Positions 1 to 64,000 of a DNA stretch of 64,000 nucleotides are shown one piece after another. The notes under the pieces were generated by a model, which ran no database searches, had not been told where the DNA came from, and saw only the letters and a program-made list of their open reading frames with translations. The stretch is from a bacterium (GTDB lineage Bacteria > Desulfobacterota > Binatia > DP-6). Numbering within the stretch: position 1 is the first letter of the stretch; every line of letters starts with the position of its first letter. Location: assembly GCA_026129405.1 (NCBI GenBank), contig JAHCID010000010.1, forward strand, positions 4,122 to 68,121. Direction: 5' to 3'. The position numbers were made by a program, and so were the translations under genes.

Positions 1-1148
1 TCGCCGACAAGGTCCGGGTGACGCTGGGGCTGCGGCGTCTCTGCGTGCTCTGGTATCCGCCGGAGCTGGACGACGTCGTCGACGCGTATGTCATCGTCTC
101 GGGCATCCCGGGCACGAGCCTGCCGCTCGACGCGCCGCCGGACCTCGCGGGGCTCTGCCCGCCGGGGCGCAAGCCGGCCGTGCTGCCGGCGCCGCCGGCC
201 GCGACGCCGGCCGCGGTCACGGCGGAGCTCGGCGGCGGATCGACCGTCGTGCTGCCGCTGCTCTACAAGGATCAGCTCCTCGGCGTCGTGCTCGCGGCCG
301 TCGAGCGGCCGCTCGCGGCGCGCGATCTCGAGCTGGCCGAGGCGATCGCGAGCCAGGCCGCCGCGGCGCTCGCCAACGCGAGCCTCTTCGAGACGGCGCG
401 CCGCCACGAGACCGAGCTGCGCAAGCTGTCGCAGATGCGCGTCCAGGTGCAAGAAGAGACGCTGCGCCGCCTGTCGCGCGACCTGCACGACGGCGTCGGC
501 CAGATCCTGACGGCGATCAAGCTCGACATCGCGCTCCTCGAGCGCAGCGACGTCGAGGACGTGACGGCGCTGCGCGCGCGCCTGCGCGGCGTGCGCGAGC
601 AGGTGATCGAGCTCGTGCAGGAGGTGCGGACGATGTCGCAGCTCCTGCGGCCCTCGATGCTCGACGACTTCGGTCTCGTGCCGACGCTGCAGTTCCTCAC
701 CGAGCGCTTCGCATCGCGCACCGACCTGGCCGTCGAGCTGCGTACGCCGCCGCCGGAGACGCGCCTGCCGCCGGCGCTCGAGGTGCTGCTCTATCGCGTC
801 ACGCAGGAAGCGCTCACCAACGTCGCCAACCATGCGCAGGCGCGCCACGTGCTGGTGCAGCTCGACGTCGGCCCGCGCGAGGTGACGCTCGTGGTCGCCG
901 ACGACGGCGTCGGCTTCGACGTCGAGCGCTTCCGGCGCGCACCGCAGCTCGGCGGCCTCGGGCTGCTCGGCATGCGCGAGCGCGTCGCGCACTACCGGGG
1001 GCGCATCGACATCCGCTCGCGGTCGCGCGAAGGCGTTCGCATCACGCTGACGATCCCGCTCGACGCCGTGGCCGACGGCGAGGCCACCGACGCGCCCGAC
1101 GGCATCGGCTTGACCGGCTCGGCGGGCGTCCGTAGACAAGCGCGGTGA
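1..1148 (+). CDS. sensor histidine kinase, NarX/LiaS-like (GAF + HisKA_3 + HATPase_c); 5' end probably truncated by window edge
   Basis: Translation has the HisKA_3 phospho-His motif (LHDGVGQILTAIKLDIALLER) and HATPase_c N/G boxes (EALTNVANHA, DDGVGFD, GGLGLLGMRER). An upstream GAF-like segment is present. The frame stays open to nt 1 with no stop. Confidence 0.85.
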   Translation, partial: ADKVRVTLGLRRLCVLWYPPELDDVVDAYVIVSGIPGTSLPLDAPPDLAGLCPPGRKPAVLPAPPAATPAAVTAELGGGSTVVLPLLYKDQLLGVVLAAVERPLAARDLELAEAIASQAAAALANASLFETARRHETELRKLSQMRVQVQEETLRRLSRDLHDGVGQILTAIKLDIALLERSDVEDVTALRARLRGVREQVIELVQEVRTMSQLLRPSMLDDFGLVPTLQFLTERFASRTDLAVELRTPPPETRLPPALEVLLYRVTQEALTNVANHAQARHVLVQLDVGPREVTLVVADDGVGFDVERFRRAPQLGGLGLLGMRERVAHYRGRIDIRSRSREGVRITLTIPLDAVADGEATDAPDGIGLTGSAGVRRQAR

Positions 1149-1198
1149 GCGAGACAGGGCGCGGCGCCCGCCGCCGGCGCGGGGGCTGACCGGCGGCC

Positions 1199-1588
1199 GT
1201 GGGCAGCAAGGGACGTCCCTACAAGATGCTCGACGTCGACGGCTGGACCGTCCTCGTCGGGCGCGGCGACGCCGAGAACGACGTCCTGACGTTCGAGGTC
1301 GGCGAGCCGCAGGATCTCTGGCTGCACGTCGCCGACTACTCGGGCAGCCACGTCGTCGTGCGCATCCCGCCCGAGGCAGGCGAGCCGCCGGACACGGTGC
1401 TCGCGCGCGCCGCGGAGCTCGCCGCGTGGCACTCGAAGGCGCGGGACGCACGCGGGAAGGTCGCGGTGCACGTCTGCCGCGTCGCCGACGTGTCGAAGCC
1501 CAAGGGGTTCCCTGCAGGCAAGGTCATGCTGCGTCGCTGGACCGCCATCAAAGTGTACCCTCGCGGCACTCAGTCCGCCGGTTTGTGA
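1199..1588 (+). CDS. DUF814 / NFACT-R-like domain protein
   Basis: 129 aa with protein-like composition. The pattern (DYSGSHVVVRIP ... KVAVHVCRVADVSKPKGFPAGKVMLRRW) resembles the C-terminal RNA-binding NFACT-R/DUF814 fold. Confidence 0.65.
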   Translation: MGSKGRPYKMLDVDGWTVLVGRGDAENDVLTFEVGEPQDLWLHVADYSGSHVVVRIPPEAGEPPDTVLARAAELAAWHSKARDARGKVAVHVCRVADVSKPKGFPAGKVMLRRWTAIKVYPRGTQSAGL

Positions 1589-1621
1589 ACCACCGGGGGC
1601 GTCGGTAAGCTCCGATTCCCG

Positions 1622-3517
1622 ATGCCCATGCAACAGCGGGGAACGACCGGCTTCGTTCCCGAAGTGCTGCGCACCACGGTCACGGTGGGCGGCGTCCTCG
1701 CCGCCGTCGATCTCTGGCAGGTGGCGGTGTGGAATCCCGGTAGCCTGCGCGGCTCCGGCGTCGCCTGGCTGATCGGGCTCTACCTCGCGACGGCCTTCGG
1801 CGGCGCGGTGGTGCTCCATGCGCTCGCCGCGCTGCTCGGGTGGCGCAACGCGGGCGGCTGGATCCGCGGCCTGCTGCTCGCCGGCGGCGGCTGTATCCTC
1901 GGCGCGGAAGCCTATCTGCGTACGCTGTCGCCGACGTCCGGGATGCGTCTGCCGGGCGTGATCGGCATCGCCGTCGCCGCGCTGGTGCTGCTGTGGCCGC
2001 TGACGCGGCTCTTCCGGCAGCCCGGTGGCGGGCTCGTCGCGCTCCTCGTCGTGCTGCTCGGCGCGGGCGGCGTGGGGGCGGCGCGCGGCTTCACCGGCGG
2101 CCCCGAGGCGCCGCAGAACGCCGCGACGCTCGCGTCCGGCTCGCGCCCGAACATCGTCCTCGTGCTCATCGACACGCTGCGGGCCGATCACCTCGGCACC
2201 TACGGGTACTCGCGGCCGACGAGCCCGAACATCGACGCCTTCGCCGCGGACGCCGTCCTCTTCGAGCAGGCCTTCTCGCAGTCGAGCTGGACGAAGCCGG
2301 CGATGGCCTCGCTGCTGACGGGCCACTACCCGAGCATGCATCAGACGAACCTCGAGCAGCAGAAGCTGCCCGAGTCCGAGACCATCGTGACGCAGCTGCT
2401 GCGCGACCAGGGCTACCGGACCGCCGTGCTCTCGGGGAACCCGTGGATCACGCCCGACTACGGCTTCGGGCGCGGCGTCGATCATTTCTACTCGATCTAC
2501 GACGAGCGCTTCGCACGCGTGACGCTCTTCATGAACGCGCTCAAGCGGATCTCGAAGCAGACGGGCGGCCGCAACTGGATATACAACAAGGTGAAGCTGC
2601 TCGTGCAGGGGGAGCTGTCGACGACGGCGCGCGACGAGGTGCTGACGACGGAGGCGTCGCGCTGGCTCGACGCGAACCACGACCGGCCCTTCTACATGCA
2701 CGTCCACTACATGAGCCCGCATCACCCGTACGATCCGCCGCCGCCGTACGACAAGTGGGTCCCCGACAAGTCGGCGAAGCCGGTGACCTACTACCCGAAG
2801 AAGAGCTACTTCCCGTTCGACGAGGGGCAGGCGATCCCGGAGGCGCAGCGCGAGGACATGATCGCGCGCTACGACGGCGACATCCTCTTCGTCGACACCG
2901 TCTTCCAGAAGCTGCTGGGCAAGCTGAAGTCGCTCGGCATCCTCGACGACACCATCGTCATCGTGGTCGCCGACCATGGCGAGGAGTTCTACGAGCACAA
3001 GAACTGGGGCCACGGGCAGGGGCTCTACAACGAGCTGATCCACGTCCCGCTCATCATCCGCTACCCGAAGGCCTTCCAGCCGTCGCGCATCGGGACGCCG
3101 GTGATGAGCGTCGACATCCTGCCGACGGTGCTCGAGCTGGCGAGCGCGCCGCCGAAGCCGACGGCCGCCGGCAGGAGCCTCGTGCCGCTCGCGAAGGGCG
3201 ACACGGTGCCGCGCAATCCGCAGGCCTTCTCCGAGCTCATCTACCGCTTCGGCGCCACCCGCAGCGTCGTCGACGACAAGCACAAGCTGATCCACAAGCA
3301 GCAGGACCAGCGCGTGGCGAGCGAGCTGTACGATCTCTCGACGGACTATCCGGAGCAGAAGGATCTCGTGGCGCAGGACGCGACCGAGGCCGCGAAGCTG
3401 CAGTCGCAGATGACCGACACGCTCAAGTGGGCCGATGCACACAAGGCGACGGCCGCCGAAGCGAAGATCGACGACGAGATGGGCAAGCGCCTCAAGGCGC
3501 TCGGCTATCTGAACTGA
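1622..3517 (+). CDS. membrane-anchored sulfatase-family (alkaline-phosphatase superfamily) hydrolase/transferase
   Basis: N-terminal hydrophobic helices are followed by the sulfatase core motifs NIVLVLIDTLRADHLGTYGY, SWTKPAMASLLTGHYP and VVADHGEEF ... NWGHG. Confidence 0.8.
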   Translation: MPMQQRGTTGFVPEVLRTTVTVGGVLAAVDLWQVAVWNPGSLRGSGVAWLIGLYLATAFGGAVVLHALAALLGWRNAGGWIRGLLLAGGGCILGAEAYLRTLSPTSGMRLPGVIGIAVAALVLLWPLTRLFRQPGGGLVALLVVLLGAGGVGAARGFTGGPEAPQNAATLASGSRPNIVLVLIDTLRADHLGTYGYSRPTSPNIDAFAADAVLFEQAFSQSSWTKPAMASLLTGHYPSMHQTNLEQQKLPESETIVTQLLRDQGYRTAVLSGNPWITPDYGFGRGVDHFYSIYDERFARVTLFMNALKRISKQTGGRNWIYNKVKLLVQGELSTTARDEVLTTEASRWLDANHDRPFYMHVHYMSPHHPYDPPPPYDKWVPDKSAKPVTYYPKKSYFPFDEGQAIPEAQREDMIARYDGDILFVDTVFQKLLGKLKSLGILDDTIVIVVADHGEEFYEHKNWGHGQGLYNELIHVPLIIRYPKAFQPSRIGTPVMSVDILPTVLELASAPPKPTAAGRSLVPLAKGDTVPRNPQAFSELIYRFGATRSVVDDKHKLIHKQQDQRVASELYDLSTDYPEQKDLVAQDATEAAKLQSQMTDTLKWADAHKATAAEAKIDDEMGKRLKALGYLN

Positions 3518-3699
3518 CCGGCGACGGTGCGGCGCGCGGGGGCGTGCCGCACGACGCGGCAGCGCCGGCGCCGTGTGGGCAACCCGCGGGGGCGGCGGGA
3601 TCGCGCCCATGCGGCGGGTCGGGGACGCAACCGCCGTAGGCCCTGCCGCAGGGAGCGATCGCCGGCGGTGCCCTGGGGGCGAATCGCGACGCCAGATGC

Positions 3700-3769
3700 G
3701 GCGATGCGCCACGCGGCGCGTCGTTTTTCATTGCGATCTCACGAAAGTGGTGCCCAACTGGGATGGCTT
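3700..3769 (+). promoter_or_regulatory. AT-richer putative promoter region upstream of the membrane LuxR-type gene
   Basis: cgtcgtttttcattgcgatctcacgaaagtggtgcccaactgggatggcttc is the lowest-GC stretch in the first 5 kb, immediately 5' of the ATG at ~3770. Confidence 0.3.
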
Positions 3770-4542
3770 CATGCGGCGTCCGCAGGCTGGCTCCTTCTTC
3801 CGCTCGTGGTGCGAATCCGTCTTCGGCTTCGGCTGGGATCTCGCCGGCTCGGAGCTGTTGCGCCCCGATGTCGGGCAGGACGGTGCCGTCGGCAGCGCCG
3901 TCCTCGCACGGCGCCGTCGCGACGACCGTGCGCTGCTCGCGCAGCGCAGCCGCCTCGGGATACTGATCGTCGTGGTCGTCGTCGGTGTGCTCGGCGTCGC
4001 CGTCGATCCGTTCGCCCATCGTCCGGTCGTGGGCATGCTGCTCGGACTGAAGGCGTTGCTCGGCCTCGGGGCGGCGTGGGCCTGGCGTCGCAGCTACACC
4101 GCCTCGTCACGCGGGCTCGTGCTCGGCACCGCCCTGTGGGTCGTCCTGGTGGCGGCCGTGACGAGCGTGTCGTCCGTGCTCGTCGACGAGCACGGGAGCA
4201 GCGCGCTCTTCTGCATCCTCATCGTCATCGCGACGGCGGGGCTGCTGCCATGGGGGGCGCGGGCGCAGCTCCTGACGGCGCCGGCCGTCCTTCGCCGAGC
4301 ACCTGGTCGGGGTGGTGGTCGCCGGCGGCGAGGCGAAGGCCCCGCACGAGGCCCTGTCCGACCGCGAGTTCGAGGTGCTGCGCCTGATGGGGGCGGGGGC
4401 GACGCCGTCGCAGATCGCGAAGCGGCTCTGCCTCAGCGTGAAGACGGTCAGCACGTACCGTGCGCGTCTGCTCCTGAAGCTCGGGCTCGAGAACAACGTG
4501 CAGCTGATCCGCTACGTGCTCGACGCCGGCCTCGGCGGCTGA
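3770..4542 (+). CDS. multi-TM membrane protein fused by an apparent frameshift to a C-terminal LuxR-type HTH
   Basis: An AT-richer promoter-like stretch precedes the ATG at ~3770. Frame 0 encodes 3-4 hydrophobic helices up to ~4270. Frame 1 (4282-4542) encodes a canonical LuxR/GerE HTH (SDREFEVLRLMGAGATPSQIAKRLCLSVKTVSTYRARLLLKLG). The upstream frame has a stop at 4273. Confidence 0.5.
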
Positions 4543-4555
4543 CGCGCCACGCCGC

Positions 4556-5005
4556 TCACTGCGGCGCGCCGTGCGGTTCGGTGCCCTGGACGACGCGCAA
4601 CGGGGCGAGCGCGCGGAGGCGGTCGGCGTCGATGGCGACGCCGAGCTCGGGAATGGCGAGCCCCGACGGCGTCCACTCCGGGAGGAAGAGGAGGGCGCCG
4701 GCCTCGGCGTTGTAGCCGAGCTGGACGAGGAGCTCGGGCTCGTAGGTGCGGCACGCCTGGGCGCAGCAGGTGAAGGTCTCGCGTACCCGGTAGAGGCCTT
4801 CGGGGGCGAGCGGATCCAGCGTGGCCGCGAACTCGGGCGACACGGTGTGGCCGGTGTCGTGCCACTGGGCGCGGTTGAGTGCCCAGGCACGCGGCAGGTA
4901 GATGCCGGGCCCCGGGTTGCCGTGATCGTGGAAGTAGACGAGACGCCCGACCGGTACGTGGCCGTCGAGCGCGGTGGTGGTGCGGTAGAGGCCGCAGGGA
5001 GGCAT
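4556..5005 (-). CDS. hypothetical protein (149 aa)
   Basis: The C-terminal 149 codons of the long minus ORF have protein-like composition (MPPCGLYRTT...VYFHDHGNPGPGIYLPRAW...), unlike the Arg-rich upstream part. An ATG sits at 5003-5005. No family recognised. Confidence 0.45.
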   Translation of the reverse strand: MPPCGLYRTTTALDGHVPVGRLVYFHDHGNPGPGIYLPRAWALNRAQWHDTGHTVSPEFAATLDPLAPEGLYRVRETFTCCAQACRTYEPELLVQLGYNAEAGALLFLPEWTPSGLAIPELGVAIDADRLRALAPLRVVQGTEPHGAPQ

Positions 5006-5151
5006 GGCTCCACCATGCCCGAGATGCGCCGGTCGCTGAAGCGTTCGGGGGCCTCGACGACCGGAGGACCATGGCGCCGCCCTCGCGCGACGGGTCGTCG
5101 AGGTGCGCGGGCGACCGCGTGCGGCGCCGCCGCGGCGTCCAGGTCGGCGGC

Positions 5152-5988
5152 TCAGGGTGTCGGGCGACAGACGACCTCGAAGAGCTCGTTCGTCTCCTCG
5201 CCGACGCCGCCGCAGACGACCGAGTAGGCCCCCCTGGCGACGTTCTCCAGCCCGCCGCCGACGACCGCGGCCTCGCCGCGCGCCACGTTGCCGTCTCCGC
5301 CGGTGACGACGGCGGCCCCACCCGGCGCGCTGTTGCCGCGGCCGCCGACGACCACCGCCTGGTCGCCGAGCACCACCGCGTCGCTGCCCGCCGTGACGGC
5401 GGCGGCGACGCCGCGTGCGCGGTTGCGGTAGCCGCCGGTCGTGGCCGCCAGCGCGCCGCTGACGACGTTCTCGAGGCCGCCGAGTGCCGCCCCGCCTTCG
5501 CCGCTGACGGTGTTTACCTGCCCACCGACGATCCCGCCCGTGCTCGGGTAGCGGTTGGCCGGCCCGACCACGACGTTGTGCGATCCGGTCTTGTCCGCGA
5601 CGTTGCACACGCCGCTGGCGGCACATGGCGCGCCGGCGGTGGTGCAGGTGCCGACGACGGCGCCGTCCTCGATGCAGCGGCCCTCGTCGTAGCCGACGAT
5701 CAGATTGCCGCGCCCGTTGGAGGCACCGTAGGTGCTTCCGGAGCCGTCGACGATCTGGAGGTTGGCGCCCTGGACGAGCACCGTCGTCTCGCCATTCGCG
5801 AAGCTCAGCGGCAGGGCCTTCTCGCGGGCGCGGCACGCCGCGCGCAGTCGGATGGAGGCTCCGTTGCGCACCGCGCCGGTGGGGCCGTCGACGCGCACGC
5901 AGAGCTGGACGGCGTCGGCCGCGCTGGCGCTCAGCAGGACGGAGAGCAGGCACCAGGGCAGCATCGTACGACGGGTCCGCATCCCCAC
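5152..5988 (-). CDS. secreted Gly-rich repeat protein with Hep_Hag/YadA-head-like heptad repeats
   Basis: Signal-peptide-like N-terminus (MRTRRTMLPWCLLSVLLSASAADA). Repeated G-x-x-N-x-V-x-G units (GNLIVG, HNVVVG, ENVVSG, GNVARGEAAVVGGG, ENVARGAYSVV) are typical of left-handed beta-roll adhesin heads. Confidence 0.6.
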   Translation of the reverse strand: MGMRTRRTMLPWCLLSVLLSASAADAVQLCVRVDGPTGAVRNGASIRLRAACRAREKALPLSFANGETTVLVQGANLQIVDGSGSTYGASNGRGNLIVGYDEGRCIEDGAVVGTCTTAGAPCAASGVCNVADKTGSHNVVVGPANRYPSTGGIVGGQVNTVSGEGGAALGGLENVVSGALAATTGGYRNRARGVAAAVTAGSDAVVLGDQAVVVGGRGNSAPGGAAVVTGGDGNVARGEAAVVGGGLENVARGAYSVVCGGVGEETNELFEVVCRPTP

Positions 5989-6120
5989 CTAGGGAAGCAA
6001 GCTGGATGCCAGGGCGCGGTACGCGCGCTGGGGCATGGCGTCTGGCTCGCGTGCAGTCGCTTGCAGGTGCGCGCGCTTCGGCACCCGGGCGCCGGGCCGT
6101 TGGTCGCAGAGCATCGCCGG

Positions 6121-8775
6121 CTAGCGCCCGCAGGCCCGCCGCGCGAGGTACACGCCGGTGGTGCCGTCGCGATCGTCTTCCCACGCGACCAGGCAGCGCC
6201 GCTGCTTCCCGCGCCCCGCGAGCGCCAACGACGGGCGGCTCTGATGGCTCGGCCCCGTGCCCGTGTCGTCGACACGCTCCGACGCGCCCCAGGTCGTGCC
6301 CCCGTCGGTGCTGCGCGCGAAGAAGACGTCGGCATTGCCGAGGCGATCGTCCTGCCAGGCTGCGAAGACCGTGCCCTTCGCCAGCGCCAGCGACGGCAGC
6401 CACTGGCTCGTCGGCGTGTCGCGGTTCGGGTCGAAGTCCACGCGCGAGTCGTCGATCTGGACGTTGGCGGCGAAGGTGGCACCGGCGTCGGTGCTCACCG
6501 CGGCGAACAGGTTCGGGTCGGCCTCGCGCGCACGGACGTCCGTCCACCCCACGACGACGCGGCCCTGGCCGTCGGCGACGACGGACGGCGTGTCGTGGAT
6601 GCGCTCGTAGGCCGGGAAGTCGTCGAGGCGCACGTTGGCGCCGAAGGTGGCGCCGGCGTCGTCGCTGCGCGCCAGGTAGACGTCCCAGTTGTTGCTGCGG
6701 AAGTCGACCCAGGCGATCCACACCTGCCGCCCGGCGGCGGCGATGGTGGGCGCCCACTTGTTGTCCTGGTGGGTCGAGAGCGGGACCGGGGCACCCTGAT
6801 CGACGCGCACCGCCGGTGCGAAGCGGTCGTTCGCGACGGCGCGCGCGACATAGACGTGCTCGAACGCCTCGCCCTCGGGCCCGGGGTCGCGCTCGTCGAT
6901 CCAGGTGACGACGGGCGTCGTGCCGGCGAAGGCGATTGCCGGCAGCCACTTGCCGGCGGTGTCGTCGTCGTCGACCCGCACCGCGGCGCCTTTGGCGCGG
7001 CCGCGGGCGTCGAGCCAGCGCAGCATGATGCGGCCGCGGTCGTCGCTGCGTCCGTCGGCGAACTCCTGCCACACGACGGCGACCCGCTTGCCCCGCACCG
7101 CGATGGCCGGAAACGTCTCGTGGACGCTGCCGCGGGCGTTGCCGCTGACGCGGATCGGTGCGCCGAAGCGGGCGCCGCCGTGCTTGCCGACGGCGAGGAA
7201 GACGTTGGGCAGCTCGCCCGCGGATGCCTCGTGCCACACGACGAAGACGCGCTTGCCGCGCGTCGCCACGCGCGGCGCGCGGCGGGCCGGCCCGCCCGCG
7301 GACGTCACACGAACGCTCGCCGAGAAGTGCGGCGGCGTCTCGCGGGTGGCGTCGACGGCGCCGGTGCCGTCGCCGTCGGGCAGGGTCACGTCGTGCCAGA
7401 CCACGGCTTCGCGGTAGCCGTTCTCGCAGGCTCCGGGGACGCGCGGGCCGGGGCAGGGTATGCCCGAGCCGGGGAGCAGGTGGGCTCCCTGTGCGGCCAG
7501 CTGCGCGCGGCGCTGCGCCAGCGTCAGGCTGGGGTCGCCGAGCCCGGGATCGGGCACGATCCACGGCGCGATCGCGCGGAACCCGGTGTCGGGATTCTGG
7601 CCGATCCAGGCGTTCTCGGCCCCGAGCGGGCCGGGCAGCGTCTTGGTGCGCCGGCCGAGGATCGCCGACTGGCCGTCGAAGGTGATGTCGAGCAGGTTGC
7701 CGGTGAGGCTGGCGTTCACGTTCGCCGCCCAGCCGGGATTGCGCTGGAGGTTCGCGAAGCCGCCCTCCTTGAAGACGTCGGGCGACCACTCGGCGGTGTC
7801 GTAGGCCCACGAGCTGAAGGCCTCGGGCTGGAGGATCAGGTTGGCACCCTTGGCGGCGAAGCGCGCGTTGACGTCGGGCATCCATGCGTCCTTCGAGATC
7901 ACGATCGCGAGCCGGCCGACCGGGGTATCGAGCACCTCCAGGTCGCGGACGGGGCCGGCGCCGAGGGCGAGGCCGAGCGGCTCGCCGGGCGGCGGTTGCT
8001 CGATCGGCGTCAGATAGGCCTTGTCCGTCGAGCCACGGATGACGCCGCCGGTCTCCGCGGGCGCGCGCAGGGTGCCGCCGTGGCCGTCGGGCACGAGGAT
8101 CGCGCCGTCGGGCGCGAACACGTACGTGGAGTTCACCGGCCGCGCCGACGTCGCCTCGTAGGCGTACGTCCGCTCCGGCTCGTCCGGATCGCGCAGGAGG
8201 TCGACGAGCGCAGGATCGGCCGCCGCATCGATGCGGCGGGCGGGGGCCAGATCGGCGCAGGCGGCGATGTGGACGCCGTGCGCGACCGCGAGCTCGCGGA
8301 AGGTCTCCGTGAAGGCGCGGTGGAGCGTATCGGTCAGGGCGAGGACGAGGTAGCGCACCGGCGGCTGGCCCGGGTACTTCGCCTGGTAGTGCGCCACCTG
8401 GGCGCCGTAGGGCTCGAACAGGCTCGCGATCGCGAGCGGCGCCGAGGCCTGGAGCCGCGCGCCGGCGCCGCGGCTGCCGATGAAGGCGGCGATCAGCCCG
8501 ACGCTCTCGGGGAACACGACGAGCGCGTGCTCGGGCGCGAGCGGATCGACGGCCCGAAGGTGGCTGGCGACGTCGTCGACGCCCGCCTGCACGAGGCTCG
8601 CCCGCTGCGGATGCGCGGCGTCCATGAGCGCCGCCATCTTGTCGCGGAACGACTGGTAGGTGAGCGCGTCGTCGAGCCGCTGCGCGTTGCCGACGGCGAA
8701 GATGCGCACGCTCGCCGCGTGCGCGGGGACGAGCGAGACGGCGAAGAGCAGGGCGACGAGCCACGACCGGCGCAT
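6121..8775 (-). CDS. secreted BNR/Asp-box repeat (sialidase-like beta-propeller) protein with N-terminal hydrolase-like domain
   Basis: Signal peptide MRRSWLVALLFAVSLVPAHAAS. The N-terminal domain has a CN-hydrolase-like ...VVFPE... and ...IVISKDAW... signature. The C-terminal half has multiple S-x-D-x-G-x-T-[WF] Asp-box repeats (STDGGTTWG, SDDAGATFG, STDAGATFA). Confidence 0.8.
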   Translation of the reverse strand: MRRSWLVALLFAVSLVPAHAASVRIFAVGNAQRLDDALTYQSFRDKMAALMDAAHPQRASLVQAGVDDVASHLRAVDPLAPEHALVVFPESVGLIAAFIGSRGAGARLQASAPLAIASLFEPYGAQVAHYQAKYPGQPPVRYLVLALTDTLHRAFTETFRELAVAHGVHIAACADLAPARRIDAAADPALVDLLRDPDEPERTYAYEATSARPVNSTYVFAPDGAILVPDGHGGTLRAPAETGGVIRGSTDKAYLTPIEQPPPGEPLGLALGAGPVRDLEVLDTPVGRLAIVISKDAWMPDVNARFAAKGANLILQPEAFSSWAYDTAEWSPDVFKEGGFANLQRNPGWAANVNASLTGNLLDITFDGQSAILGRRTKTLPGPLGAENAWIGQNPDTGFRAIAPWIVPDPGLGDPSLTLAQRRAQLAAQGAHLLPGSGIPCPGPRVPGACENGYREAVVWHDVTLPDGDGTGAVDATRETPPHFSASVRVTSAGGPARRAPRVATRGKRVFVVWHEASAGELPNVFLAVGKHGGARFGAPIRVSGNARGSVHETFPAIAVRGKRVAVVWQEFADGRSDDRGRIMLRWLDARGRAKGAAVRVDDDDTAGKWLPAIAFAGTTPVVTWIDERDPGPEGEAFEHVYVARAVANDRFAPAVRVDQGAPVPLSTHQDNKWAPTIAAAGRQVWIAWVDFRSNNWDVYLARSDDAGATFGANVRLDDFPAYERIHDTPSVVADGQGRVVVGWTDVRAREADPNLFAAVSTDAGATFAANVQIDDSRVDFDPNRDTPTSQWLPSLALAKGTVFAAWQDDRLGNADVFFARSTDGGTTWGASERVDDTGTGPSHQSRPSLALAGRGKQRRCLVAWEDDRDGTTGVYLARRACGR

Positions 8776-8837
8776 CGCGCGACCCTAGCGTCGCCGTCGC
8801 GCCAGCGGCAAGACCGGCCGGTCGCGCCGGCAGTGCC

Positions 8838-9095
8838 TCAGTGCAGCGGGTGGTACGGGCCCTGGAGGACGCCGAGCACCGTCAGACCGTCCTCGTCGTC
8901 GACGTAGTAGAGGATGTAGTAGTCGTCGATCGCGAGGTAGTGGCAGCCGCCGACGCCCTGGAGCTCCGACGACCCCGGCGGATGCGGATCGTCGGCGAGC
9001 TGGATGATCGCCTCGCCGATTGCCCGGAGCGGCGTCTGCGGGACGAGCTCGAGCTCACGGTAGGCGCTGTACGTGATGTTGAGCTTCCCCGTCAT
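8838..9095 (-). CDS. type II toxin-antitoxin system ParE/RelE-family toxin (apparently orphan)
   Basis: 85-aa product MTGKLNITYSAYRELELVPQTPLRAIGEAIIQLADDPHPPGSSELQGVGGCHYLAIDDYYILYYVDDEDGLTVLGVLQGP matches the ParE/RelE fold pattern (...DP.PPGS..L.G......L.IDDYRIIY.VDDED..V.VL...). Start chosen at the internal ATG of the 105-aa ORF. Confidence 0.7.
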   Translation of the reverse strand: MTGKLNITYSAYRELELVPQTPLRAIGEAIIQLADDPHPPGSSELQGVGGCHYLAIDDYYILYYVDDEDGLTVLGVLQGPYHPLH

Positions 9096-9295
9096 ACAGT
9101 CGGGAGAGCTATCGGCACCGCACGCGACGGGCTTGAGTGTGGGAAGCCCGGTCACGCACCTGCCTTACAGGCATGCCTTGCGCGCCGCTGCGGCAGCCTC
9201 GCCTTGCGTTTCTGGAGGTGCGTCAGTACCTTGACGCGCGTTGCGGGATGACGCGGGTGGAGCGGACGCGGGTGCTCGAAAGGGGTGCGCATCGA

Positions 9296-9729
9296 TGCCT
9301 GCCAGTGCTTCCGAAGTCCTCGTCGCCAGGCGATATCTCGAGCGAGGGTTCCTCGACGCCGCCATGCGGCTCTTCGTCCGCAACGCGGCAGCGGTCGATC
9401 CTGGCGATTGGTCACGTCTGGCGGATCGTTTGATGGAGCGTCACCGGGTCCAGGACGTCGTCCGGGTCTGCGAGCTGGGCGGAGTACCCCTGCCGCGCGA
9501 GCGGATGCTGTCGATGGCCGACGGCTGTCTGCGTCGCAAGGACGTCGACGGCGCGATCCGCCTCTATGAGCTCGGCGAGGCCGATCGCGAGCGCTGGGCC
9601 CACCTGGTCGACGTCCTGACCGGTCTGCCCGAGCGCACGCGCCAGGCCATCCATGTGGCCGACCGCCACCTACGTCCCGACGATCCGAACGGCCTGGACG
9701 CCTCCGCGCGTCTGACGGTGGCCCGGTAG
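9296..9729 (+). CDS. hypothetical protein (144 aa, helical)
   Basis: Protein-like composition from MPASASEVLVARRYLERGFLDAAMRLF... with no recognisable family. The opposite-strand ORFs are Arg-rich shadows. Confidence 0.45.
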
Positions 9730-9764
9730 CCCTGGCCCGGCCCTCGGATTGGCTGCGGCCCGCG

Positions 9765-10784
<1,020 letters not shown>

Positions 10785-10851
10785 CGCGCCCCGGGGGGCG
10801 GCGCTAGCAGCGCGAGAGGTGGCCGAGCCGAGCCCGAGCGTCCGCGAGGAC

Positions 10852-11922
10852 ATGCCGTGGGGCGCGTGTCCGCTGCCCACGGATCCGCCGCCTCCCGAGC
10901 TGGCGCGCGAGGTACGCCGGCACCTCGGGACGGTGCCGATCTGGGCGGGCGTCCTCGCACCGGCGCCGTGGGTCGTGCGCTGCAACATCGGGCTCCTGGG
11001 TGCGCCTCTCGCCCACCTGCCGTCGCGTCTCTGGGAGCTGGCGACGCTCGTCGTGAGCCAGGACAACTCGTGTCGCTACTGCTTCGGGACCCAGCGCACG
11101 CTGCTGCGCATCCTCGGCTATCGCGAGGCCGAGATCGATCGGCTGGCGCACGACCTCGATCGTGCCGACGTCTCGCCGATCGAGCGGGCGGCGCTGGGCT
11201 TCGCCCGCCGGGTGTCACGGGCACAGCCCCGGCCGGGCGCCGCCGACCGCACGGCGCTCGTCGACGGCGGCTTCCCGGCCGCGGCCGTGCCCGAGCTCGT
11301 CTTCGCCGCCGGCGCCGTGGTCTACGCGAATCGCCTCTCCACTCTCGTCGCGATGCCGCCGGAGAGCTTCGAGCTCGCGGCCGAGCATCCGCTCGGCCGG
11401 CTCCTCATGCCGCTGGTCTCGCGGCTCGTTCGGCGACGCTTCGCGCATCCGCGCGGCCGGCCCATGCCCGCGCCCGCGGCGACGGGCGGCGTCGGCGACG
11501 CGGTGGTCGCGGCCCTCGGCGAGGTGCCGGCTGCGGCCGCGCTGCGCGAGGCGATCGACGCCGCGTTCGCCTCGTCGATCCTCCCGCGCCGAACGAAGCT
11601 CCTCTGCTGGGGCGTCGTGGCGCGCGCGCTCGGCTGCCCGGCGAACGAGCGGGAGGCCGTGGACGCGCTCTGGCGCGAGGGCGTGGCGCCCGTCGAGGTC
11701 GCAGGCGTGCTCGCACACCTCGGCGGCCCCGGCGTCGACGCCCGCGAGGCGCAGCTGCTCGCGCTGGCGCGCGAGTCGGTGCACTACCAGGTGCCCGTGA
11801 TCCAGGAGCGGCTGCGGGCGGCGGCGACGACGCTCGGCGCGGACGAGACCGTCGAGCTGGTCGGCTTCCTCGCGCTCGCGAACGGCGCCGTGCGCATCGG
11901 CGCCATGCTCGACGCGTGCTGA
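10852..11922 (+). CDS. carboxymuconolactone decarboxylase (AhpD-like) family protein, tandem CMD domains
   Basis: AhpD/CMD core motif with CxxC (VVSQDNSCRYCFGTQRTLLRILGY) followed by a second CMD-like domain. The first 300 nt of the track ORF overlap hisC in another frame and were discarded. Confidence 0.75.
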   Translation: MPWGACPLPTDPPPPELAREVRRHLGTVPIWAGVLAPAPWVVRCNIGLLGAPLAHLPSRLWELATLVVSQDNSCRYCFGTQRTLLRILGYREAEIDRLAHDLDRADVSPIERAALGFARRVSRAQPRPGAADRTALVDGGFPAAAVPELVFAAGAVVYANRLSTLVAMPPESFELAAEHPLGRLLMPLVSRLVRRRFAHPRGRPMPAPAATGGVGDAVVAALGEVPAAAALREAIDAAFASSILPRRTKLLCWGVVARALGCPANEREAVDALWREGVAPVEVAGVLAHLGGPGVDAREAQLLALARESVHYQVPVIQERLRAAATTLGADETVELVGFLALANGAVRIGAMLDAC

Positions 11923-12695
11923 CCGCGCTGCTCGGCGCCGTCGCGGCGGCGCTCGCCGTGGTCGCGCTCCGGGCGCGTCGACGGGCTACGGCGCTGGCGG
12001 AGCGGCTGGCGACCGCGTCGCGCGAGCTGGAGAGGCTGCAGCAGAGCTTCACGCGCTTCGCGCCCGCGGAGGTGGTCGAGGACATCATCGCCCGCGGCGT
12101 GTCGACGATGCCCGTCACCAAGGAGGTGACGGTGCTCTTCGCCGACCTGCGCGGCTTCACCGCGCTCGCCGAGACCATGCCCCCGAGCGATCTCGTGCGG
12201 ATGCTGAACGGCTGGTTCGCGGCGATGGCCGACGCCGTCGCCGCCCACCGCGGTCACCTGGCGAAGTTCCTCGGCGACGGCTTCCTCGCGCTGTTCGGAG
12301 CGCTGGAGGCGAACCCCTGGCAGACCGACGACGCCGTGCGCGCCGCGCTGGCGATGCGTGCCGCGGTGCGCGGCTACAACGCGCGCCTGCGCGACCAGGG
12401 GCTCCCGCCGCTCGCGATCGCCGTGGGCATCCACCGCGGCCCGGTCGTCGCCGGGCTGCTCGGCACCGATCTGCTCGTCGAGTACGGCGTGATCGGCGCT
12501 ACGGTGAACCTGGCGTCCCGGGTCGAGCGGCTCACGCGCGAGCACGGGACGGACGTGCTCGTGACATCGGCGGTGCGCGACGTGCTCGATCCGCGCGTCC
12601 GCCTGCGCGCGCTCCCGCCGGCGATGGTCCCCGGGGTGGCAGAGCCGGTCTCGACGTTCGCCGTCGAGGCCGGCGTCGCGGCGCCGGCGGAGTAG
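11917..12695 (+). CDS. class III adenylate/guanylate cyclase with single N-terminal TM helix
   Basis: N-terminal hydrophobic helix (LTALLGAVAAALAVVAL). Cyclase catalytic motifs VTVLFADLRGFTALAE ... KFLGDGFLALFG ... GIHRGPVVAGLLG. A GTG start overlaps the CMD stop (GTGCTGA). Confidence 0.8.
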
Positions 12696-12729
12696 CGGGG
12701 CACGGATCGGCTCGCGCGGGCGCTCGCGG

Positions 12730-15456
12730 TCAGCCGCCGGTACCGATCCGGACGTCGTCGACCGCGACCGTGCTCCGGATCGCCTGGATGCCGAGCTGTC
12801 CGGTCGCGGCCTTCGCCGTCTCGCCGGTGAGGAGGCTCGCGCCGTCGACCGTCACCGCGACGGTCTTCCCGCTCGTGCTGATCGTGACCGTCGTGACCCC
12901 GGCGAGGGGTCTGCGGGCGGAGCCGATCGTTCGGCGCCGCCGGCCGCTGCGCTCGCGCAGCTTCCAGCGTCCGCTCTTCTTGATGACGAGCTCGCGGTAG
13001 TGCGACGCGTCCGCGACGCCGGTGAGCAGGCGAACCTGTCGGCCGGCGAGCAGCTCGAGCGTGACGCTGAACGTGCCGTCGGCCTGCGGCGGGACCGGCG
13101 CGAGGACACGGATCTGCGGCCGGCCGGTGAGGATCAGGCGTCCGTCGGTCACCGTCGCCGATCCCTTGCCGCGCCGGACCCAGTCGCTCGCGTCGCCGTC
13201 GCCGAAGTCGTCCTCGAAATCGCACGAGTCGCTGGAGCACGTCGTGAACGTGAAGACCGGGCTGGTGCTGGGGGCTTCGCATGCCGGGCTCTGCGCGACC
13301 ACCCGCCAGTGGTACCTCGTGCCGCGCTCGAGCCTTCCGGGGGCGAAGGACGTGCCGGTGAGCCCCGAGGCGACGCGCGTCGTCGCCGTGCCGGCGGAAT
13401 CGAAGTAGATGTCGTACGAGCTCGCGCCGCTCGCGGCGTACCAGGTGAGGACGGGACCAGCGGGCGTGATGCGCGTGTCGCCGTTCGTGGGCGAGGCCGC
13501 GATCGCGGTACCCAAGGTGGCACACGTGACCGTCACCGTCGCCGCGGCGAGGGTCGAGGTCCGCTCCTTCAGCTCGTACGTCGTCGTGATGGCGGGGCTC
13601 ACGTTGGCGATGCCGAATGGGGTGGCCACGGCTCCCACGCCCTCGCCGATGGAACGGTTCTCGGTGGACGTCATCGCCCAGGCGAGCGTGCTCGGCTGGC
13701 CCGACGAGATGGTCGTCGGGGCCGCGCGGAACGCGGTGAAGCTGGTGCCGCCGCTGGTGCTGCCCGACGCCTTTCCGGGGACGGCGTCGAAGGCCGTCGG
13801 CGTCCTCGCGTCGGGGTGGCAATTGCGGCCGTAGACCACGTCACTCGTCGTGAATCGGTTGTCGTCGTAGGTGATGCGGCTCGCGGAGGCGGGATTGCAG
13901 CTCGCCTCGAAGATCTCCGACGCGCCGACGTCCTGATGGAAGTAGGAGTTGCGCACCCAGCCGGCGGATTGCGCCGTCGTGGGGCCGGCCTGGTCGGTCA
14001 CGCCGATCGCACTGCCGCCGGCGGTGTGGTCCGCGAGGTTGCCGAGGAAGCGGGCACGGTCCAGCTCGAGGTACGAGCCCGCGGCGAGCATCACCCCGCC
14101 GCCGATCCCGGCGGCGTGGTTGCCCGCGAACACGCTGTCCGTGATGCGCATCGACGCGCTGCCGACGCCGAGCATGCCCGCGCCCCAGGACGTCTGCGTC
14201 CGGTTCGCGAGGACGAGGGTCTCCTCGACGACCGCGTCGGCACGATCGAGGAGCACGCCGCCGCCGTAGTCGAGCGCCGTGTTGTCCGCGACGATCGACC
14301 TGCGCATCGTCAGCGCGGCGCGATTCGTCGTCATGCCGCCGAAGTCGCCCTGCACCAGCATCCCGCCTGCCCACGTCGCCAGGTTGCCGCGGATCACGCT
14401 GCGCGTGAGCGTGACGCTGGCGCCGAGGTGCCAGTGGAGCTCGGGCACGATGACGGAGATCGCGAACACGCCTCCGCCCCAGCCGCCCGCCCCGAGGGGG
14501 AGGTTCATCTCGGCGACGTTGTCGGCGATCACCGAGTCGACGATGTCGTAGGTCGCCAGGTAGGTGCTGAGGCCGCCGCCGGAGTTCGCGTGGTTGCCGC
14601 GGACGACGACGCGATCGAGCGTGACCCGCGCGTCGCGCTCGATGTGCAGACCGCCGCCTTGGCCCTCGTTCGCCGGGGGAGCGGGAGACACGACGTTGCC
14701 CGTGAGCAGGGTGTCCCGGAAGATGGGCTCGGTGGTGCTGCCCGCCATCCCGACGACCGCGGCGCCGCCGCCGGCGAAGTGGCCGTGGTTGTCGCTGATC
14801 GTACAGCCGACGAACGTCGGGGACGAGTTGTCCATGTAGACGCCGCCGCCCCAACCCCACGAGGGCTCTGTGACGCCCGCTGCGTTCCCGGAGATGGTGC
14901 AGCGCGAGAAGAGCGTCGTCGACGGCGCCGTCACGTCGCCGTGCAGGAGGATGGCGCCGCCGAGCCGGCCCGCGGTGTTGGCGGTGAACTCGCAGTCTTC
15001 GAAGACGCCGCCCGCGCTGAGGGCGTAGATGGCGCCCCCGTCGCCGCCGGCATGGTTCCCGGTGAACCGGCAGCGTCGGAAGACGGCCTGGGAATGGGCG
15101 ATGAACAGCCCGCCGCCGTTCCCGTGGAGTCCGGTACCCCCGGTGAACGTCAGCCCTTCGACCACGAAGTCGGCACCGCAGCCCGTGACGCGAAGGGCGG
15201 CGTCGCCCTTGCCGGTGGCATCGACGACGACCCGACTCGGGTCGTCGAGGTTGCCACGCAGCGTGAGCGCGCGATCGCAGTTGTCGATGCCGAGCGCCTC
15301 GGCGTAGTGGCCGTCCGCCAGCTGGATCACCGAGCCGTCGAGAGCGCCGGCCAGGGCGGCCTGGACGGTGGGATAGTCGCCGGGCACCGCTACCGTGGCC
15401 GCTCGGGCGTGGCTCGAGAGCAGCACCACGCCGAGGAGCAGTCGCGCGAAGGGCAT
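12730..15456 (-). CDS. secreted right-handed parallel beta-helix (PbH1) repeat protein with C-terminal FN3-like and lectin/LamG-like domains
   Basis: Signal peptide MPFARLLLGVVLLSSHARAATVAVPG. There are more than 10 repeats of the GG.....N.A..GGAI pattern (e.g. FTGNHAGGDGGAIY, ISGNAAGVTEPSWGWGGGVYM, VRGNHANSGGGLS). C-terminal part has the fibronectin-III-like segment (TRYHWRVVAQS). Confidence 0.8.
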   Translation of the reverse strand: MPFARLLLGVVLLSSHARAATVAVPGDYPTVQAALAGALDGSVIQLADGHYAEALGIDNCDRALTLRGNLDDPSRVVVDATGKGDAALRVTGCGADFVVEGLTFTGGTGLHGNGGGLFIAHSQAVFRRCRFTGNHAGGDGGAIYALSAGGVFEDCEFTANTAGRLGGAILLHGDVTAPSTTLFSRCTISGNAAGVTEPSWGWGGGVYMDNSSPTFVGCTISDNHGHFAGGGAAVVGMAGSTTEPIFRDTLLTGNVVSPAPPANEGQGGGLHIERDARVTLDRVVVRGNHANSGGGLSTYLATYDIVDSVIADNVAEMNLPLGAGGWGGGVFAISVIVPELHWHLGASVTLTRSVIRGNLATWAGGMLVQGDFGGMTTNRAALTMRRSIVADNTALDYGGGVLLDRADAVVEETLVLANRTQTSWGAGMLGVGSASMRITDSVFAGNHAAGIGGGVMLAAGSYLELDRARFLGNLADHTAGGSAIGVTDQAGPTTAQSAGWVRNSYFHQDVGASEIFEASCNPASASRITYDDNRFTTSDVVYGRNCHPDARTPTAFDAVPGKASGSTSGGTSFTAFRAAPTTISSGQPSTLAWAMTSTENRSIGEGVGAVATPFGIANVSPAITTTYELKERTSTLAAATVTVTCATLGTAIAASPTNGDTRITPAGPVLTWYAASGASSYDIYFDSAGTATTRVASGLTGTSFAPGRLERGTRYHWRVVAQSPACEAPSTSPVFTFTTCSSDSCDFEDDFGDGDASDWVRRGKGSATVTDGRLILTGRPQIRVLAPVPPQADGTFSVTLELLAGRQVRLLTGVADASHYRELVIKKSGRWKLRERSGRRRRTIGSARRPLAGVTTVTISTSGKTVAVTVDGASLLTGETAKAATGQLGIQAIRSTVAVDDVRIGTGG

Positions 15457-15594
15457 CACCAAGGCGATGGAGCAAGGTCGATGCCAGGCGGTGGGGCAAG
15501 TGCTTTCGGGTCGATGGCCGCTGCGGAGTGTGGAAACGACCATGATGACGTCGGTGTGCGGCGCCCGTGCGTCGCGCGTCTGAACTAGCACGGC

Positions 15595-16764
15595 TCACGG
15601 CGTCTGCGCCGGCGCCATCTGCGCGCGCGCCACGTCCTCGACCGGATCGACGACGAGCAGCCGCCGCTCGACGATCTCCAGGATCACGACGTCGGGGCGT
15701 TCGCGTGCGATGATCTCGGGATCGAGCCGATATCCGGTGACGTAGACGATGCGCCGGAAGCGCTCCGACAGGAACGGCATCATCGCGGTCCCGAACGAAT
15801 CCCGGAACATCACGGCACGCGGCGCGGCGGGATCGTCGATCTCGGTCGCGCTGGGGTGGGCCCAGACGTCGAGCTTGCCGGGGTCGAACGCGACGTTGGC
15901 CTCGGCCGGCCTCGCGCGCGGCGGGCGGCGGGGGATCAGACGCTGGTGGCGCTCGAGGAGGACGTCGCGCAGGCCGAGCATGCCGGTCAGATCCCCGCCC
16001 AGATCCAGCGCTTCGCGCGCCTCGTAGGCGTCGCGCCCGAGCGGCGGGACCGCCGGTAGAAAGGTGCGGACGCGCTCGATGACGGCCTGCGACGCGACGA
16101 AAGCGCCCCGGTCGTTCCAGTGGCTGTCCGTCATGTGCCAGACCCGCTCGCGGGCTTTCGCGTCGCGCAGAAGTCGTCGCAGGTCGACGAACTCGACCGG
16201 GCTCGATGCCAGGTGCCGCGCGAGCTGTCCGAGTCGCGACGGTCGATGGAGACGGTTGTAGGAGCGGGGAACGTACTCCGGGTAGATCGTCTGCCCGTTG
16301 GGGGCGATGACGACCACGAGACGGCTCCCGCGCGCGCGGAGCCATCGGTCGGCGCCCTCGAGGCTCTCCACCCACCTCGTCAGGAGGGGACGCGGAAACG
16401 GGGCCAGCCGTCGATAGTCGATCATCGTGTAGTCGGTCGCGAGATACATCCATCCGTCGCGCCCGAGGACGACGCTCGGCGACGGTGAGACCCGGAGCCC
16501 CTGGACGAGGAGGCGGGCGTGCAGTCGGACCAGCACGTCGCGCAGCCCGAAGCGGTCGCCGAACCAGCGCTCGAAGGCTGCGGGGAACTGCGCCAGCGTG
16601 TCGAGGTCTAGTGCGAACGTCGGGGGCGGCTCCGGCCGGCGATTCTCCGCCATGAACCCGGATCGCCCGAAGACGTTGACGGCGATCGGCACCACGAGCG
16701 CGACGGCGAACACCGCGATGGTGACGTGCTGGAGGACGCGCGGATGGCGAGGGCGGGTCGGCAC
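15595..16764 (-). CDS. AlgJ/AlgX-like (DHHW family) polysaccharide O-acetyltransferase periplasmic component
   Basis: Signal-anchor helix (VTIAVFAVALVVPIAVNVF) then the DHHW-family motif HMTDSHWNDRGAF. A GTG start lies 3 nt after the upstream MBOAT stop, consistent with an AlgI/AlgJ pair. Confidence 0.7.
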   Translation of the reverse strand: MPTRPRHPRVLQHVTIAVFAVALVVPIAVNVFGRSGFMAENRRPEPPPTFALDLDTLAQFPAAFERWFGDRFGLRDVLVRLHARLLVQGLRVSPSPSVVLGRDGWMYLATDYTMIDYRRLAPFPRPLLTRWVESLEGADRWLRARGSRLVVVIAPNGQTIYPEYVPRSYNRLHRPSRLGQLARHLASSPVEFVDLRRLLRDAKARERVWHMTDSHWNDRGAFVASQAVIERVRTFLPAVPPLGRDAYEAREALDLGGDLTGMLGLRDVLLERHQRLIPRRPPRARPAEANVAFDPGKLDVWAHPSATEIDDPAAPRAVMFRDSFGTAMMPFLSERFRRIVYVTGYRLDPEIIARERPDVVILEIVERRLLVVDPVEDVARAQMAPAQTP

Positions 16765-16766
16765 CG

Positions 16767-18194
16767 TCAGAAGCGGAAGTAGATGAAGGGGTTGTAGGTC
16801 CCTGCCGCGAGGCGTGCGGCGGCGAGGAGGAAGAGGCCGGCGACCGCGGCGAAGCCGACGAACTCGCCGACCAACGCATGCTGCGGCGCGCGCTCCTTCA
16901 GGCGCGCGAGCGACGCCCGCGCGGCGGGGGCGAGCGGCGTCGCGGCGACGATGCCCGCGGCCATGGCCAGGAGCACGAGGTGGTCGGCGTAGAGGGCGAC
17001 GTGGAACTGGACGCTCTCGGCGGCGCCCAGGCCGACCATCGCGCGGAGCATCGCCGCGGCCTGCGGCCAGGAGTCGGCACGGAAGAACACCCAGCCGACG
17101 AGGACGACGAGCGAGGCATAGGCGTGCTGCACGACGCGCGGGGTGCGCTGGAGCAGGCGCCCGAACGGGGTGCGCTCTAGGATCAGGAACGCGCCGTGGT
17201 AGAGGCCCCACACCACGAACGTCCAGCTCGCCCCGTGCCAGAGCCCGCAGAGGAAGAAGACGGTCGCCAGGTTGCGGTACGTGCGTGCGGCGCCGGTGCG
17301 GTTCCCGCCGAGCGGAACGTAGAGGTAGTCGCGGAACCAGGTGGAGAGCGTGATGTGCCAGCGGCGCCAGAAGTCGGTGATGGACGTGGCCACGTACGGA
17401 TAGGCGAAGTTCTCCGGGAAGACGAAGCCGAACAGGCGCGCGAGGCCGATGGCCATGTCCGAGTAGCCGGAGAAATCGAAGTAGATTTGCAGCATGTAGC
17501 AGGCTGCCCCGAACCAGGCGAGCGCCGCCGTGATCTCGCCGGGCGGAAGCGCGTAGATGGCGTCGACCGGCACCGCGACGACGTTGGCGATCAGCATCTT
17601 CTTCGCCAGCCCGACGACGAAGCGCCGAATGCCTTCCGCGGCTCCGTCGACGTCGAGGGTGCGCGCGGCGAGCTGCGGCGCCAGGTAGTGGTAGCGAATG
17701 ATCGGCCCGGCGATGAGCTGCGGGAAGAGCGCGATGTAGAGCGCGAAGTCGACGAGCCGTCGCTGGGCCGGGACCTTCCCGAGGCGCACGTCCCACAGGT
17801 ACGAGAGGCTGTGGAAGGTGAAGAACGAGATGCCGATGGGCAGGTGTACGTGCGGCATCGGGAGCACGGGCAGGCCGGCCAGGGCGCCGAGCCGGTTCAC
17901 GTTCGCGACGAGGAAGTCGGCGTACTTGAAGGCCGCGAGCAAGAGGAGGTTCGCACCGGTCGCGACGACGAAGAGCGCGCGGCTGTCCGGGCGCCGTGCC
18001 ATGGCCAGGCCGAAGCCGTAGTTGGCGACGATCGAGAGCAGCATCACCCAGAGGAAACGGATCTCCCCCCAGGCATAGAAGAATAGACTGGCAGCGAGGA
18101 GCAGGCCGTTTCGCCAGGCGTGCGGCGTCCCAGCGTGGAGAACCAGGAGCAGCGGCAGGAACAGGAACAGAAACACCGGTGACGCGAAGACCAT
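16767..18194 (-). CDS. MBOAT-family membrane O-acyltransferase (AlgI/DltB-like)
   Basis: Polytopic membrane protein with MBOAT signatures (FWRRWHITLSTWFRDYLYVPLGG ... LWHGASW; conserved His). Confidence 0.85.
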   Translation of the reverse strand: MVFASPVFLFLFLPLLLVLHAGTPHAWRNGLLLAASLFFYAWGEIRFLWVMLLSIVANYGFGLAMARRPDSRALFVVATGANLLLLAAFKYADFLVANVNRLGALAGLPVLPMPHVHLPIGISFFTFHSLSYLWDVRLGKVPAQRRLVDFALYIALFPQLIAGPIIRYHYLAPQLAARTLDVDGAAEGIRRFVVGLAKKMLIANVVAVPVDAIYALPPGEITAALAWFGAACYMLQIYFDFSGYSDMAIGLARLFGFVFPENFAYPYVATSITDFWRRWHITLSTWFRDYLYVPLGGNRTGAARTYRNLATVFFLCGLWHGASWTFVVWGLYHGAFLILERTPFGRLLQRTPRVVQHAYASLVVLVGWVFFRADSWPQAAAMLRAMVGLGAAESVQFHVALYADHLVLLAMAAGIVAATPLAPAARASLARLKERAPQHALVGEFVGFAAVAGLFLLAAARLAAGTYNPFIYFRF

Positions 18195-18324
18195 CGGAGT
18201 CGCGCTGCCTTGGCACGGAACCCGCCTCGGCGCAACGCGCAAGGCCCGTCGCGTGGCGCCGGCGCACGCGCTGGCGCCACGAACGGGTCAGTAGGTCGCG
18301 CGCCGCGGGCGACGCGCCTCGGCG

Positions 18325-19782
18325 CTACTCGGCGTCGGGGTCTTCGTCGTCGGCGCCCGGGACGCCGAGGCCGGGGATCGCCATGCCGGGCGGGAGGCCG
18401 GCGCCCTCGGGGGCGGGCGCCACGGTCTCCGGGCCGCGGAAGTCGGCCGCCTGCTTGTCGAGGCGCGTGTACATGTAGTCGCGCACCGCGAACACGGTAG
18501 GGCCGCCCTCGCGCATGCCGTAGTGCTCCTCGCCGACGCGCGCCAGCAGCACGGTGCCGAGGCTCTTCCCAGCCGTGTCGACGAGCGTGAAGCGCAGGTC
18601 CGGGGCATCGAGACCGAAGGGTCCGAGGTCGCCGGGCGGCTCGGCGACGATGGCGGAGCCGCGGAGGTCGCGGAGGTCGTCGAGCAGGCGCGTGATCGCG
18701 CCCCCCCGGACCGGCGCCGTCGCATCGCCGCCCTCGACCGACCACCCGGTGGGCGTGCGGGTCAGCGTCGCGCCGATCCCCGTCTTGCGCTCGATGGTGA
18801 CGCGGCCCACGCGCTCGGGGGCGAAGCCGAGGAGCGTCTTGTCGCGGAACTGGGCGGCGTCCTTCGCGAGCGCCCGCCAGGACCACTCGCCGAGCGCGTA
18901 GATGGTCGGCTGGTCGGCGCGCTTCACGTACGTCTGCTTGGCGCTGCCGTCCGTGTGCTCGCCGCCGAGCAGCAGCGTCTGTGCCGGCGCGCCGTCTTTC
19001 AGCGTCGCGGTGACGGTGAGGCGCGGCGTGTCGAGCCCGGCCTGGGCCGTGTCGACGTCGGCGGGGAAGTCGACGGCGCGGGCGGAGCGCAGCGAGGCGA
19101 GGTAGGTGCGCACCTCGGTGGGGTCGGCGACGTGGTCGCCGGGCTCGACGACCCAGGCGTCGCGATCCTTGCGTACGAGGGCGCTCGGCGGGCCGTCGGC
19201 CGGCGTGACGTCGATGCGCTCCACCTGATCGTCGGTGAAGGACATGATCTGCTTGTCGCGCAGGTCCTTCACCTGCTTGTCGAGCCCGACCTTCAGCGGC
19301 GACGCCACGAGCATGACCGGGCCGTCGCCGCGGCGGACGTAGACCTTGCCGCCGATCTGCGTGCCCTTGCCGACCTGGATCGGCGCGGTCGCATCCTTGC
19401 CCACGGTGAGCACGACGGTCGGGGTGCCGGTGTCGAGGCCGAACACCGCGAGGTTACCGGTCTCACCGTCGAGCGTCTTCGACACCTTCGCGGTCGTGAG
19501 GGCGGTGAGCAGGCCCTTCACGGCGCTCTCATCGGCGGGCGCGTCGAGCGGCTGCTCGAGCCGCCAGTGGCCGTCCTGCTTGGCGAGGACGATGTGACGG
19601 TCGGGGAAGGTGAGGTCGATCTTGTCGATCGCGTCTTCCTGGACGTCGACCAGCCTGGTTCCTTCGGCTTCCTGCTCGGCCTTCGGCAGCTCGACGCGCC
19701 ACACGTAGATGCCGAGCGCGACGACGAGCAGGGCGAGGACGGCGATGCGCCCGAGCTTCACGCCGATCTCCGGCGCCACCAC
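18325..19782 (-). CDS. DUF4340-domain protein (accessory to GldG-type ABC exporter)
   Basis: N-terminal TM helix, then a long periplasmic domain of the type that follows GldG in such operons. Overlaps the gldG-like stop. Confidence 0.65.
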   Translation of the reverse strand: MVAPEIGVKLGRIAVLALLVVALGIYVWRVELPKAEQEAEGTRLVDVQEDAIDKIDLTFPDRHIVLAKQDGHWRLEQPLDAPADESAVKGLLTALTTAKVSKTLDGETGNLAVFGLDTGTPTVVLTVGKDATAPIQVGKGTQIGGKVYVRRGDGPVMLVASPLKVGLDKQVKDLRDKQIMSFTDDQVERIDVTPADGPPSALVRKDRDAWVVEPGDHVADPTEVRTYLASLRSARAVDFPADVDTAQAGLDTPRLTVTATLKDGAPAQTLLLGGEHTDGSAKQTYVKRADQPTIYALGEWSWRALAKDAAQFRDKTLLGFAPERVGRVTIERKTGIGATLTRTPTGWSVEGGDATAPVRGGAITRLLDDLRDLRGSAIVAEPPGDLGPFGLDAPDLRFTLVDTAGKSLGTVLLARVGEEHYGMREGGPTVFAVRDYMYTRLDKQAADFRGPETVAPAPEGAGLPPGMAIPGLGVPGADDEDPDAE

Positions 19783-21320
19783 ACCCAGATGCCGAGGGCG
19801 ATCAGCAGCTCCGGGATGATGAGGACGGAGAGGTAGAATATCTGCGCCGCCTGCGCCGGGGTGATGTCGGCGCGCGACGCGCGGACCGTCTTGCTGCGGA
19901 TGGAGACGAGCTCCTCCTGCCCGACGAGCCAGCCGACGGAGTTGAGGAAGAGATCGGCGTTGAGGCGCGACTGCACCAGCTGCTGGTTGTCGGCGAAGCC
20001 GCGCGTCCCGAAGACGACCAGGCGGGACTCGTCGGCCGTCGCCGGCGGCTCGAGTCCCATGTCCTTCGGCTTGGCATCGACGGCGACGCCGATCGAGAGC
20101 GGGCCCTTGCGGTCATCGGCGTCGAGCGCGGCGACGCCCTGCTCGAACACACCCGCGACGTTCGTCTCGGCCCAGCTGGCATCGCTGGTCTTGACCAGGC
20201 TGGTGGCGGTGAGGCCCGGCTTGCCCTCGACCGGCTCCACCGTGCACGTCTGCGGGAAGACCGTGAAGTCACGGAAGCTCTGGGTGATCGGGTGCTGGCC
20301 GTAGGTCCGGCTGAGCGGCACGACGCCGAGCCGCGGGCCCTCGAACAGGCGTACCTCGGTGTCGACGACGATGTCGCTGCCGACCTTGGCGCCCCAGCGG
20401 TCGAGCAGCGCGTAGAGCTCCGGGTCGTTCGCGCGCGGACCGAGCATCGCCAGCAGCCGGCCGCCGCGGCGGAGGTAGGCGTCGACCGCGGCCACGGCGG
20501 CGGGCGTGAGCGTGCGCGTCGGTCCGGCCATGACGACGACGCTGGCGTCGTCGGGGATCTGCTCCACGGAGGGCAGGAGGAGGCTCTTCACCTCGTAGTT
20601 CTCCTGCTCGAGCGCCAGCTTCGCGGACGAGAAGCCCTTCGGGTCGTCGGGGGCATCGATCGGGGCCTCACCGAAGCCCTCGGTGAAGTAGACGACCTTC
20701 TTGGTGCTGCGCGCCACCCGGATGATGCCGTTGGTGATCGTCTCTTCGGACGGCTGGGTGACGACGAAGCTCTCCTTGCCGTACTGGAGGGCCACGCTCG
20801 GCACGGTCGTGATCTTCATCTGCTCGACGAGGGCCGGCTCCTTGTCGGGATCGACCAGGGAGGTCTCGACCTTGGACGGATTGGCGTCGTGGTAGTTGTC
20901 GAGCAGGGAGCGCAGCTGCGGCTCGATGCCGCCCTCCACGAAGGCGGTCATCCGCAGCGGCTCGTCGAGCGCCTCGGTCACCTTCTTCGCCTGCGGCGAG
21001 AGGGTGTAGACGCCGGCCTCCGTGAAGTCCCGGCGGACGTGGTAGCGCGTGCCGAAGTAGTTGAGGATGCCGATCAGCGCGACGAAGAGCAGCGAGTAGA
21101 TGGCTGCGCTCGCGCCGTACTTCGTGGAACGCTGGCCGACCGCCGACTTGAAGCCCTCGAATCCGAAGGCGAGGTAGGCGATCATGAAGGCGGCGCCGAG
21201 GATGAGGTTCAGGAGGACGTAGCCGTCCTGGAACGGCGCCGCCACGAACATGGCGCCGAGGAGGCCGAAGGCGAGCAGCAGGAGCCCGAGGAGGCCCAGC
21301 AGCGAGGCAGAGCGTCCCAT
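19758..21320 (-). CDS. GldG-like ABC-transport auxiliary (gliding-motility-associated) protein
   Basis: N- and C-terminal TM helices with a large periplasmic domain. Conserved GldG-family segments (e.g. YFTEGFGE..., LVVFGTRGFADNQ). Confidence 0.8.
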   Translation of the reverse strand: MGRSASLLGLLGLLLLAFGLLGAMFVAAPFQDGYVLLNLILGAAFMIAYLAFGFEGFKSAVGQRSTKYGASAAIYSLLFVALIGILNYFGTRYHVRRDFTEAGVYTLSPQAKKVTEALDEPLRMTAFVEGGIEPQLRSLLDNYHDANPSKVETSLVDPDKEPALVEQMKITTVPSVALQYGKESFVVTQPSEETITNGIIRVARSTKKVVYFTEGFGEAPIDAPDDPKGFSSAKLALEQENYEVKSLLLPSVEQIPDDASVVVMAGPTRTLTPAAVAAVDAYLRRGGRLLAMLGPRANDPELYALLDRWGAKVGSDIVVDTEVRLFEGPRLGVVPLSRTYGQHPITQSFRDFTVFPQTCTVEPVEGKPGLTATSLVKTSDASWAETNVAGVFEQGVAALDADDRKGPLSIGVAVDAKPKDMGLEPPATADESRLVVFGTRGFADNQQLVQSRLNADLFLNSVGWLVGQEELVSIRSKTVRASRADITPAQAAQIFYLSVLIIPELLIALGIWVWWRRRSA

Positions 21321-21324
21321 CGGC

Positions 21325-22098
21325 CTATCTCCAGCGGACCGATTCCACCGAGCGGTAGGTGAGGAAGAGGGAGACGAGGAGGAGTGTCGTGAAGTAGACG
21401 ATGTCCTTCGAGTCGAGGACGCCCTTCGAGATCTCCGTGAAGTGCTCGGTGACCGAGACGTACTTGATGATCGATGCCCACGGGCCCGACACCGACTCGC
21501 CCACCCATCCGATCGTGTAGAGCACCATCAGGGCGAACAGGGTGCCGACGTAGGCCACCACCACGTTGTCGGTGAACGACGAGACCAGCGTGCCGATCGC
21601 CAGGAAGGCGACGGCGACCAGGAAGAGCCCCAGGTAGCCGATCAGCATCATCGGGACCTCGGGATTGCCGTACGCCATCAGCAGGAGGCCGAAGAAGCCC
21701 GAGAGCCCGATCATGAGGACGACCAGCACGAGGCCGCCGAGGAACTTGCCGAGGACGATCTCGCCGACCTTCACGGGTGCCGTCAGCAGCAGCTCGTAGG
21801 TGCCGGCGCGCTTCTCCTCGGGGAACATGCGCATCGTCAGCGCCGGAACGATGAAGATGAGCAGCACCGACATGTTGTGCAGCATCGGGCGGAGCACCAT
21901 CTCGTTCAAGTTGAAGCGCTCGAGCATCTCCGGTTGGCGCATCATGCTGTAGATCTGCAGCGCCTGGTTGAACGCGCTCAGCAGGGCCCAGAAGAAGTAG
22001 CCTGCGAGCGCCAGGAACGCCGCCAGCAGCACGTAGGCGGTGGGCGAGGAGAAGTACGAGCGCACCTCGCGTCCGGCGATCGTGAAGGCGTTGCGCAT
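21325..22098 (-). CDS. ABC-2 family transporter permease (GldF-like)
   Basis: 257 aa, 6 predicted TM helices, typical ABC-2 permease N-terminus MRNAFTIAGREVRSYFSSPTAYVLLAAFL. Its ATG abuts the ATPase stop. Confidence 0.8.
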   Translation of the reverse strand: MRNAFTIAGREVRSYFSSPTAYVLLAAFLALAGYFFWALLSAFNQALQIYSMMRQPEMLERFNLNEMVLRPMLHNMSVLLIFIVPALTMRMFPEEKRAGTYELLLTAPVKVGEIVLGKFLGGLVLVVLMIGLSGFFGLLLMAYGNPEVPMMLIGYLGLFLVAVAFLAIGTLVSSFTDNVVVAYVGTLFALMVLYTIGWVGESVSGPWASIIKYVSVTEHFTEISKGVLDSKDIVYFTTLLLVSLFLTYRSVESVRWR

Positions 22099-22826
22099 CA
22101 GGCGGCGGGCTCCTCGTGGGCGCCGCGGGCGATCACCTGCGTGTAGACGTCCTCGAGGGTGCGGCCCTGGGTGAGCGTCGCCAGCTGCTCTTCGACGACC
22201 ACGCGGCCCTCGTTGATGATGACGACCTTCTGGCAGGCGCTCAGGACCTGCGAGAGGATGTGCGTCGACAACATGATGGTGTGTTTGGCGCCGAGGCCGC
22301 GGATGAAGCCGAGCATGTCGCGGATCTGCCCCGGGTCGAGACCGTTGGTCGGCTCGTCGAGGATCAGCACTTCGGGGTCGTGGATCAGCGCCTGCGCCAG
22401 GCCGACGCGCTGCCGGTAGCCCTTCGACAGGTGGCCGAGGAGGCGACCGGTGACGTTGCGGAGGCCGCAGGCGTCGAGCACGCGGTCGAGCCCCGTTTCG
22501 ATGTCGACGCGGCTCATGCCCCGCAGCTTGGCGACGAAGCGCAGGTACGGGACGACCGTCATCTCGTTGTAGAGTGGCGGGTTCTCGGGCAGGTAGCCGA
22601 TGCGTCGCCGCACCTCGTCCGACTGCTCGAACACGTCGAAGCCGCAGACGCGGACCGAGCCGGACGTCGCCGGCATGTAGCCGGTGATGATCCGCAGCGT
22701 GGTGGTCTTCCCGGCCCCGTTGGGACCGAGGAAGCCCAGTATCTCGCCGGGCTCCGCCGTGAACGTGACGTTCGTGACGGCCGTGAGGTCGCCGTACCGT
22801 TTGCTCAGGTTTGCGACTTCGATCAT
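22098..22826 (-). CDS. ABC transporter ATP-binding protein (GldA-like)
   Basis: Walker A GPNGAGKTT, signature LSKGYRQRV, Walker B ILDEPTNGLD, H-loop STH. Start set at internal MIEVANLSKRYG; the upstream 115 codons of the track ORF are non-protein-like. Confidence 0.9.
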   Translation of the reverse strand: MIEVANLSKRYGDLTAVTNVTFTAEPGEILGFLGPNGAGKTTTLRIITGYMPATSGSVRVCGFDVFEQSDEVRRRIGYLPENPPLYNEMTVVPYLRFVAKLRGMSRVDIETGLDRVLDACGLRNVTGRLLGHLSKGYRQRVGLAQALIHDPEVLILDEPTNGLDPGQIRDMLGFIRGLGAKHTIMLSTHILSQVLSACQKVVIINEGRVVVEEQLATLTQGRTLEDVYTQVIARGAHEEPAA

Positions 22827-22950
22827 GTAGTTCGACTGAGACGCAGACGGAGGCGGAAAATTCGGGGCGCTATTATCGACGCGCCCGCACGATGTCAAGA
22901 AATGTCCCCCCCGGTCGTCGCCGTCCCTCCCCGCCCGCGCGCATTCCGAC
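22827..22950. promoter_or_regulatory. divergent intergenic promoter region (ABC exporter operon <-> polA)
   Basis: 124-bp gap between divergent starts, with AT-richer blocks (ggaaaattcggggcgctattatcgacg; gatgtcaagaaatgtcc). Confidence 0.35.
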
Positions 22951-25560
22951 ATGCCATCTCCGACCGCACCGCGGCTGCATCTGATCGACGGCAGCGGGTA
23001 CGTGTATCGCGCGTTCCATGCGCTCCCGGCGCTGTCGACGACGCGCGGGCAGCCGACGAACGCCATCTTCGGATTCGCGAAGATGGTCGCGAAGCTGATC
23101 CGCGAAGAACGGCCCGACCACGTCGCCGTGGTGTTCGACGCCCCGGGGCGCGCCACCTTTCGCGACGCCATGTTCGACGGCTACAAGGCCTCGCGGGCGA
23201 GGATGCCGGACGAGCTGCGCTCCCAGATCCCGTACATCCGCCGGCTGGTCGAGGCGCTGCGGCTGCCGGTGATCGAGGAGCCCGGGGTCGAGGCGGACGA
23301 CGTCATCGGCACGCTCGTGACGCAGGCGAGCCGCGCCGGCGTCTCGACCGTGGTCGTCACCGGCGACAAGGACATGATGCAGGTCGTCGACGAGCGCACG
23401 AGCCTGCTCGACCCGATGCGCGATCGCCGCTTCGGGCCGGCCGAGGTGGTCGAGCGCTTCGGGGTTCCGCCGGCCCTGGTCCCCGACGTGCTCGGGCTCA
23501 TGGGCGACGCCATCGACGACATCCCCGGTGTCACCGGCGTGGGCGAGAAGACGGCGATGGCGCTCGTGCAGAAGCTCGGGCCGGTCGAACGTATCCTCGC
23601 CTCGCTCGACGAAGTTCCGAGCACCGGCATTCGCGGCGCGAAGAAGGTGGCCGAGACGCTTGCGCGCGAGGCCGAGACGGCGCAGCTCTCCAAGCGGCTC
23701 GCCACGATCCAGTGCGATCTGCCGCTCGAGCTCGAGCTCGAGGCGCTGCGCTGGAGCGGGCCCGATCGGGAGCATCTGCGGCCACTGCTGGTGGAGCTCG
23801 AGATCCACTCGCTCCTGCGCGAGCTCGGCGTCGCCGGCGAGACCGTCGCGATCGTGACGACCGAGGTCGACGCGGCGACCGCCTCCACGGCGGCGCGCAC
23901 GCTGGCGGCAGCGTCGGCGGTCGCGATCGTGCCGGTGCTCGAGGGCGCACGCGCCACCACGGCGGCGCTCGCGGTGCTCGCGCTCGCGGGGCCGAGCGAT
24001 CCGGTCGTCGTCGCGCGCGACCCGGACACGAGCGGCGCGCTCCTGGCGTTGGCGCCGGTGCTGAACGACCTCGCGGTCACCAAGGTCGGCGCCGACCTGA
24101 AGGCGACGCGCGTCGCCCTCGCGCGGCGCGGCGTACGCCTCGGGGGGCCGGCGTTCGACCTCGGCCTGGCGTCGTACTGTCTCAACCCCTCAGCCGCCGA
24201 TCACGGCATCGGCGCGTTGGCCGAGGAGCTGCTCGGCCATCCGCGTGCCGAGGACGAGGACGCCGTTGCGAACGCGGCGCGGGCGGCCCGCGCTGCCCAT
24301 GGTCTCGTGCCCATCCTCTCGGAGCGTCTCCGCGCGCACGAGATGGAGCGGCTCTTCCGTGACGTCGAGATGCCGCTCGCCGAGGTCCTCGCCGAGATGG
24401 AGCTCGCCGGCGTGGCCCTCGATGTGCCGGTGCTCACGCGGCTCGGGGGGGAGCTCGAGGCGTCGCTCGCCCGGCTGATGGCGGAGATCCACGAGCTCGC
24501 CGGCGGCCCGTTCAACATCGGCTCGCCGCCGCAGCTGCGCGAGGTGCTCTTCGAGCGGCTCAAGATCCCGACGCGCGGCATCCGCCGCGGGAAGACCGGC
24601 TTGTCCACCGATGTCGACGTGCTGACGCGGCTCGCGCGCGAGCACCCGCTGCCGGGCAAGATCCTCGAGTGGCGCCAGCTCTCGAAGCTCAAGTCGACGT
24701 ACGTCGATGCGCTGCCGGCGCTGGTCGATCCGCACAGCGGTCGTCTGCACACGTCGTTCAATCAGACCGTGGCGGCGACGGGACGGCTCTCGAGCTCCGA
24801 TCCCAATCTGCAGAACATTCCGGTGCGCAGCGAGGAGGGCCGGCGCATCCGCGCCGCGTTCGTCGCACCGCCCGGCCAGCGCCTGATCTCGGCCGACTAC
24901 TCGCAGATCGAGCTGCGCCTGCTCGCCCATCTCGCCGACGACCCCGGCTTGTGCGCCGCGTTCGCAGCCGAGGCGGACGTGCACGCGACGACGGCGGCCG
25001 AGGTCTTCAAGGAGCTGCCGCCGGCCGAGGGGCGGCGGTTGGCCAAGGTGATCAACTACGGGCTCGTCTATGGCATGGGCCCGTCGCGTGCGGCGCGCGA
25101 GCTCGGCGTCTCGCTGGCCGAGGCCGAGGCCTACATCGAGGGCTACTTCACGCGCTACCCGCGCGTGCGCCGCTTCATCGATGACACCATCGCCGGCGCG
25201 CGGCGTTGCGGCTTCGTTACGACCGTCCTCGGCCGGCGCCGCTACCTGCCCGAGATCGGCGCCCGCGATGCGGCCGTGCGGCAGTTCGCGGAGCGCGCGG
25301 CGACCAATACGCCGATCCAGGGGTCGGCGGCCGATCTGATCAAGCTCGCCATGCTCGAGGTGCGCCGCCGGCTGCGTGCAGAGGGATTCCGAGCGCAGAT
25401 GCTATTGCAGGTGCACGATGAGCTGGTGCTGGAGGCCCCGGATGCGGAGGCGGAACGGGCGGCGGGTCTCGTGCGGACCGTCATGGAGGAGGTCTGGCCG
25501 CTGCGGGTTCCCTTGCGGGCCGAGGTACGAATCGGGGCGAACTGGGCCGAGGTCCACTGA
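22951..25560 (+). CDS. polA: DNA polymerase I
   Basis: 5'-3' exonuclease N-terminus (LHLIDGSGYVYRAFHALP), family-A polymerase motifs A/B/C (ISADYSQIELR, RRLAKVINYGLVYG, QVHDELVLE). Confidence 0.95.
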   Translation: MPSPTAPRLHLIDGSGYVYRAFHALPALSTTRGQPTNAIFGFAKMVAKLIREERPDHVAVVFDAPGRATFRDAMFDGYKASRARMPDELRSQIPYIRRLVEALRLPVIEEPGVEADDVIGTLVTQASRAGVSTVVVTGDKDMMQVVDERTSLLDPMRDRRFGPAEVVERFGVPPALVPDVLGLMGDAIDDIPGVTGVGEKTAMALVQKLGPVERILASLDEVPSTGIRGAKKVAETLAREAETAQLSKRLATIQCDLPLELELEALRWSGPDREHLRPLLVELEIHSLLRELGVAGETVAIVTTEVDAATASTAARTLAAASAVAIVPVLEGARATTAALAVLALAGPSDPVVVARDPDTSGALLALAPVLNDLAVTKVGADLKATRVALARRGVRLGGPAFDLGLASYCLNPSAADHGIGALAEELLGHPRAEDEDAVANAARAARAAHGLVPILSERLRAHEMERLFRDVEMPLAEVLAEMELAGVALDVPVLTRLGGELEASLARLMAEIHELAGGPFNIGSPPQLREVLFERLKIPTRGIRRGKTGLSTDVDVLTRLAREHPLPGKILEWRQLSKLKSTYVDALPALVDPHSGRLHTSFNQTVAATGRLSSSDPNLQNIPVRSEEGRRIRAAFVAPPGQRLISADYSQIELRLLAHLADDPGLCAAFAAEADVHATTAAEVFKELPPAEGRRLAKVINYGLVYGMGPSRAARELGVSLAEAEAYIEGYFTRYPRVRRFIDDTIAGARRCGFVTTVLGRRRYLPEIGARDAAVRQFAERAATNTPIQGSAADLIKLAMLEVRRRLRAEGFRAQMLLQVHDELVLEAPDAEAERAAGLVRTVMEEVWPLRVPLRAEVRIGANWAEVH

Positions 25561-25616
25561 CACACGTGATCGGGTGAATAGGTCCATCGTCGGGGCGTCT
25601 GAAAGCCGAGCGGGCC

Positions 25617-26201
25617 GTGGCGCCTAGCGACTGGGAGCTCGTACGGCGGGCCCGGGAGGGTGATCGTGATGCCTTCCGGACCCTGGTCGAGCGCTACCAG
25701 CGCAAGGTGGCGGCTCTGGCGCTCGGAATGCTCAGGAACAGGGAAGACGCCCTCGACGTGGTCCAAGAAACCTTCACCAAGGCCTACCAGAGCCTGGACC
25801 GGTTCAAAGGCGATTCGTCGTTCTACACGTGGGTGTACCGCATCGCCGCCAACCTCTGTATCGATCATCAGCGGCGGGATGCGAAGCTCGTCCACGTCCC
25901 CATCGATGCTCGCGGCAACGATGGCGAGGCGACGGGCGAGGAAATTCCTGCCGCCGCGCTCGAAGGCAGCGAACCCGACGAGCCCTTCCAGCGGGCCCGC
26001 GATGCGGAGATCTCTGCGGGCCTCGCCCGAGCCATCTCCGAGTTGACCCCCGAGCATCGCGCCGTCATACTCCTGCGCGAAGTGGATGGGCTCTCCTACG
26101 AGGAGATCAGCGAGGTTCTCGGGTGCCCGAAGGGCACCGTGATGAGCCGACTCCACTACGCGCGACGCCAGCTCCAGGAGCGGTTGCGCAGCCTGCGCTG
26201 A
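25617..26201 (+). CDS. ECF (sigma-70 family, RpoE-like) RNA polymerase sigma factor
   Basis: Sigma-70 region 2 (DALDVVQETFTKAYQSLDRFKGDSSFYTWVYRIAAN) and region 4 (LSYEEISEVLGCPKGTVMSRLHYARRQL). Confidence 0.9.
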   Translation: MAPSDWELVRRAREGDRDAFRTLVERYQRKVAALALGMLRNREDALDVVQETFTKAYQSLDRFKGDSSFYTWVYRIAANLCIDHQRRDAKLVHVPIDARGNDGEATGEEIPAAALEGSEPDEPFQRARDAEISAGLARAISELTPEHRAVILLREVDGLSYEEISEVLGCPKGTVMSRLHYARRQLQERLRSLR

Positions 26202-26223
26202 CGAACCTCCAGATGGGCCGCCC

Positions 26224-26721
26224 ATGACCTGCGACGACGTCCAGCAGCACATCCACCGCTTTCTCGACACGGAGCTTCCTCCCCCGATGCTGCTGGCGGT
26301 CGCACGACACGCCGGCGGTTGTAGCGCCTGCGAAACGCGCATCCGCGAGCTGAGCGACCTCGGTGATGCGTTGCGCGCCGAAGCCGAGGCCGCGCTCGCG
26401 ACGCTCGACATGACCCAGGTCTGGGCCGGAGTCGCGAAGGGCCTCGACGCGCACGACGCGGAGGTCACCCGGCGACGCCGGCTGCGCGCGCTGCCGCTCT
26501 GGGGCTCGGGGCTCGCTGCCGCCGCCGTCCTGGTCGCGTTGCTCGACGGGCCGCGTCCCGACGTGCAGATGACGACGTCCCACGTCGTCCAGCAGCAGCC
26601 GGTGCGGCAGGTCGCCGCCATCGACCGGCTCGCCGTCGAGAATCGCCATCAGGTCTCCGTGCGGCGCGACCAGAAGGGTTTCACCCTGATCGCGCTCGGT
26701 GACGGAAACGAGGCGCGGTGA
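26224..26721 (+). CDS. zf-HC2-type anti-sigma factor (membrane-spanning)
   Basis: Directly follows the ECF sigma. N-terminal H-x3-C-x2-C zinc motif (HIHRFLD...HAGGCSAC), central TM helix (LWGSGLAAAAVLVALL). Confidence 0.75.
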   Translation: MTCDDVQQHIHRFLDTELPPPMLLAVARHAGGCSACETRIRELSDLGDALRAEAEAALATLDMTQVWAGVAKGLDAHDAEVTRRRRLRALPLWGSGLAAAAVLVALLDGPRPDVQMTTSHVVQQQPVRQVAAIDRLAVENRHQVSVRRDQKGFTLIALGDGNEAR

Positions 26722-27239
26722 CCCGCGCGCAGGTCGGGGTGGCCGTGCTGGGCCTCGTGAGCGGCCTCGGCGCGGTCTGCCACGCCTTGCCGCCGCCGGG
26801 ACCGATCCAGGTCGAGATCCAGGCCGTCCTCGCGAGCAACTCGGGCGTCTGCGATCCGCGCGTCGCGCAGCTGAAGGCGCGGCTGCGCCGGCTCGCCGGC
26901 TTCCGCAACTACCAGCTCCTCGTCACCATCACGCGCACGCTGCCGTGGCGCGAGACGCAGGTGATCCCGCTGCCGGGCGAGCGCACCATCGTCCTCCAGC
27001 CGAAGATGATCGACCGCGGGCGGATCGTGATGCAGGTCCGCCTCCTCGAGCAGAGCCGGCAGTTCCTGCAGACCACCTTGCGCCTTCCGAACCAACACAC
27101 CATGGTGTTCTCGATGGGGCACGACGGCGTGCTGGGCGGTCTCGAGCCGGCCGAGGCGGGCAGCGCCCCTGGTCCGGGAAGCTCGGACAGCGCCTATCTG
27201 GTGCTTCTCAAGGCCGAGCATCCGAGCGCGGAGCACTGA
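26718..27239 (+). CDS. hypothetical secreted protein, third gene of the sigma/anti-sigma operon
   Basis: 4-nt overlap with the anti-sigma stop. Signal-like N-terminus. No family recognised. Confidence 0.5.
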   Translation: MTRAQVGVAVLGLVSGLGAVCHALPPPGPIQVEIQAVLASNSGVCDPRVAQLKARLRRLAGFRNYQLLVTITRTLPWRETQVIPLPGERTIVLQPKMIDRGRIVMQVRLLEQSRQFLQTTLRLPNQHTMVFSMGHDGVLGGLEPAEAGSAPGPGSSDSAYLVLLKAEHPSAEH

Positions 27240-27247
27240 CGACGGCG

Positions 27248-27550
27248 ATGACGACGTGGCTCGAGGAGGTCGGACGGCAGCTGAGCGGTGTTGCCGACGC
27301 GCTGTGGGGCGAGGTGAGCGAGCGTGGCGTGATGCCGCTGCTCCAGCCCGTGGCGCCGTGGAATCAGCCGGAGTTCCTCCAGCCGGCGGTGGCCCTCGGC
27401 GGGCTGCTCTCGATCGCGTTGCTCTCGGGGCTTGCGGTGACGGCCCTGGGGACGCTGGTGGTGACGCTGTTCGCGCTCTGGATGCTGCTGGTCGAGGTGT
27501 TCGGCGTGTCCGTCGAGCTGAACCCGCTCGGGGCGGCGGCGTCGCGCTGA
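27248..27550 (+). CDS. small two-TM membrane protein (100 aa)
   Basis: Internal ATG of a longer track ORF. Two hydrophobic helices (LGGLLSIALLSGLAVTALGTLVVTLFALWMLLV). Confidence 0.4.
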   Translation: MTTWLEEVGRQLSGVADALWGEVSERGVMPLLQPVAPWNQPEFLQPAVALGGLLSIALLSGLAVTALGTLVVTLFALWMLLVEVFGVSVELNPLGAAASR

Positions 27551-27626
27551 CGTCCCGCGTCCGCGGGGCCGCTCGCTTCGCGTCGTTCCGCCTGCACGAC
27601 GCTGCCGATCCCGCTCTGCGTGCCCC

Positions 27627-27804
27627 GGCGATCTAGTGTCCCGAGTCTGAAGTTCGTCACCAAATCTCGGGCGGTCTCACGCCGCCCGGCTGCGTTGCGT
27701 CTCCTCACCATGGCGACGGCCATGCCTCGTCGTCGCGCCTCGCCGGGCGGCGCGATCCCGCCCGATCTTTGGCAACGAACTTCGGACTCGGGACACTAGT
27801 CGCC
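27627..27804. repeat. 178-bp element bounded by 37/38-bp near-perfect terminal inverted repeats, with three internal hairpins
   Basis: IR-L ggcgatctagtgtcccgagtctgaagttcgtcaccaaa (27627-27664) vs reverse complement of IR-R (27768-27804) ggcga-ctagtgtcccgagtccgaagttcgttgccaaa: 34/38 identical. Internal cgggcgg-N7-ccgcccg hairpins at 27668-27688 and 27744-27764, and catggc-gacg-gccatg at 27709-27724. Confidence 0.75.
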
Positions 27805-28008
27805 GAGCGTCGACCAGTCGACGGTCCAGAAGTCGGGGACGGGGGGCCGGAGCTCGGTGTGACCGCCGAAGCAGGAGAAGCTCGGGCGGTGGGTGAGGCG
27901 TTCGCGGAGGAGGTGGAGGTGCTCCTCGACGCTCTGGCCGGGGGCGGGGGCGCCGACGTCGAGACGTTTCATGCCGCCGCATTTGCGGCAGGTGACGTCC
28001 ACGCGCAT
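27796..28008 (-). CDS. small Cys-containing hypothetical protein (70 aa; putative metal-binding)
   Basis: MRVDVTCRKCGGMKRLDVGAPAPGQSVEEHLHLLRERLTHRPSFSCFGGH... GC3 is about 93%. It starts 20 nt after the sat stop. Its stop codon lies inside IR-R of the inverted-repeat element. Confidence 0.35.
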   Translation of the reverse strand: MRVDVTCRKCGGMKRLDVGAPAPGQSVEEHLHLLRERLTHRPSFSCFGGHTELRPPVPDFWTVDWSTLGD

Positions 28009-28027
28009 CGGCGTCCCGCTCCCGGTG

Positions 28028-29284
28028 CTACTGCTTCATCGCGGCGGCGAGGATGCGCGAGGTCGACGGACGCATGATGCGCGGGTCGACTTCCTTGCCT
28101 GCCTGGAGCGTCTGGCGGACGTCCTTGCCGGAGATCGAGACCGGCTTCTCGCCGGGGTGGTTGTCGGTGAGGTCGACGCGACCCATCGACTCGTAGAACG
28201 CCGCGAATCCGACCTTCAGCGGCTGGATCTTCAGGTCGCCGCCGAGCTTCGAGAAGATCTCCTGCGCGTCGAAGTCGCCCCAGATGGCGGAGCCGTCGGC
28301 GTAGGGCGCGTCGGCGTGCTTGCGGCCGATGACGATGTCGGTGAAGCCGAAGTTCTGGCGGTAGATGCCGTGCATCACGGCTTCCTTCGGGCCGCCGTAG
28401 AACATCTTGATGTCGAGCCCGAGCAGCAGGACGCGGTCCGGCACCGACTCGTTGCGTGGGCCCCACAGCGCGGCGTCGCTGTCGCCCTCGCCGAGGCCGC
28501 GCTGCGTGATCAGCGCTTCATAGGTCTGCATGCGCACGGCGGCGTTCACGTCGTCGCCCTTGGTCTCGCCGACGAGCGGGTTCAAGACGGCGCCGGCGTC
28601 GTGCCCCTGGCGGATCAGGGTCTCGAGGCCGTAGACGAGCGCGTACTCGTGCGCACGGTGGAGCGGGTTGCGCGTCTGGAACGCGACCACGCGCTTCCAG
28701 CCCTTCTCGCGGAACAGCGCGCGGACCTCACGCGGCGAGAGCACGTACTTGCCGAACGCCGGGTTCTTCGGCTGCGGCAGGACGCGGATCGTGCCGCCGA
28801 CGAGGTGCGTCTTGTCGGCGTCGTTCCTGAGCACCATGTCGGCGCCCGGATGATCGGTGCGCTCGGTGCCGTAGACATTCTTCAGGTAGCGGGGCTTGTC
28901 CCACGCGAACACCGACGTGACGTCGAGCGTTGCGACGAGCTCGCCCGCCGCATTGGTGAGCGCGACGGTCTGGCCGGGCTCGATCGTGCCGGCGAGCGCG
29001 CTGGTCACCGGCAGCGAGATCGGAATCGTCCAGGCGTACTTGGCGCCGTTCGACTCGATGCACGCCTCGTCGAGCACGCGGTCGTAGGTCGCCTGGTCCA
29101 TCGGGCCCCGCAGCGGGCTCAGGCCGCCGTCGCCGAAACGGTAGACGCTGGAGAGATCGGCGTCGGAGACGGGCACCTTCGGCAGGGACGCGGCCTTGTC
29201 GCGGAAGGCGGCCTGCTCGGCGGTCGGCACGGTGAGATCGAGCGGCTCGGTGAGTCCACCATGGGGCGGGATGAGATCGGGCAT
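28028..29284 (-). CDS. sat: sulfate adenylyltransferase (ATP sulfurylase)
   Basis: [11 protein letters not shown] and GRKHADAPY motifs, PUA-like N-terminal domain. Start at internal [10 protein letters not shown] with an AAAGGA RBS 8 nt upstream. Confidence 0.9.
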
Positions 29285-29345
29285 ACGGCTGTCCTTTCTT
29301 CCTGGTCTCGGTGTGTCGAAACCGTGCAGGCTAGGGGAATCGGGT

Positions 29346-29367
29346 GGCCGGCTCAAACGCGCCGGCC
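29346..29367 (-). terminator. GC-rich stem-loop abutting the stop of the 396-aa gene, about 60 nt upstream of sat
   Basis: ggccggc-tcaaacgc-gccggcc (7-bp stem, 8-nt loop) with no U-tract. Could be an attenuator or processing hairpin rather than a terminator. Confidence 0.3.
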
Positions 29368-29371
29368 GTGC

Positions 29372-30562
29372 TCAGAGGTGGGCCGAGTCGAACGACTCGC
29401 TGACGCTACGGACCCGGAGACGGCGGCGCAGGCGGGCGAGCCCGCGAGCGGCGAGGGCGCCCAGGCCCGAACGGGTGAACGACTGGACCGCCACCGAGAG
29501 CCGGGCGTCCTCGCCCGCGGCGAAGCGCGCCTCGAGCGGGGTCACGCCGAGCGTCAGGTCGCGCAGCCAGCTGGTCGGGATGCCGCGCTCGCGGACGCGC
29601 CGGAACAGGTGCTGGAGCACCGGCGTCAGCGCCTCCGGGTCGAGCCTGCGGGTGGCCGGCGTGCGGCGCACGACGATCACCGGCTGAACGTCCGCTTCGA
29701 CCAGGGTGTCGACGGCGGTCACGAGCGTCTGCGGGTCGTCGAGGCCCGCCACGAGCTCCGTCCAGACGGTGCCGCGCGGGAAGACGGTCGCGGCGTGGGC
29801 GAGGGCTTCGAGGTAGCGATCGCGGCCGATGTAGCGTGCCCGCCCGACGCAGTGTCGTCCCAGCTGCTCGGCGTCGAAGACCTCGAGGTTGTAGCTGATG
29901 GCGTCGACGCCCATGGCGTACGTGCGGTCGATCCAGCGCAGGTCGCGCGGCGGATGCGTCTGCACGACGACGAGCGTGTCGAAGTGCTTGCGCACCGCCT
30001 CGATGAGCGGGGTCAGATGGGCGATGCCGCCGTCGTCCGCATCGAAGACGCTCGAGTTGAACAGGACCAGCTCGGCGGCGCCCTCGTCGAACGCGGCGCG
30101 TACGACCTCGACGACGTCGGCGGGCGTGACGTCGCCGTGCGCAGTGCCGCGCGCGCCCTCGGTACAGAAGCGGCACGGCGCGCCGGCGGCGGAGAAGCCG
30201 CACGCACCGCCCGGGTGCACGACGAGATGCGTGCCGTGCACGGTCGCGAGACTTTGCATCGGGATGCCGCGGCCGGTCCGTTCGTTCGCGAAACGCGGCG
30301 TCCGCCCGGGGCGTACCTCGAGCCGAACGTCGGCCCGGCGCAGGTCGGAGAGGAAATAGCGGCCGGACTCGGCGGCGAGGCGATAGGGCGTTGCGCTGTC
30401 GGCACCGTCGAGCGGCGCGGCGACCTGCATGCCGTCGGGTAGCACGAGGTCGATGGTGTCGGGAGGTCGTCCCGCTGCCAGCACGCCGGCGCTGGAGTCG
30501 AGCTGGAGCCCGCCCGCGGCGACGCCGAGCTTCCAGCGCAGAGGGTCGGTCGCCGCGCTCAC
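29372..30562 (-). CDS. uncharacterised 396-aa protein with a Cx8Cx2C cluster and TIM-barrel-like periodicity (radical-SAM-like or COG1900/DUF39-like; unresolved)
   Basis: The last 396 codons of the 710-aa track ORF are protein-like. Cys cluster HPGGACGFSAAGAPCRFCTEG, followed by alternating beta/alpha segments (LVLFNSS, AISYNLEVFD, VWTELVAGLDD). The GTG start overlaps the upstream gene stop (GTGA). Confidence 0.6.
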   Translation of the reverse strand: MSAATDPLRWKLGVAAGGLQLDSSAGVLAAGRPPDTIDLVLPDGMQVAAPLDGADSATPYRLAAESGRYFLSDLRRADVRLEVRPGRTPRFANERTGRGIPMQSLATVHGTHLVVHPGGACGFSAAGAPCRFCTEGARGTAHGDVTPADVVEVVRAAFDEGAAELVLFNSSVFDADDGGIAHLTPLIEAVRKHFDTLVVVQTHPPRDLRWIDRTYAMGVDAISYNLEVFDAEQLGRHCVGRARYIGRDRYLEALAHAATVFPRGTVWTELVAGLDDPQTLVTAVDTLVEADVQPVIVVRRTPATRRLDPEALTPVLQHLFRRVRERGIPTSWLRDLTLGVTPLEARFAAGEDARLSVAVQSFTRSGLGALAARGLARLRRRLRVRSVSESFDSAHL

Positions 30563-31128
30563 GCGTCGGCTCCGCAGCGCCCGCAGACGCCGGTGGCCTC
30601 GAGCGGTCCGGCGAACGTGCCGGCGACGAGGTCGAGATGCTGTACCCGGCCCATGCCCGGCTCGAGCAGGAGGGCATAGAGGGCCTCGGCCGCGACGAGG
30701 GCCCCGAGGGCCATGGGGGCGACGTGGCGCAGCGCGCCGGTGGCGGTGGCGTCCGCCGACGGCGTCGTGGCGCCGCTCGGCGCCGGATCCCAGCAGTGGC
30801 CGCAAGGCCGCCCGACGAGCGTCGCGACCGCCCCCACGGTGCCGATGCCGTGTCCGCACACGAGCGGGACGCCGGTCATGAGCGCATGGTCGGCGAGGCG
30901 TGCGCGGGTCGTCGGGTCGTCCGAGACGTCGACCAGGACGGTCGCGTCGCCCGCGTCCTCGACCAGTATCGGCCCGGCGCGCTGCACGAGGATGCGTGCG
31001 AGCGCCGCGGCCGGGCCGTCGCCCGCCACGACGACGTGGGCGGCGTTGAGGAGATCCTGTCCCGTGCCGCCCACCTCGGGCAGCAGGATCTGACGGCTCC
31101 AGCGCTCGATCGCGGCGTCGTCCAGCAT
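30559..31128 (-). CDS. short degenerate E1-like (ThiF/MoeB N-terminal-like) protein with two CxxC pairs
   Basis: ThiF-like N-terminus (ERWSRQILLPEVGGTGQDLLNAAHVVVAG) with a degenerate Gly-loop (AGDGPAA), no DxxxxSNLxRQ-type ATP motif, and CGHC ... CGRC zinc-type cysteines. 189 aa versus about 250 aa for canonical ThiF. Confidence 0.6.
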   Translation of the reverse strand: MLDDAAIERWSRQILLPEVGGTGQDLLNAAHVVVAGDGPAAALARILVQRAGPILVEDAGDATVLVDVSDDPTTRARLADHALMTGVPLVCGHGIGTVGAVATLVGRPCGHCWDPAPSGATTPSADATATGALRHVAPMALGALVAAEALYALLLEPGMGRVQHLDLVAGTFAGPLEATGVCGRCGADA

Positions 31129-31413
31129 CTATTCGATCACGTTCTTCTCGATCGGCTCGACGGTCACGCCCTGCTCGCGCAGCCAGGCGATACCGCGCTC
31201 GATGGCGTCCTTGGCGCCGTCGAGCTCGATCGCGATGATGCCGATGTCCTCGTTGACGCTCGCCTGGCGGATGTTGAAGACCAGATCGAACTGGCGGCTC
31301 AGCTGGTAGATGAGCGGCTCCTTCACGAGACGGCTCGGGTAGGTGAGGTACAGCTTGGTTTTGTGCTGCGGACGGCTCGTGCCGCCGCGTGCGAGACGCG
31401 GGGATCGGCTCAT
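31129..31413 (-). CDS. NIL-domain protein (MetN C-terminal-like small ligand-binding domain)
   Basis: KLYLTYPSRLVKEPLIYQLSRQFDLVFNIRQASVNEDIGIIAIELDGAKDAIERGIAWLREQGVTVE fits the NIL-domain pattern. ATG overlaps the cysM-like stop (ATGA). Confidence 0.6.
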   Translation of the reverse strand: MSRSPRLARGGTSRPQHKTKLYLTYPSRLVKEPLIYQLSRQFDLVFNIRQASVNEDIGIIAIELDGAKDAIERGIAWLREQGVTVEPIEKNVIE

Positions 31414-32387
31414 CGCTTCTGCCACCCGAGCCAGAGGTTCGTGGAGAGATAGCGATCGCCGAAATCCGGGAACAGCACGACCACGGTGCCCTCCTCGAGG
31501 TCACGCGCCACCTGCAGCGCGGCGCAGTGGGCGGCGCCGCAGGACTGCCCCACGAGCAGACCTTCCTCGCGGCCCAGGCGGTAGACCATGTTGTAGGCGT
31601 CGTCGGTGGAGATGCCGAGCTTCCGGTCGAGCTCCTGCTCGTGGAAGATGCCCGGCACGATCGACGAGGCCATGTGCTTCAGGCCCTCGATGCCGTGGAA
31701 GGCGTCGTCGGGCTCGGCGGCGATCACCTCGATCGCGGGGTTCTGCTGCTTCAGATAGCGTCCGGTGCCCATGATCGTCCCGCCGGTGCCGATGCTGGCG
31801 ACGAAGTGGGTCACGGCGCCCGCGGTCTGTCGCCATATCTCCGGCCCGGTGCTCTCGACGTGCGCGCGGGGATTGGCCTCGTTGTTGTACTGATCCGGCT
31901 TGAAGTAGCGTTCGGGCGCCTCGGCGAGGCGCGTGCGGCAGAGACGGATGGCGCCGTCGGAGCCCTCGAGCGGGTCGGAGAAGACGATCGTCGCCCCGAA
32001 CGCGGTGATGACGTCCTTGCGCTCGCGGCTGACGTTTTCCGGCATCACGAGCTCGACGGGATAGCCGAGCGCCGCGCCGATCATCGCCAGCGCGATGCCG
32101 GTGTTGCCCGAGGTCGAGTCGAGGATGGTCTTGCCGGGGACCAGGCGGCCGGTCTCGATGCCGTCCTGGACCATGCGCAGCGCGGCGCGGTCCTTCACCG
32201 AGCCGCCCGGGTTGAAGCCCTCCAGCTTGGCGAAGATGCGCACCCCCGGCGGCACGCCGTCGCGCACGCGCCGCAGCTCGCACAGCGGCGTGTTGCCGAC
32301 GAGCGTCAGCACCGAGGGTGCGACGAGCGCTCCCTCGCGCGGCCCGAGCGGGCCGGCGAGGGCGGCATGGGCGACCGCGGGGTTCAT
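31410..32387 (-). CDS. cysM: PLP-dependent cysteine synthase (CysM/CysK family)
   Basis: PLP-lysine motif NPGGSVKDRAA, TSGNTGIALA, the GTGGT glycine loop, and 325 aa length. Confidence 0.88.
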   Translation of the reverse strand: MNPAVAHAALAGPLGPREGALVAPSVLTLVGNTPLCELRRVRDGVPPGVRIFAKLEGFNPGGSVKDRAALRMVQDGIETGRLVPGKTILDSTSGNTGIALAMIGAALGYPVELVMPENVSRERKDVITAFGATIVFSDPLEGSDGAIRLCRTRLAEAPERYFKPDQYNNEANPRAHVESTGPEIWRQTAGAVTHFVASIGTGGTIMGTGRYLKQQNPAIEVIAAEPDDAFHGIEGLKHMASSIVPGIFHEQELDRKLGISTDDAYNMVYRLGREEGLLVGQSCGAAHCAALQVARDLEEGTVVVLFPDFGDRYLSTNLWLGWQKR

Positions 32388-32400
32388 CGTGCGCGGACGC

Positions 32401-32676
32401 TCACCGTCCGCCGGCGATCGCCGGCACGATCGAGATCTCGTCGCCGGACTTCACCGGCGTCTCGAGGTTCTGAAGGAAGCGGATGTCCTCACCGTTGACG
32501 AAGATGTTGACGAAGCGGCGCACGGCCCCCTGCTCGTCGCAGATGCGATCGCGGATGCCCGGGTGACGGCTGTCGAGATCACGGATGAGCGCGGCCACGT
32601 CGGCTCCCTGGGCTTCCACGGCTTCGGCCCCGCCGGTGAACTTGCGCAGCGGCGTCGGCACTCGAACCTGGGTCAT
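32401..32676 (-). CDS. MoaD/ThiS-family sulfur-carrier protein, C-terminus ...AIAGGR
   Basis: 91-aa beta-grasp-like product ending in Gly-Gly plus one extra Arg (IVPAIAGGR-stop). Sits between the cysteine synthase and the ThrC-like gene. Confidence 0.7.
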   Translation of the reverse strand: MTQVRVPTPLRKFTGGAEAVEAQGADVAALIRDLDSRHPGIRDRICDEQGAVRRFVNIFVNGEDIRFLQNLETPVKSGDEISIVPAIAGGR

Positions 32677-32727
32677 AGTGTCGGGTCCTCTCCTGGGTTG
32701 CCAGCCGCGATCGGCCGGCGGCTGTGG

Positions 32728-33981
32728 TCAGACGGCCGTGGCCTCGCGGGTGCCGCGGAGCCTGGCATAGAGCTCGTCGAAGTCGGCGAGCCGGGCGGGA
32801 ATGCGGAACGGCTGCTCGACGTTGCCCGTGACCGCCTCGAGCGTCTTGTACCCGTTGCCGGTGATGCTGATGACGATCGACTCGTCGCGCGGGATGCGTC
32901 CCTGCTCGATGAGCTTCTTGGTGACGGCGACCGTGGTGCCGCCCGCGGGCTCGGTGAAGATGCCCTCGGTGCGGGCGAGGAGCTTGATGCCCTCGACGAT
33001 CTCCTCGTCGGTGACCGACTCGCCCCAGCCGCCGGACTCGCGCACGGCCTTCAGCACGTAGAAGCCGTCGGCCGGGTTGCCGATGGCGATCGACTTGGCG
33101 ATCGTCTGCGGCTTCACGGGCGCGATGAGATCCGTCTGGCGATGCAGGGCCTGCACGACCGGTGCGCAGCCGCCTGCCTGCGCCGAGTAGATCTTGAAGT
33201 CGCCCTCGACGAGGCCGAGGTCGCGGAGCTCCTTGAAGGCCTTCGCGACCTTCGGGAGGATCGTGCCGCCGGCCGTGGGGACGACGATGTGCTGCGGCAG
33301 CTTCCAGCCGAGCTGCTCGGCGACCTCGAAGCCGAACGTCTTGGCGCCCTCGGTATAGTAGGGCCGCACGTTGATGTTGACGAAGGCCCAGCCGTACTTG
33401 TCGGCGATCTCGCTGCACAGGCGGTTCACGTCGTCGTAGTTGCCGCGGATGGCGACGGCGCGCGGCCCGTAGATCGTCGAGCCGATGACCTTGCCCTGCT
33501 CGAGGTCGTCCGGGATGAAGATGTAGCAGTTGAGCCCCGCGCGGGCGGCGTGCGCCGACACCGAGTTGGCGAGGTTGCCGGTCGACGCACACGACACCGT
33601 GTCGAAGCCGAATTCGACGGCCTTCGAGATCGCCACCGAGACGACGCGATCCTTGTAGGAGAACGTCGGGTGGTTGACGGAGTCGTCCTTCACCCAGAGC
33701 TCCTGCACGCCCAGAACCTCGGCGAGGCGGTCGGCGCGCACGAGCGGCGTGTAGCCGGAGTGCATGCCGATGCGGGGCTCGCCCTCGACAGGGAGCAGCT
33801 CGCGGTAGCGCCAGAGGTTGCGCGGCCGGCTCTCGATCAGCTCGCGCGTCAGCACCTTGCCGATGGCCGCATAGTCGTAGACGACCTCCAGCGGCCCGAA
33901 GCAGGTTTCGCAGACGTGCAGCGGCGCGACCGGCGTTTCGGCGCCGCACTCGCGGCAGCGCAGTCCCGTCACGTAGCTCAT
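32728..33981 (-). CDS. threonine-synthase-like PLP enzyme with N-terminal Zn-ribbon (candidate sulfur-carrier-dependent homocysteine/cysteine synthase)
   Basis: N-terminal CxxC...CxxC (LRCRECGAETPVAPLHVCETCFGPLEV). ThrC-fold PLP-lysine motif (HPTFSYKDR). 417 aa. Confidence 0.85.
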   Translation of the reverse strand: MSYVTGLRCRECGAETPVAPLHVCETCFGPLEVVYDYAAIGKVLTRELIESRPRNLWRYRELLPVEGEPRIGMHSGYTPLVRADRLAEVLGVQELWVKDDSVNHPTFSYKDRVVSVAISKAVEFGFDTVSCASTGNLANSVSAHAARAGLNCYIFIPDDLEQGKVIGSTIYGPRAVAIRGNYDDVNRLCSEIADKYGWAFVNINVRPYYTEGAKTFGFEVAEQLGWKLPQHIVVPTAGGTILPKVAKAFKELRDLGLVEGDFKIYSAQAGGCAPVVQALHRQTDLIAPVKPQTIAKSIAIGNPADGFYVLKAVRESGGWGESVTDEEIVEGIKLLARTEGIFTEPAGGTTVAVTKKLIEQGRIPRDESIVISITGNGYKTLEAVTGNVEQPFRIPARLADFDELYARLRGTREATAV

Positions 33982-34706
33982 GGGTGATTACTCCTTTGCG
34001 CGGCCCGGACCTCGTGGCGGTCGCCGCAGGCGGCGCAGTTGGGATCGCGCGACAGCGGGACGCTGCGCCACGTCCCGGTCCGGGTGTCGATGGTGAGGAG
34101 CCGATCGCGGAACGCCGGCTCGAGATGGGCGAGGATGCGGACCGCCTCGCCGGCCTGGAGGGTCCCGGCCAGGACGACGGCAGGCCCGAGCACGCCGGCC
34201 TCCTGGCAGGACGGTACCTCGTCGGCGGGCGGGGCCTCCTCGAAGAGGCAGCGGTAGCAGGCGCTGCCGTGCGGCAGCACCGTCAGCAGCTGGGTGCGCC
34301 AGCCGAGCGCGCCGGCGTGTATGAGCGGCACCTCCGCCGCCACCGCTGCATCGTTGACCGTGAACTTGGCGGCGATCGTGTCGGTGCCGTCGAGGACGAC
34401 GTCCCAGCCGGCGAGCAGCGCCTCGTCGTCGGCGCCGAAGCGGCGGACCTCGGTTTCGATGGCGAGGGCAGGGTGCCGGTCGTGCAGCCGCGCGGCGGCT
34501 GCCAGCACCTTGGGACGCCCGACATCCGCCTCGTCGTAGAGCGGCTGGCGGTGCAGGTTCGAGATCTCGACGACGTCTGGGTCCATGAGACCGAGCGTGC
34601 CGACCCCCGCCGCCGCGAGGGCCATGGCCGCCGGGCTGCCGAGACCGCCGACGCCGATCACGAGGGCGCGGCCATGGTCGAGGCTGAAGGTGTCGGGATG
34701 GGGCAT
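33978..34706 (-). CDS. ThiF/MoeB/HesA-family E1-like adenylyltransferase
   Basis: GVGGLGSPAA Gly-loop, DPDVVEISNLHRQ ATP motif, CYRC ... CAAC zinc cysteines. 242 aa with no rhodanese domain. Its stop overlaps the ThrC-like start by 4 nt. Confidence 0.85.
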   Translation of the reverse strand: MPHPDTFSLDHGRALVIGVGGLGSPAAMALAAAGVGTLGLMDPDVVEISNLHRQPLYDEADVGRPKVLAAAARLHDRHPALAIETEVRRFGADDEALLAGWDVVLDGTDTIAAKFTVNDAAVAAEVPLIHAGALGWRTQLLTVLPHGSACYRCLFEEAPPADEVPSCQEAGVLGPAVVLAGTLQAGEAVRILAHLEPAFRDRLLTIDTRTGTWRSVPLSRDPNCAACGDRHEVRAAQRSNHP

Positions 34707-34940
34707 GCTGGCTCGTCAGACGTGTGACGGTCTCACCAGCATGCGAACATTTATCTTTCGCGGGGCCCGCGGGGGGCGCTCGCCGCGTCGGAATTAGCAC
34801 CGGTCGTTCGCCGGTTGCTGTGGCTTCGCTGGGCCGGTCCCTCCGCCACTCTGGATAAGATGTCGTGCGTCTGTCTCTCGGTCGCGAGGTAGCCCGATTC
34901 ACGCCGGCGTGTCAATGCGAAGTCGGGCCGAGGCGCGTGC

Positions 34941-35822
34941 TCACCGCCCGGCGCCGGGCTGTCCGGCCCCCGCCCGCTCGGGGTACGACGACACCGTACT
35001 CGGCACGGCGAGCCGCTCCGGGGTGTAGGCGAGGGCATCGATGCGGGCGACGAGGGCCGGCATCGGATCCTGCGCGGGGACGCCACCCGTGGTCGCCAGC
35101 TTGTCCCGGGCCTCGGCCGCGATCGGCAGCTCGGGCCGGTGGTAGGCGAGGGTAGCGAGTGCGAGGTGGGCCTCCTCGGGCTCGTCCCGATCCCTCCAGG
35201 CCGCAGCGAAGACCCATAGTGTCTGCGCCGTCGCGTCGGTGTCCGGATACTGGCGCAGGAGGCCGCGCAGGCGTGCCTCGGCGGCGCGGAGGCTGCCGCG
35301 CCGGAGGTAGAACGTGGCGATGCCGGCGTCGTGCTCGGCCAGGCTCTCGCGGCACTCGCGGATGCGCAGCGTCGCGCGGTCGGCCCACGGGGTTCCCGGG
35401 TAGCGATCGACGATGTTCTGGAACGAGCCGAGGGCGTTCGTGACCGCCTGCTGGTCGCGGTCGGGCGTCTTGTGCTGGGCCAGGTAGGCGAGGCCGCGGC
35501 GATACTCGATCTCGGCGAGGTTGGGACTGGTCGGGTGCATGCGCTCGAAGTCGCCGAACGCCGCGATCGCCTCGGGGTAGCGGTTCGAGAAGTAGTACGC
35601 CTGCGCGATCCGCAGCTCGGCCTGCTCGGCGTTCGGATCGAACGGGTACTGATCGAGCAGCGCCTTGTACTTCTCGATCGCGAGGTCCCAGGACTCCTGG
35701 TCCATCGCCTCGCTCCCCTGCGTCCACAGGTCGGCGGCCGGCGTGATCGGCTTCTTGCCTGCGCACCCGGCGAGTGCGAGCAGGACCGAGACCACGAGGA
35801 CGACCGGCAGGGTGCGCCGCAT
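34941..35822 (-). CDS. bamD: outer-membrane protein assembly factor BamD (TPR lipoprotein)
   Basis: Lipoprotein signal with lipobox ([15 protein letters not shown]), TPR repeats, and BamD-like conserved segments ([31 protein letters not shown]). Confidence 0.85.
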
Positions 35823-35924
35823 GGGCGACGTGCTAGAGGATGGTCTGCGGGGAGTCAACGCGATGGAAGTCCGGCCGCGGACTTCACCTTGACTCCCCCC
35901 AAGGCGGCTCCTACTGTGCCCGAC

Positions 35925-37187
35925 TTGCACGGACCAAACGGCACCCGACGACGGGTGGTCGTGACCGGCGTCGGTCTGGTCACGCCCCTCGGTACCGGCA
36001 CCGAGCGCAACTGGGAGGCGCTCGTCGCAGGCCGATCCGGGGTGCGCGGCATCACCCGCTTCGACGCCGCCCGGCTGCCGGCCCGTGTCGCCGGCGAGGT
36101 TCGCGACTTCGACGCGGCCCAGTGGGTCGAGAAGAAGGACCTCAAGAAGATGGACGTCTTCATCCACTACGCCGTCGCCGCGGCGCAGATGGCGGTGGAC
36201 GACGCCCGGCTGCCGTTGCCGCTCACCCGCCCGGAGCGTGTGGGCGCCATCGTGGGCGTGGGGATGGGCGGCCTATCGACGCTCGAGGATGCGCACGGCC
36301 ACCTCGCCGCGCTCGACATCAAGAAGGTGTCGCCGTTCTTCGTGCCGCGCCTCATCCCGAACATGGCCGCGGGCCAGATCTCGCTGCGCTTCGGCGCGCG
36401 CGGCCCGAGCTACTGCACGACCAGCGCCTGCGCCTCCGGCGCGCACGCCATCGGCGACGCGGTGGGCTTCATCCGCGAGGGCCGGCAGGACGTCGTGCTC
36501 GCCGGCGGGGCCGAGGCGCCGATCGGCCTCCTCGGCGTGGGCGGCTTCCTGGCGATGCGTGCGCTCGCCACCAGCTTCAACGACGAGCCCGAGCGTGCCA
36601 GTCGCCCGTTCGACGCGCGCCGCGAGGGCTTCGTCGTCGCCGAAGGCGCCGGCATCATGGTGCTGGAGGCCCTCGAGCACGCGCAGGCGCGCGGCGCTCC
36701 CATCCTGGCGGAGGTGCTCGGGTGGGGCGCCAATTGCGACGCGTACCACATCACCCAGCCGTCGCCGCAGGGCGGCGGAGCCGCGAGCTGCATGCAGCAG
36801 GCGCTCGACGACGCCGGTCTCGCGTCCGATGCCGTCGGCTACGTGAACGCGCACGGCACCAGCACGCCCTACAACGACCAGGCCGAGACCGACGCCCTGA
36901 AGACGGTCTTCGGTGCGCACGCCTACCGGGTCGCCGTCAGCTCGACGAAGTCGATGACGGGGCACCTCCTCGGTGCGGCCGGAGCGGTCGAGGCGGCCTT
37001 CACGGTGCTGGCGCTTCGTCGCGGCGTGCTGCCGCCGACGATCAACCTCGACGAGCCCGATCCCGGGTGCGACCTCGACTACGTGCCGAACCGTGCTCGC
37101 GAGGTTCGGGTGGGGGCGGCGCTGTCGAACTCGTTCGGCTTCGGCGGCACCAACGTCACGCTGGTGTTCGGGCAACCCACGGCGTGA
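35925..37187 (+). CDS. fabF: 3-oxoacyl-[ACP] synthase II
   Basis: [17 protein letters not shown]-terminus, active-site Cys context ([15 protein letters not shown]), HGTSTP and NSFGFGGTN motifs. A TTG start is assumed (no in-frame ATG). Confidence 0.9.
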
Positions 37188-38182
37188 GCCCGCCGTCGCG
37201 GCCGCTGCTCGACCGCCGCCTCCACGTCGTGGTCGGCAAGGGCGGCGTGGGCAAGACGACCGTGACCGCCGCGCTCGCGCGGCTCCAGGCGCGGCGCGGG
37301 CTGCGTACGCTCGCCGTCGAGATGGACGCCGCGGGCCGTCTGCCCCGCCTGCTCGGGTTGGCCACGCCGCCCCCCGCCGGCGCGATCGTACGGGTGGCGC
37401 CGAATCTGCACGTGACGTCCATCGAGGGTCGCGCCGCGCTCGAGGAGTACCTCGGCATGATCGTGCCGGTGAAGCGGCTCCTGCAGTCCATCTTCTCGAG
37501 CCGCGTCTATCAGTACTTCGTCGCCGCGGCTCCGGGGCTGAAGGAGCTCATGACCGTCGGCAAGATCTGGTTCGAGGCGACGCGGGAGGAGGACGGCAGG
37601 CCCGTGTGGGACGTGCTCGTGGTCGACGCCCCGGCGACCGGCCACAGCCTCCAGGTGCTGCGCATGCCGCAGGCCGCCCGCGACACCTTCGGCGCCGGGC
37701 TCGTCCAGCGCGAGGCGGCGCGCATCGTGTCGCTGCTCCAGGATCCGACGCTCACGGCCGTCCATCTCGTGACCCTGCCCGAGGAGATGCCGGTCACCGA
37801 GACGCTCGAGACCGAGGCCCAGCTGCGCGACCAGCTCGGCATGCCGCGCGGCCTCGTCGTCGCCAACCGCGTCCGCGGTCGTCACTTCGACGAGGCGTTG
37901 CTGGGCCGCCTCGACGCCGCCGCGCAGGCGACGGACGGCGAGGGGCGGGCGTTGCTCCACGGGGTCGCGGCGCGCGCCCGCGAGGAGAGCGGCTGGGCCG
38001 CGATCCACGCGCACTACCTCGGGCGCCTGCGCGCGGAGCTCGGCGACGCGCCGCTCGTCGAGCTGCCGTTCGTGTTCGTCGAGGAGTTCGACGCGGCGAC
38101 GCTCGAGCGTCTGTCGCGCGTGCTCGCAGACGGCGTCGCCACCGCGCTCGGCGCCCCCGCCGCCGCCGGGGCTGCGCGATGA
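37184..38182 (+). CDS. ArsA/Get3-family P-loop ATPase paralogue 1
   Basis: Deviant Walker [13 protein letters not shown]. The GTG start overlaps the fabF stop (GTGA). About 332 aa, single ATPase domain. Confidence 0.8.
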
Positions 38183-39327
38183 CGACGCTCGCCGACGTGG
38201 TCCGCAGCCATCACGTCATCGTCTCCGCCGGCAGCGGCGGCGTCGGCAAGACGACGGTCGCTGCGTCGCTGGGGCTGTGGGGCGCCCTCGAGGGCCGGCG
38301 GACGGTCGTGCTCACCATCGACCCGGCGCGCCGGCTCGCCGTCTCGCTCGGCTTGAAGGACCTCGGCAGCGAGCCGCACCGCATCCCGCCGGACCTGCTC
38401 GCCTCCGGGGGGCTCGCGGCGCGCGGCGAGCTGTGGGCCATGATGCTCGACCAGAAGGGCGCCTGGGACGCGCTGGTCGAGCGCCATGCGCCGGCCGAGG
38501 CCAGGGAGCGCATCCTCGCGAACCCGTTTTACCAGCACCTTTCGCAGACGTTCGCGGGCTCGCAGGAGTACATGGCCGTGGAGCAGCTCTGCGAGCTGGT
38601 GGACGGCGGGGACTGGGACCTCATCGTCGTCGACACGCCGCCCACGCGGCACGCCCTCGACTTCCTCGAGGCGCCGCAGCGGCTCGGCGACTTCCTCGAC
38701 AAGAGCGTGCTCAAGTGGTTCATGCGCCCGTTGAACGCCGGCTGGTCGGCGTTGCGTGTGGTGAACCGCACCATGAGCTTCCTGCTCCAGCGGCTCGAGC
38801 AGGCGACCGGCATCTCCGCGCTCGCCGAGATATCCGACTTCTTCACCAGCATGAGCGGGCTCTTCGACAACTTCCAGGCGCGAGTCGATCGCGCGCACGA
38901 GGTCCTGCGCGGTCCGGAGACGGCCTTCGTCGTCGTGACGAGCGCCGAGGAGGAGGTGCTCGGCGACGCCGAGTATCTCGGCGCCAAGATGGCGGAGCTG
39001 CGCATGCCGCTGCGCGCGGTGGTGGTGAACCGCATGCACGAGGAGTTCCGGCGCGGCGGTCGCGTCGAGGTCGGACCCGAGGCGCGTGAGGACGTGGAGC
39101 AGGCGGTCGCCGCCGCGCTCGGCGATCCCGGCACGGCAGCGCGCGCCCTCGCCGCGAACTTCGTCGACTACCAGGTGCTCGCGCGCGGTGAGCAGCTCCG
39201 GCTCGATCTCTTCCGGCGCGGCCTGCGCCGCGGCGTGCCGCTGGTACGCGTTCCCGATTTCGGGCGCGACGTGCACGACCTCGGTGCGCTCGCGGCCATG
39301 CACCGCTCGTTGTTCGGTCAGGCGTAG
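38179..39327 (+). CDS. ArsA/Get3-family P-loop ATPase paralogue 2
   Basis: Walker [30 protein letters not shown] switch region. ATG overlaps the paralogue-1 stop (ATGA). Confidence 0.8.
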   Translation: MTTLADVVRSHHVIVSAGSGGVGKTTVAASLGLWGALEGRRTVVLTIDPARRLAVSLGLKDLGSEPHRIPPDLLASGGLAARGELWAMMLDQKGAWDALVERHAPAEARERILANPFYQHLSQTFAGSQEYMAVEQLCELVDGGDWDLIVVDTPPTRHALDFLEAPQRLGDFLDKSVLKWFMRPLNAGWSALRVVNRTMSFLLQRLEQATGISALAEISDFFTSMSGLFDNFQARVDRAHEVLRGPETAFVVVTSAEEEVLGDAEYLGAKMAELRMPLRAVVVNRMHEEFRRGGRVEVGPEAREDVEQAVAAALGDPGTAARALAANFVDYQVLARGEQLRLDLFRRGLRRGVPLVRVPDFGRDVHDLGALAAMHRSLFGQA

Positions 39328-39621
39328 GCCGGGGCGTGCGGCGTGCGGCGGGCGGGGCAGGCTGCCTCGTCGTGCGCGGCGGTCACGGGGCGAGCGGCGC
39401 ACCGGCGTCGCCGACCGTGCGCCGGGTCGTTTGTAGAACCCGGGACGGCCGCGGGAGGCAAGGTCACGGCGCGCCTCGCGCCCAGCCGCCGGAAACGGCC
39501 GCGTGACCCGGTGCCGACGAGACGCTCGCCCTGTAGGACGGGTTGCGCTTCGCCGGGATCGACGACTGGCATGCGGCTCGCATCGAAGGACCGTGCGGGC
39601 CTCATGCCCGCGAAATCGACC

Positions 39622-39639
39622 CGCGACAGGAGACGCACG
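39622..39639 (+). promoter_or_regulatory. Shine-Dalgarno (AGGAGA) for the small Q-rich ORF
   Basis: cgacaggagacgcacgATGaat: canonical SD with 7-nt spacer. Confidence 0.5.
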
Positions 39640-39807
39640 ATGAATCAGGAGAAGAACAATCCGCAGACCCCGGGCGGCCAGCCGCACCGCCAGGATCCGC
39701 AGCGCAAGGAGCAGCAACGCCCCGACCAGGGCCGGCAGGGCCAGCAGCGCCAGGAGCCGGGCCGCGGCGGGCAGTCGCAGCAGGAGCCGCACCGCCCCCA
39801 TCAGTGA
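39640..39807 (+). CDS. small (55 aa) Gln/Arg/Pro-rich disordered protein
   Basis: MNQEKNNPQTPGGQPHRQDPQRKEQQRPDQGRQGQQRQEPGRGGQSQQEPHRPHQ. An AGGAGA Shine-Dalgarno sits 7 nt upstream of the ATG. AT-richer codons at the 5' end are atypical for this genome. The upstream part of the track ORF is Arg-rich noise. Confidence 0.4.
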   Translation: MNQEKNNPQTPGGQPHRQDPQRKEQQRPDQGRQGQQRQEPGRGGQSQQEPHRPHQ

Positions 39808-39913
39808 GCGGTGCGCGGGCGTCTCGGGAGGGACGCCGGACCCGGCGGCCGGCGTCGCACGTCTCGTTCGGCGGAGCGGGTGCGTGCGGCGTCGGGTCGT
39901 CGGCGTTGCCCGG

Positions 39914-40678
39914 TCAGTAGCCCTTCAGCGACGCGCGTACGTACTCGCGGCTCATCCGCTGGATGACCCGCACCGAGATGCTCTTCGGGCACACCGCCTG
40001 GCACTCGCCCTCGTTCGAGCAGGCTCCGAAGCTTTCCGTCTCCATCTGCCCGACCATCCGGGCGACCCGCCGCTCGCGTTCGGGAGTACCCTGGGGGAGG
40101 CGAACGAGGTGGTCGATCTTGGCGCCGGTGAAGAGGACCGCCGAGGCGTTCTTGCACGCGGCGACGCACGCGCCGCAGCCGATGCACTGGGCGGCGTCCA
40201 TGGCAGCGTCGGACTCCGCCTTCGGAACCGCGATCATGTTGGCTTCGGGCGCACTGCCGGTGTCGACCGAGACGTAGCCGCCGGCGGCGATGATGCGGTC
40301 GAAGGCGCTGCGGTCGACGACCAGATCCTTCACGACCGGGAAGGCGCGGGCCCGGAACGGCTCGACGACGACGGTGTCGCCGTCGCGGAAGGAGCGGATG
40401 TAGAGCTGGCAGGTGGTCGAAGCCGGCTCGGGGCCGTGCGCCACGCCGTTCACCATGACGCCGCACGAGCCGCAGATGCCTTCGCGGCAGTCGTAGTCGA
40501 ACGCGACCGGATCCTTGCCCTCGCGGATCAGCTTCTCGTTGAGGACGTCCAGCATCTCGAGGAACGACATGTCGGGCGAGAGGCCCTCGAGACGATAGTC
40601 GACCAGGCGCCCGGCGTCGGCCGCGTTGGCCTGGCGCCACACCTTGAGGTTCAGGGCGATGTGCTTGGCGTCGTGCAC
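39914..40678 (-). CDS. sdhB: succinate dehydrogenase/fumarate reductase iron-sulfur subunit
   Basis: 2Fe-2S ([15 protein letters not shown]), 4Fe-4S ([11 protein letters not shown]) and 3Fe-4S (CQAVCPK) cysteine clusters. GTG start 11 nt after the sdhA stop, with an AGGAG RBS. Confidence 0.9.
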
Positions 40679-40689
40679 GGCCGGGGCTC

Positions 40690-42603
40690 CTACGCGTAGC
40701 TCCGCTGCGCCAGGTGGACGTTCTCGAAGGTGAGGGGCTCCTGGTGCAGGACCGGATCGGTGCCGGCGCCGCGGAATTCCCAGGCGGCGACGTAGCAGAA
40801 GTGCTCGTCGTCGCGCTTGGCCTCGCCGTCGGGCGTCTGGCTCTCCTCGCGGAAATGTCCGCCGCACGATTCGCTGCGATGGAGCGCGTCGAAGGTCATG
40901 ACCTCGGCGAACTCGAGGAAGTCGGCGACGCGCAACGCGAGCTCCAGCTGCTTGTTCAGGTTGTTGCGGTCGCCGGGCACGCGCACGTCCTGCCAGTACT
41001 CCTGCTGGAGCTGGCGCACGCGGGCGAGGGCGGTGCGCAGCCCCGCGTCGGTGCGCGACATGCCGACATAGTCCCACATGAGCTTGCCGAGCTCGCGGTG
41101 GAAGTCCTGTACGGTGCGGCTGCCGTTCACGGCGAGCACCGTCTCGATGCGCTGCTGCACGCTCGCCGCCGCCTCCGCGAACGCCGCATGGTCGGTCGCG
41201 ACCGCGGGCAGCTTGTTGCTCGCGATGTAGTTGGCGAGCGTGTACGGGATCACGAAGTAGCCGTCGGCGAGGCCCTGCATGAGAGCGCTCGCGCCGAGAC
41301 GGTTGGCGCCGTGGTCGGAGAAATTCGCCTCGCCCAGCACGAAGAGGCCGGGGACGTTGCTCATGAGCTCGTAGTCCACCCACAGGCCGCCCATCGTATA
41401 GTGGACGGCGGGGTAGATGCGCATCGGCACCTCGTACGGATTCTCGCCCGTGATGTGCCGATACATGTCGAACAGGTTGCCGTAGCGCTCGCGGATCGTC
41501 TTCTCGCCGAGCCGTTTGATGGCGTCGGCGAAATCCAGGTAGACGGCGAGCCCCGTCGCGCCGACGCCGCGGCCCTCGTCGCAGACCGCCTTCGCGGCGC
41601 GCGAGGCGACGTCGCGGGGAACGAGATTGCCGAAGCTCGGGTAGCGGCGCTCGAGGTAGTAGTCCCGCTCCGCCTCCGGGATCTGCTGCGGCGGGCGCTG
41701 GTCCCTGGCCTGCTTCGGGACCCACACGCGGCCGTCGTTGCGCAGGCTCTCGCTCATGAGGGTGAGCTTGGCCTGGTAGTCGCCGGTCACCGGGATGCAG
41801 GTCGGGTGGATCTGCGTGAAGCACGGGTTCGCGAAGTACGCGCCGCGGCGGGTGCAGCGCCAGTTGGCCGTGACGTTCGAGTTGCCGGCGTTCGTCGACA
41901 GGAAGAAGACGTTGCCGTAGCCGCCGGTGCAGAGGAGCACGGCGTCGGCCGACCACCGCTCCAGCTCGCCGGTGACGAGGTCGCGCGTGACGATGCCGCG
42001 GGCGCGGCCGTCGACGAGGACGAGATCGAGCATCTCGCGCCGCGCGAAGAGCTTCACCTGGCCGCGGTCGACCTGGCGCATCATCGCCTGGTAGGCGCCG
42101 AGGAGGAGCTGCTGGCCCGTCTGGCCGCGCGCGTAGAAGGTGCGCGACACCTGGGCGCCGCCGAAAGACCGGTTGTCGAGCAGCCCGCCGTATTCGCGCG
42201 CGAACGGGACGCCCTGGGCGACGCACTGGTCGATGATGTGGACGCTGATCTCGGCCAGGCGGTGGACGTTCGCCTCGCGGGCCCGGAAGTCGCCGCCCTT
42301 CACCGTGTCGTAGAAGAGGCGGTGCACCGAGTCGCCGTCGTTCTTGTAGTTCTTCGCGGCGTTGATGCCACCCTGGGCCGCGATCGAGTGCGACCGGCGC
42401 GGGCTGTCGAGGATGGTGAAGGCGAGGACGTTGTATCCGAGCTCGCCCAGCGACGCGGCCGCCGATGCGCCCGCGAGGCCGGTGCCGACGACGATGACGG
42501 TGTGCTTCCGGCGGTTGGCCGGGTTCACCAGCTTCATGTCGAACTTGTGCCGCTCCCACTTGCCCTCGAGCGGACCGGAGGGGACCCTGCCGTCCAGCGT
42601 CAC
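40690..42603 (-). CDS. sdhA: succinate dehydrogenase/fumarate reductase flavoprotein subunit
   Basis: FAD Rossmann [14 protein letters not shown], covalent-FAD His context ([14 protein letters not shown]), 637 aa. Confidence 0.95.
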
Positions 42604-43268
42604 AGCCGACCTCCGGTGAAGAACACGACGACGGGAACGAGCGTGAAGCCGCCGGCGATCGCGAGGGCGACGATCTGCCCCGTGCGCCGGATCGCGGGAC
42701 GATGCGCCACGCCGAGCGAGTCGAAGGCGCTGCCGAACCCGTGCCAGAGGTGGAAGCCGACGACGCCCATCGCCAGCACGTACCAGGCGACGAGCAACGG
42801 GTTCTGGAAATCCTCGATCACCAGGCGGTGGAGGTCACGGATGCCCGGCTCGCCCGGGGTCTCGTAGTGGGGGCCGAACTTGAACATCCGGATGTGCAGC
42901 GGCACGAAGACGAGCAGGACGAGCCCGGTGAGGATCATCGTCGTCGACGCGAGACTCTTGTGGCTCGTGTGTCCCGCGCGCTTCTTCATCTGGTAGGCGA
43001 CGGGGCGCGCCGCACGATTGCGCAGCCAGACGCGAATGCCGCTCACCAGATGGGCGACGAAGAGCGCCGCCAGGCCGGCCTCTGCCAGATAGATGAGCGG
43101 GTTGGAGGTGAGCGAGTGGCTGTAGGCGTTGTAGGCGCCGGGTCCGACGAAGACGAGCAGGTTCGCGCTCATGTGGGTCGCGAGGAACCCGATCAGGGCG
43201 AGCCCCGTGAGGCCCATCAGGACCTTCTGACCGATGGTACCGGTCAGGAATTTCAGCACCCGAGACAC
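42600..43268 (-). CDS. sdhC: succinate dehydrogenase cytochrome b subunit
   Basis: Five TM helices with conserved His residues. Overlaps the sdhA start by 4 nt. Operon order sdhC-A-B. Confidence 0.8.
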
Positions 43269-43401
43269 CCGTCTTGTCCTCCGCAGCGTGCGCTCTCATC
43301 TCCGGCGCGCCCGCCGCACGTGGCTACGATGCTAGGGCAGGGGACATGAATATCCAAAGCAAAACGCCGCCGCGCTCACATTAGCAACGCGAATACTGCG
43401 G
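43269..43401 (-). promoter_or_regulatory. putative sdhCAB promoter region
   Basis: 133-bp gap upstream of sdhC containing an AT-richer block (gggacatgaatatccaaagcaaaacg ... cacattagcaacgcgaatactgcgg) unusual for this genome. Confidence 0.3.
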
Positions 43402-43728
43402 TCAGCGCAGGATGCCGCGGGTCGCCACGTCGCCGACCGTGAAGGCGAAGAGCAGCAGGATCCATACGAACCCACAGAGGGCGAACATCTGCGTCAGCCG
43501 GCTGTTGAACCGGACGTGCATGAAGAACAGCACGACGAGCGTCGCCTTCAGCACGGCAATGCCGAGCATGACGACGTTGTTGAGCGCGCCGAGATCGACG
43601 TAGGCGACGGCGGTCGTGATCGCCGTCAGCACCATCAGGGAGACGAAGATCGCGAGATACATCCCGATCCCGACGACGTGCTCGGACGCGTGCTCGGCTT
43701 CGTGGGCGACGGACTTGGCGGAGCTCAT
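43402..43728 (-). CDS. cytochrome c oxidase subunit IV (bacterial CtaF/CoxD-like small membrane subunit)
   Basis: 108 aa with three TM helices, directly downstream of the subunit III gene. Confidence 0.7.
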   Translation of the reverse strand: MSSAKSVAHEAEHASEHVVGIGMYLAIFVSLMVLTAITTAVAYVDLGALNNVVMLGIAVLKATLVVLFFMHVRFNSRLTQMFALCGFVWILLLFAFTVGDVATRGILR

Positions 43729-43738
43729 GTGCGCAGCC

Positions 43739-44407
43739 TCAGTGACGACCGATGAGGTAGAGGAGGGGGAAGAGGAAGATCCAGACGATGTCGACGAAGT
43801 GCCAGTACAGGCCGCAGACCTCGACCGGGTTGTGGTAGGCCGGCCCGAAGCGGCCCTTCCACATCGCCCACATGAGCCAGGCCATGATGCCGACGCCGAT
43901 GATCATGTGCAGCGCGTGCAGACCGGTCATCGCGAAGTAGAGCGAGTAGAATATCTGCACGGCGTGCGCTTCGCCGGCGTCCGGCCAGTGGAAGTTCGGA
44001 CCCGGGATCAGGTGGTCCACCCACTTGTGGTAGTACTCGTAGACCTTCACGCCGAGGAACACGCTGCCGAGCACGACGGTCGCCATCACCCAGAAGATCT
44101 GGCGGAAGCGGTTGTGGCTCATCTGCGCCGCGTGGACGGCGAGCGCCATCGTGAGGCTCGAGCCGATCAGGACGGCGGTGTTGAAGGTGCCGAGCGTGAC
44201 GTCGAGGTGGTGCGACGCGTGCTGGAACGCGGTGGGGTGGAGGAAGCGGTAGACGATGTAGAGGCCGAACAGCCCGCCGAAGAACATCACCTCGTTGACG
44301 AGGAATGCCCACATCCCGACGGTGACGGACTCCTTCTGCTGCTCGGCGTCGTCGAACTGATGCGCGACGTTGACGTCGTGGTGCGCGTGTGCAGCGAGCT
44401 CAGCCAA
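43739..44407 (-). CDS. ctaE: cytochrome c oxidase subunit III
   Basis: Seven-helix subunit III pattern ([32 protein letters not shown]). Confidence 0.9.
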
Positions 44408-46067
44408 CGGCGGCCTCCTTCATGGACCCGTTCGCCGGAGCGGGCGGGAATTGCACCGACGTCTCGTAGTCGTAGGCCTCGGCGGTGACGATCGGCGTGC
44501 GGACGAAGTTCTCGGTGGGCGGCGGCGAGGCCGTCTCCCACTCGAGGCCCGCGGCGCCCCACGGATTCGCGATGGCGCGCTCTCCGAAGCGCAGCGACCA
44601 GGGCAGGTAGAGCATCGGCAGCAGGTACCCGATCCCGAGGATGGTCGCGCCGGCCGTCGACATCACGTTCAGCACCTGGAACTCGTCCGGATACACGTGG
44701 TAGCGCCGCGGCATGCCGAGGTAGCCCACGATGAACTGCGGGAAGAACGTGAGGTTGAACCCGAGGAACACGATCACGCCCGCGACCTTCGCCAGCGCCT
44801 CGGGGTACATCCGGCCGGTGATCTTCGGCCACCAGAAGTGGATGCCGCCGAGGTAGGCCATGATCGCACCGCCCACCATCACGTAGTGGAAGTGCGCGAC
44901 GACGAAGTACGTGTCGTGCACGTGCACGTCGAGGCCGAGCGTCGCGAGGAAGAGGCCGGTGAGGCCGCCGATCGTGAACAGGCCGATGAAGCCGAGCGCG
45001 TACAGCATCGGCGAGTCCCAAGAGACGGAACCCTTGTAGAGCGTGGCCGTCCAGTTGAAGACCTTCACCGCCGAGGGAATCGCGACGGCCATCGACAGGA
45101 AGGAGAACACCATGCCGACGTAGACCGACTGGCCGCTCGTGAACATGTGGTGGCCCCACACGACGAAGCCGAGCACGGCGATCATGAGGCTCGAGACCGC
45201 GATGAACGCGTAGCCGAACACGCGCTTGCGCGAGAAGGCCGTGACCAGCTCGCTGATCACGCCCATGCCCGGGAGGATCATGATGTAGACGGCGGGGTGC
45301 GAGTAGAACCAGAACAGGTGCTGGAACAGGATCGGGTCGCCGCCGAGCTTCGGATCGAAGAAGCCGAGGTGCAGCCCGCGCTCGACGGCCACGAGCAGGA
45401 TGGTGATCGCCAGCACCGGAGTGCCGAGGATCATGATCAGGCTCGTCGCATAGTGCGCCCACACGAAGAGGGGCAGGCGCATCCAGGTGAGGCCGGGCGC
45501 CCGCATCGTGTGGATCGTCACGATGAAGTTGAGGCCCGTGAGGATCGACGAGAAGCCGGTGATGAAGACGCCGAGCGCGGCCGGGATGACGTTGGTCGTC
45601 GAGGCCGAGGTGCTGAACGGCGTGTAGAAGGTCCAACCGGTGTCGAGGCCGCCCGTGATCATGGCGTACAGCGCGAAGCCGGCGCCGATCATGAAGATGT
45701 ACCAGCTGAGGAGGTTGATGCGCGGGAAGGCGAGGTCGCGCGCTCCGATCATCAGCGGGATCAGGAAGTTGCCGAGCACCGCCGGGATCGACGGGACCAG
45801 GAAGAAGAAGATCATCACCACGCCGTGCATGGTGAAGAGCTTGTTGTAGGTGTCGCTCTGGACGAGGTCGCCGCGCGGCGTGAGCAGCTCGAGCCGGATC
45901 AGACCGGCGAAGATGGCGCCGACCAGGAAGAAGATCGAGATCGAGACGAGGTAGAGGATCGCGATCCGCTTGTGGTCGACGGTGAGCAGCCACGAGCGGA
46001 CGGTGTAGTCCGCGTTGAGATAGGTCGTGGGCTCGTCCTTCGGCCGCGTGTCGATGGCGGTGTTCAT
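44400..46067 (-). CDS. ctaD: cytochrome c oxidase subunit I (heme-copper oxidase catalytic subunit)
   Basis: Canonical subunit I helices and ligands ([36 protein letters not shown]). Starts at [10 protein letters not shown]; overlaps the ctaC stop. Confidence 0.95.
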
Positions 46068-47044
46068 CAGTGGGCCTCCGCGCCTGAGTGCGCCTTCGCA
46101 CTCGACGGCGCCTCCGCGCCCGCGGGCGGCAGCGACTTCACGTATGCGATGAGCTGCATCACGCTCTCCTCGCTGAGCAGACCCTGGAAGGTCGGCATGA
46201 TCGGCTGATAGCCCTCGACGAGCTTCGCCTGCGGGTTGAGGATCGACTCGCGCAGGTAGTTGTCGTCGACGGTGACCGTGCGTCCGTCGGTCAGTTTCAC
46301 CGTCTTGCCGAAGATGCCGCCGAGCAGCGGGCCGCGGGCGCCCGGCCCCCCGAGGTGGCACGAGGCGCAGCCCTGCTGCTGGAAGAGCTGCGCGCCCGCC
46401 TCCGCGACGGAGACGCCCTTGTCGCCGGCCAGCCACGCCTGGAAGGCGGGCGGGTCCATCGCGATGATCTTGCCGATCATCCCGGAGTGCAGCGTGCCGC
46501 AGTACTCGGCGCAGAACAGGTGATACTCGCCGGGCTGCGTCGCCTCGAACCAGGTGAGGGTGTAGCGACCCGGCACGGCGTCCATCTTGGTGCGGAACGC
46601 CGGCACGTAGAAGCTGTGGATCACGTCCTCGGACGCCAGCGTCACCTGCACGGGCTTGCCGACCGGGATGTGGAGCTCGTTGATCTCCCGCCGGCCCTCC
46701 ATGTGCTGGACCTTCCACATCCACTGCTTGCCGACGACGTTCACGTACAGCGCGTCGTCGGGCGGCCGGCGGATGTTGGCGTACAGCACGGCGCCCCAGC
46801 CGAAGATGCCGATCGAGATGATGAAGGGGATGATCGACCAGGCGAACTCGAGCAGGTTCGAGCCGTGGATGCCGTGCGGCCGCTCGTCGTGGCTGCGCCG
46901 CTTGAAGCGGATCATGAACGCGACGATCGTCGCCGCGATCGCCACGGTGAAGAAGACCGTCAGGGCGACGAGGAAGAAGAAGAGGTAGTCGACCTGCGGC
47001 GCCAGGGTCGACGCCTGCACGGGGAACAACCGGAAGTCATTCAT
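46067..47044 (-). CDS. ctaC: cytochrome c oxidase subunit II with C-terminal cytochrome c domain (caa3-type)
   Basis: CuA site ([17 protein letters not shown] ... [12 protein letters not shown]) plus a C-terminal heme c motif CASCH. Confidence 0.9.
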
Positions 47045-47931
47045 GACGAGCGGACCTCCCGGTCCGGCTGAGCGCGGCGCTCGCGACGGATCATGACGAA
47101 GAGGAAGCTGCCGATCGCGAGCAGCGTCAGGACCCCGCCGGCGCGCACGGCGCTCATCGCCACCTTGCTGTAGCGCCCGGTCGCGGGGTCGTAGTGGAAG
47201 CAGAAGAGGAGCAGCTGATCGACGAACGTGCCGATGCGCTCCTCGGAAGCCTCGACGAGCGCCAGGCGCACGTCACGGGGCGCGAACTCGACCCCGTAGA
47301 AGTAGTGCGACAGCCGACCCTCCGGGGTGACGACGACGATGCCGCTCGCATGCGCGAACTGCCTGCTCGCCTCGTCCCACGCGTAGCGGAAGCCGATGGC
47401 CTCGGTCACCGTGCGGATGCTCTCCGCGTCGCCGGTGAGGAAGCGCCAGCCCTTCGCCCCGTTCGGCCGCCGGTAGTTCTCGAGGTAAGTCGCCTGCTTC
47501 TTCTTGGCCAGCTCGGCGCCCTCGTTCGGGTCGAAGCTGAACGTGACCGTCGTGTAGGTGTCGCCGGCGTCGAAGGGCAGGGCGCGCATCATGCGCACGA
47601 CGCCGTTGAGGACGATGGTGCACAGCATCGGGCACTCGTAGTACGCCGGCACCAGCAGCATCGGCTTACCGCCGGACGCCTCGCGCAGCGTGATCGGCTT
47701 GCCGTCCTCGTCGCGGAAGACCGCGTCGAGGTCGAGCGTGGTGCCGAGCTTCTGATCGAAGGTGACGTCGCGGAGGATCTCCGGCCGGCCGTCGGAGGCC
47801 TTCGGGCCGCCGACGGCCCCGGGTGCGGCACCGCCCGCGCCGGGCGTACCGTCCTTGAAGGCGCCGGCCGGGCGCCCGCCCGCCAGCGTGCACGCCAGGG
47901 CGGCGGCGAGGACCAAGGGGGCGCGTCTCAC
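47041..47931 (-). CDS. SCO1/SenC-family copper chaperone (thioredoxin-like)
   Basis: CxxxC copper motif in YYECPMLCT plus a conserved downstream His. C-terminal TM anchor. Overlaps the ctaC start (ATGA). Confidence 0.85.
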   Translation of the reverse strand: MRRAPLVLAAALACTLAGGRPAGAFKDGTPGAGGAAPGAVGGPKASDGRPEILRDVTFDQKLGTTLDLDAVFRDEDGKPITLREASGGKPMLLVPAYYECPMLCTIVLNGVVRMMRALPFDAGDTYTTVTFSFDPNEGAELAKKKQATYLENYRRPNGAKGWRFLTGDAESIRTVTEAIGFRYAWDEASRQFAHASGIVVVTPEGRLSHYFYGVEFAPRDVRLALVEASEERIGTFVDQLLLFCFHYDPATGRYSKVAMSAVRAGGVLTLLAIGSFLFVMIRRERRAQPDREVRSS

Positions 47932-48320
47932 CGCGCGGCTCCTCCGCGGCGTGCGACGAGCAGCTCCATGGCGCGGTCGATCGGGATGCGCACGACGCCC
48001 GCCTGCCGGTCGACCCAGCCGTAGCCCGCAAGCTGCGCGACCTCGCGCGCCCGCAGGGCAGCGAGATCGCCGATGGGATCGATCTGGAGGCGGGGCTCCG
48101 GCGGTTCGCGCCGCGCGTAGGACTGGGCGAGCGGGCTCGCGGGCGGGCTCATGACGTCCTCGCGCCAGACGAGCAGCTTCAGCATGCCCCACATGAGCGC
48201 GAACGAGACCACCACGAGGACGACGACGCCGGCCGCCGCGCCGTAGACGGAGCCGAAGCGGACGTCGCGCAGCTCGTGGCCGAGCGAGGGATCGGTTTGG
48301 GGGTCGACGGGATGCTGCAT
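47928..48320 (-). CDS. hypothetical single-TM membrane protein embedded in the ACIII-caa3 cluster
   Basis: 130 aa, one TM helice (VVVLVVVSFALMWGML). Translationally coupled to sco1 (overlap) and 4 nt from the actF stop. Confidence 0.45.
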   Translation of the reverse strand: MQHPVDPQTDPSLGHELRDVRFGSVYGAAAGVVVLVVVSFALMWGMLKLLVWREDVMSPPASPLAQSYARREPPEPRLQIDPIGDLAALRAREVAQLAGYGWVDRQAGVVRIPIDRAMELLVARRGGAAR

Positions 48321-48323
48321 CGT

Positions 48324-49505
48324 CTACTCCAGCACCGGCACCGACGGGTCCCGCAGCGGCAGCAGCGGGCGCCCCTCGAGCTGGCGCACGAAGAACCATA
48401 TCCACAGGCCGCCGACGCCGAGGAGCGAGGCGACGTCGATCATGCGGATCGAGAAGCCCTCGGGACGGAAGACCGGCTGCACGAGGAAGAACACGTCGCA
48501 CATGCGCACGACGATGAGCGCCACCGCGACCGCCGCGAGCTTCGCGGCGCTGCGCTTCAACGACCGCGACAGCAGCAGCGCGAAGGGCAGGGCGAAGTGG
48601 AAGATCACGATGAAGATCGCGAAGTACTGCCAGCCGTTCGACGTTCGCTTCAGGTACCAGGGAATCTCCTCGGGGAGGTTGCCCGACCAGATGATGAGGA
48701 ACTGCGAGAAGCTGAAGTAGGCCCACAGCATCACGAAGGCGAGCATCAGCTTGCCGAGGTCGGCGACCTGATCGACCTTGATGATGCCGCGCACCGGCGG
48801 ATTGTTCGCGAGCAGCGCCGCCATCGGGATCATGAGCGCGAAGGCCGAGAGCCCGCAGCCGCCGATGAAGAGGATGCCGTAGATGGTCGAGAACCAGTGC
48901 GGCTCGAGCGACATCAGCCAGTCGATGCCGGCGAAGCTCATGGTCAGCACCATGAGGACGAGGCCGCCGCGCGACAGCAGCTCCAGGCGCGCGCCCGGCT
49001 TCGGATCCGTGGTGGTGTCCTGGAGCAGCGACCAGCGGGTGAGGGCCCGCACCATCAGTATCCAGGCGAGGAAGTAGACGACCGCGCGTCCGAGGAAGAA
49101 GGGGACGTTCAGGTAGAGCGCCTTGTGCTGGAGCACCGGGTCGTGCGCGACGTGCTCCGGCTGCGCCCACTCGTAGATCCGGGGCAGGCCGAGCGCGATC
49201 GGGACGAAGAGGAGCGCCATCAGCGGCAGGGTGCGGGCGCCGGACTCGAGGAGTCGCCGGATCGCCATGCCCCACGCGCCGCCCGTCACGTGATGGATCA
49301 TGAGCACGCCGAGGCAGCCGAGGGCGAGGCCCGTCCAGAAGACGTAGGCGACGAGGTAGGAGCGCAGGAGGGGCGTCGGGTCGTTCGCGGCGATGCCGAG
49401 CGCGGCGCAGACCACGATCGCGATGCCGCCGACGCCAAGGGCGCCCCGCTGCAGACGGTACAGGGGATGGTCGGCCGGAAGGGTGAGCTGGGGCACCGGG
49501 CGCAT
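48324..49505 (-). CDS. actF: alternative complex III subunit ActF (polytopic membrane subunit)
   Basis: Multi-TM protein following actE in the act operon. Start set at MRPVPQLTL within the longer track ORF. Confidence 0.7.
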   Translation of the reverse strand: MRPVPQLTLPADHPLYRLQRGALGVGGIAIVVCAALGIAANDPTPLLRSYLVAYVFWTGLALGCLGVLMIHHVTGGAWGMAIRRLLESGARTLPLMALLFVPIALGLPRIYEWAQPEHVAHDPVLQHKALYLNVPFFLGRAVVYFLAWILMVRALTRWSLLQDTTTDPKPGARLELLSRGGLVLMVLTMSFAGIDWLMSLEPHWFSTIYGILFIGGCGLSAFALMIPMAALLANNPPVRGIIKVDQVADLGKLMLAFVMLWAYFSFSQFLIIWSGNLPEEIPWYLKRTSNGWQYFAIFIVIFHFALPFALLLSRSLKRSAAKLAAVAVALIVVRMCDVFFLVQPVFRPEGFSIRMIDVASLLGVGGLWIWFFVRQLEGRPLLPLRDPSVPVLE

Positions 49506-50086
49506 CAGTGGGCCTCCGCGTCCAGCTTGGTCCGCTCGGCGGCGGGGACGTCGGCCAGGGTCGCCGTCTGGCTCAGCTGAAGCGCTCGGATGTACGTCGT
49601 GATCGCCCAGCGGTCGGCGATGGGGATCTGCTGGGCGTAGTTCGGCATGATGCCGAAGCCGTTGGTGATGACGTCGAAGTAGTAGCCGTCGGGCTCGTTG
49701 CGCAGCCGCTCGACGTGGAACGACGGCGGACGCTTGTAGCCGCGCAGCACGATCATGCCGCCGCCGGCGCCGGTGCGGTCGTGGCAGGGCGAGCAGTAGA
49801 TGTCGTAGCGCTGGTGGCCGCGGGCGACGAGGTCGGTGGTGACGGGCACCGGCGCCTCGCGCACGAAGTCGCCGCCGGCGTCCTTGCCGGAACTCCACGG
49901 CGTCGGCGTGATGATGCTGTTGCGCGCCACCGTCCCGTCGATGAGCGGCCGCGACGAATCGCCGTTCGCGAACAGGCCGCTCGGCTGGAGCGGCAGGTAC
50001 TTCGGCTGATTCTGCATGTCCGAGCGGCAGGCCACGCCGAAGGGCAGGCACAGCGCCAGGAGGGCGAGCAGGGGACGGCGGGCCAT
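49505..50086 (-). CDS. actE: alternative complex III monoheme cytochrome c subunit ActE
   Basis: Signal/lipobox (LALCLPFGVACRSD) and a single CSPCH heme-binding motif. Confidence 0.8.
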   Translation of the reverse strand: MARRPLLALLALCLPFGVACRSDMQNQPKYLPLQPSGLFANGDSSRPLIDGTVARNSIITPTPWSSGKDAGGDFVREAPVPVTTDLVARGHQRYDIYCSPCHDRTGAGGGMIVLRGYKRPPSFHVERLRNEPDGYYFDVITNGFGIMPNYAQQIPIADRWAITTYIRALQLSQTATLADVPAAERTKLDAEAH

Positions 50087-50618
50087 CAGTGTTCCACCTC
50101 GGAGACCTTGGTGGGCGTCTGGCGCTCGAGGAACCGGCGCGTCGCCTCACGATCGAACAGCGGATCGTCGGACTCGATGCAGAGGAAGAAGCGGTCCTGC
50201 GTGGCGCGCTCGAAGCCCGGCACGTTGAAGACGGGGTGATAGTGCAGGGGCAGCCCGTTGAGCACGATCATGCCGACCACGGCCGCGAGCGCGGCCCCGA
50301 GGATCGTGCACTCGAAGGTGATCGGGATGAAGCTCGGCCAGCTGTTGAACGGGCGGCCGCCGACGACGATCGGGTAGTCGATGACCGAGGTCCAGTAGCA
50401 GAGCGCGAAGCCGCCGACGCCGCCGATGATGCCGCCCAGGAGCACGAGGAGCGGGAGCCGGCTGTGATGCCCTTCGAACATCTCGCCCAGCTCCTCGACG
50501 GGGAAGGGCGTGTAGGCGTCGACGCGGCGGTAGCCCGCCTGCCAGGTGTGGTGGGCGGCCCGCATCAACCCCGAGAGGTCGGCGAACTCCGCCATGATCC
50601 CGAAGATCGGCGCGCGCG

Positions 50619-50622
<4 letters not shown>
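50086..50622 (-). CDS. actD: alternative complex III membrane subunit ActD (DUF3341)
   Basis: 178 aa, two TM helices, in operon position between actC and actE. Confidence 0.75.
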
Positions 50623-55048
<4,426 letters not shown>

Positions 55049-55065
55049 GTCGTCTCCTCGCGGGG

Positions 55066-55719
55066 CTAGCGGTGGCAGGTGTCGCAGTCGGTGCGCGGGT
55101 GGACGTCGTAGGCCTTCACCAGCTCGCGACCGAGGGTCAGCTGATCACCGTCCGGACGCCACGCCATGTTGAAGACCTGGTCGCGCGGCCGGATGTACTG
55201 TTCCGGGTTGCGGTGGCAGTCGAGACACCACTCCATCTGCAACGAGCTCTGCTGGTAGACCTGATTCATCTCGTCGATGCGCCCGTGACACGTCGCGCAC
55301 CCGATGCCCTTGTGCACGTGGACGCTGTGGTTGAAGTAGGCGAAGTCCGGCAGGTCGTGGATGCGGATCCACTTGAGCGGCTTGTCGTCGCGATAGCTCG
55401 CGCGCACCGGCTCGAGGATGGGCGCCTCGGTCCAGATCTGGCTGTGGCAGTTGATGCAGGTCTTCGTCGGCGGGATGCCGGCGAAGGCCGCCTGCTCGAC
55501 CTGGGTGTGGCAGTAGCGGCAGTCGATCCCGAGCTCGCCGGCGTGGTGCTTGTGGCTGAACTGGATCGGCTGCTCGATCGCCTCGAACTGCCCCGTCACG
55601 TAGCTCGATCGGGCGATCACCGTCATCAAGAGGACGAGGGCTCCGCCTGCGAGGGCGCCGCCCCCGACGATGATGACCCGTGCCAGTACGTTCGAACGCC
55701 GCTTGAATATCTGGGCCAT
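55066..55719 (-). CDS. actA: alternative complex III pentaheme cytochrome c subunit ActA
   Basis: N-terminal TM anchor and five CxxCH motifs (CRYCH, CINCH, CATCH, CLDCH, CDTCH). Confidence 0.85.
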   Translation of the reverse strand: MAQIFKRRSNVLARVIIVGGGALAGGALVLLMTVIARSSYVTGQFEAIEQPIQFSHKHHAGELGIDCRYCHTQVEQAAFAGIPPTKTCINCHSQIWTEAPILEPVRASYRDDKPLKWIRIHDLPDFAYFNHSVHVHKGIGCATCHGRIDEMNQVYQQSSLQMEWCLDCHRNPEQYIRPRDQVFNMAWRPDGDQLTLGRELVKAYDVHPRTDCDTCHR

Positions 55720-55805
55720 GCGTTAGCGCGCGCAGTCTACAAGGTGACGATCCGCATTCAACGAATCGGGCCCTGAGATCACCTTGCCGGACGAATAAGC
55801 GTGGC

Positions 55806-57125
55806 TCATACCGACCTCGTTTCGAGGGAGTTTTGCACGACGGCGGCGCGCAAGGTGTTCCATTCCCCACACCTTGTGCAAGTCCCTGCCCACTGCGTCG
55901 TGGAATGTCCGCACCGCGCGCACGTGAGCGGTGCGAAGAACCCGAGGTCGGGGCCGAGAGCGCGGGCCCACGCGGTCGTCGCCGCGGCCGTGTCGCCGCG
56001 CCGTCGAGCCAGCTCGCCGGCCAGGATCGCCGCCGCCGGCGTGTCCTGCGCGCCCGGCGGAAGCGTCTCGAGCGCGCGTGCCGCCTCGTCGAGCGCGTCG
56101 CGACGCAGGAGCCAGCGGACGTGGAAGAGGGCCGTCGTCGCGTCGTCGGGATGGTGGCGTCGCAGTGCGCGATACACGCTGCCCATGCGATCGGGCACGC
56201 CCAGGGCGTCGTCGTGACGCTCGAGCCGCTCGAGGAGCACCGCCTGCGGATACCGGCGCAGGCCACGCAGCCACGTGCGGCGCGCGACGGCGGGGCGTCC
56301 CGCCGCGAGCCAGCGGTCGCCGGCCGCTACCCAGGCGGGGGTGAAGTCGGGGGTTTCGCCCGCGATCGCCGCGAGACGCTTCGCCGCGCTGCGCTCGTCG
56401 GACTCGGCGCACGCCGCTTCGTAGCGAAGCCCGCGCATGACGCGCTCCTCGGCCGCGAGCGCTGCGGGCGCACGCAGGCCGAGCAGCAGCTCCTGCTGCG
56501 CGACGACCGCGCCGGTGAAGTCGCCGCTCGCGACGCGCAGCTCGCGCAGCCGGCGCAGCAGGCGTGGGCTGCCCGGGCGCAGGCGACGGGCTCGCTCGAG
56601 CGCCTCCGCGGCCCCGCGCAGGTCGCCGCTCTCCTGCGCCGCGGTGGCGAGCAGATCGAGCAGGTGGGCGTCGGGCTCGTGGCGCGCCTGCGCGTCCTCG
56701 AGCACGCGCCGCGCCGCCGCCGGATCGCTCTCGTGGAGGTGCGCCTCGGCGAGAAGGCCGACCCGAGTCCGGTCGGCCGCCAGCTCGTCCGGCCGTCGCA
56801 GCAGCTCCGAGCGTGCCTGCGCGTACTCGCCCGTCCACACGAGCTCCTGGGCGCGCGCCGTCGCGGCTTCGCGGCGTGCCGCGCGGCGCGCCTGTCGTCG
56901 CGCCCGCACAGCTCGCCAGCGGCGGGCGAGGGCGCCGGCGAGCGCGACGAGGCCGACGACGAGCGCCCCCACCGCGAACGCCGCGAGCACCACCGCACCG
57001 AGCGGCAGGGTGAGGGTGCGCTCCGGTCCCCACGTGAGGACCACCGGGGTCGCGTTGAGGAGGTAGAGCCAGCCCGCGGCGACCGCGAGCCCGGCGGCGA
57101 GGGTGGCGACCAGCCAGTACGCCAT
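55806..57125 (-). CDS. LapB (YciM)-like TPR protein with N-terminal membrane anchor and C-terminal rubredoxin-like zinc ribbon
   Basis: N-terminal helices (MAYWLVATLAAGLAVAAGWLYLL), TPR-like helical body, C-terminal CARCGHSTTQWAGTCTRCGEWNT. Confidence 0.7.
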   Translation of the reverse strand: MAYWLVATLAAGLAVAAGWLYLLNATPVVLTWGPERTLTLPLGAVVLAAFAVGALVVGLVALAGALARRWRAVRARRQARRAARREAATARAQELVWTGEYAQARSELLRRPDELAADRTRVGLLAEAHLHESDPAAARRVLEDAQARHEPDAHLLDLLATAAQESGDLRGAAEALERARRLRPGSPRLLRRLRELRVASGDFTGAVVAQQELLLGLRAPAALAAEERVMRGLRYEAACAESDERSAAKRLAAIAGETPDFTPAWVAAGDRWLAAGRPAVARRTWLRGLRRYPQAVLLERLERHDDALGVPDRMGSVYRALRRHHPDDATTALFHVRWLLRRDALDEAARALETLPPGAQDTPAAAILAGELARRRGDTAAATTAWARALGPDLGFFAPLTCARCGHSTTQWAGTCTRCGEWNTLRAAVVQNSLETRSV

Positions 57126-57136
57126 CGCAGCCGGTC

Positions 57137-57535
57137 TCAGGCGTGCTCGGTACCGGTCTTCTGACTGCGGGCCTGGGTCAGGTACGGCTCGGGCAGCTCG
57201 ACACGCGGTGCGCGCGCCCAGAGGCGATCGAGGTCGTAGAACTCGCGCACGGGCACCTGGAACACGTGCACGACGACGTCGCCGAAGTCGATCAGCACCC
57301 ACTGGCCGTGCGCGTAGCCCTCGACCGAGAGCGGTCGCACGCCCTGAGCGGTGAGCTCGGCCTGGATGCCGTCGGCGATCGCCTGGACCTGCGTGTCGGA
57401 GCGACCGCTGCAGAGGACGAAGTAGTCGCCGATCGAGGTGAGCTCGGCGGTGTCGAGCACGACCAGGTCGAGGGCTTTCTTGTCGAGCGCGGCGCGCGCG
57501 CAGGCCAGCGTGCGATCCCAGGTTGAAAGCGTCAT
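57137..57535 (-). CDS. rsfS: ribosome silencing factor RsfS (Iojap)
   Basis: 132 aa. DYFVLCSGRSDTQVQAIA and GQWVLIDFGDVVVHVF family signature. Confidence 0.85.
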   Translation of the reverse strand: MTLSTWDRTLACARAALDKKALDLVVLDTAELTSIGDYFVLCSGRSDTQVQAIADGIQAELTAQGVRPLSVEGYAHGQWVLIDFGDVVVHVFQVPVREFYDLDRLWARAPRVELPEPYLTQARSQKTGTEHA

Positions 57536-58206
57536 GCGGGGCCGGGGCCCTCCCGGCGGCGGTACAGCCCGTGCTGCGCCACGTACGCGGCGACGGTGTC
57601 GGGGACGAGGTAGCGGATGGAGCGCCCGGCGGCGACGCGGGCGCGAAGGTCGGTGGCGGAGACGTCGAGCGCGGCGATCCGGAGCAACGTCACCCCGCGA
57701 CCCGACTCGTGGCGTATCGCCTCACTGGCGCGATCATAACCAAGGGTATGGCGCAGGGCAACGGGGAAATCCTCGATGGAGAGGCCCATGGGCCACGGCG
57801 GACGCGTCACCACGACGGTGTCGGCCAGCGCGAGGATCGCGCCCGGCTCGCGCCACGTGTCGAGCTCCGCGAACGCGTCGCGTCCGAGCACGAACACCGC
57901 GCGGGTCTCGGGTCCCACCTCCGTTCGCAGCGCCCGCAGCGTGTCGACGGTGTACGAGGGCCCGTTCCGGCGCAGCTCGACGTCCCAGGGGACGAGCCCC
58001 GACACGTCCGCCGTCGCCAGCTCGACCATGCGCAGCCGATGCGCCGCGGAGGAGACGCCCGCGGCGGCCTTGTGCGGGGGAAGGGCCGAGGGCACCAGGC
58101 GCACCTCGTCGAGTCCGCACGCCTCCCGGACCTCGAGCGCGACGCGCAGGTGCGCGACGTGGATCGGGTCGAAGGTGCCGCCGAGGACGCCGATGCCGCC
58201 GCGCAC
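57532..58206 (-). CDS. nadD: nicotinate-nucleotide adenylyltransferase
   Basis: GGTFDPIHVAH nucleotidyltransferase (H/T)xGH motif. 4-nt overlap with rsfS. Confidence 0.9.
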   Translation of the reverse strand: MRGGIGVLGGTFDPIHVAHLRVALEVREACGLDEVRLVPSALPPHKAAAGVSSAAHRLRMVELATADVSGLVPWDVELRRNGPSYTVDTLRALRTEVGPETRAVFVLGRDAFAELDTWREPGAILALADTVVVTRPPWPMGLSIEDFPVALRHTLGYDRASEAIRHESGRGVTLLRIAALDVSATDLRARVAAGRSIRYLVPDTVAAYVAQHGLYRRREGPGPA

Positions 58207-58217
58207 CGGCCGTCTCG

Positions 58218-59489
58218 CTACGCCCGCACCTGGCCCGACCCGCGTACGCAGTACTTGTAGGTCGTGAGCTCACGCAGGCCCATCGGTCCGCGGGCGTGCA
58301 GCCGGTTGGTGCTGATGCCCACCTCGGCGCCGAAGCCGAACTCGTAGCCGTCGGTGAAGCGGGTCGACGCGTTCACGTAGACCGCGGCCGCGTCGACGGT
58401 GTGGAGGAAGCGCTCCGCGGCGCGGTAGTCGTCGGTGACGATGGCCTCGGCGAGCTGCGTGCCGTGCGCGGCGATGAAGTCGAGCGCGACGTCGAGCGAC
58501 GGCACGACCTTCACGCTGAGCACCAGGTCGAGGTACTCGGTGTCCCAGTCGGCGTCGGTCGCCGGCACGACGTCGGCCACGATCGCGCGTACCGCCGCGT
58601 CGCCGCGCACCTCGCAGCCGTGCTCGCGCAGCTGCGCGACCATGCGGGGCAGGAAGCGCGGGGCGACGGCTTCGTGCACGACGAGGTTCTCGAGCGCGTT
58701 GCAGACGCTCGGGCGCTGCACCTTGCCGTTGAGACAGATGCGCTCCGCCATCGCGAGGTCGGCGGCGGCGTCGACGTAGAGATGGCAGATGCCCTCGAAG
58801 TGCTTCACGACCGGGATGCGACTCTCGGCCATGATCGTGCGCTTCAGCGCCTCGCCGCCGCGCGCGATCACGACGTCGATGCGGTCGTCGCGGCGCAGGA
58901 GCCCGCGCACGACGTCGCGCCCGCCCGACACGAGCTGCACCGCGGCCTCGGGCAGCCCCGCGCCGGCCACCGCCGTGCGCAGCACGTCGGCGATGGCGCC
59001 GCTCGTCGCCTGCGACTCCGAGCCGCCCTTCAGCAGCACCGCGTTGGCGGTCTTGAGGCAGAGCGCCGCCGAGTCGGCGGTGACGTTGGGGCGCGACTCG
59101 TAGATGGTCAGCACGACGCCGATGGGGACGCGCACCTGGTCGATCTCGAGCCCGTTCGGGCGGCGCCAGGCGGCGATGGTCTCGCCGACGGGATCGGGCA
59201 GGGCGGCGATCTCCTCGAGGCCGCGCGCCATCGCCTCGATGCGCGCCGGGTTCAGCGTGAGCCGATCGAGGAAGGCGGCCGACTCGCCGGCAGCGCGGCC
59301 GCGCTCGAGGTCCTCGGCGTTGGCGGCGAGCAGGCGCGTCTCGGCCGCGCGCAGGCCGGCGGCGCCGTCGCGCAGCGCGCGGTCCTTGTCGGCGCTCGAC
59401 GCGCCGGCGAGGACGCGGATGGCGTCGCGGGCCGCGGCCGAGAGCGCGTCGGCGGCGCGCTCGGCGTCGGCGGGCAGGGGCGGGAGCAT
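58218..59489 (-). CDS. proA: glutamate-5-semialdehyde dehydrogenase (gamma-glutamyl phosphate reductase)
   Basis: Aldehyde-dehydrogenase fold with the ProA catalytic Cys context (RPSVCNALENLVVHE), NASTRFTDG motif. Confidence 0.9.
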   Translation of the reverse strand: MLPPLPADAERAADALSAAARDAIRVLAGASSADKDRALRDGAAGLRAAETRLLAANAEDLERGRAAGESAAFLDRLTLNPARIEAMARGLEEIAALPDPVGETIAAWRRPNGLEIDQVRVPIGVVLTIYESRPNVTADSAALCLKTANAVLLKGGSESQATSGAIADVLRTAVAGAGLPEAAVQLVSGGRDVVRGLLRRDDRIDVVIARGGEALKRTIMAESRIPVVKHFEGICHLYVDAAADLAMAERICLNGKVQRPSVCNALENLVVHEAVAPRFLPRMVAQLREHGCEVRGDAAVRAIVADVVPATDADWDTEYLDLVLSVKVVPSLDVALDFIAAHGTQLAEAIVTDDYRAAERFLHTVDAAAVYVNASTRFTDGYEFGFGAEVGISTNRLHARGPMGLRELTTYKYCVRGSGQVRA

Positions 59490-59568
59490 GCGCGCGACCC
59501 TACCGCAGGGCTGCCGCCCGTGCCACCGCAGTTGCCTCGTCGCGCACGCCCGGTCTACGTCCGACGGC

Positions 59569-60546
59569 ATGGAATTCGGCCTCCAGGTGAACGCGCTCGA
59601 GCTGCCGCGCCTGCGCGACGTGGCGCAGCAGGCGGAGGGCCTCGGCTTCGGCTTCCTCGCGCTCCCCGACCACTATCTCTACGAGGGTCCGGAGCATCAG
59701 CACGACCCGAGCGCGCTCGTGTGGGACCCGATGCTCGCCGCCGCCGTCCTGGCAAGCGCCACGACGCGGGCTCGCATCGGTCACCTGGTGTTGTGCAACC
59801 TCTTCCGCCATCCGGTGGAGACGGCGCGCGCGCTCACCACGCTCGACCACCTGAGCGGCGGTCGCGTCGTCGCCGGCATCGGTGCCGGCTGGACCGAGCG
59901 CGAGTTCGAGATGACGGGCATCCCGTTCCCCGACGTCACGACGCGCCTGCGCATGCTCGACGAGTCGCTCGCCGTGATGCGCCGCCTGTGGACCGAGGAG
60001 ACGACGACGCACCAGGGCGAGTTCTACCGCCTGGGCGGCGCCATCGCGCATCCGAAGCCGGTGCAGCACCCGCACCCGCCCATCCTCCTGGGCGGCGCCG
60101 GCAAGGGCCTTCTGCGCATCGCCGCGCGCCATGCCGACATCGTGAACGTCATCGCCGAGACCGGGCGCAAGGGCTACATCGCCCTCGACCAGGTGGCGAA
60201 GTTCACCGACGCGCGCTTCCGCGCCCGCGTCGCCTTCGTACGCGACGAGGCGCGTGCCGCGGGCCGCGACCCGGAGACGATCACGCTCAGCAACGTCTGC
60301 TTCACGGCCATGGTCACCGACTCGCCCGACGAGACGCGGGAGCGGGCGATCATGTTCAGCGGTCTCTTCGGCGGCTCGATCGAGGCGACGCTGCGCTCGC
60401 CGACGATGCTCCTCGGCACGCCCGAGGAGATCGTCGCCGAGATCCGCCGCCGGCGCACGGAGTGGGGCATCGCGCAGCTCGTGATCTCGTTCGCCGGCGA
60501 GGCGATGTTGCAGCGCTTCGGCGAGGAGGTCGTGCCGCGCGTCTGA
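59569..60546 (+). CDS. LLM-class (luciferase-like) flavin/F420-dependent oxidoreductase
   Basis: TIM-barrel LLM signatures (GFGFLALPDHY, RVVAGIGAGW, HPHPPILLGG). Start at internal ATG (MEFGLQVN). Confidence 0.8.
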   Translation: MEFGLQVNALELPRLRDVAQQAEGLGFGFLALPDHYLYEGPEHQHDPSALVWDPMLAAAVLASATTRARIGHLVLCNLFRHPVETARALTTLDHLSGGRVVAGIGAGWTEREFEMTGIPFPDVTTRLRMLDESLAVMRRLWTEETTTHQGEFYRLGGAIAHPKPVQHPHPPILLGGAGKGLLRIAARHADIVNVIAETGRKGYIALDQVAKFTDARFRARVAFVRDEARAAGRDPETITLSNVCFTAMVTDSPDETRERAIMFSGLFGGSIEATLRSPTMLLGTPEEIVAEIRRRRTEWGIAQLVISFAGEAMLQRFGEEVVPRV

Positions 60547-60549
60547 CGG

Positions 60550-61449
60550 CTACGGCGCGAGTACCTCGCGTGCGAAGCGCTCCATCGCTGCGCGGTAGTC
60601 GCGCCGCGTCTCCGCCGGGAAGCCGACCGTCAGCCAGGTGACGCCGAGCGCTTCGAGGGCCGCGGCGCGCTCGCGCGTGTCGGCCGGCGGCGCGTCGTGC
60701 GTCGGCAGGAGCGCCGTGCACACGTCGAGCGGTGCGGTGCGGCCGATCTCGGCCGCGTACGCGCGTGCGAAGGCGAGACGCTGCGCGAGATCGCTCGTGG
60801 TCTCGAGGACGGGCGTGCGCGTGAAGGGCGCCATCGCGGCGGTGTTGGGGAAGGGCACCCAGCCGTCGCCGAGCGCGACCGCGCGGCGGATGGCGGTGCG
60901 GCTGTTGCCGCCCACCCAGATCGGCGGCCGCGGCCGTTGCACCGGACGGAAGCCGGTGCTGTTGCCGCGCGCGGCGTAGCCGCGACCCTCGAAGTGGACG
61001 TCGTCGCCGGCCCAGGCCGCGGTCATGGCGCGCAGGTACTCGTCGGTGACGTCGTTGCGGCCCTCGAAGTCGGCCCCCAGCGCGGCGAACTCGCCCTTCA
61101 GGTAGCCGGCCGCGACGCCGACGGTGACGCGCCCGCCCGAGAGCACGTCGAGGCTGAGGATCGCCTTCGCGGCGACGAACGGGTTGCGGTAGGGCACGAC
61201 GAGGATGTGCGTCTGCACGCGCAGCGTCGTCGTCGCGGCGGCCGCGAACGACAGCGCCACGAACGGATCGAGCGCGTGGTGGCCACCCCCGTGCAGCCAC
61301 TTGTGCGGGGGGAACGGATGGTCGGTCACGTAGCAGGCGCCGAAGCCGCACGCCTCGGCGGCACGCGCGATCTCCGCGACGGCGTCCCCGGTGACGAACT
61401 CCGGGGCGTGGGCGAGTCGGTCGGTCGGCAGCGAGACGGCGAAGCGCAT
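60550..61449 (-). CDS. LLM-class (luciferase-like) flavin/F420-dependent oxidoreductase
   Basis: GFGACYVTDHPFPP, RVTVGVAAGYLKGEF, RPRPPIWVGGNS segments typical of LLM/F420-dependent oxidoreductases. Convergent with the other LLM gene. Confidence 0.8.
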   Translation of the reverse strand: MRFAVSLPTDRLAHAPEFVTGDAVAEIARAAEACGFGACYVTDHPFPPHKWLHGGGHHALDPFVALSFAAAATTTLRVQTHILVVPYRNPFVAAKAILSLDVLSGGRVTVGVAAGYLKGEFAALGADFEGRNDVTDEYLRAMTAAWAGDDVHFEGRGYAARGNSTGFRPVQRPRPPIWVGGNSRTAIRRAVALGDGWVPFPNTAAMAPFTRTPVLETTSDLAQRLAFARAYAAEIGRTAPLDVCTALLPTHDAPPADTRERAAALEALGVTWLTVGFPAETRRDYRAAMERFAREVLAP

Positions 61450-61498
61450 CGCCGCGACTGCTAGCAAAGACGCCGGCCCGCGCGCCAGGCGCGCGGCG

Positions 61499-62659
61499 TC
61501 AGCTGGCGGCGCGCGCGGCGAGCACGACGAGATCGTCGCGGTGGATCACCTCGTCGCTGCCCTTGTAGCCGAGGCGCTTCTCGATCTCGCGCGTGTGCGC
61601 ACCCATGATCTTGGCGACGTCGCCGGCGGCGTAGTTGACGAGGCCGCGCGCGACCTCGTCGCCGCCCGGACCGACGCAGCGCACGCAGTCGCCGACGCCG
61701 AAGGTGCCGTCGACGTCGCGCACGCCCGACGGCAGCAGGCTGCGCCCGCCCTGGGCGAGGGCGCGCTCGGCGCCGGCGTCGAGGTGCAGCGTGCCTGCCG
61801 GCCGCAGCGCGTGCGCGATCCAGTGCTTGCGCCGCGCGAGGCGATCGCCGTCGGCGAGCAGCAGCGTCCCCACCTCGCGGGCGGGATCGAGCACCGCGCC
61901 CAGCATGCCGCGCCGCGAGCCGTCGGCGATCACCGTCGAGATGCCGGCCCACGCGGCCTTGCGCGCCGCCGCCACCTTCGACGCCATGCCGCCGGTGCCG
62001 ACGCCCGGGAGGGCCGGGCCGGCGATCTGGCCGAGCCGCGGATCGGTCGCCGCGACGACCGGCAGGCGCTGCGCCCCGGGCACGAGGCGCGGGTCGGCGT
62101 CGAAGACGCCGGCGACGTCGGAGAGGATCACGAGCAGGTCGGCTTCGACCAGCGTCGCCGTCAGCGCCGAGAGGTTGTCGTTGTCGCCGAGCTGGAGCTC
62201 CTCGACCGCGACGGTGTCGTTCTCGTTGACGATGGGCACGACGCCGAGGCCGAGCAGCGTGCGCAGCGTATGGCGCGCGTTGAGGTAGCGGCGGCGGTCG
62301 GCGAGGTCGGCGTGCGTGAGCAGGACCTGCGCGACCTCGCGCGTATGGCGACGGAAGGCGCGCACGTAGGCCGCCATCAGCGCCGGCTGGCCGACGGCGG
62401 CCGCGGCCTGACGCCACTCGAGGCGGCCCTTGCGCCCGCCCAGGCGGGCGGCCCCCGCGGCGACCGCGCCCGAGCTGACGAGGACGACGTCGCGCCCGGC
62501 GGCGTTTGCGGCGGCGATGTCGGTCGCGAGCCCGCGCACGCGCGCGAGGCGCAGCCCGGTCGGGCCGGCGAGCACGTTGCTGCCCACCTTCACCACGATG
62601 CGGCGGGCACGGCGCAGGAGGGCGGCCTTGTGCGCGACCTGCTCGGTGTCGACGCTCAT
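61499..62659 (-). CDS. proB: glutamate 5-kinase (with C-terminal PUA domain)
   Basis: RIVVKVGSNVL amino-acid-kinase N-terminus, C-terminal PUA-like segment. Start at MSVDTEQ; the upstream 360 codons of the track ORF are Arg-rich noise. Confidence 0.9.
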   Translation of the reverse strand: MSVDTEQVAHKAALLRRARRIVVKVGSNVLAGPTGLRLARVRGLATDIAAANAAGRDVVLVSSGAVAAGAARLGGRKGRLEWRQAAAAVGQPALMAAYVRAFRRHTREVAQVLLTHADLADRRRYLNARHTLRTLLGLGVVPIVNENDTVAVEELQLGDNDNLSALTATLVEADLLVILSDVAGVFDADPRLVPGAQRLPVVAATDPRLGQIAGPALPGVGTGGMASKVAAARKAAWAGISTVIADGSRRGMLGAVLDPAREVGTLLLADGDRLARRKHWIAHALRPAGTLHLDAGAERALAQGGRSLLPSGVRDVDGTFGVGDCVRCVGPGGDEVARGLVNYAAGDVAKIMGAHTREIEKRLGYKGSDEVIHRDDLVVLAARAAS

Positions 62660-63699
62660 GCGGGCTCTGCGGCTGCGTCGGCCGCGACGGCCGCGCGCCG
62701 GGCGGCCGCGACGGCGGCGGCGACGCGTGCGACGAGCGCGCGCGTGCCCTCGCCGGTGGCGCCCGAGACCGCGAGCAGCTCGATGCCGCGCGCGGCGAAG
62801 CGTGCCGTGACCTCGGACAGACGCTCGCGCGTCTCGGCGAGGTCCAGCTTGCCCGCGACGACGATCTGCGGCTTCGCCGCCAGCGCCGGGCTTGCCAGCG
62901 CGAGCTCGCGGCAGAGCGTGTCGTAGTCGTCGAGCGGATCGCGCCCGGTGATGCCGGAGACGTCGAGCAGATGGACGAGCACCGCCGTCCGCGCGAGGTG
63001 GCGCAGGAAGCGCGTACCGAGGCCGTGCCCCTCGTGCGCGCCGGGCAGCAGACCCGGCACGTCGGCGAGCACGAAGCTGGCGTCCTCGTCGATGCGCACG
63101 ACGCCCAGGTGCGGCACGAGCGTCGTGAACGGGTAGTCGGCGACGCGCGGGCGTGCCGCCGAGACGGCGCGGATCAGCGTCGACTTGCCCACGTTCGGAA
63201 AGCCGAGGAGACCGGCGTCCGCGAGGATGCGCAGCTCGAGCTGCAGCGTCTTCCTCTCGCCGGGGATGCCCGGCTCGGAGCGGCGCGGGGCGCGGTTGGT
63301 CGCGGTCGCGAAGTGCATGTTGCCGCGGCCGCCGTGGCCGCCGCGTGCGACGATCGCCTCGTCGCCGGCGGCGCGCAGATCGGCGAGCTGCTCCTCGGTG
63401 TCGGCGTCGTAGACCAGCGTGCCCGGCGGAACGCGGAGCACGAGGTCGGCGCCGCCGGCGCCGTACTGGTCCTTGCCGCGCCCGTGCTCGCCGCGCCCGG
63501 CGCGCAGCGTCTGCGGGTAGGAGAGGTCGACGAGCGTGGCGAGCCCGGGATCGACGCGCAGCACGACGTTGCCGCCGCTGCCGCCGTCGCCGCCGTTCGG
63601 GCCGCCGTGCGGGACGTACTTCTCCCGCCGGAAGCTGGTGCATCCGTCGCCGCCGTCGCCGGCCTCGACCTTGATGCGTACCTCGTCGACGAATTTCAT
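62656..63699 (-). CDS. obg: GTPase Obg/CgtA
   Basis: Obg-fold Gly-rich N-terminus (MKFVDEVRIKVEAGDGGDGCTSFRREKYVPHGGPNGGDGGSGG), G1 motif GFPNVGKST, G3 DVPGL. Overlaps proB by 4 nt. Confidence 0.9.
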   Translation of the reverse strand: MKFVDEVRIKVEAGDGGDGCTSFRREKYVPHGGPNGGDGGSGGNVVLRVDPGLATLVDLSYPQTLRAGRGEHGRGKDQYGAGGADLVLRVPPGTLVYDADTEEQLADLRAAGDEAIVARGGHGGRGNMHFATATNRAPRRSEPGIPGERKTLQLELRILADAGLLGFPNVGKSTLIRAVSAARPRVADYPFTTLVPHLGVVRIDEDASFVLADVPGLLPGAHEGHGLGTRFLRHLARTAVLVHLLDVSGITGRDPLDDYDTLCRELALASPALAAKPQIVVAGKLDLAETRERLSEVTARFAARGIELLAVSGATGEGTRALVARVAAAVAAARRAAVAADAAAEPA

Positions 63700-64000
63700 G
63701 GCCGGCGGGCATCGTAGCCGACGCTTCCGGGGGCACCAAGGGTACGGAGCTCGCGGCCGCCCCGGGGTACCCATCCGCCTCGAACGGCTCCGCGTTTCGG
63801 CTCGGCGTCGTCGGCCCACCGGGACCGCGGGGCGCGACGGCTACCGCCGGCCCGAAGGGTGACGCCGGCGCGGCCGGTCCGCGGGGTCCCGAGGGGACGC
63901 CGGGCGTGGAGAAGCCTCGTGACCGACGTCATCGGCACGATCACGCTACGTGCGGACGCCAGCGCCCTGGCGATGCTCCGAGCGGTCCGCCGCCGGTGAC

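Follow-up and report, generated by a model that had tools for sequence, protein, structure and literature searches.

Does one ubiquitin-like sulfur carrier, encoded between two different PLP enzymes, supply sulfur for both cysteine and homocysteine, and what would the remaining genes of its operon contribute? The question is raised by seven co-directional genes on the minus strand (34706-29372), upstream of sat, in the 64-kb stretch of DNA that was analyzed as a whole (hereafter, the window). The features of this locus, all on the minus strand, are the following:

34748-34861, minus: SAM-I riboswitch aptamer (RF00162), 41 nt 5' of the E1 start codon
34703-34744, minus: hairpin with the E1 AUG (34706-34704) in its 3' arm
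33978-34706, minus: catalytic E1 subunit, ThiF/MoeB-type adenylyltransferase, 242 aa
32728-33981, minus: MetM-type ThrC-like PLP enzyme, 417 aa
32401-32676, minus: CysO/MetO-type sulfur carrier protein, 91 aa
31410-32387, minus: CysM-type cysteine synthase, 325 aa
31129-31413, minus: stand-alone NIL-domain protein, 94 aa from ATG (alternative start GTG at 31425)
30559-31128, minus: non-catalytic E1-like subunit (short E1), 189 aa
29372-30562, minus: variant radical SAM protein, 396 aa, GTG start
28028-29284 from ATG, minus: ATP sulfurylase Sat, start set by homolog length (419-421 aa)
27796-28008, minus: conserved 70-aa Cys/His protein, directly 3' of sat

The earlier note had described the seven genes as all abutting or overlapping by 4 nt and as fused to the ATP sulfurylase gene. 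Read from the sequence, the ATGA overlaps at the E1/ThrC-like (33978-33981) and CysM/NIL (31410-31413) junctions, the GTGA overlap between the short E1 and the 396-aa gene (30559-30562), and the TAG/ATG abutment of NIL and short E1 (31129/31128) agree with that description; the gaps of 51 nt between the ThrC-like and carrier genes and of 13 nt between carrier and CysM do not. The cluster ends 87 nt from sat, close to the 90 nt given before, so sat is a neighbor and not a fusion. No minus-strand terminator-like site was found across 27.3-35.2 kb.

Profile searches on the cluster proteins, which the earlier note had proposed, returned ThiF, PALP, ThiS, cysM, NIL, partial ThiF, and Radical_SAM matches. 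The carrier matches Pfam ThiS (71 bits), and its best solved relatives are CysO chains, namely 4n6e_B (E = 6e-24) and Mycobacterium tuberculosis CysO 3dwg_C (E = 5.5e-21). It ends in ...PAIAGGR, with zero to five residues after the GG across related loci, and this GG-Arg tail, which had been passed over before, needs trimming. The ThrC-like enzyme matches PALP (235 bits) and threonine-synthase models, including NF006050 (319 bits). It carries an N-terminal CxxC...CxxC zinc ribbon that is kept in all 42 of its homologs in related loci; solved threonine synthases align with it only from residue 52-58 on, and its gene adjoins the carrier gene in every case. We propose from these features that it is a homocysteine synthase fed by the carrier thiocarboxylate. 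CysM is recognized by TIGR01138 cysM (373 bits) and cysKM (351 bits), and gene context suggests that it uses the carrier as well. It should be noted that its best solved relatives are the Salmonella and E. coli enzymes (246 bits, versus 193 bits for M. tuberculosis CysM); this closeness to enterobacterial OASS-B rather than to the CysO-dependent enzyme counts against such a use.

A search for relatives led to 80 loci, all from uncultured bacteria (MAG or metagenome), in MAGs labeled Binatia, Myxococcota, Thermodesulfobacteriota, Nitrospinae, and others. The neighborhood comparison suggested previously gave a clear answer: dozens of the 80 share this gene order, with the radical SAM protein at 31-59% identity. 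At least 40 have one carrier gene, a single copy in each, beside two PLP enzymes, as had been noticed in the window, and the proposal of a protein-thiocarboxylate-type Cys/Hcy system is supported. The operon core would merge the CysO/CysM (cysteine) and MetM/MetO (homocysteine) pathways on one CysO-type carrier.

These could instead be housekeeping genes that merely lie side by side: a threonine synthase, a CysM that uses free sulfide, an E1 and a carrier serving molybdopterin or thiamin, and a short E1 that is a decaying duplicate. Such an assembly would fit the NF006050 threonine-synthase score, which exceeds the cut-off of 303, the resemblance of CysM to the sulfide-/thiosulfate-using OASS-B, and the fact that the carrier also matches MoaD/SAMP1 models. 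However, it leaves unexplained why order and coupling are kept across phyla at such low identity, why a SAM riboswitch heads the operon, and why CysO proteins are the carrier's best solved relatives. In addition, MetM/MetO has been published with just this pairing of a Zn-ribbon ThrC-like enzyme and a carrier, no moaA/C/E or thiG was seen in the flanks, and the short E1 belongs to a stable family. We regard a chance assembly as very improbable.

SAM riboswitches are a hallmark of Met/Cys genes. The SAM-I aptamer, which the earlier note did not mention, is a full-length match (model positions 1-108, 72.5 bits, E = 7e-16; gathering score 44.4). Of the 17 diverse related loci tested, 11 have a SAM-I riboswitch in front of their first gene; these comprise all tested MetM-carrying loci plus one locus without MetM (L046). 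The leader hairpin has a 10-bp outer stem (34735-44 paired with 34703-12), and the 86-nt stretch has a minimum free energy of -29.6 kcal/mol (z = -2.9 versus shuffles). Its position suggests that the hairpin is likely the translational OFF element of the riboswitch. At low SAM, the leader would expose the E1 start codon, and expression of the translationally coupled genes would follow.

The two E1-like proteins show complementary losses. The large E1 (Pfam ThiF, 229 bits) is matched only from profile position 18 of 238 and cannot be extended upstream; it has GVGGLG, SNLHRQ, GRPK, DGTD, the PSCQEAG cysteine, and two CxxC, and lacks R[YW]xRQ, the N-terminal Arg-finger helix, and a rhodanese domain. 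Neighboring E1 ORFs of ordinary length, about 240-300 aa, are all too short for the latter. In the short E1 (partial ThiF match, 37 bits), the E1 fold, the Zn site, and the Arg-finger helix (ERWSRQ) remain, whereas the ATP loop, the catalytic Cys, and the SNLxRQ/GxPK segment are gone. The same division is seen in 47 loci, where an E1 with the G-loop and SNLxRQ but no R[YW]xRQ is paired with a short E1 having only R[YW]xRQ, whereas a single canonical E1 with all motifs is found in 5; in the related loci the truncated type always has a short E1 alongside. Since the short E1 is a stable family (220 members, 160-216 aa) with invariant R12/Q13 and a confident fold, it is no pseudogene.

We infer from this pattern that the two are halves of a split E1. 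Rather than a degenerate E1 with no obvious place, as first thought, the short protein appears to complement an N-terminally truncated E1 as the partner that bears the Arg finger. The heterodimer would adenylate the C-terminal glycine of the carrier, the 242-aa subunit contributing the whole active site and the 189-aa pseudo-subunit, otherwise catalytically dead, giving its Arg-finger helix in trans. Indeed, MoeB Arg14 and ThiF Arg11 act from the adjacent subunit, and yeast already offers such a heterodimer in Tcd1-Tcd2 (PMC13139853). The Arg finger has been reported as dispensable in both MoeB and ThiF, which leaves room for another role of the short E1. Compared with heterodimeric E1s that have one inactive subunit (SAE1-SAE2, APPBP1-UBA3) and the ThiF-like Tcd1-Tcd2, the window pair is bacterial and minimal (242 + 189 aa) and would serve a sulfur carrier, not a protein modifier; the word "heterodimer" is absent from a 2025 review of ThiF-like enzymes.

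The NIL protein (Pfam NIL, 64 bits) belongs to a family of 414 members, mostly of about 94 aa (86-137 aa among the 120 listed). It is present in 40/42 loci with MetM and in 0/18 without (both genes, 40; MetM only, 2; NIL only, 0; neither, 18), and three genomes (L040, L042, L049) carry an in-frame carrier::NIL fusion. NIL would be an accessory to the MetM branch and the carrier, and is tied specifically to both. The window protein would act alongside the carrier in the MetM branch; a regulator or adaptor that binds Met/Hcy is plausible. A NIL domain devoted to homocysteine synthesis is also found in the DUF39 + NIL-ferredoxin (MA1821/MA1822) system of methanogens and Desulfovibrio. JGI gives some homologs of the window protein the name of that pathway. 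Unlike that system, the window NIL protein has no ferredoxin domain and no DUF39 or COG2122 partner, and its pathway would rest on homoserine-phosphate and thiocarboxylate.

The 396-aa protein had first been labeled a Cys-cluster protein. Profiles place it among variant radical SAM enzymes (Radical_SAM, 32.6 bits; NCBIfam "variant_rSAM", 137 bits, cut-off 125), and its closest solved fold is lipoyl synthase. Its motif is CX8CX2C (C121, C130, C133), and a basic C-terminal RRxLxV helix is invariant across the family. Compared with the sulfur-inserting enzymes LipA/BioB, it has 14% identity, CX8CX2C instead of CX3CX2C, no auxiliary-cluster ligands, an additional N-terminal beta domain of about 100 aa, the basic C-terminal helix, and an entirely different gene context. 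In several phyla the neighbors of its gene are a carrier gene (upstream in 64/68 loci), a gene for an E1-like or JAMM protein, and, downstream and before sat, a gene for an SLC13 sulfate symporter (62/73 loci). JAMM::rSAM and rSAM::symporter fusions exist, each known from a single contig.

On this evidence, the protein would most likely support the conversion of the acyl-adenylate to the thiocarboxylate, the E1 being devoid of a rhodanese domain. Its action as an Fe-S sulfur relay is the weakest step of the scheme, and we hold it tentatively, at somewhat less than an even chance. Retention of SAM-binding-like motifs (DGG and GLxE, versus LipA, by eye and weak hhalign) is more in keeping with true radical chemistry than with passive relay of sulfide, and loci with a small sulfite-reductase-like gene and TusA still retain the radical SAM gene; both count against it.

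Alternatively, the protein would not load the carrier but be a third consumer of the thiocarboxylate, LipA/BioB-like, in which a 5'-deoxyadenosyl radical takes a hydrogen, carrier-donated sulfur enters a C-H bond of some metabolite, and JAMM frees the product from the carrier. The SAM-site-like motifs persist in homologs with as little as 31% identity, and the missing auxiliary-cluster cysteine motif would require an external sulfur donor. A carrier-JAMM-rSAM trio stands on its own with no PLP enzyme nearby in L071 (the one inspected of three loci without symporter and PLP genes nearby), an architecture equal to Mec-CysO-CysM; the JAMM::rSAM fusion and a ferredoxin gene beside the module in six loci point the same way. 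However, no candidate substrate or product is evident, symporter coupling (62/73 loci and one fusion) is odd for an end-of-pathway enzyme, and a SAM consumer is awkward in an operon turned on at SAM scarcity. We judge a third consumer unlikely, although it has some weight.

The symporter adjacency could also mean that the protein is a regulatory subunit that senses SAM and/or redox state and performs no sulfur chemistry, its basic C-terminal helix docking on the symporter to gate sulfate uptake or carrier loading. The family-wide RRxLxV would be accounted for, and in the rSAM::symporter fusion the helix continues directly into the first membrane segment. In 21 loci the symporter is followed by a gene for a USP-like protein, a kind that often partners transporters as a regulator, and trans-inhibition of methionine import by the MetN NIL domain offers an analogy. 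Yet the radical SAM gene persists without a symporter at this position in the window and in seven relatives, the L071 unit and the JAMM fusion are left unexplained, and a radical SAM fold serving as a pure sensor would, to our knowledge, be without precedent. A regulatory subunit seems to us improbable.

Sat (PUA_2, 204 bits; ATP-sulfurylase domain, 117 bits) would tie the unit to sulfate activation. The 70-aa protein that follows has no Pfam match; copies 66-80% identical occur after sat in six related loci (tblastn), its family HMM matches in ten, and it is possibly part of the operon unit. The 64-kb window encodes no JAMM peptidase, APS reductase, sulfite reductase, or SLC13 symporter, so trimming, product release, and sulfur reduction would depend on genes elsewhere. 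The carrier precursor (..GG-Arg) would be trimmed by a peptidase encoded elsewhere, JAMM lying inside the cluster in distant relatives, and APS and sulfite reduction would be encoded outside the window.

No published description of this gene composition was found in the literature. The earlier view of an undescribed composition stands in that respect; of the three parts placed outside published schemes, the short E1 does have an obvious place. The CysO-CysM-Mec+-MoeZ pathway of M. tuberculosis likewise has a CysO-type carrier beside a CysM-family PLP enzyme and activation by a ThiF/MoeB-family E1. In contrast, the window E1 is split into catalytic and Arg-finger pseudo-subunits without rhodanese, no Mec+ is present, CysM is nearer to OASS-B than to the O-phosphoserine enzyme, the carrier adjoins a second PLP enzyme, and NIL and radical SAM proteins are extra.

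A homocysteine pathway of Wolinella succinogenes (HcyS-HcyD-HcyF-MetY(-Sir)), reportedly described by Krishnamoorthy and Begley in 2011, is said to use a MetY-type sulfur-accepting enzyme, with a JAMM peptidase and a sulfite reductase within the cluster and no radical SAM, NIL, or pseudo-E1. It shares a carrier extension needing trimming, a dedicated adenylating enzyme, a link to assimilatory sulfur reduction genes, and homocysteine as product. It differs in that the window uses a ThrC-like acceptor, with JAMM and sulfite reductase in only distant relatives of the cluster.

Also comparable is the MetM/MetO O-phosphohomoserine route to homocysteine of Streptomyces albulus (Hasebe et al. 2024), where a ThrC-like enzyme, usually annotated as threonine synthase, sits beside a ThiS/MoaD-type carrier and a SAM riboswitch is reported upstream of metM. 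Its helpers are reported to be Mec and a rhodanese-containing MoeZ, whereas in the window the E1 is split, no JAMM is local, the carrier is common to CysM, and NIL, the radical SAM protein, and the sat/sulfate symporter link lie outside the published scheme. Three parts, namely the split E1, the NIL protein, and the radical SAM protein with its lipoyl-synthase-like fold, have no counterpart in such pathways as published.

As a full explanation, we consider it fairly probable that this is a SAM-riboswitch-repressed operon through which assimilated sulfur reaches cysteine and homocysteine via one CysO/MetO-type carrier. Homology and gene context suggest that CysM and the Zn-ribbon ThrC-like MetM draw on its thiocarboxylate to make these two products, and the riboswitch-controlled operon would most likely make both from sulfur on one ubiquitin-like carrier.

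The minus strand of the window, whose G+C content is about 71%, carries eight co-directional genes from 34706 down to 28028.

33978-34706, minus strand: ThiF-family E1, 242 aa (the large E1)
32728-33981, minus strand: ThrC-like PLP enzyme, 417 aa
32401-32676, minus strand: ThiS/MoaD carrier, 91 aa
31410-32387, minus strand: CysM, 325 aa
31129-31413, minus strand: NIL protein, 94 aa
30559-31128, minus strand: partial ThiF protein, 189 aa (the short E1)
29372-30562, minus strand: 396-aa protein
28028-29284, minus strand: sat (ATP sulfurylase)

Reading the junctions directly bore out the coordinates and overlaps of the earlier note. The stop/start overlaps are ATGA at 33978-33981, ATGA at 31410-31413 and GTGA at 30559-30562, and the NIL and short E1 genes meet in a TAG/ATG abutment (31129/31128). 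The description of the first seven genes as abutting or overlapping holds for these four junctions and fails for the other two of the six, as the carrier gene is flanked by gaps of 51 nt on the ThrC-like side and 13 nt on the CysM side. Similarly, sat had been described as fused to the cluster, but it is a neighbour, 87 nt away. Every domain call was backed by Pfam and NCBIfam profile searches. A terminator/promoter scan, which has little to tell in a sequence of 71% GC, returned one site only, on the plus strand, fewer than in shuffles. It should be noted that 19 nt past the sat stop lies a gene (27796-28008, minus strand) for a 70-aa protein with a CxxC...C..H pattern and no Pfam match; copies 66-80% identical to it follow sat in Binatia-like loci, six being found by tblastn and ten by HMM.

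The cluster is headed by a SAM-I riboswitch (RF00162), which the earlier note had overlooked, at 34748-34861 on the same strand (72.5 bits against a gathering score of 44.4, E = 7e-16). The match is full-length, covering model positions 1-108, and ends 41 nt before the E1 AUG. The spacer between the aptamer and the E1 gene forms a hairpin whose 10-bp outer stem includes the AUG (34706-34704), with a minimum free energy of -29.6 kcal/mol and a z-score of -2.9; we infer that this hairpin may serve as a translational OFF platform. The riboswitch heads the cluster in 11 of the 17 diverse related loci tested, including all those tested that have a ThrC-like gene, and is missing in Myxococcota-type loci that lack this gene. 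Such control by SAM marks the unit as one of methionine and cysteine biosynthesis. Here the riboswitch precedes the E1 gene; according to the account in a citing paper, metM of Streptomyces albulus is likewise under a SAM riboswitch.

A MAG encodes a "hypothetical protein" with 100% identity to the 396-aa protein, which has about 370 relatives, all metagenome- or MAG-derived. A scan of one genome per species gave 80 related loci, all in MAGs, labelled as Candidatus Binatia, "Deltaproteobacteria", Myxococcota, Thermodesulfobacteriota, Nitrospinae, Latescibacterota and others, and genes were mapped across all of them by tblastn and HMM. The closest loci (about 55% identity) keep the whole seven-gene order and also have BamD and PolA/ECF-sigma genes in their flanks. 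Of the 68 loci with enough sequence, 64 have the carrier gene upstream of the 396-aa gene, and 62 of 73 have an SLC13/DASS Na+/sulfate symporter gene (Pfam Na_sulph_symp, 214 bits) after the 396-aa gene. Each locus has a single carrier gene, flanked by both PLP enzyme genes in at least 40 loci. Subsets of loci add downstream sat, cysC (APS kinase), an APS-reductase-type cysH and cysQ. In a minority, namely the window and the loci L008, L010, L011, L014, L015, L029 and L045, no symporter gene separates the 396-aa gene from sat. The finding is real and conserved. Literature searches on this gene combination, on CX8CX2C enzymes and on Binatota sulfur assimilation yielded no description of the system; the earlier note, too, had not recognised the composition.

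Several other features of these loci were recorded. The flanks of the window (34941-35800, minus strand; 25617-27550, plus strand; 22951-25560, plus strand) are syntenic with Candidatus Binatia MAGs and hold BamD/YfiO on one side and, on the other, an ECF sigma factor, a zf-HC2 anti-sigma factor, small membrane proteins and DNA polymerase I; the window thus probably stems from a Binatia-like bacterium. A HAD-family hydrolase gene lies between the short E1 and the 396-aa gene in seven loci (L060, L061, L063, L068, L050, L078 and L082; e.g., 7032-7751 in L068), a USP-like protein gene comes after the symporter in 21, with a 7Fe-type ferredoxin (DUF3470) gene following in six Myxococcota-type loci. 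Seven loci have sulfite-reductase-like and TusA genes between the ThrC-like gene and the carrier gene (L038, 3860-4834; L051, 3947-4186; equivalent positions in L040, L042, L049, L053 and L085). The reductase-like protein, of about 330 aa, combines NIR_SIR_ferr and NIR_SIR domains and has a 2x[4Fe-4S] ferredoxin inserted. Five of the seven loci also have cysH downstream, alone or accompanied by cysQ or sat. As a group, these genes amount to an almost complete sulfate-to-cysteine/homocysteine supercluster. No SLC13, USP-like, TusA, sulfite reductase, cysH or cysC gene was found in the 64-kb window.

The carrier has the beta-grasp ThiS/MoaD domain (Pfam ThiS, 70.9 bits), and among solved structures it is closest to CysO proteins (4n6e_B, E = 6e-24; Mycobacterium tuberculosis CysO 3dwg_C, E = 5.5e-21). 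It is a putative thiocarboxylate-forming protein of the CysO/MetO type. Its C-terminus reads PAIAGG-R, and across the relatives the GG is invariant and followed by 0-5 variable residues; therefore, some peptidase must trim the carrier. By analogy with Mec+ and HcyD, this enzyme may also release cysteine or homocysteine from the carrier. No JAMM (Mec-type) peptidase gene was found in the 64-kb window.

The ThrC-like enzyme has the PLP fold of the ThrC family (PALP, 235 bits; TIGR00260, 287 bits; solved ThrC structures, E = 2e-61). Its N-terminal CxxC...CxxC ribbon has nothing to align with in the four bacterial threonine synthases of solved structure, which match the enzyme only from its residue 52-58 onward, and this ribbon is present in 42 of the 42 ThrC-like homologs of the related loci. 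The carrier gene lies 51 nt downstream, the SAM riboswitch heads the unit, and the arrangement is conserved in 42 loci. A ThrC homolog, a ThiS/MoaD carrier and a SAM riboswitch also make up the MetM/MetO arrangement as two papers citing that work present it, in which homocysteine is made from O-phosphohomoserine and the MetO thiocarboxylate with the helpers Mec and MoeZ. From this comparison with the reported arrangement, we predict that the ThrC-like protein is a MetM-type homocysteine synthase. The CysM protein passes the cysKM model TIGR01136 (351 bits, cut-off 344), is just under the cut-off of the cysM equivalog (373 bits against 394), and is nearer to the enterobacterial CysM of E. coli and Salmonella (246 bits) than to the CysO-dependent CysM of M. 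tuberculosis (193 bits). Because of this proximity to the enterobacterial enzyme, we infer its use of the carrier from context. Taken together, the predicted core is CysO/CysM and MetM/MetO run on one carrier, and the domain and context evidence agrees with the dual cysteine/homocysteine route on a single carrier that had been proposed. Most of the operon is a new arrangement of known parts, with control by a SAM riboswitch and a connection to sulfate activation.

The NIL protein belongs to a well-conserved stand-alone family of 414 members, most of them around 94 aa long (range 86-137 aa for the 120 matches listed). NIL domains are also found in the methionine-binding C-terminus of MetN and in the NIL-ferredoxin protein of the DUF39 homocysteine pathway. 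NIL and ThrC-like genes occur together in 40 loci, with the ThrC-like gene only in two, NIL only in none, and neither in 18 (Fisher's test, p = 2e-13, with the loci taken without phylogenetic correction). In three independent MAGs, moreover, the carrier ORF continues in frame through ...AIAGG-APIKKK... into a NIL domain (L040, 6430-6945; also L042 and L049). Co-occurrence and fusions place NIL with the carrier and the homocysteine branch, where it might act, by analogy, as a methionine- or homocysteine-binding regulator or adaptor for MetM. NIL is assignable to a branch, not to a mechanism. The three fusion loci also carry two E1 genes with both Arg-finger and G-loop motifs and have no JAMM gene nearby.

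The 242-aa E1 has all of the GVGGLG, SNLHRQ, GRPK, DGTD and PSCQEAG (cysteine) motifs as well as two CxxC pairs (ThiF, 229 bits). It starts at the G-loop; the Pfam match begins at profile position 18 and the ORF is not extendable upstream. The R[YW]xRQ Arg-finger helix is absent from it, as from its counterparts in 47 related loci. The 189-aa protein, which begins ERWSRQILLPEVGG, has the E1 adenylation fold and keeps the zinc-site cysteines. Its G-loop is degenerate (AGDGPAA), the SNLxRQ/GxPK segment is deleted and the PSCQEAG cysteine is replaced, so that neither a functional ATP site nor the catalytic cysteine is present. Among the 65 loci with enough upstream sequence, 47 encode such a complementary pair of truncated and short E1, five a single canonical E1 with all motifs, and three two E1 proteins, each retaining the Arg-finger and G-loop motifs; a truncated E1 was never seen without its short partner. 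Over the genomes, this forms a graded series from a single E1, through two full E1s, to a truncated E1 with a degenerate partner.

Arg14 of MoeB and Arg11 of ThiF reach into the ATP site of the adjoining subunit, and in the yeast ThiF-like heterodimer Tcd1-Tcd2 one subunit donates that arginine; the Arg finger of MoeB and of ThiF is reportedly dispensable (PMC13139853). The word "heterodimer" does not appear in a 2025 review of ThiF-like enzymes. The best reading of these motifs is that the 242-aa and 189-aa proteins would form an obligate E1/pseudo-E1 heterodimer with one active site. What had been taken for a degenerate E1 is better explained as the pseudo-subunit of a split E1, given the complementary motifs in 47 loci.

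The 396-aa protein is a variant radical SAM protein (NF045502, 137 bits), with the related model TIGR04043 matching at 109 bits, under its cut-off, and it has the partial TIM-barrel radical SAM fold. The canonical CX3CX2C motif is absent from it. Instead, there is a CX8CX2C motif (C121, C130 and C133) that is invariant in 79 sequences, down to 31% identity, and a C-terminal RRxLxV motif is just as invariant in this set. Reductive SAM cleavage is a putative activity. The passage of RadicalSAM.org that lists CX8CX2C variants as megaclusters 4-6-x names no function for them. The family is small: a search of 1.84 billion representatives gave 161 clusters at 50% identity with E <= 1e-30. A fourth ligand or an anion site, considered in Cys238 and the Arg-rich CxGRxRYxGRxRY motif, was set aside, as these residues are conserved only in the Binatia-like subfamily. 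A Latescibacterota paralog with CX9CX2C (L083, 7929-9206), which lies in an unrelated context, was also set aside; its neighbours include no carrier, E1 or symporter gene, and it adjoins a protein with an apparent cobalamin-binding domain, as judged by eye, which indicates that the family has members outside a sulfur context.

Neither the N-terminal CX4CX5C nor the C-terminal RSSY serine that bind the auxiliary cluster of LipA was found in the 396-aa protein, in which C121, C130 and C133 are the invariant cysteines; it is therefore not a LipA. The lipA model gave 18 bits (cut-off 310). No match was obtained with the family profile against the sequences of solved structures, and hhalign to an approximate E. 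coli LipA query gave the expected register at a probability of only 2.5%, so the link to LipA comes from the fold search.

The genomic context of the radical SAM gene gives the chief clue to its role and is very specific. It overlaps the stop of the short E1 gene in the window and starts within about 30 nt of the short E1 end in most relatives. In 19 distant loci, a JAMM peptidase gene (Prok-JAB, 58 bits) lies between it and the carrier or short E1 gene. On inspection, L071 has the carrier-JAMM-radical SAM trio alone, with no symporter or PLP enzyme genes nearby, and L069 and L075 show the same pattern on the gene map. The two contigs with radical SAM fusions are the following.

L086, 498-3143, and L087, 719-2446: radical SAM fusions, one to the SLC13 symporter and the other to JAMM

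Each type of fusion was found on one contig only. In the JAMM fusion, the order is E1, carrier (ending GG-AA), fusion and PHP phosphatase, the last being a PHP-family phosphoesterase-like ORF recognised by eye. TusA comes before the symporter fusion and cysD and cysN after it; in this fusion the basic C-terminal helix passes directly into the first membrane segment. That the radical SAM protein acts purely as a regulator of the symporter is possible, at a slim chance. Taken as a whole, the context places the protein in a module of carrier activation and sulfate uptake, and not in either PLP branch.

We tentatively propose, at somewhat under even probability, that the radical SAM protein supports sulfur loading of the carrier acyl-adenylate, in place of the rhodanese domain of MoeZ-type E1s. 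Among the neighbouring E1 ORFs, those in the ordinary size range (about 240-300 aa) are too short to hold a rhodanese domain. In TtuA-type thiolases, a sulfide on the free iron of a three-cysteine [4Fe-4S] cluster attacks the adenylated substrate. A sulfide on the free iron of the three-cysteine [4Fe-4S] cluster of the radical SAM protein would attack the carrier acyl-adenylate in the same manner and, more speculatively, SAM could compete for the cluster iron and thereby provide feedback.

The main rival reading, to which we would give about a quarter of our belief and which is on balance unlikely, is that the protein is a consumer resembling LipA/BioB, for which the carrier thiocarboxylate would supply the sulfur of a radical C-H thiolation. 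The radical SAM fold, the conserved motifs resembling a SAM site, the adjacent ferredoxin in six loci and the trio resembling Mec-CysO-CysM would all fit such an enzyme. However, it has no candidate substrate, and the coupling to the symporter would be left unexplained. That the protein is the missing sulfite reductase is unlikely; this was rejected as a general explanation, since the seven distant loci with NIR_SIR and TusA genes, five of which also have cysH, keep the radical SAM gene. The wider claim joins two parts: that a lipoyl-synthase-like CX8CX2C radical SAM protein, in physical contact with SLC13 and with E1-carrier-JAMM, carries out a new assimilatory sulfur step, whether the transfer of cluster sulfur to the acyl-adenylate (in place of a MoeZ-type rhodanese domain) or carrier-fed C-H thiolation, and that the paired E1 proteins, one catalytic and one an Arg-finger pseudo-subunit, are the first bacterial obligate heterodimeric E1. 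We regard this wider claim as possible rather than probable.

Elsewhere in the window, genes for a succinate dehydrogenase/fumarate reductase flavoprotein, cytochrome oxidase subunits I and III and a 1012-aa protein with a 4Fe-4S dicluster domain lie at 40690-46724 and 52010-55048 (both minus strand). With aa3-type oxidase and succinate dehydrogenase genes nearby, the host of this Fe-S/radical SAM operon is probably aerobic. An idea from the M. tuberculosis literature is that thiocarboxylate routes protect reduced sulfur from oxidation, and a probable aerobic host fits this idea. At 18-3517 (plus strand), a GAF/HisKA_3 histidine kinase gene is followed by one for a 631-aa sulfatase (Pfam Sulfatase, 190 bits); the latter, a further sulfur-related gene, is 25 kb from the operon, and no link between the two was found. 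Two ORFs of 278 aa and 884 aa at 5152-8775 (minus strand) are supported by codon usage and have no Pfam match at E <= 1e-6.

These results also bear on annotation, as curated models call these ThrC-like genes threonine synthase, and the radical SAM and short E1 genes are labelled "hypothetical protein" here, with some relatives carrying only generic names. The small size of the radical SAM family and its specific context (carrier, E1 or JAMM, sulfate symporter and ATP sulfurylase) make a sulfur-assimilation reaction directly testable. The greatest gain would come from the radical SAM/symporter/carrier module and from the bacterial heterodimeric E1; the split E1, if true, would be a simple bacterial model for the origin of heterodimeric E1 enzymes with a pseudo-subunit. 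If the reading of the core is true, CysO/CysM and MetM/MetO, characterised separately, would share one carrier under one SAM riboswitch, and the bacteria that share it would be widespread, uncultured inhabitants of soil and sediment, represented by MAGs labelled Binatia, Myxococcota and others.

Follow-up and report, generated by a model that had tools for sequence, protein, structure and literature searches.

A non-canonical radical-SAM enzyme encoded in a SAM-riboswitch-controlled sulfur-carrier operon of Binatia

Radical-SAM enzymes are known to be encoded with ubiquitin-like sulfur-carrier systems, ThiH with the ThiS system (ThiS/ThiF/ThiG) and MoaA with the MoaD system (MoaD/MoeB). Both enzymes carry the canonical Cx3Cx2C motif and make the sulfur acceptor, dehydroglycine and cPMP, respectively. 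Lipoyl synthase (LipA/LIAS), found in a lipoylation context, combines a Cx3Cx2C motif with an auxiliary Cx4Cx5C motif and a C-terminal RSSY. In the CysO-CysM-Mec-MoeZ system of M. tuberculosis and the MetO-MetM-Mec-MoeZ system of Streptomyces, a MoaD-type carrier is activated as a thiocarboxylate by a rhodanese-fused E1 and a JAMM hydrolase is present, without a radical-SAM enzyme; for the Streptomyces system, the account of Hasebe et al. 2024 given in GapMind 2026 describes a ThrC-like homocysteine synthase that uses the carrier thiocarboxylate. In the type '4e' ThiS/MoaD-JAB-E1-SirA neighbourhoods, assimilated sulfur is moved onto the carrier (Iyer, Burroughs & Aravind 2006, PMC1779556). PAPS reductase, sulfite reductase, SirA/TusA and O-acetylhomoserine sulfhydrylase are present there, and the term radical-SAM has 0 occurrences in that article.

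The operon described here lies in a 64-kb stretch of DNA (the window) and follows the logic of the CysO and MetO systems, with a MoaD-type GG carrier, an E1, CysM and a putative ThrC-like homocysteine synthase all encoded at one locus (Table 1). Nine genes run in the order E1, ThrC-like (MetM-type), MoaD/CysO-type carrier, CysM, NIL, pseudo-E1, radical-SAM (rSAM), ATP sulfurylase and a 70-aa protein behind a SAM-I riboswitch, which matched the Rfam model over its full length (72.5 bits, E 4.9e-15; gathering score 44.4) and also precedes the E1 gene in three further loci (L013, L008 and L022). Judging from its genes, the riboswitch-controlled operon activates sulfate, and the carrier thiocarboxylate would serve CysM for cysteine and the ThrC-like enzyme for homocysteine. 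For the ThrC-like protein, its setting (SAM riboswitch, MoaD) and the summary in the GapMind 2026 preprint suggest a homocysteine synthase of the MetM type, dependent on thiocarboxylate. In contrast with the CysO and MetO systems, the E1 is apparently split and carries the ThiF domain only, so that the lack of a rhodanese noticed in the earlier note holds; there is no JAMM gene in the window although the carrier ends in GG-R, and both a radical-SAM gene and that of a sulfate importer belong to the constant set. Among orthologous carriers, 22 of 49 end in GG plus R and 13 of 49 in a free GG. The JAMM motif was found neither in the 64-kb window nor within 10 kb of the rSAM gene in Binatia-type loci, and the JAMM/Mec hydrolase and rhodanese/TusA relay missing from the operon may be encoded elsewhere in the genome. 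A ubiquitin-like carrier and a rhodanese-less E1 with sulfate transport and ATP sulfurylase/APS kinase genes are shared with the type '4e' neighbourhoods, from which the operon differs by the reductases absent from its neighbourhood and by the constant radical-SAM gene. Unlike the loci of ThiH and MoaA, it has no ThiG or MoaE partner; unlike that of LipA, its context is sulfate assimilation.

Table 1. Features of the operon and of the rSAM protein, in window coordinates
Feature	Position	Strand	Basis or remark
SAM-I riboswitch (S-box leader), directly upstream of first operon gene	34748..34861	-	Rfam RF00162
Catalytic E1 (ThiF/MoeB-type adenylyltransferase), 242 aa	33978..34706	-	Pfam ThiF 229 bits, residues 9-225
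ThrC-like PLP enzyme, 417 aa	32728..33981	-	PALP 234.6 bits; passes thrC models
MoaD/ThiS-family sulfur carrier, 91 aa, ending ...AIAGG-R	32401..32676	-	Pfam ThiS 70.9 bits; NCBIfam SAMP1/moaD_arch
CysM-type cysteine synthase, 325 aa	31410..32387	-	PALP 238 bits; TIGR01136 cysKM 351 bits vs cut-off 344
Stand-alone NIL-domain protein, 98 aa, without cysteine	31129..31425	-	Pfam NIL 64 bits
Pseudo-E1, 189 aa	30559..31128	-	Two-piece match to ThiF/MoeB profiles (residues 2-42, 61-186)
Variant rSAM enzyme, 396 aa	29372..30562	-	ORF, profiles, alignment, fold model
N-terminal domain of rSAM, ~105 residues, two helices and five strands	30248..30562	-	AlphaFold secondary structure
Cys121-x8-Cys130-x2-Cys133, predicted [4Fe-4S] site, loop after first core strand	30164..30202	-	Invariant in 75/75 homologues
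C238 (fourth invariant Cys), then R241, R243, R247, R249, 'RHCxGRxRYIGRxRY' after core strand 4	29816..29851	-	Homologue alignment
Conserved basic C-terminal tail RGLARLRRRLRVRSVSESFDSAHL	29375..29446	-	Alignment and model
ATP sulfurylase (Sat), 442 aa	28028..29356	-	Pfam PUA_2 and ATP-sulfurylase
Conserved 70-aa protein, CxxC motif, without Pfam family	27796..28008	-	Follows Sat in 10 related loci

The two E1-like proteins share out the motifs of one enzyme. The catalytic E1, without a rhodanese or TusA domain and without the N-terminal R[YW]xRQ segment, matches positions 30-249 only of the MoeB profile, and in a motif census it has GxGGxG and lacks RxxRQ. In the pseudo-E1, the IERWSRQ...GQ segment at the N-terminus and the CxxC pairs at the C-terminus are retained; its P-loop is degenerate (GDGPAA), and about 65 residues with the nucleotide-binding segment DxD...SNLxRQ...K are deleted. 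By motif census and alignment, the two sets of motifs are complementary in all loci. We rejected the idea that the pseudo-E1 is an adaptor specific to the rSAM protein, because its motifs complement the truncated E1 and because one distant operon has an ordinary full-length E1 beside the rSAM gene.

The rSAM open reading frame, pointed out in the earlier note, is a real and conserved gene of 396 codons and a TGA stop, whose translation contains HPGGACGFSAAGAPCRFCTEG. It starts with a GTG at 30562 that overlaps the stop of the upstream gene (GTGA), and its homologues start at the same position. The earlier placement of the gene needs correction in two respects: rather than closing the cluster at its distal end, it is the seventh gene, followed on the same strand by those for ATP sulfurylase and the 70-aa protein (gaps of 15 and 19 nt), and rather than adjoining the NIL gene, it is separated from it by the degenerate ThiF-like pseudo-E1 gene.

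Two identities had been proposed from the letters alone, a non-canonical radical-SAM-like enzyme and a COG1900/DUF39-like protein, and only the former stood. Radical_SAM was the sole Pfam family matched (PF04055, 32.6 against a threshold of 29.5), the 'variant_rSAM' domain model NF045502 was also passed (137.1 against 125), and no DUF39 match appeared up to E = 0.1. The AlphaFold2 model (pLDDT 88.1, pTM 0.86) places six beta/alpha units at residues 112-326, in agreement with the TIM-barrel-like alternation read from the sequence and with the partial (beta/alpha)6 TIM-barrel core of the radical-SAM superfamily. Fold comparison of the model returned radical-SAM enzymes, lipoyl synthases being the closest structures. 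Among named enzyme families, TIGR00510 lipA alone gave a sequence match, and a weak one (E 1.4e-3, 18 bits against a cut-off of 310), and a PDB sequence search gave no match with the protein at E = 10 nor with a 75-sequence profile at E = 1. Judged by profiles and the predicted fold, the gene product is a true radical-SAM enzyme, if a non-canonical one, with a partial TIM barrel like those of LipA, BioB and ThiH.

The cysteine cluster is not a chance pattern. C121 (codon 30200-30202), C130 (30173-30175) and C133 (30164-30166) are invariant in 75 of 75 homologues (51-86% identity), so that the loss in close orthologues that would have spoken against the cluster was not seen. The three residues are predicted to bind a [4Fe-4S] cluster in the loop that follows core strand 1, where the superfamily has its three-Cys site. 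As the earlier note had it, the spacing is Cx8Cx2C and not the canonical Cx3Cx2C; variant spacings are known in accepted radical-SAM members, e.g., HmdB, QueE and ThiC. The Pfam Radical_SAM alignment begins at C130, with only the CxxC part matched. A motif scan over 269 family proteins found the motif 151 times, in 147 cases with the x8 spacing; its last-residue filter missed many distant members, and in many of these the HMM alignment gives spacings from x8 to about x12. D177-G178-G179, S223/N225/E227 and G273/E275 are invariant and stand at the strand ends expected for SAM-binding elements. The corresponding motifs DGG, SYNLE and LVxGLE resemble those of LipA on visual comparison and in a weak alignment by hhalign with E. 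coli LipA (approximate query sequence), whose 1% probability lets it illustrate the motif correspondence only. By position, they are candidates for the GGE-like, ribose and GxIxGxxE elements. Further invariant residues with the look of an active site are H193, D195, Q201 and H203.

Elsewhere the protein departs from LipA. The auxiliary Cx4Cx5C motif is absent, and the analysis of conserved cysteines in the 75 homologues gave no second cluster site; the N-terminal domain has K11, G18, T96 and M102 as its only invariant residues, with no conserved Cys or His. In place of the C-terminal RSSY, the tail has S-x-S-F/Y, and the resemblance of its 'VRSVSESF' to the 'VRSSY' of LipA is an eye-level lead only. 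Residues 385-396 are disordered in the AlphaFold model, and 66 family representatives, some of them without the cluster cysteines, share the tail motif RRxLRV(R/K)xVS(D/E)S(F/Y)xS(S/A)(G/H)L. The NF045502 and TIGR04043 families, for which we know of no reaction, share with the rSAM protein the lengthened Cx8-10Cx2C loop, and a conserved Cys likewise follows strand 4, at a position that reads 'CPGK' in distant members. For TIGR04043 itself (MSMEG_0568 family radical SAM, Nit1C clusters) the score is 109.2, below the cut-off of 303.7. Proteins of the MSMEG_0568-like branch lack the basic tail at the C-terminus and differ in their accessory domain (P0178, P0190), and published work puts their genes together with nitrilase-type genes.

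Neighbourhoods were compared in about 60 MAG loci (Binatia, "delta" and Myxococcota), with neighbour genes found by targeted phmmer queries and a GC3-based gene caller because the genomes have about 70% GC. A '427-aa unknown gene' in the flanks proved to be a spurious alternative-frame ORF of the high-GC genome. The rSAM family is widespread in uncultured soil and marine lineages. A 57%-identical rSAM homologue has the same synteny as the window locus. Carrier, E1 and JAB genes lie upstream of the rSAM gene, E1 and MoaD being present in 42 of 43 loci. The most conserved adjacency is that with a Na/sulfate symporter gene (SLC13) directly downstream (48/55 loci), and the carrier-rSAM-symporter arrangement holds whichever PLP consumers are present. 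Minimal Myxococcota clusters consist of AdoHcyase, E1::TusA, MoaD, an E1 N-terminal piece, JAB, rSAM, SLC13 and ferredoxin. In some loci JAB adjoins the rSAM gene, with one putative JAB::rSAM fusion (P0146), and ferredoxin, APS kinase and CysDN genes are among the neighbours in some. The homologue in Nitrospina (L059) keeps the C-terminal tail and lacks the cluster cysteines and the SYNLE motif. The NIL gene co-occurs with the ThrC-like gene and not with the rSAM gene, and we accordingly rejected NIL as the partner of the rSAM enzyme. A COG1900/DUF39-like protein pairing with NIL for sulfide-dependent homocysteine synthesis would agree with a NIL gene two genes upstream, but seven loci keep the rSAM gene and have no NIL; with neither profile nor fold on its side, this identity is refuted at the level of sequence and fold and has practically no chance of being right.

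What, then, does the rSAM protein do? A literature search on the enzyme, on a Cx8Cx2C radical-SAM motif and on sulfur metabolism in Binatota found no description of either enzyme or motif. We tentatively favour, at less than even chances, an Fe-S/SAM-dependent step on the sulfur-supply side, with the C-terminus of the carrier as its target. A split E1, formed by the catalytic subunit and the pseudo-E1, would adenylate the Gly-Gly C-terminus of the carrier, and the rSAM protein would bind the flexible adenylated tail. Drawing on low-potential electrons (ferredoxin) and on an open-site [4Fe-4S] cluster together with Cys238 and the Arg-rich pocket, it could then deliver or reductively release sulfur to give carrier-COSH, SAM being either cleaved or only bound, and CysM and the ThrC-like enzyme would consume the thiocarboxylate. 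Several points weigh against such loading. In the M. tuberculosis and Wolinella systems sulfide can react with carrier acyl-adenylates without an enzyme, and a dedicated loader may therefore not be needed. The conserved SAM-binding-type motifs argue for true radical chemistry, for which thiocarboxylate formation has no obvious need, and the closest relatives of the protein in structure are enzymes that place sulfur in C-H bonds or produce sulfur acceptors, not carrier loaders. Since loci with an E1-TusA fusion or an adjacent TusA gene still have the rSAM gene, the protein is not a simple replacement of the persulfide relay; the co-occurrence of TusA and JAB with rSAM in other lineages likewise weakens the idea that it substitutes for rhodanese/TusA or JAMM.

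A rival reading is a LipA-like sulfurtransferase in which the carrier thiocarboxylate, and not a sacrificial auxiliary cluster, is the donor. A 5'-deoxyadenosyl radical would take H from a substrate, possibly anionic or amino-bearing, the substrate radical would capture sulfur from MoaD-COSH, and a JAB peptidase would free the acyl-thioester or amide adduct. Besides the nearness of the lipoyl synthases in structure and the weak sequence match to lipA, the auxiliary-cluster cysteines are absent, and any sulfur must therefore come from outside; the minimal Myxococcota clusters hold no other thiocarboxylate consumer, JAB adjacency and fusion fit the release of a product from the carrier, and ThiH and MoaA offer the analogy. 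We nevertheless consider this consumption of thiocarboxylate rather unlikely, because the context suggests no product, cysteine and homocysteine being already covered by CysM and the ThrC-like enzyme, because the PLP consumers of the minimal clusters may be encoded elsewhere, and because the tight pairing with a sulfate importer instead of a substrate-supplying gene is left without explanation. That pairing, together with one rSAM::SLC13 fusion (P0195), is what a regulatory subunit would account for, one that senses SAM as end product and the Fe-S/redox state and whose basic tail gates the SLC13 importer and/or the E1, much as GlnK gates AmtB and a NIL domain gates MetN. The operon already has a SAM riboswitch and a NIL domain, so that regulation would be layered, and the tail is the most conserved element, surviving in paralogues such as that of Nitrospina. 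However, the Cys-less paralogues are not beside SLC13, the single fusion comes from one metagenomic contig and could be a frameshift artefact, and the invariant C238, R241, R243, R247, R249, H193, D195, Q201 and H203 suggest a substrate pocket; a sensor role thus appears improbable.

The four invariant Arg beside C238 could also belong to an enzyme that replaces the reductive step, binding a sulfur oxyanion (APS/PAPS, sulfite or thiosulfate) in the Arg-rich pocket and feeding the carrier by reductive cleavage at the cluster. This would explain why the operons have genes for transport and activation yet lack APS/PAPS reductase and sulfite reductase; crude motif scans saw neither in the window or within 10 kb of the rSAM gene in related loci, and the signatures ECG[LIVM]H and GCPNxC were absent from the 64-kb window and from within 10 kb of the rSAM gene in about 70 loci. 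The ferredoxin, APS kinase and CysDN neighbours of some loci would agree with it. Yet such scans are crude and reductases are commonly encoded elsewhere, M. tuberculosis being an example; for six-electron sulfite reduction we know only of siroheme or multihaem sites, and operons with Sat only and those with Sat and APS kinase would require different substrates. Even though PAPS reductase and sulfite reductase belong to the classical MoaD-linked operons for sulfur assimilation (Iyer et al. 2006, PMC1779556), we regard this replacement as very improbable.

Even if the enzyme is only an accessory or regulator, the finding corrects a gene labelled 'hypothetical protein' in GenBank and sets out an operon type that can be recognised and for which current pathway-reconstruction tools have no explanation. 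It brings to light an rSAM family under SAM-riboswitch control, locked between carrier machinery and a sulfate importer, and bears on two questions, namely by which route the carrier receives sulfur if its E1 comes without a rhodanese and whether radical-SAM sulfur insertases can have donors other than their own clusters. The nine-gene operon is small enough to reconstitute, with the rSAM protein as a concrete, clonable candidate. It is possible, though doubtful, that this is the first radical-SAM (LipA-like) protein to work directly with a ubiquitin-like sulfur carrier, either with the thiocarboxylate as donor or by reductive loading without free sulfide. In the former case the carrier would replace the sacrificial Fe-S cluster in radical C-S bond formation; in the latter an Fe-S-dependent step would couple the import and activation of sulfate to the carrier, with no free sulfide in between. 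Either would amount to a new bacterial sulfur-assimilation module in Binatia, Myxococcota and their relatives.

The open reading frame of the radical-SAM (rSAM) enzyme consists of 396 codons and a TGA, and it starts with a GTG that overlaps the TGA stop codon of the gene before it (GTGA). Since its homologues begin at the same position, the coordinates and length assigned to it in the earlier note are correct. A search of 5.8 billion proteins returned 371 homologues. The identical protein in GenBank, from a MAG, is named 'hypothetical protein KIT14_23875', and the relatives in Binatia, 'Deltaproteobacteria' and Eisenbacteria MAGs are annotated 'radical SAM protein' or 'hypothetical protein'. 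The peptide HPGGACGFSAAGAPCRFCTEG is present in the enzyme. The Cx8Cx2C cluster noticed earlier was borne out, as C121, C130 and C133 are kept in 75 of 75 homologues with 51-86% identity, and a fourth cysteine, C238, is likewise invariant. When 1.84 billion cluster representatives were searched with a profile, 1555 matched at E ≤ 0.001, 162 of them at E ≤ 1e-30. Scanning for the motif detected it in 151 of 269 family proteins, with the x8 spacing in 147; the last-residue filter of the scan overlooked many distant members, and in many of these the HMM alignment reveals a spacing of x8 to about x12. Because it is invariant among the homologues and recurs across the family proteins, the cysteine motif is a conserved feature and not a chance occurrence.

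The sole Pfam family for the enzyme is Radical_SAM, at 32.6 bits (cut-off 29.5). As the alignment begins at C130, the canonical model fits no more than the CxxC part. The NCBIfam model NF045502 'variant_rSAM' was also passed (137.1 against 125). With these two matches, the proposal of a non-canonical radical-SAM-like enzyme stands. The alternative of a COG1900/DUF39 identity is rejected, as nothing backs it at any level. The cut-off of TIGR04043 (MSMEG_0568 family) was not reached (109 against 303.7), the lipA model matched faintly (E 1.4e-3), and sequence searches with a single-sequence or profile query gave no PDB match. The enzyme is a member of the already modelled, uncharacterised family NF045502 and is neither LipA, nor of the MSMEG_0568 family, nor DUF39.

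The AlphaFold2 model is confident (pLDDT 88.1, pTM 0.86; 75-row alignment). It comprises an N-terminal domain (about 105 residues; two helices and five strands), six beta/alpha units from residue 112 to 326, a helical C-terminal part, and a last dodecapeptide that is disordered. Three motifs, D177-G178-G179, S223-x-N225-x-E227 and G273-x-E275, are invariant and by eye match DGGA, NHNLE and GLGE of LipA, respectively. A weak hhalign alignment with an approximate E. coli LipA sequence gave the same placement and serves as illustration only. Whereas LipA has an N-terminal Cx4Cx5C auxiliary-cluster motif, the rSAM family has no counterpart, and no conserved Cys or His was found in the N-terminal domain in the homologue alignment. 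A family-specific element is 'R-H-C238-x-G-R-x-R-Y-I-G-R-x-R-Y', where 'CPGK' is found in distant members. These data show a LipA-like radical-SAM core with a conserved predicted [4Fe-4S]-type site and no auxiliary cluster.

The rSAM gene belongs to a run of nine genes on the (-) strand that overlap or are separated by gaps of at most about 50 nt, and no terminator-like site was found on this strand between them (34706 to 27796). A full-length SAM-I riboswitch (Rfam RF00162, 72.5 bits, E 4.9e-15) immediately precedes the E1 gene, and the sulfur-carrier operon with its nine genes is therefore probably regulated by SAM as a whole. The riboswitch also precedes E1 in the related loci L013, L008 and L022; it is missing in variants without the ThrC-like gene (L015, L021) and in minimal Myxococcota clusters (L042, L044). 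Carrier-based cysteine synthesis is known from the mycobacterial CysO/CysM route. A recently described route to homocysteine, MetM/MetO (Hasebe et al. 2024, summarised in the GapMind 2026 preprint), employs a ThrC-like enzyme, carrier thiocarboxylate and O-phosphohomoserine. Together the two routes account for four operon genes, and a single E1-activated carrier would serve the synthesis of cysteine as well as that of homocysteine, controlled by SAM; judged from its context, the ThrC-like protein is likely MetM. The 70-aa product of gene 9 matched no Pfam family; it has a CxxC near its N-terminus ('...FSCFGGH...'), and its gene directly follows that of ATP sulfurylase in 10 related loci. The flank of the operon opposite the polymerase side holds BamD-like and FabF-like genes, and the Binatia contig L069 shares the flanking genes, which makes a Binatia-related genome the probable source of the window.

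Positions and strands of features in the window
Feature	Position	Strand
Sulfatase	1589-3514	+
One operon flank: DNA polymerase I, ECF sigma factor, putative zf-HC2 anti-sigma factor, small unknown genes	22951-27236	+
Operon gene 9: 70-aa CxxC protein	27796-28008	-
Operon gene 8: ATP sulfurylase		-
Operon gene 7: rSAM enzyme, 396 aa	29372-30562	-
Conserved basic C-terminal tail of rSAM enzyme	29375-29446	-
C133 of rSAM enzyme	30164-30166	-
C130 of rSAM enzyme	30173-30175	-
C121 of rSAM enzyme	30200-30202	-
Operon gene 6: degenerate ThiF-like protein, 189 aa	30559-31128	-
Operon gene 5: NIL protein, 98 aa, without Cys	31129-31425	-
Operon gene 4: CysM, 325 aa		-
Operon gene 3: MoaD/ThiS-type carrier, 91 aa, ending AIAGG-R	32401-32676	-
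Operon gene 2: ThrC-like PLP enzyme, 417 aa		-
Operon gene 1: E1, ThiF domain only, 242 aa	33978-34706	-
SAM-I riboswitch	34748-34861	-
Succinate dehydrogenase/fumarate reductase flavoprotein	40693-42834	-
Cytochrome oxidase (haem-copper) subunits III and I	43742-47036	-
Large Fe-S protein beside multihaem cytochrome c (alternative-complex-III-like)	52013-55722	-

The conservation of this neighbourhood was surveyed in one genome per GTDB species, which gave 68 loci, and neighbour genes were called by targeted phmmer searches of six-frame ORFs. For 43 loci, 6 kb or more was available upstream of the rSAM gene; E1 and MoaD were each found there in 42, CysM in 40, the ThrC-like gene in 36, a second, short ThiF-like gene in 35 and NIL in 33. 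On the downstream side, 2 kb or more was available for 55 loci, of which 48 have a Na/sulfate symporter (SLC13 type) as the next gene and seven have ATP sulfurylase (Sat), in one case on the opposite strand; Sat lies within 9 kb in 36. The survey shows an obligatory genomic association of rSAM with a Ubl sulfur carrier and its E1 upstream (in other lineages JAB too), and with sulfate importer or sulfate-activation genes downstream, whichever thiocarboxylate consumers are present. The earlier note had likened the NIL gene and its neighbour to COG1900 + NIL pairs. NIL co-varies with the ThrC-like gene (both in 33 loci, neither in seven, ThrC-like only in three) and therefore goes with homocysteine synthesis rather than with the rSAM enzyme, which suggests a role of the stand-alone NIL protein in that synthesis or in methionine sensing.

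Several variants of the arrangement occur. L015, L021 and similar loci read E1-MoaD-CysM-short ThiF-rSAM-SLC13-Sat, without ThrC-like, NIL or the riboswitch. The Myxococcota clusters contain DsbA-like, AdoHcyase, E1::TusA, MoaD, a 129-aa E1 N-terminal piece, JAB, rSAM, SLC13 and 7Fe ferredoxin genes, with no PLP enzyme nearby. Another variant has a HAD hydrolase just before the rSAM gene and APS kinase after the symporter; in this subtype HAD lies between the short ThiF-like gene and the rSAM gene at L041, L047, L048, L050, L053, L057 and L058. More distant family members show PALP-JAB-(full-length E1)-rSAM-SLC13 and MetM-NIL-CysM-JAB-ThiS-rSAM-SLC13. An rSAM::SLC13 fusion (protein P0195, L071 498-3143) stands between TusA and CysD, CysN, and a Prok-JAB::rSAM fusion (P0146, L070 719-2446) is beside ThiS. 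Each fusion is known from one metagenomic contig; the two may be genuine 'Rosetta stone' fusions, or they may be artefacts of a 1-nt frameshift, and the corresponding separate genes normally overlap by 4 nt.

Two segments of the short ThiF-like protein (residues 2-42 and 61-186) match the MoeB/ThiF profiles. In an alignment with a normal E1, this protein retains 'IERWSRQILLPEVGGTGQ', carries GDGPAA where the P-loop should be and has lost the DxDxVxxSNLxRQ...K segment (about 65 residues deleted). The 242-aa E1 is its mirror image, with the P-loop intact and the N-terminal segment absent. Across the loci, GxGGxG is present and R[YW]xRQ absent in every full E1; in nearly all short ThiF-like proteins, R[YW]xRQ is kept and the P-loop is missing. 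Since in MoeB/ThiF homodimers and eukaryotic E1s the ATP site is completed by an N-terminal Arg that the partner (inactive) adenylation domain contributes, the two proteins are best read as a putative split, heteromeric E1, resembling the inactive/active domain arrangement of the eukaryotic enzymes. The short protein would then probably be an E1 subunit and not an adaptor dedicated to the rSAM enzyme. In L074, a distant operon, the E1 is of the ordinary, unsplit kind.

Among 49 carrier orthologues from L001-L066, 22 end in GG plus R, 14 have other extensions of 1-5 residues and 13 have a free GG. The carrier in the window ends in GG-R and therefore needs a C-terminal peptidase; CysM-type chemistry requires a JAMM hydrolase. 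The JAMM/Mec motif was absent from the 64-kb window and from within 10 kb of the rSAM gene in Binatia-type loci, and JAB lies directly upstream of the rSAM gene in Myxococcota and other lineages. A crude signature scan of the same scope found neither the APS/PAPS reductase signature (ECG[LIVM]H) nor that of sulfite reductase (GCPNxC). Genes for these reductases are often located elsewhere in the genome.

The most conserved element of the rSAM family is a family-specific basic C-terminal tail, RRxLRV(R/K)xVS(D/E)S(F/Y)xS(S/A)(G/H)L, found in 66 representatives. It survives in paralogues that lack both SYNLE and the cysteines of the Fe-S site (L059 9968-11101, P0187, P0200, P0213 and others). 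The Nitrospina homologues (~30% identity) have lost the cluster cysteines and SYNLE and kept the tail; they adjoin HAD, a Mur-type ligase, a peroxiredoxin and a radical-SAM protein that has the canonical Cx3Cx2C motif and a C-terminus rich in Cys, and belong to a different system. At L059-L062 the HAD gene is two genes upstream of the Cys-less paralogues, before the Mur-type ligase.

We infer that the rSAM enzyme works at the C-terminal tail of the carrier. The reading towards which we lean, tentatively, places it on the sulfur-supply side: the carrier would be adenylated, the open-site cluster, C238 and a reductant would deliver or reductively release sulfur, and carrier-COSH would be the product. 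Like the three cluster cysteines, C238 is invariant, and four invariant Arg lie next to it. The main rival is a LipA-like thiolase, in which carrier-COSH would replace the sacrificial cluster and JAB would free the product; the rSAM fold and the minimal clusters without a thiocarboxylate consumer argue for such a role, but no product suggests itself, and we consider it unlikely. The rSAM-SLC13 gene pair and the survival of the tail in Cys-less paralogues would also fit a SAM/redox-sensing regulatory partner of the sulfate importer, a role that we hold to be improbable. The boldest and least supported reading, that the enzyme replaces APS or sulfite reduction, is very improbable.

Given the haem-copper oxidase, the succinate dehydrogenase-type flavoprotein and the multihaem/Fe-S complex encoded in the window, the host is probably aerobic; for an operon that relies on an enzyme class sensitive to oxygen, this is noteworthy. 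The operon represents a variant both of the CysO/MetO thiocarboxylate pathways and of the '4e' Ubl-linked sulfur-assimilation neighbourhoods; the latter contain PAPS reductases, sulfite reductases and SirA/TusA (Iyer et al. 2006, PMC1779556). Whereas the operon in the window has an rSAM gene, the term 'radical SAM' occurs nowhere in that paper, and a search of the literature on the enzyme, the cysteine motif and Binatota sulfur metabolism found no description of the enzyme or its association. In fold, the rSAM enzyme is no anomaly. Placed centrally in a sulfur-assimilation operon, it is an unknown that is well defined, widespread and accessible to testing.

Follow-up and report, generated by a model that had tools for sequence, protein, structure and literature searches.

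A degenerate E1-like protein and a stand-alone NIL domain in a Binatia sulfur-carrier operon: candidate non-catalytic partner and sensor subunit of a MoeB/ThiF-type E1

Between a cysM gene and the gene for a cysteine-cluster protein, the window (the whole stretch of 64,000 nucleotides analysed here) contains two small open reading frames, one for a 189-aa protein resembling a shortened MoeB/ThiF-type activating enzyme (hereafter sE1) and one for a 94-aa NIL protein. The question raised by this locus is what these two proteins could do in a sulfur-carrier operon that already encodes an E1. A sequence-only reading had regarded them as an insertion and sE1 as a possible non-catalytic adaptor or scaffold for the carrier. 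Both open reading frames listed in that reading were confirmed, and their neighbourhood, sequence conservation and predicted folds are described below together with a tentative proposal for their function.

Organization and conservation of the operon

The features of the locus are as follows, in the direction of transcription.

34748..34861 (-): SAM-I riboswitch aptamer, lying upstream of E1 and 41 nt before its start codon
33978..34706 (-): E1 (MoeB/ThiF-type), 242 aa, ATP-binding residues complete and crossover-loop Cys present
32728..33981 (-): ThrC-like PLP enzyme with an N-terminal Cys4 ribbon
32401..32676 (-): ThiS/MoaD/SAMP1-like sulfur carrier, 91 aa, C-terminus GG plus one variable residue (R in the window)
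31410..32387 (-): CysM-type cysteine synthase, 325 aa
31129..31413 (-): NIL protein, stand-alone domain, 94 aa from ATG, its basic N-terminal tail variable and its core highly conserved
30559..31128 (-): sE1, 189-aa degenerate ThiF/MoeB-fold protein, with the N-terminal Arg-finger helix (R9, R12, Q13) and two CxxC pairs
29372..30562 (-): variant radical-SAM-like protein, 396 aa, with CX8CX2C (C121, C130, C133) and invariant C238
28028..29356 (-): sulfate adenylyltransferase (Sat), true start probably near 29284
27796..28008 (-): conserved 70-aa Cys-containing ORF, which comes after Sat in relatives

The order SAM-I riboswitch, E1, ThrC-like (MetM-type) enzyme, ThiS-like carrier, CysM, NIL, sE1, variant radical-SAM-like protein, (sulfate symporter), Sat is fixed across about 25 loci whose labels are, without exception, Binatia, delta proteobacterium or Thermodesulfobacteriota, and the NIL–sE1–radical-SAM trio is found in every Binatia-type operon having enough sequence, with strict co-occurrence. 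The description of sE1 and NIL as an insertion was therefore abandoned, and they are regarded, together with the radical-SAM-like gene, as fixed members of an operon controlled by the SAM riboswitch. The bacteria of the host lineage are uncultured and widespread in soils and sediments. As read from the sequence, the CysM and NIL genes share an ATGA overlap, the NIL and sE1 genes abut at TAG-ATG, and the stop codon of sE1 overlaps the start codon of the radical-SAM-like gene in GTGA; this start/stop coupling of sE1 is conserved in the approximately 25 loci. Directly upstream of the operon, RF00162 (SAM-I) matches with 72.5 bits against a gathering score of 44.4, and such a riboswitch stands at the head of the operon in 11/11 related loci tested (66–90 bits). 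Promoter prediction gave none inside the operon, and the only terminator-like match, on the + strand, does not exceed what is obtained with shuffled sequences. Among the best 120 matches per search, no natural fusion of sE1 with NIL, E1 or the radical-SAM-like protein was found.

The CysO-CysM-Mec-MoeZ system constitutes the thiocarboxylate pathway of M. tuberculosis. For Streptomyces albulus, a MetM-MetO-Mec-MoeZ thiocarboxylate pathway is attributed to Hasebe et al. 2024, as cited in the GapMind 2026 preprint. The operon shares with these pathways a ThiS-like carrier, CysM, a ThrC-like enzyme and an E1 encoded together, and its SAM riboswitch fits methionine biosynthesis; the ThrC-like protein is a candidate MetM-type homocysteine synthase depending on the carrier thiocarboxylate. 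In contrast to those pathways, the E1 of the window lacks the rhodanese domain and the N-terminal helix, one carrier apparently serves both PLP enzymes, and NIL, sE1 and the radical-SAM-like protein are additional components. Mec was likewise not found, the JAMM motif HxH...SxxD being absent from all ORFs of the 64-kb window, and neither APS reductase nor sulfite reductase was found in the window or downstream of the operon in relatives.

Complementary features of sE1 and the operon E1

Both a profile match and the predicted fold place sE1 in the ThiF/MoeB/E1 superfamily (PF00899 fold). Pfam ThiF matches residues 60–156 at profile positions 109–205 (37 bits, cut-off 28.1), and NCBIfam MoeB models match residues 2–42 at model positions 5–45; because the former match begins at 109 and the latter ends at 45, about 65 profile positions are missing. 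In an alignment with E. coli MoeB, residues 60–111 of the latter, including D62, S69, N70, R73, Q74 and K86, have no counterpart in sE1, so that the lack of the DxxxxSNLxRQ signature noticed earlier corresponds to a deletion. The Gly-loop is degraded, as had also been noticed, reading GDGPAA (G36-D-G38-P39-A-A41) instead of the GLGGLG of MoeB; it departs from the catalytic GxGGxG, and its first Gly alone is conserved in the family. The equivalent of Asp130 is D70 in the window sE1; relatives either do not conserve it or have lost it by deletion. The crossover-loop Cys is missing. NCBIfam equivalog models score 20–49 bits against cut-offs of 266–647 (49 versus 449 in the best comparison). sE1 thus lacks MoeB 60–111 and a working Gly-loop and falls far below all the equivalog cut-offs; it cannot adenylate. 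The earlier view of a non-catalytic E1-like protein stands, because the deletion of the ATP-binding residues is genuine and the ORF has been conserved (220 homologues, mostly of 160–210 aa).

The ThiF-like N-terminus and the two CxxC pairs are kept, as seen both in the MoeB alignment and among 41 sE1 sequences (mean identity 48%). The 22 invariant columns of the latter alignment cluster in the N-terminal helix (S11, R12, Q13, I14, P17, V19, G20, G23, Q24, L27) and at the four cysteines C109, C112, C182 and C185, a predicted structural metal site. The motif ER[WY][SAG]RQI[LIV]L is present in 18/18 distinct sE1s, and R12, invariant in the 41 sequences, aligns with MoeB Arg14 and ThiF Arg11. These two residues are arginine fingers that the N-terminal helix places in the ATP site of the neighbouring subunit, although the finger is reported to be non-essential in MoeB and ThiF, and Arg59 of Tcd1 provides a precedent for an arginine finger from an inactive subunit (PMC13139853). 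The AF2 model of sE1 (pLDDT 88, pTM 0.83) has its best Foldseek matches in ThiF, MoeB and Uba4 (E 1e-9 to 1e-7, TMq 0.66–0.74), and further matches are the non-catalytic E1-like domains of APPBP1, SAE1 and LynD/TruD. Confidence is good apart from residues 1–20 (block means 71 and 54), which fits a helix needing a partner.

sE1 and NIL are real genes under purifying selection. Against a close relative, the dN/dS of sE1 is 0.14, as low as that of CysM, with omega values of 0.11, 0.19 and 0.11 across its three parts, and that of NIL is 0.026, with 39 invariant columns. GC3 is 0.92 for sE1 and 0.91 for NIL, similar to the neighbouring genes.

The 242-aa E1 of the operon retains every catalytic residue checked against MoeB and consists of a ThiF domain alone, with no rhodanese domain. 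It had been described as full-length; its ATP-binding signature is indeed present, but the N-terminal Arg-finger helix is missing. The same holds for 15/15 distinct intact operon E1s, in which no RxxRQ occurs in the longest possible ORF and the Gly-loop starts at residue 20–33, compared with 38 in MoeB. The E1 cannot extend upstream because its ORF uses the first start after a stop codon and the SAM riboswitch fills the upstream DNA, and these facts, together with the 15 agreeing orthologues, rule out a start-codon artefact. Judged from these sequences, a complementary split emerges as a new point: the helix missing from the operon E1s is the one kept by the sE1s. The helix is also missing in about one-third of the 150 nearest E1 cluster representatives. 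A non-Binatia cluster with the order Rrf2-CysK-E1-ThiS-CysM (L169) encodes a helix-less E1, with sE1, NIL and the radical-SAM-like gene all absent nearby, and truncation alone therefore does not require a partner. A metagenome scan with a single non-Binatia truncated E1 as query yielded chiefly Binatia operons, and in addition this one control (L167/L169).

The NIL and radical-SAM-like proteins

The NIL protein proved to be stand-alone, as described in the sequence-only reading, with PF09383 (64 bits, cut-off 24) as the sole domain of its 94 residues; an alternative GTG start at 31425 would give 98 aa. The fusion of NIL to an ABC ATPase or a 4Fe-4S ferredoxin is not seen in this single-domain protein, and the best 120 of its 414 homologues are all 86–137 aa long with PF09383 only. 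It aligns with the C2 domain of MetN (3DHX/3DHW, E 1e-3), where N47 of the NIL motif, invariant in the family, corresponds to MetN N295, the residue whose replacement in N295A abolishes L-Met binding (PMC6233128). In DUF39-dependent homocysteine synthesis, NIL domains have a ferredoxin and a sulfurtransferase as partners (PMC5764234). The window protein is thus similar to the NIL (C2) domain of MetN and to the NIL/ferredoxin proteins MA1822 and DvMF_0262 in having a true NIL domain, the conserved methionine-contacting Asn and a link to sulfur amino-acid synthesis. It differs from them in being unfused, in the lack of a DUF39 or COG2122 gene in the operon and in being far more conserved than its neighbours.

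The 396-aa protein, called a Cys-cluster protein in the sequence-only reading, is a member of the variant radical-SAM family NF045502 (137 bits versus 125), and it also passes PF04055 (32.6 versus 29.5). It resembles the TIGR04043 (MSMEG_0568) family at 109 bits, under the cut-off of 303.7. Instead of the canonical CX3CX2C it carries C121-X8-C130-X2-C133, with C238 also invariant. To our knowledge, neither family has a known function. The protein folds as a radical-SAM core whose nearest structures are the sulfur-inserting lipoyl synthases, followed by ThiH, RlmN and BioB, the similarity to LipA (TM ~0.42, 16–23% identity) being a generic likeness of radical-SAM cores; a PDB sequence search returned no match.

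A possible asymmetric E1 and the alternatives

Based on these observations, we tentatively propose, at somewhat less than even probability, that sE1 may be a catalytically dead MoeB/ThiF paralogue serving as the non-catalytic partner of the active E1, with NIL as a methionine-type sensor or adaptor. The E1 lacks the very helix that sE1 conserves most strongly, which points to a partner of E1 and not only to an adaptor of the carrier. An inactive adenylation domain (IAD) is recognized by an E1 fold without a nucleotide site and by a retained trans arginine finger, and sE1 combines both. The functions would be split such that E1 provides the complete ATP/Mg/carrier-activating site and sE1 provides the helix, the predicted Zn site and a C-terminal helix/strand subdomain. 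In an asymmetric E1:sE1 dimer, the single active site would be completed in trans by Arg12 of sE1, and the complex would adenylate the ThiS-like carrier, whose thiocarboxylate could feed CysM for cysteine and the ThrC-like MetM-type enzyme for homocysteine, with SAM switching the whole operon. NIL, bound as a further subunit to the E1:sE1 assembly, may then sense a small ligand (of the methionine type) or act as an adaptor, and sE1 may also dock the radical-SAM-like Fe-S protein. Against the heterodimer, the sE1 gene adjoins or overlaps the NIL and radical-SAM-like genes and not that of E1, and the C-terminal subdomain of sE1 could equally bind the carrier or another protein.

That gene arrangement leads to a rather unlikely reading in which sE1 is not a partner of E1 but the scaffold of a separate module, its C-terminal subdomain docking the carrier or NIL onto the Fe-S protein, and the module either delivers sulfur or electrons for thiocarboxylate formation, replacing the rhodanese of MoeZ/Uba4, or processes the carrier. 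The translational coupling and constant co-occurrence of the three genes, the missing rhodanese domain of the operon E1, and the three-Cys cluster motif with its fourth invariant Cys in a protein nearest to sulfur-inserting lipoyl synthases would be consistent with such a module, as would the NIL partnerships in DUF39-dependent homocysteine synthesis. The sulfate symporter and Sat are also adjacent, CysH, Sir and a JAMM gene were not found nearby, and the carrier of the trio-less control cluster ends exactly at GG, whereas the Binatia carriers are all one residue longer. However, this reading leaves unexplained why the Arg-finger helix is the most conserved part of sE1 and why it is lost from E1; the likeness to LipA is generic, a sulfur-donor role of the radical-SAM-like protein is putative, and genes for ordinary CysH, Sir, Mec or IscS may be present in other parts of the genome. 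A combined form, in which NIL, sE1 and the CX8CX2C radical-SAM-like protein make up an undescribed Fe-S-dependent machine that docks on the rhodanese-less E1 via the dead E1 subunit and loads sulfur (or reducing equivalents) on the adenylated carrier, appears improbable.

A purely regulatory function, in which NIL senses methionine (or Hcy/SAM) and sE1, as an inactive E1 mimic, either titrates out the carrier or forms poisoned dimers with E1 as post-translational feedback added to the riboswitch, is similarly doubtful. The methionine trans-inhibition sensor of MetN is a NIL (C2) domain whose key Asn is invariant here, the operon is SAM-regulated, and sE1 keeps dimer-type and carrier-type surfaces while its catalytic residues are lost; yet the constraint on NIL exceeds the need of a simple ligand sensor, an invariant Arg finger would be superfluous in an inhibitor, and the co-inherited radical-SAM-like gene is left unexplained. 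That sE1 is a functionless decaying remnant or a mis-called frame is hardly credible. By bit score per residue it evolves faster than any other protein of the operon, and its middle region varies in length, but its dN/dS, GC3, 22 invariant columns, coupling conserved in about 25 loci and confident AF2 fold all oppose this idea, which the alignment, GC3 and dN/dS effectively refute.

The asymmetric E1 that we favour can be compared with well-known enzymes. Relative to the homodimeric MoeB and ThiF of E. coli (PDB 1JW9, 1ZUD), sE1 is alike in fold (Foldseek TM ~0.7), the RxxRQ helix and the Cys4 site, and its operon likewise holds a ThiS/MoaD-like carrier; it differs in that MoeB 60–111, the crossover-loop Cys and a functional Gly-loop are lacking, as is Asp130 in most members. 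Pairs of active and inactive subunits are known as APPBP1-UBA3, SAE1-SAE2 and yeast Tcd1-Tcd2. With APPBP1 (NEDD8 E1), SAE1 (SUMO E1) and Tcd1, sE1 shares an E1 fold without an ATP site and, as proposed here, the supply of an arginine finger. Contrary to the inactive domains of eukaryotic E1s, sE1 is much smaller and lacks catalytic-cysteine or UFD insertions, and it is found in sulfur-carrier (thiocarboxylate) metabolism instead of conjugation, and its heterodimer is a proposed one. E1 asymmetry, with an inactive domain donating an arginine finger, is usually seen as a eukaryotic elaboration of the symmetric bacterial MoeB/ThiF homodimers. If the proposal is true, a bacterial sulfur-carrier E1 with complementary loss in two genes would offer an independent model of how asymmetry evolves, and one that is simple to study by experiment. 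The operon, cleanly defined by its riboswitch, is furthermore a candidate for the missing steps of thiocarboxylate-dependent Cys/Met synthesis (sulfur donor, processing of the carrier, feedback control), and the Fe-S-dependent machine, if true, would represent a new way for aerobic Binatia to make protein thiocarboxylates for the synthesis of cysteine and methionine, with eukaryote-like E1 subunit asymmetry. As to the origin of sE1, a local duplication of the operon E1 is not supported, and its profile scores highest on canonical full-length MoeBs.

The SAM-regulated operon and its relatives

In the window (GC ~70%), a tightly packed minus-strand gene array extends from 34861 down to ~27796 and comprises the following features.

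34748-34861, minus strand: SAM-I riboswitch (RF00162; score 72.5 bits, gathering threshold 44.4, E 7e-16), separated by 41 nt from the downstream E1 start codon
33978-34706, minus strand: E1, MoeB/ThiF-type, 242 aa
32728-33981, minus strand: ThrC-like PLP enzyme, 417 aa, with N-terminal Cys4 ribbon
32401-32676, minus strand: ThiS/MoaD/SAMP1-like carrier, 91 aa
31410-32387, minus strand: CysM
31129-31413, minus strand: NIL protein, 94 aa
30559-31128, minus strand: sE1, short E1-like protein, 189 aa
29372-30562, minus strand: variant radical-SAM-like protein, 396 aa
28028-29356, minus strand: Sat
27796-28008, minus strand: conserved 70-aa ORF

Gene junctions are ATGA (CysM/NIL), TAG-ATG (NIL/sE1) and GTGA (sE1/radical-SAM), no sigma-70-like promoter was predicted over the array, and its single terminator-like match lies on the plus strand and is not above the shuffled-sequence level. 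A SAM-I riboswitch is located directly 5′ of E1 in all 11 relatives tested (66-90 bits), and such control fits a methionine pathway. The order E1, ThrC-like, ThiS, CysM, NIL, sE1, radical-SAM is identical at every inspectable locus with sE1/NIL/radical-SAM homologues, usually followed by a Na+/sulfate symporter, Sat and the 70-aa ORF. The sequence-only reading had regarded NIL and sE1 as an insertion; given the constant order and the riboswitch in relatives, the pair is instead a constant component of an operon for sulfur amino acids under SAM control. Among named records with the operon, the MAG labels are Candidatus Binatia, "delta proteobacterium" or "Thermodesulfobacteriota", and conserved gene order farther out (BamD, ECF sigma factor, PolA) points to one lineage. 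The 70-aa ORF, which contains CxxC and other Cys residues (dN/dS 0.21; no Pfam match), lies immediately 3′ of Sat, both in the window and in the majority of relatives with Sat captured; one gene lies between them in the related locus L015.

Complementary split of E1 and sE1

Profile and fold both place sE1 in the ThiF/MoeB superfamily. The Pfam ThiF profile matches sE1 residues 60-156 at profile positions 109-205 and the NCBIfam MoeB models match residues 2-42 at model positions 5-45, so that a profile block of ~65 positions is missing; the AF2 model is confident (pLDDT 88, pTM 0.83), and structurally it is closest to ThiF, MoeB and Uba4. When sE1 and E1 were aligned with E. coli MoeB and ThiF (from MG1655), MoeB 60-111, including Asp62, Ser69/Asn70, Arg73/Gln74 and Lys86, had no counterpart in sE1, the Gly-loop of which is GDGPAA; the crossover-loop Cys187 (MoeB numbering) is absent, and all four Zn cysteines are kept. 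This residue map bears out the earlier description of a degraded Gly-loop, a missing ATP-binding signature and two CxxC pairs. sE1 falls short on every catalytic count, so an adenylyltransferase annotation would be wrong for it. In the 242-aa E1, every mapped catalytic and Zn residue is retained.

The sE1 and NIL ORFs behave as real genes, with GC3 of 0.92 and 0.91, respectively, and with dN/dS against L095, a related locus of ~86% identity, of 0.14 for sE1 and 0.026 for NIL, compared with 0.14 for CysM, 0.25 for E1 and 0.23 for the radical-SAM gene. The concern that the sE1 ORF might not be conserved in related genomes is removed by this dN/dS and by 220 homologues, mostly of 160-210 aa, and a pseudogene is essentially excluded.

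E1, previously described as full-length, is truncated too: its alignments with ThiF and with MoeB both begin at residue 29, and the N-terminal RxxRQ helix is missing. In 15 of 15 distinct intact E1 orthologues the Gly-loop lies at residue 20-33, and none of the 15 possesses RxxRQ, in-frame upstream peptide included. A start-codon artefact was ruled out, since the ORF begins at the first start after a stop, the riboswitch fills the upstream DNA, and the 15 orthologues agree. All 18 distinct sE1s begin M-L-x-D-x-x-[IV]-[ED]-R-[WYF]-[SAG]-R-Q-I-[LIV]-L-P-[ED]-V-G, in which R12 aligns with MoeB Arg14 and ThiF Arg11. This complementary split is the key new observation. Across 41 aligned sE1s, which average 48% identity, the invariant positions fall mainly in the Zn cysteines and the N-terminal helix (S11, R12, Q13, I14, P17, V19, G20, G23, Q24 and L27). 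In the sE1 AF2 monomer, confidence is low only over residues 1-20, as one would anticipate if this helix packs against a partner.

Proposed mechanism and alternatives

The neighbouring subunit supplies ThiF Arg11, an arginine finger whose counterpart in MoeB is Arg14, and in the Tcd1-Tcd2 heterodimer one subunit merely complements the ATP site of the other with this arginine (PMC13139853). The most likely mechanism, an attractive one, is that sE1 may serve as an inactive-adenylation-domain-like subunit pairing with the truncated active E1. The asymmetric E1:sE1 dimer would possess one active site, completed in trans by Arg12 of sE1, and could activate the ThiS-like carrier, the thiocarboxylate of which would feed CysM and also the ThrC-like enzyme. 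This inferred pairing is favored because an inactive paralogue would hardly conserve an invariant ATP-site arginine if it no longer entered an ATP site, and because the sole such site encoded nearby, that of E1, is without an arginine of its own. sE1 might work most like Tcd1 or like the inactive adenylation domains that eukaryotic E1s contain. The searchable literature yielded no account of a bacterial E1 for sulfur carriers that has a distinct inactive partner, which is absence of evidence only. CysO-dependent cysteine synthesis proceeds via CysM in M. tuberculosis. For the ThrC-like enzyme, a precedent is MetM/MetO-type homocysteine synthesis (Hasebe et al. 2024, as cited in the GapMind 2026 preprint). 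This enzyme passes the NCBIfam threonine-synthase models but is probably a MetM-type homocysteine synthase liable to misannotation as ThrC, based on its position between E1 and the carrier, the SAM riboswitch and its N-terminal CxxC...CxxC ribbon.

The heterodimer is not a necessity, since N-terminally short E1s are not rare (among the 150 closest cluster representatives at 50% identity, about one-third lack the helix), the arginine finger is reported to be non-essential in MoeB and ThiF (PMC13139853), and the non-Binatia L169 cluster, a natural control for the Binatia operon, has a short E1 and no sE1, NIL or radical-SAM gene. In the principal alternative, sE1 would be the scaffold of a distinct module made up of NIL, sE1 and the radical-SAM protein, which might for example deliver sulfur or electrons or handle the carrier. 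In its favor, these three genes are coupled, E1 has no rhodanese domain, no JAMM/Mec motif was found in the 64-kb window, and no CysH or Sir was found near the operon. In all Binatia ThiS-like carriers (window and related loci L001-L029 and L099-L163), moreover, the GG is followed by a single terminal residue that varies (R, C, H, N or A), implying C-terminal processing, and the carrier of the control lacking the three genes (L167/L169) ends exactly at GG. The scaffold and the E1 partnership are not mutually exclusive, since an inactive E1 subunit would be a natural platform for docking.

The stand-alone NIL domain noted earlier is present (64 bits against a cut-off of 24) and can be aligned with the MetN C2 domain in structures 3DHX and 3DHW. 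Behind a variable basic N-terminal tail, its very highly conserved core has 39 invariant columns and an invariant C-terminal VEPIEKNVIE. The invariant NIL-motif Asn, N47, aligns with MetN N295, and N295A abolishes L-methionine binding (PMC6233128), so that a methionine-type ligand sensor or adaptor is plausible for NIL. A purely regulatory role of sE1 and NIL is less likely. NIL/ferredoxin proteins, along with DUF39, are required for homocysteine synthesis in methanogens and Desulfovibrio (PMC5764234); the window operon lacks both a DUF39 gene and a ferredoxin domain.

The radical-SAM-like protein and other genes

The 396-aa protein passed NF045502 "variant_rSAM" (137 bits vs 125) and PF04055 (32.6 vs 29.5) and fell under the TIGR04043 cut-off. 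It possesses an N-terminal beta-rich domain of ~100 aa, the cluster motif C121-X8-C130-X2-C133 and a further invariant C238. Its AF2 model (pLDDT 87) has lipoyl synthases as its closest structural matches, followed by ThiH, RlmN and BioB (TM ~0.42), and this likeness is generic to the radical-SAM core.

E1s without the N-terminal Arg-finger helix represent a widespread, little-discussed variant. L169 (5443-8998 of metagenome contig Ga0316189_10000076, GC 0.67) encodes an Rrf2 regulator, CysK-like, short E1, ThiS and CysM.

Elsewhere in the window, the adjoining minus-strand ORFs 5152-5988, 6121-8775 and 8838-9155 (278, 884 and 105 aa) show a strong coding signal (GC3 0.90-0.95) and no Pfam match at E <= 1e-5. 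A 631-aa sulfatase-family protein (1622-3517, plus strand) adjoining a GAF-histidine kinase may be another sulfur-acquisition gene of the same neighbourhood. The minus-strand region 40690-55719 encodes a succinate dehydrogenase/fumarate reductase flavoprotein and cytochrome b subunit, cytochrome c oxidase subunits II/III/IV (aa3-type oxidase) and alternative complex III (ActD, 1012-aa Fe-S subunit, multihaem cytochrome), and the organism is therefore probably aerobic.
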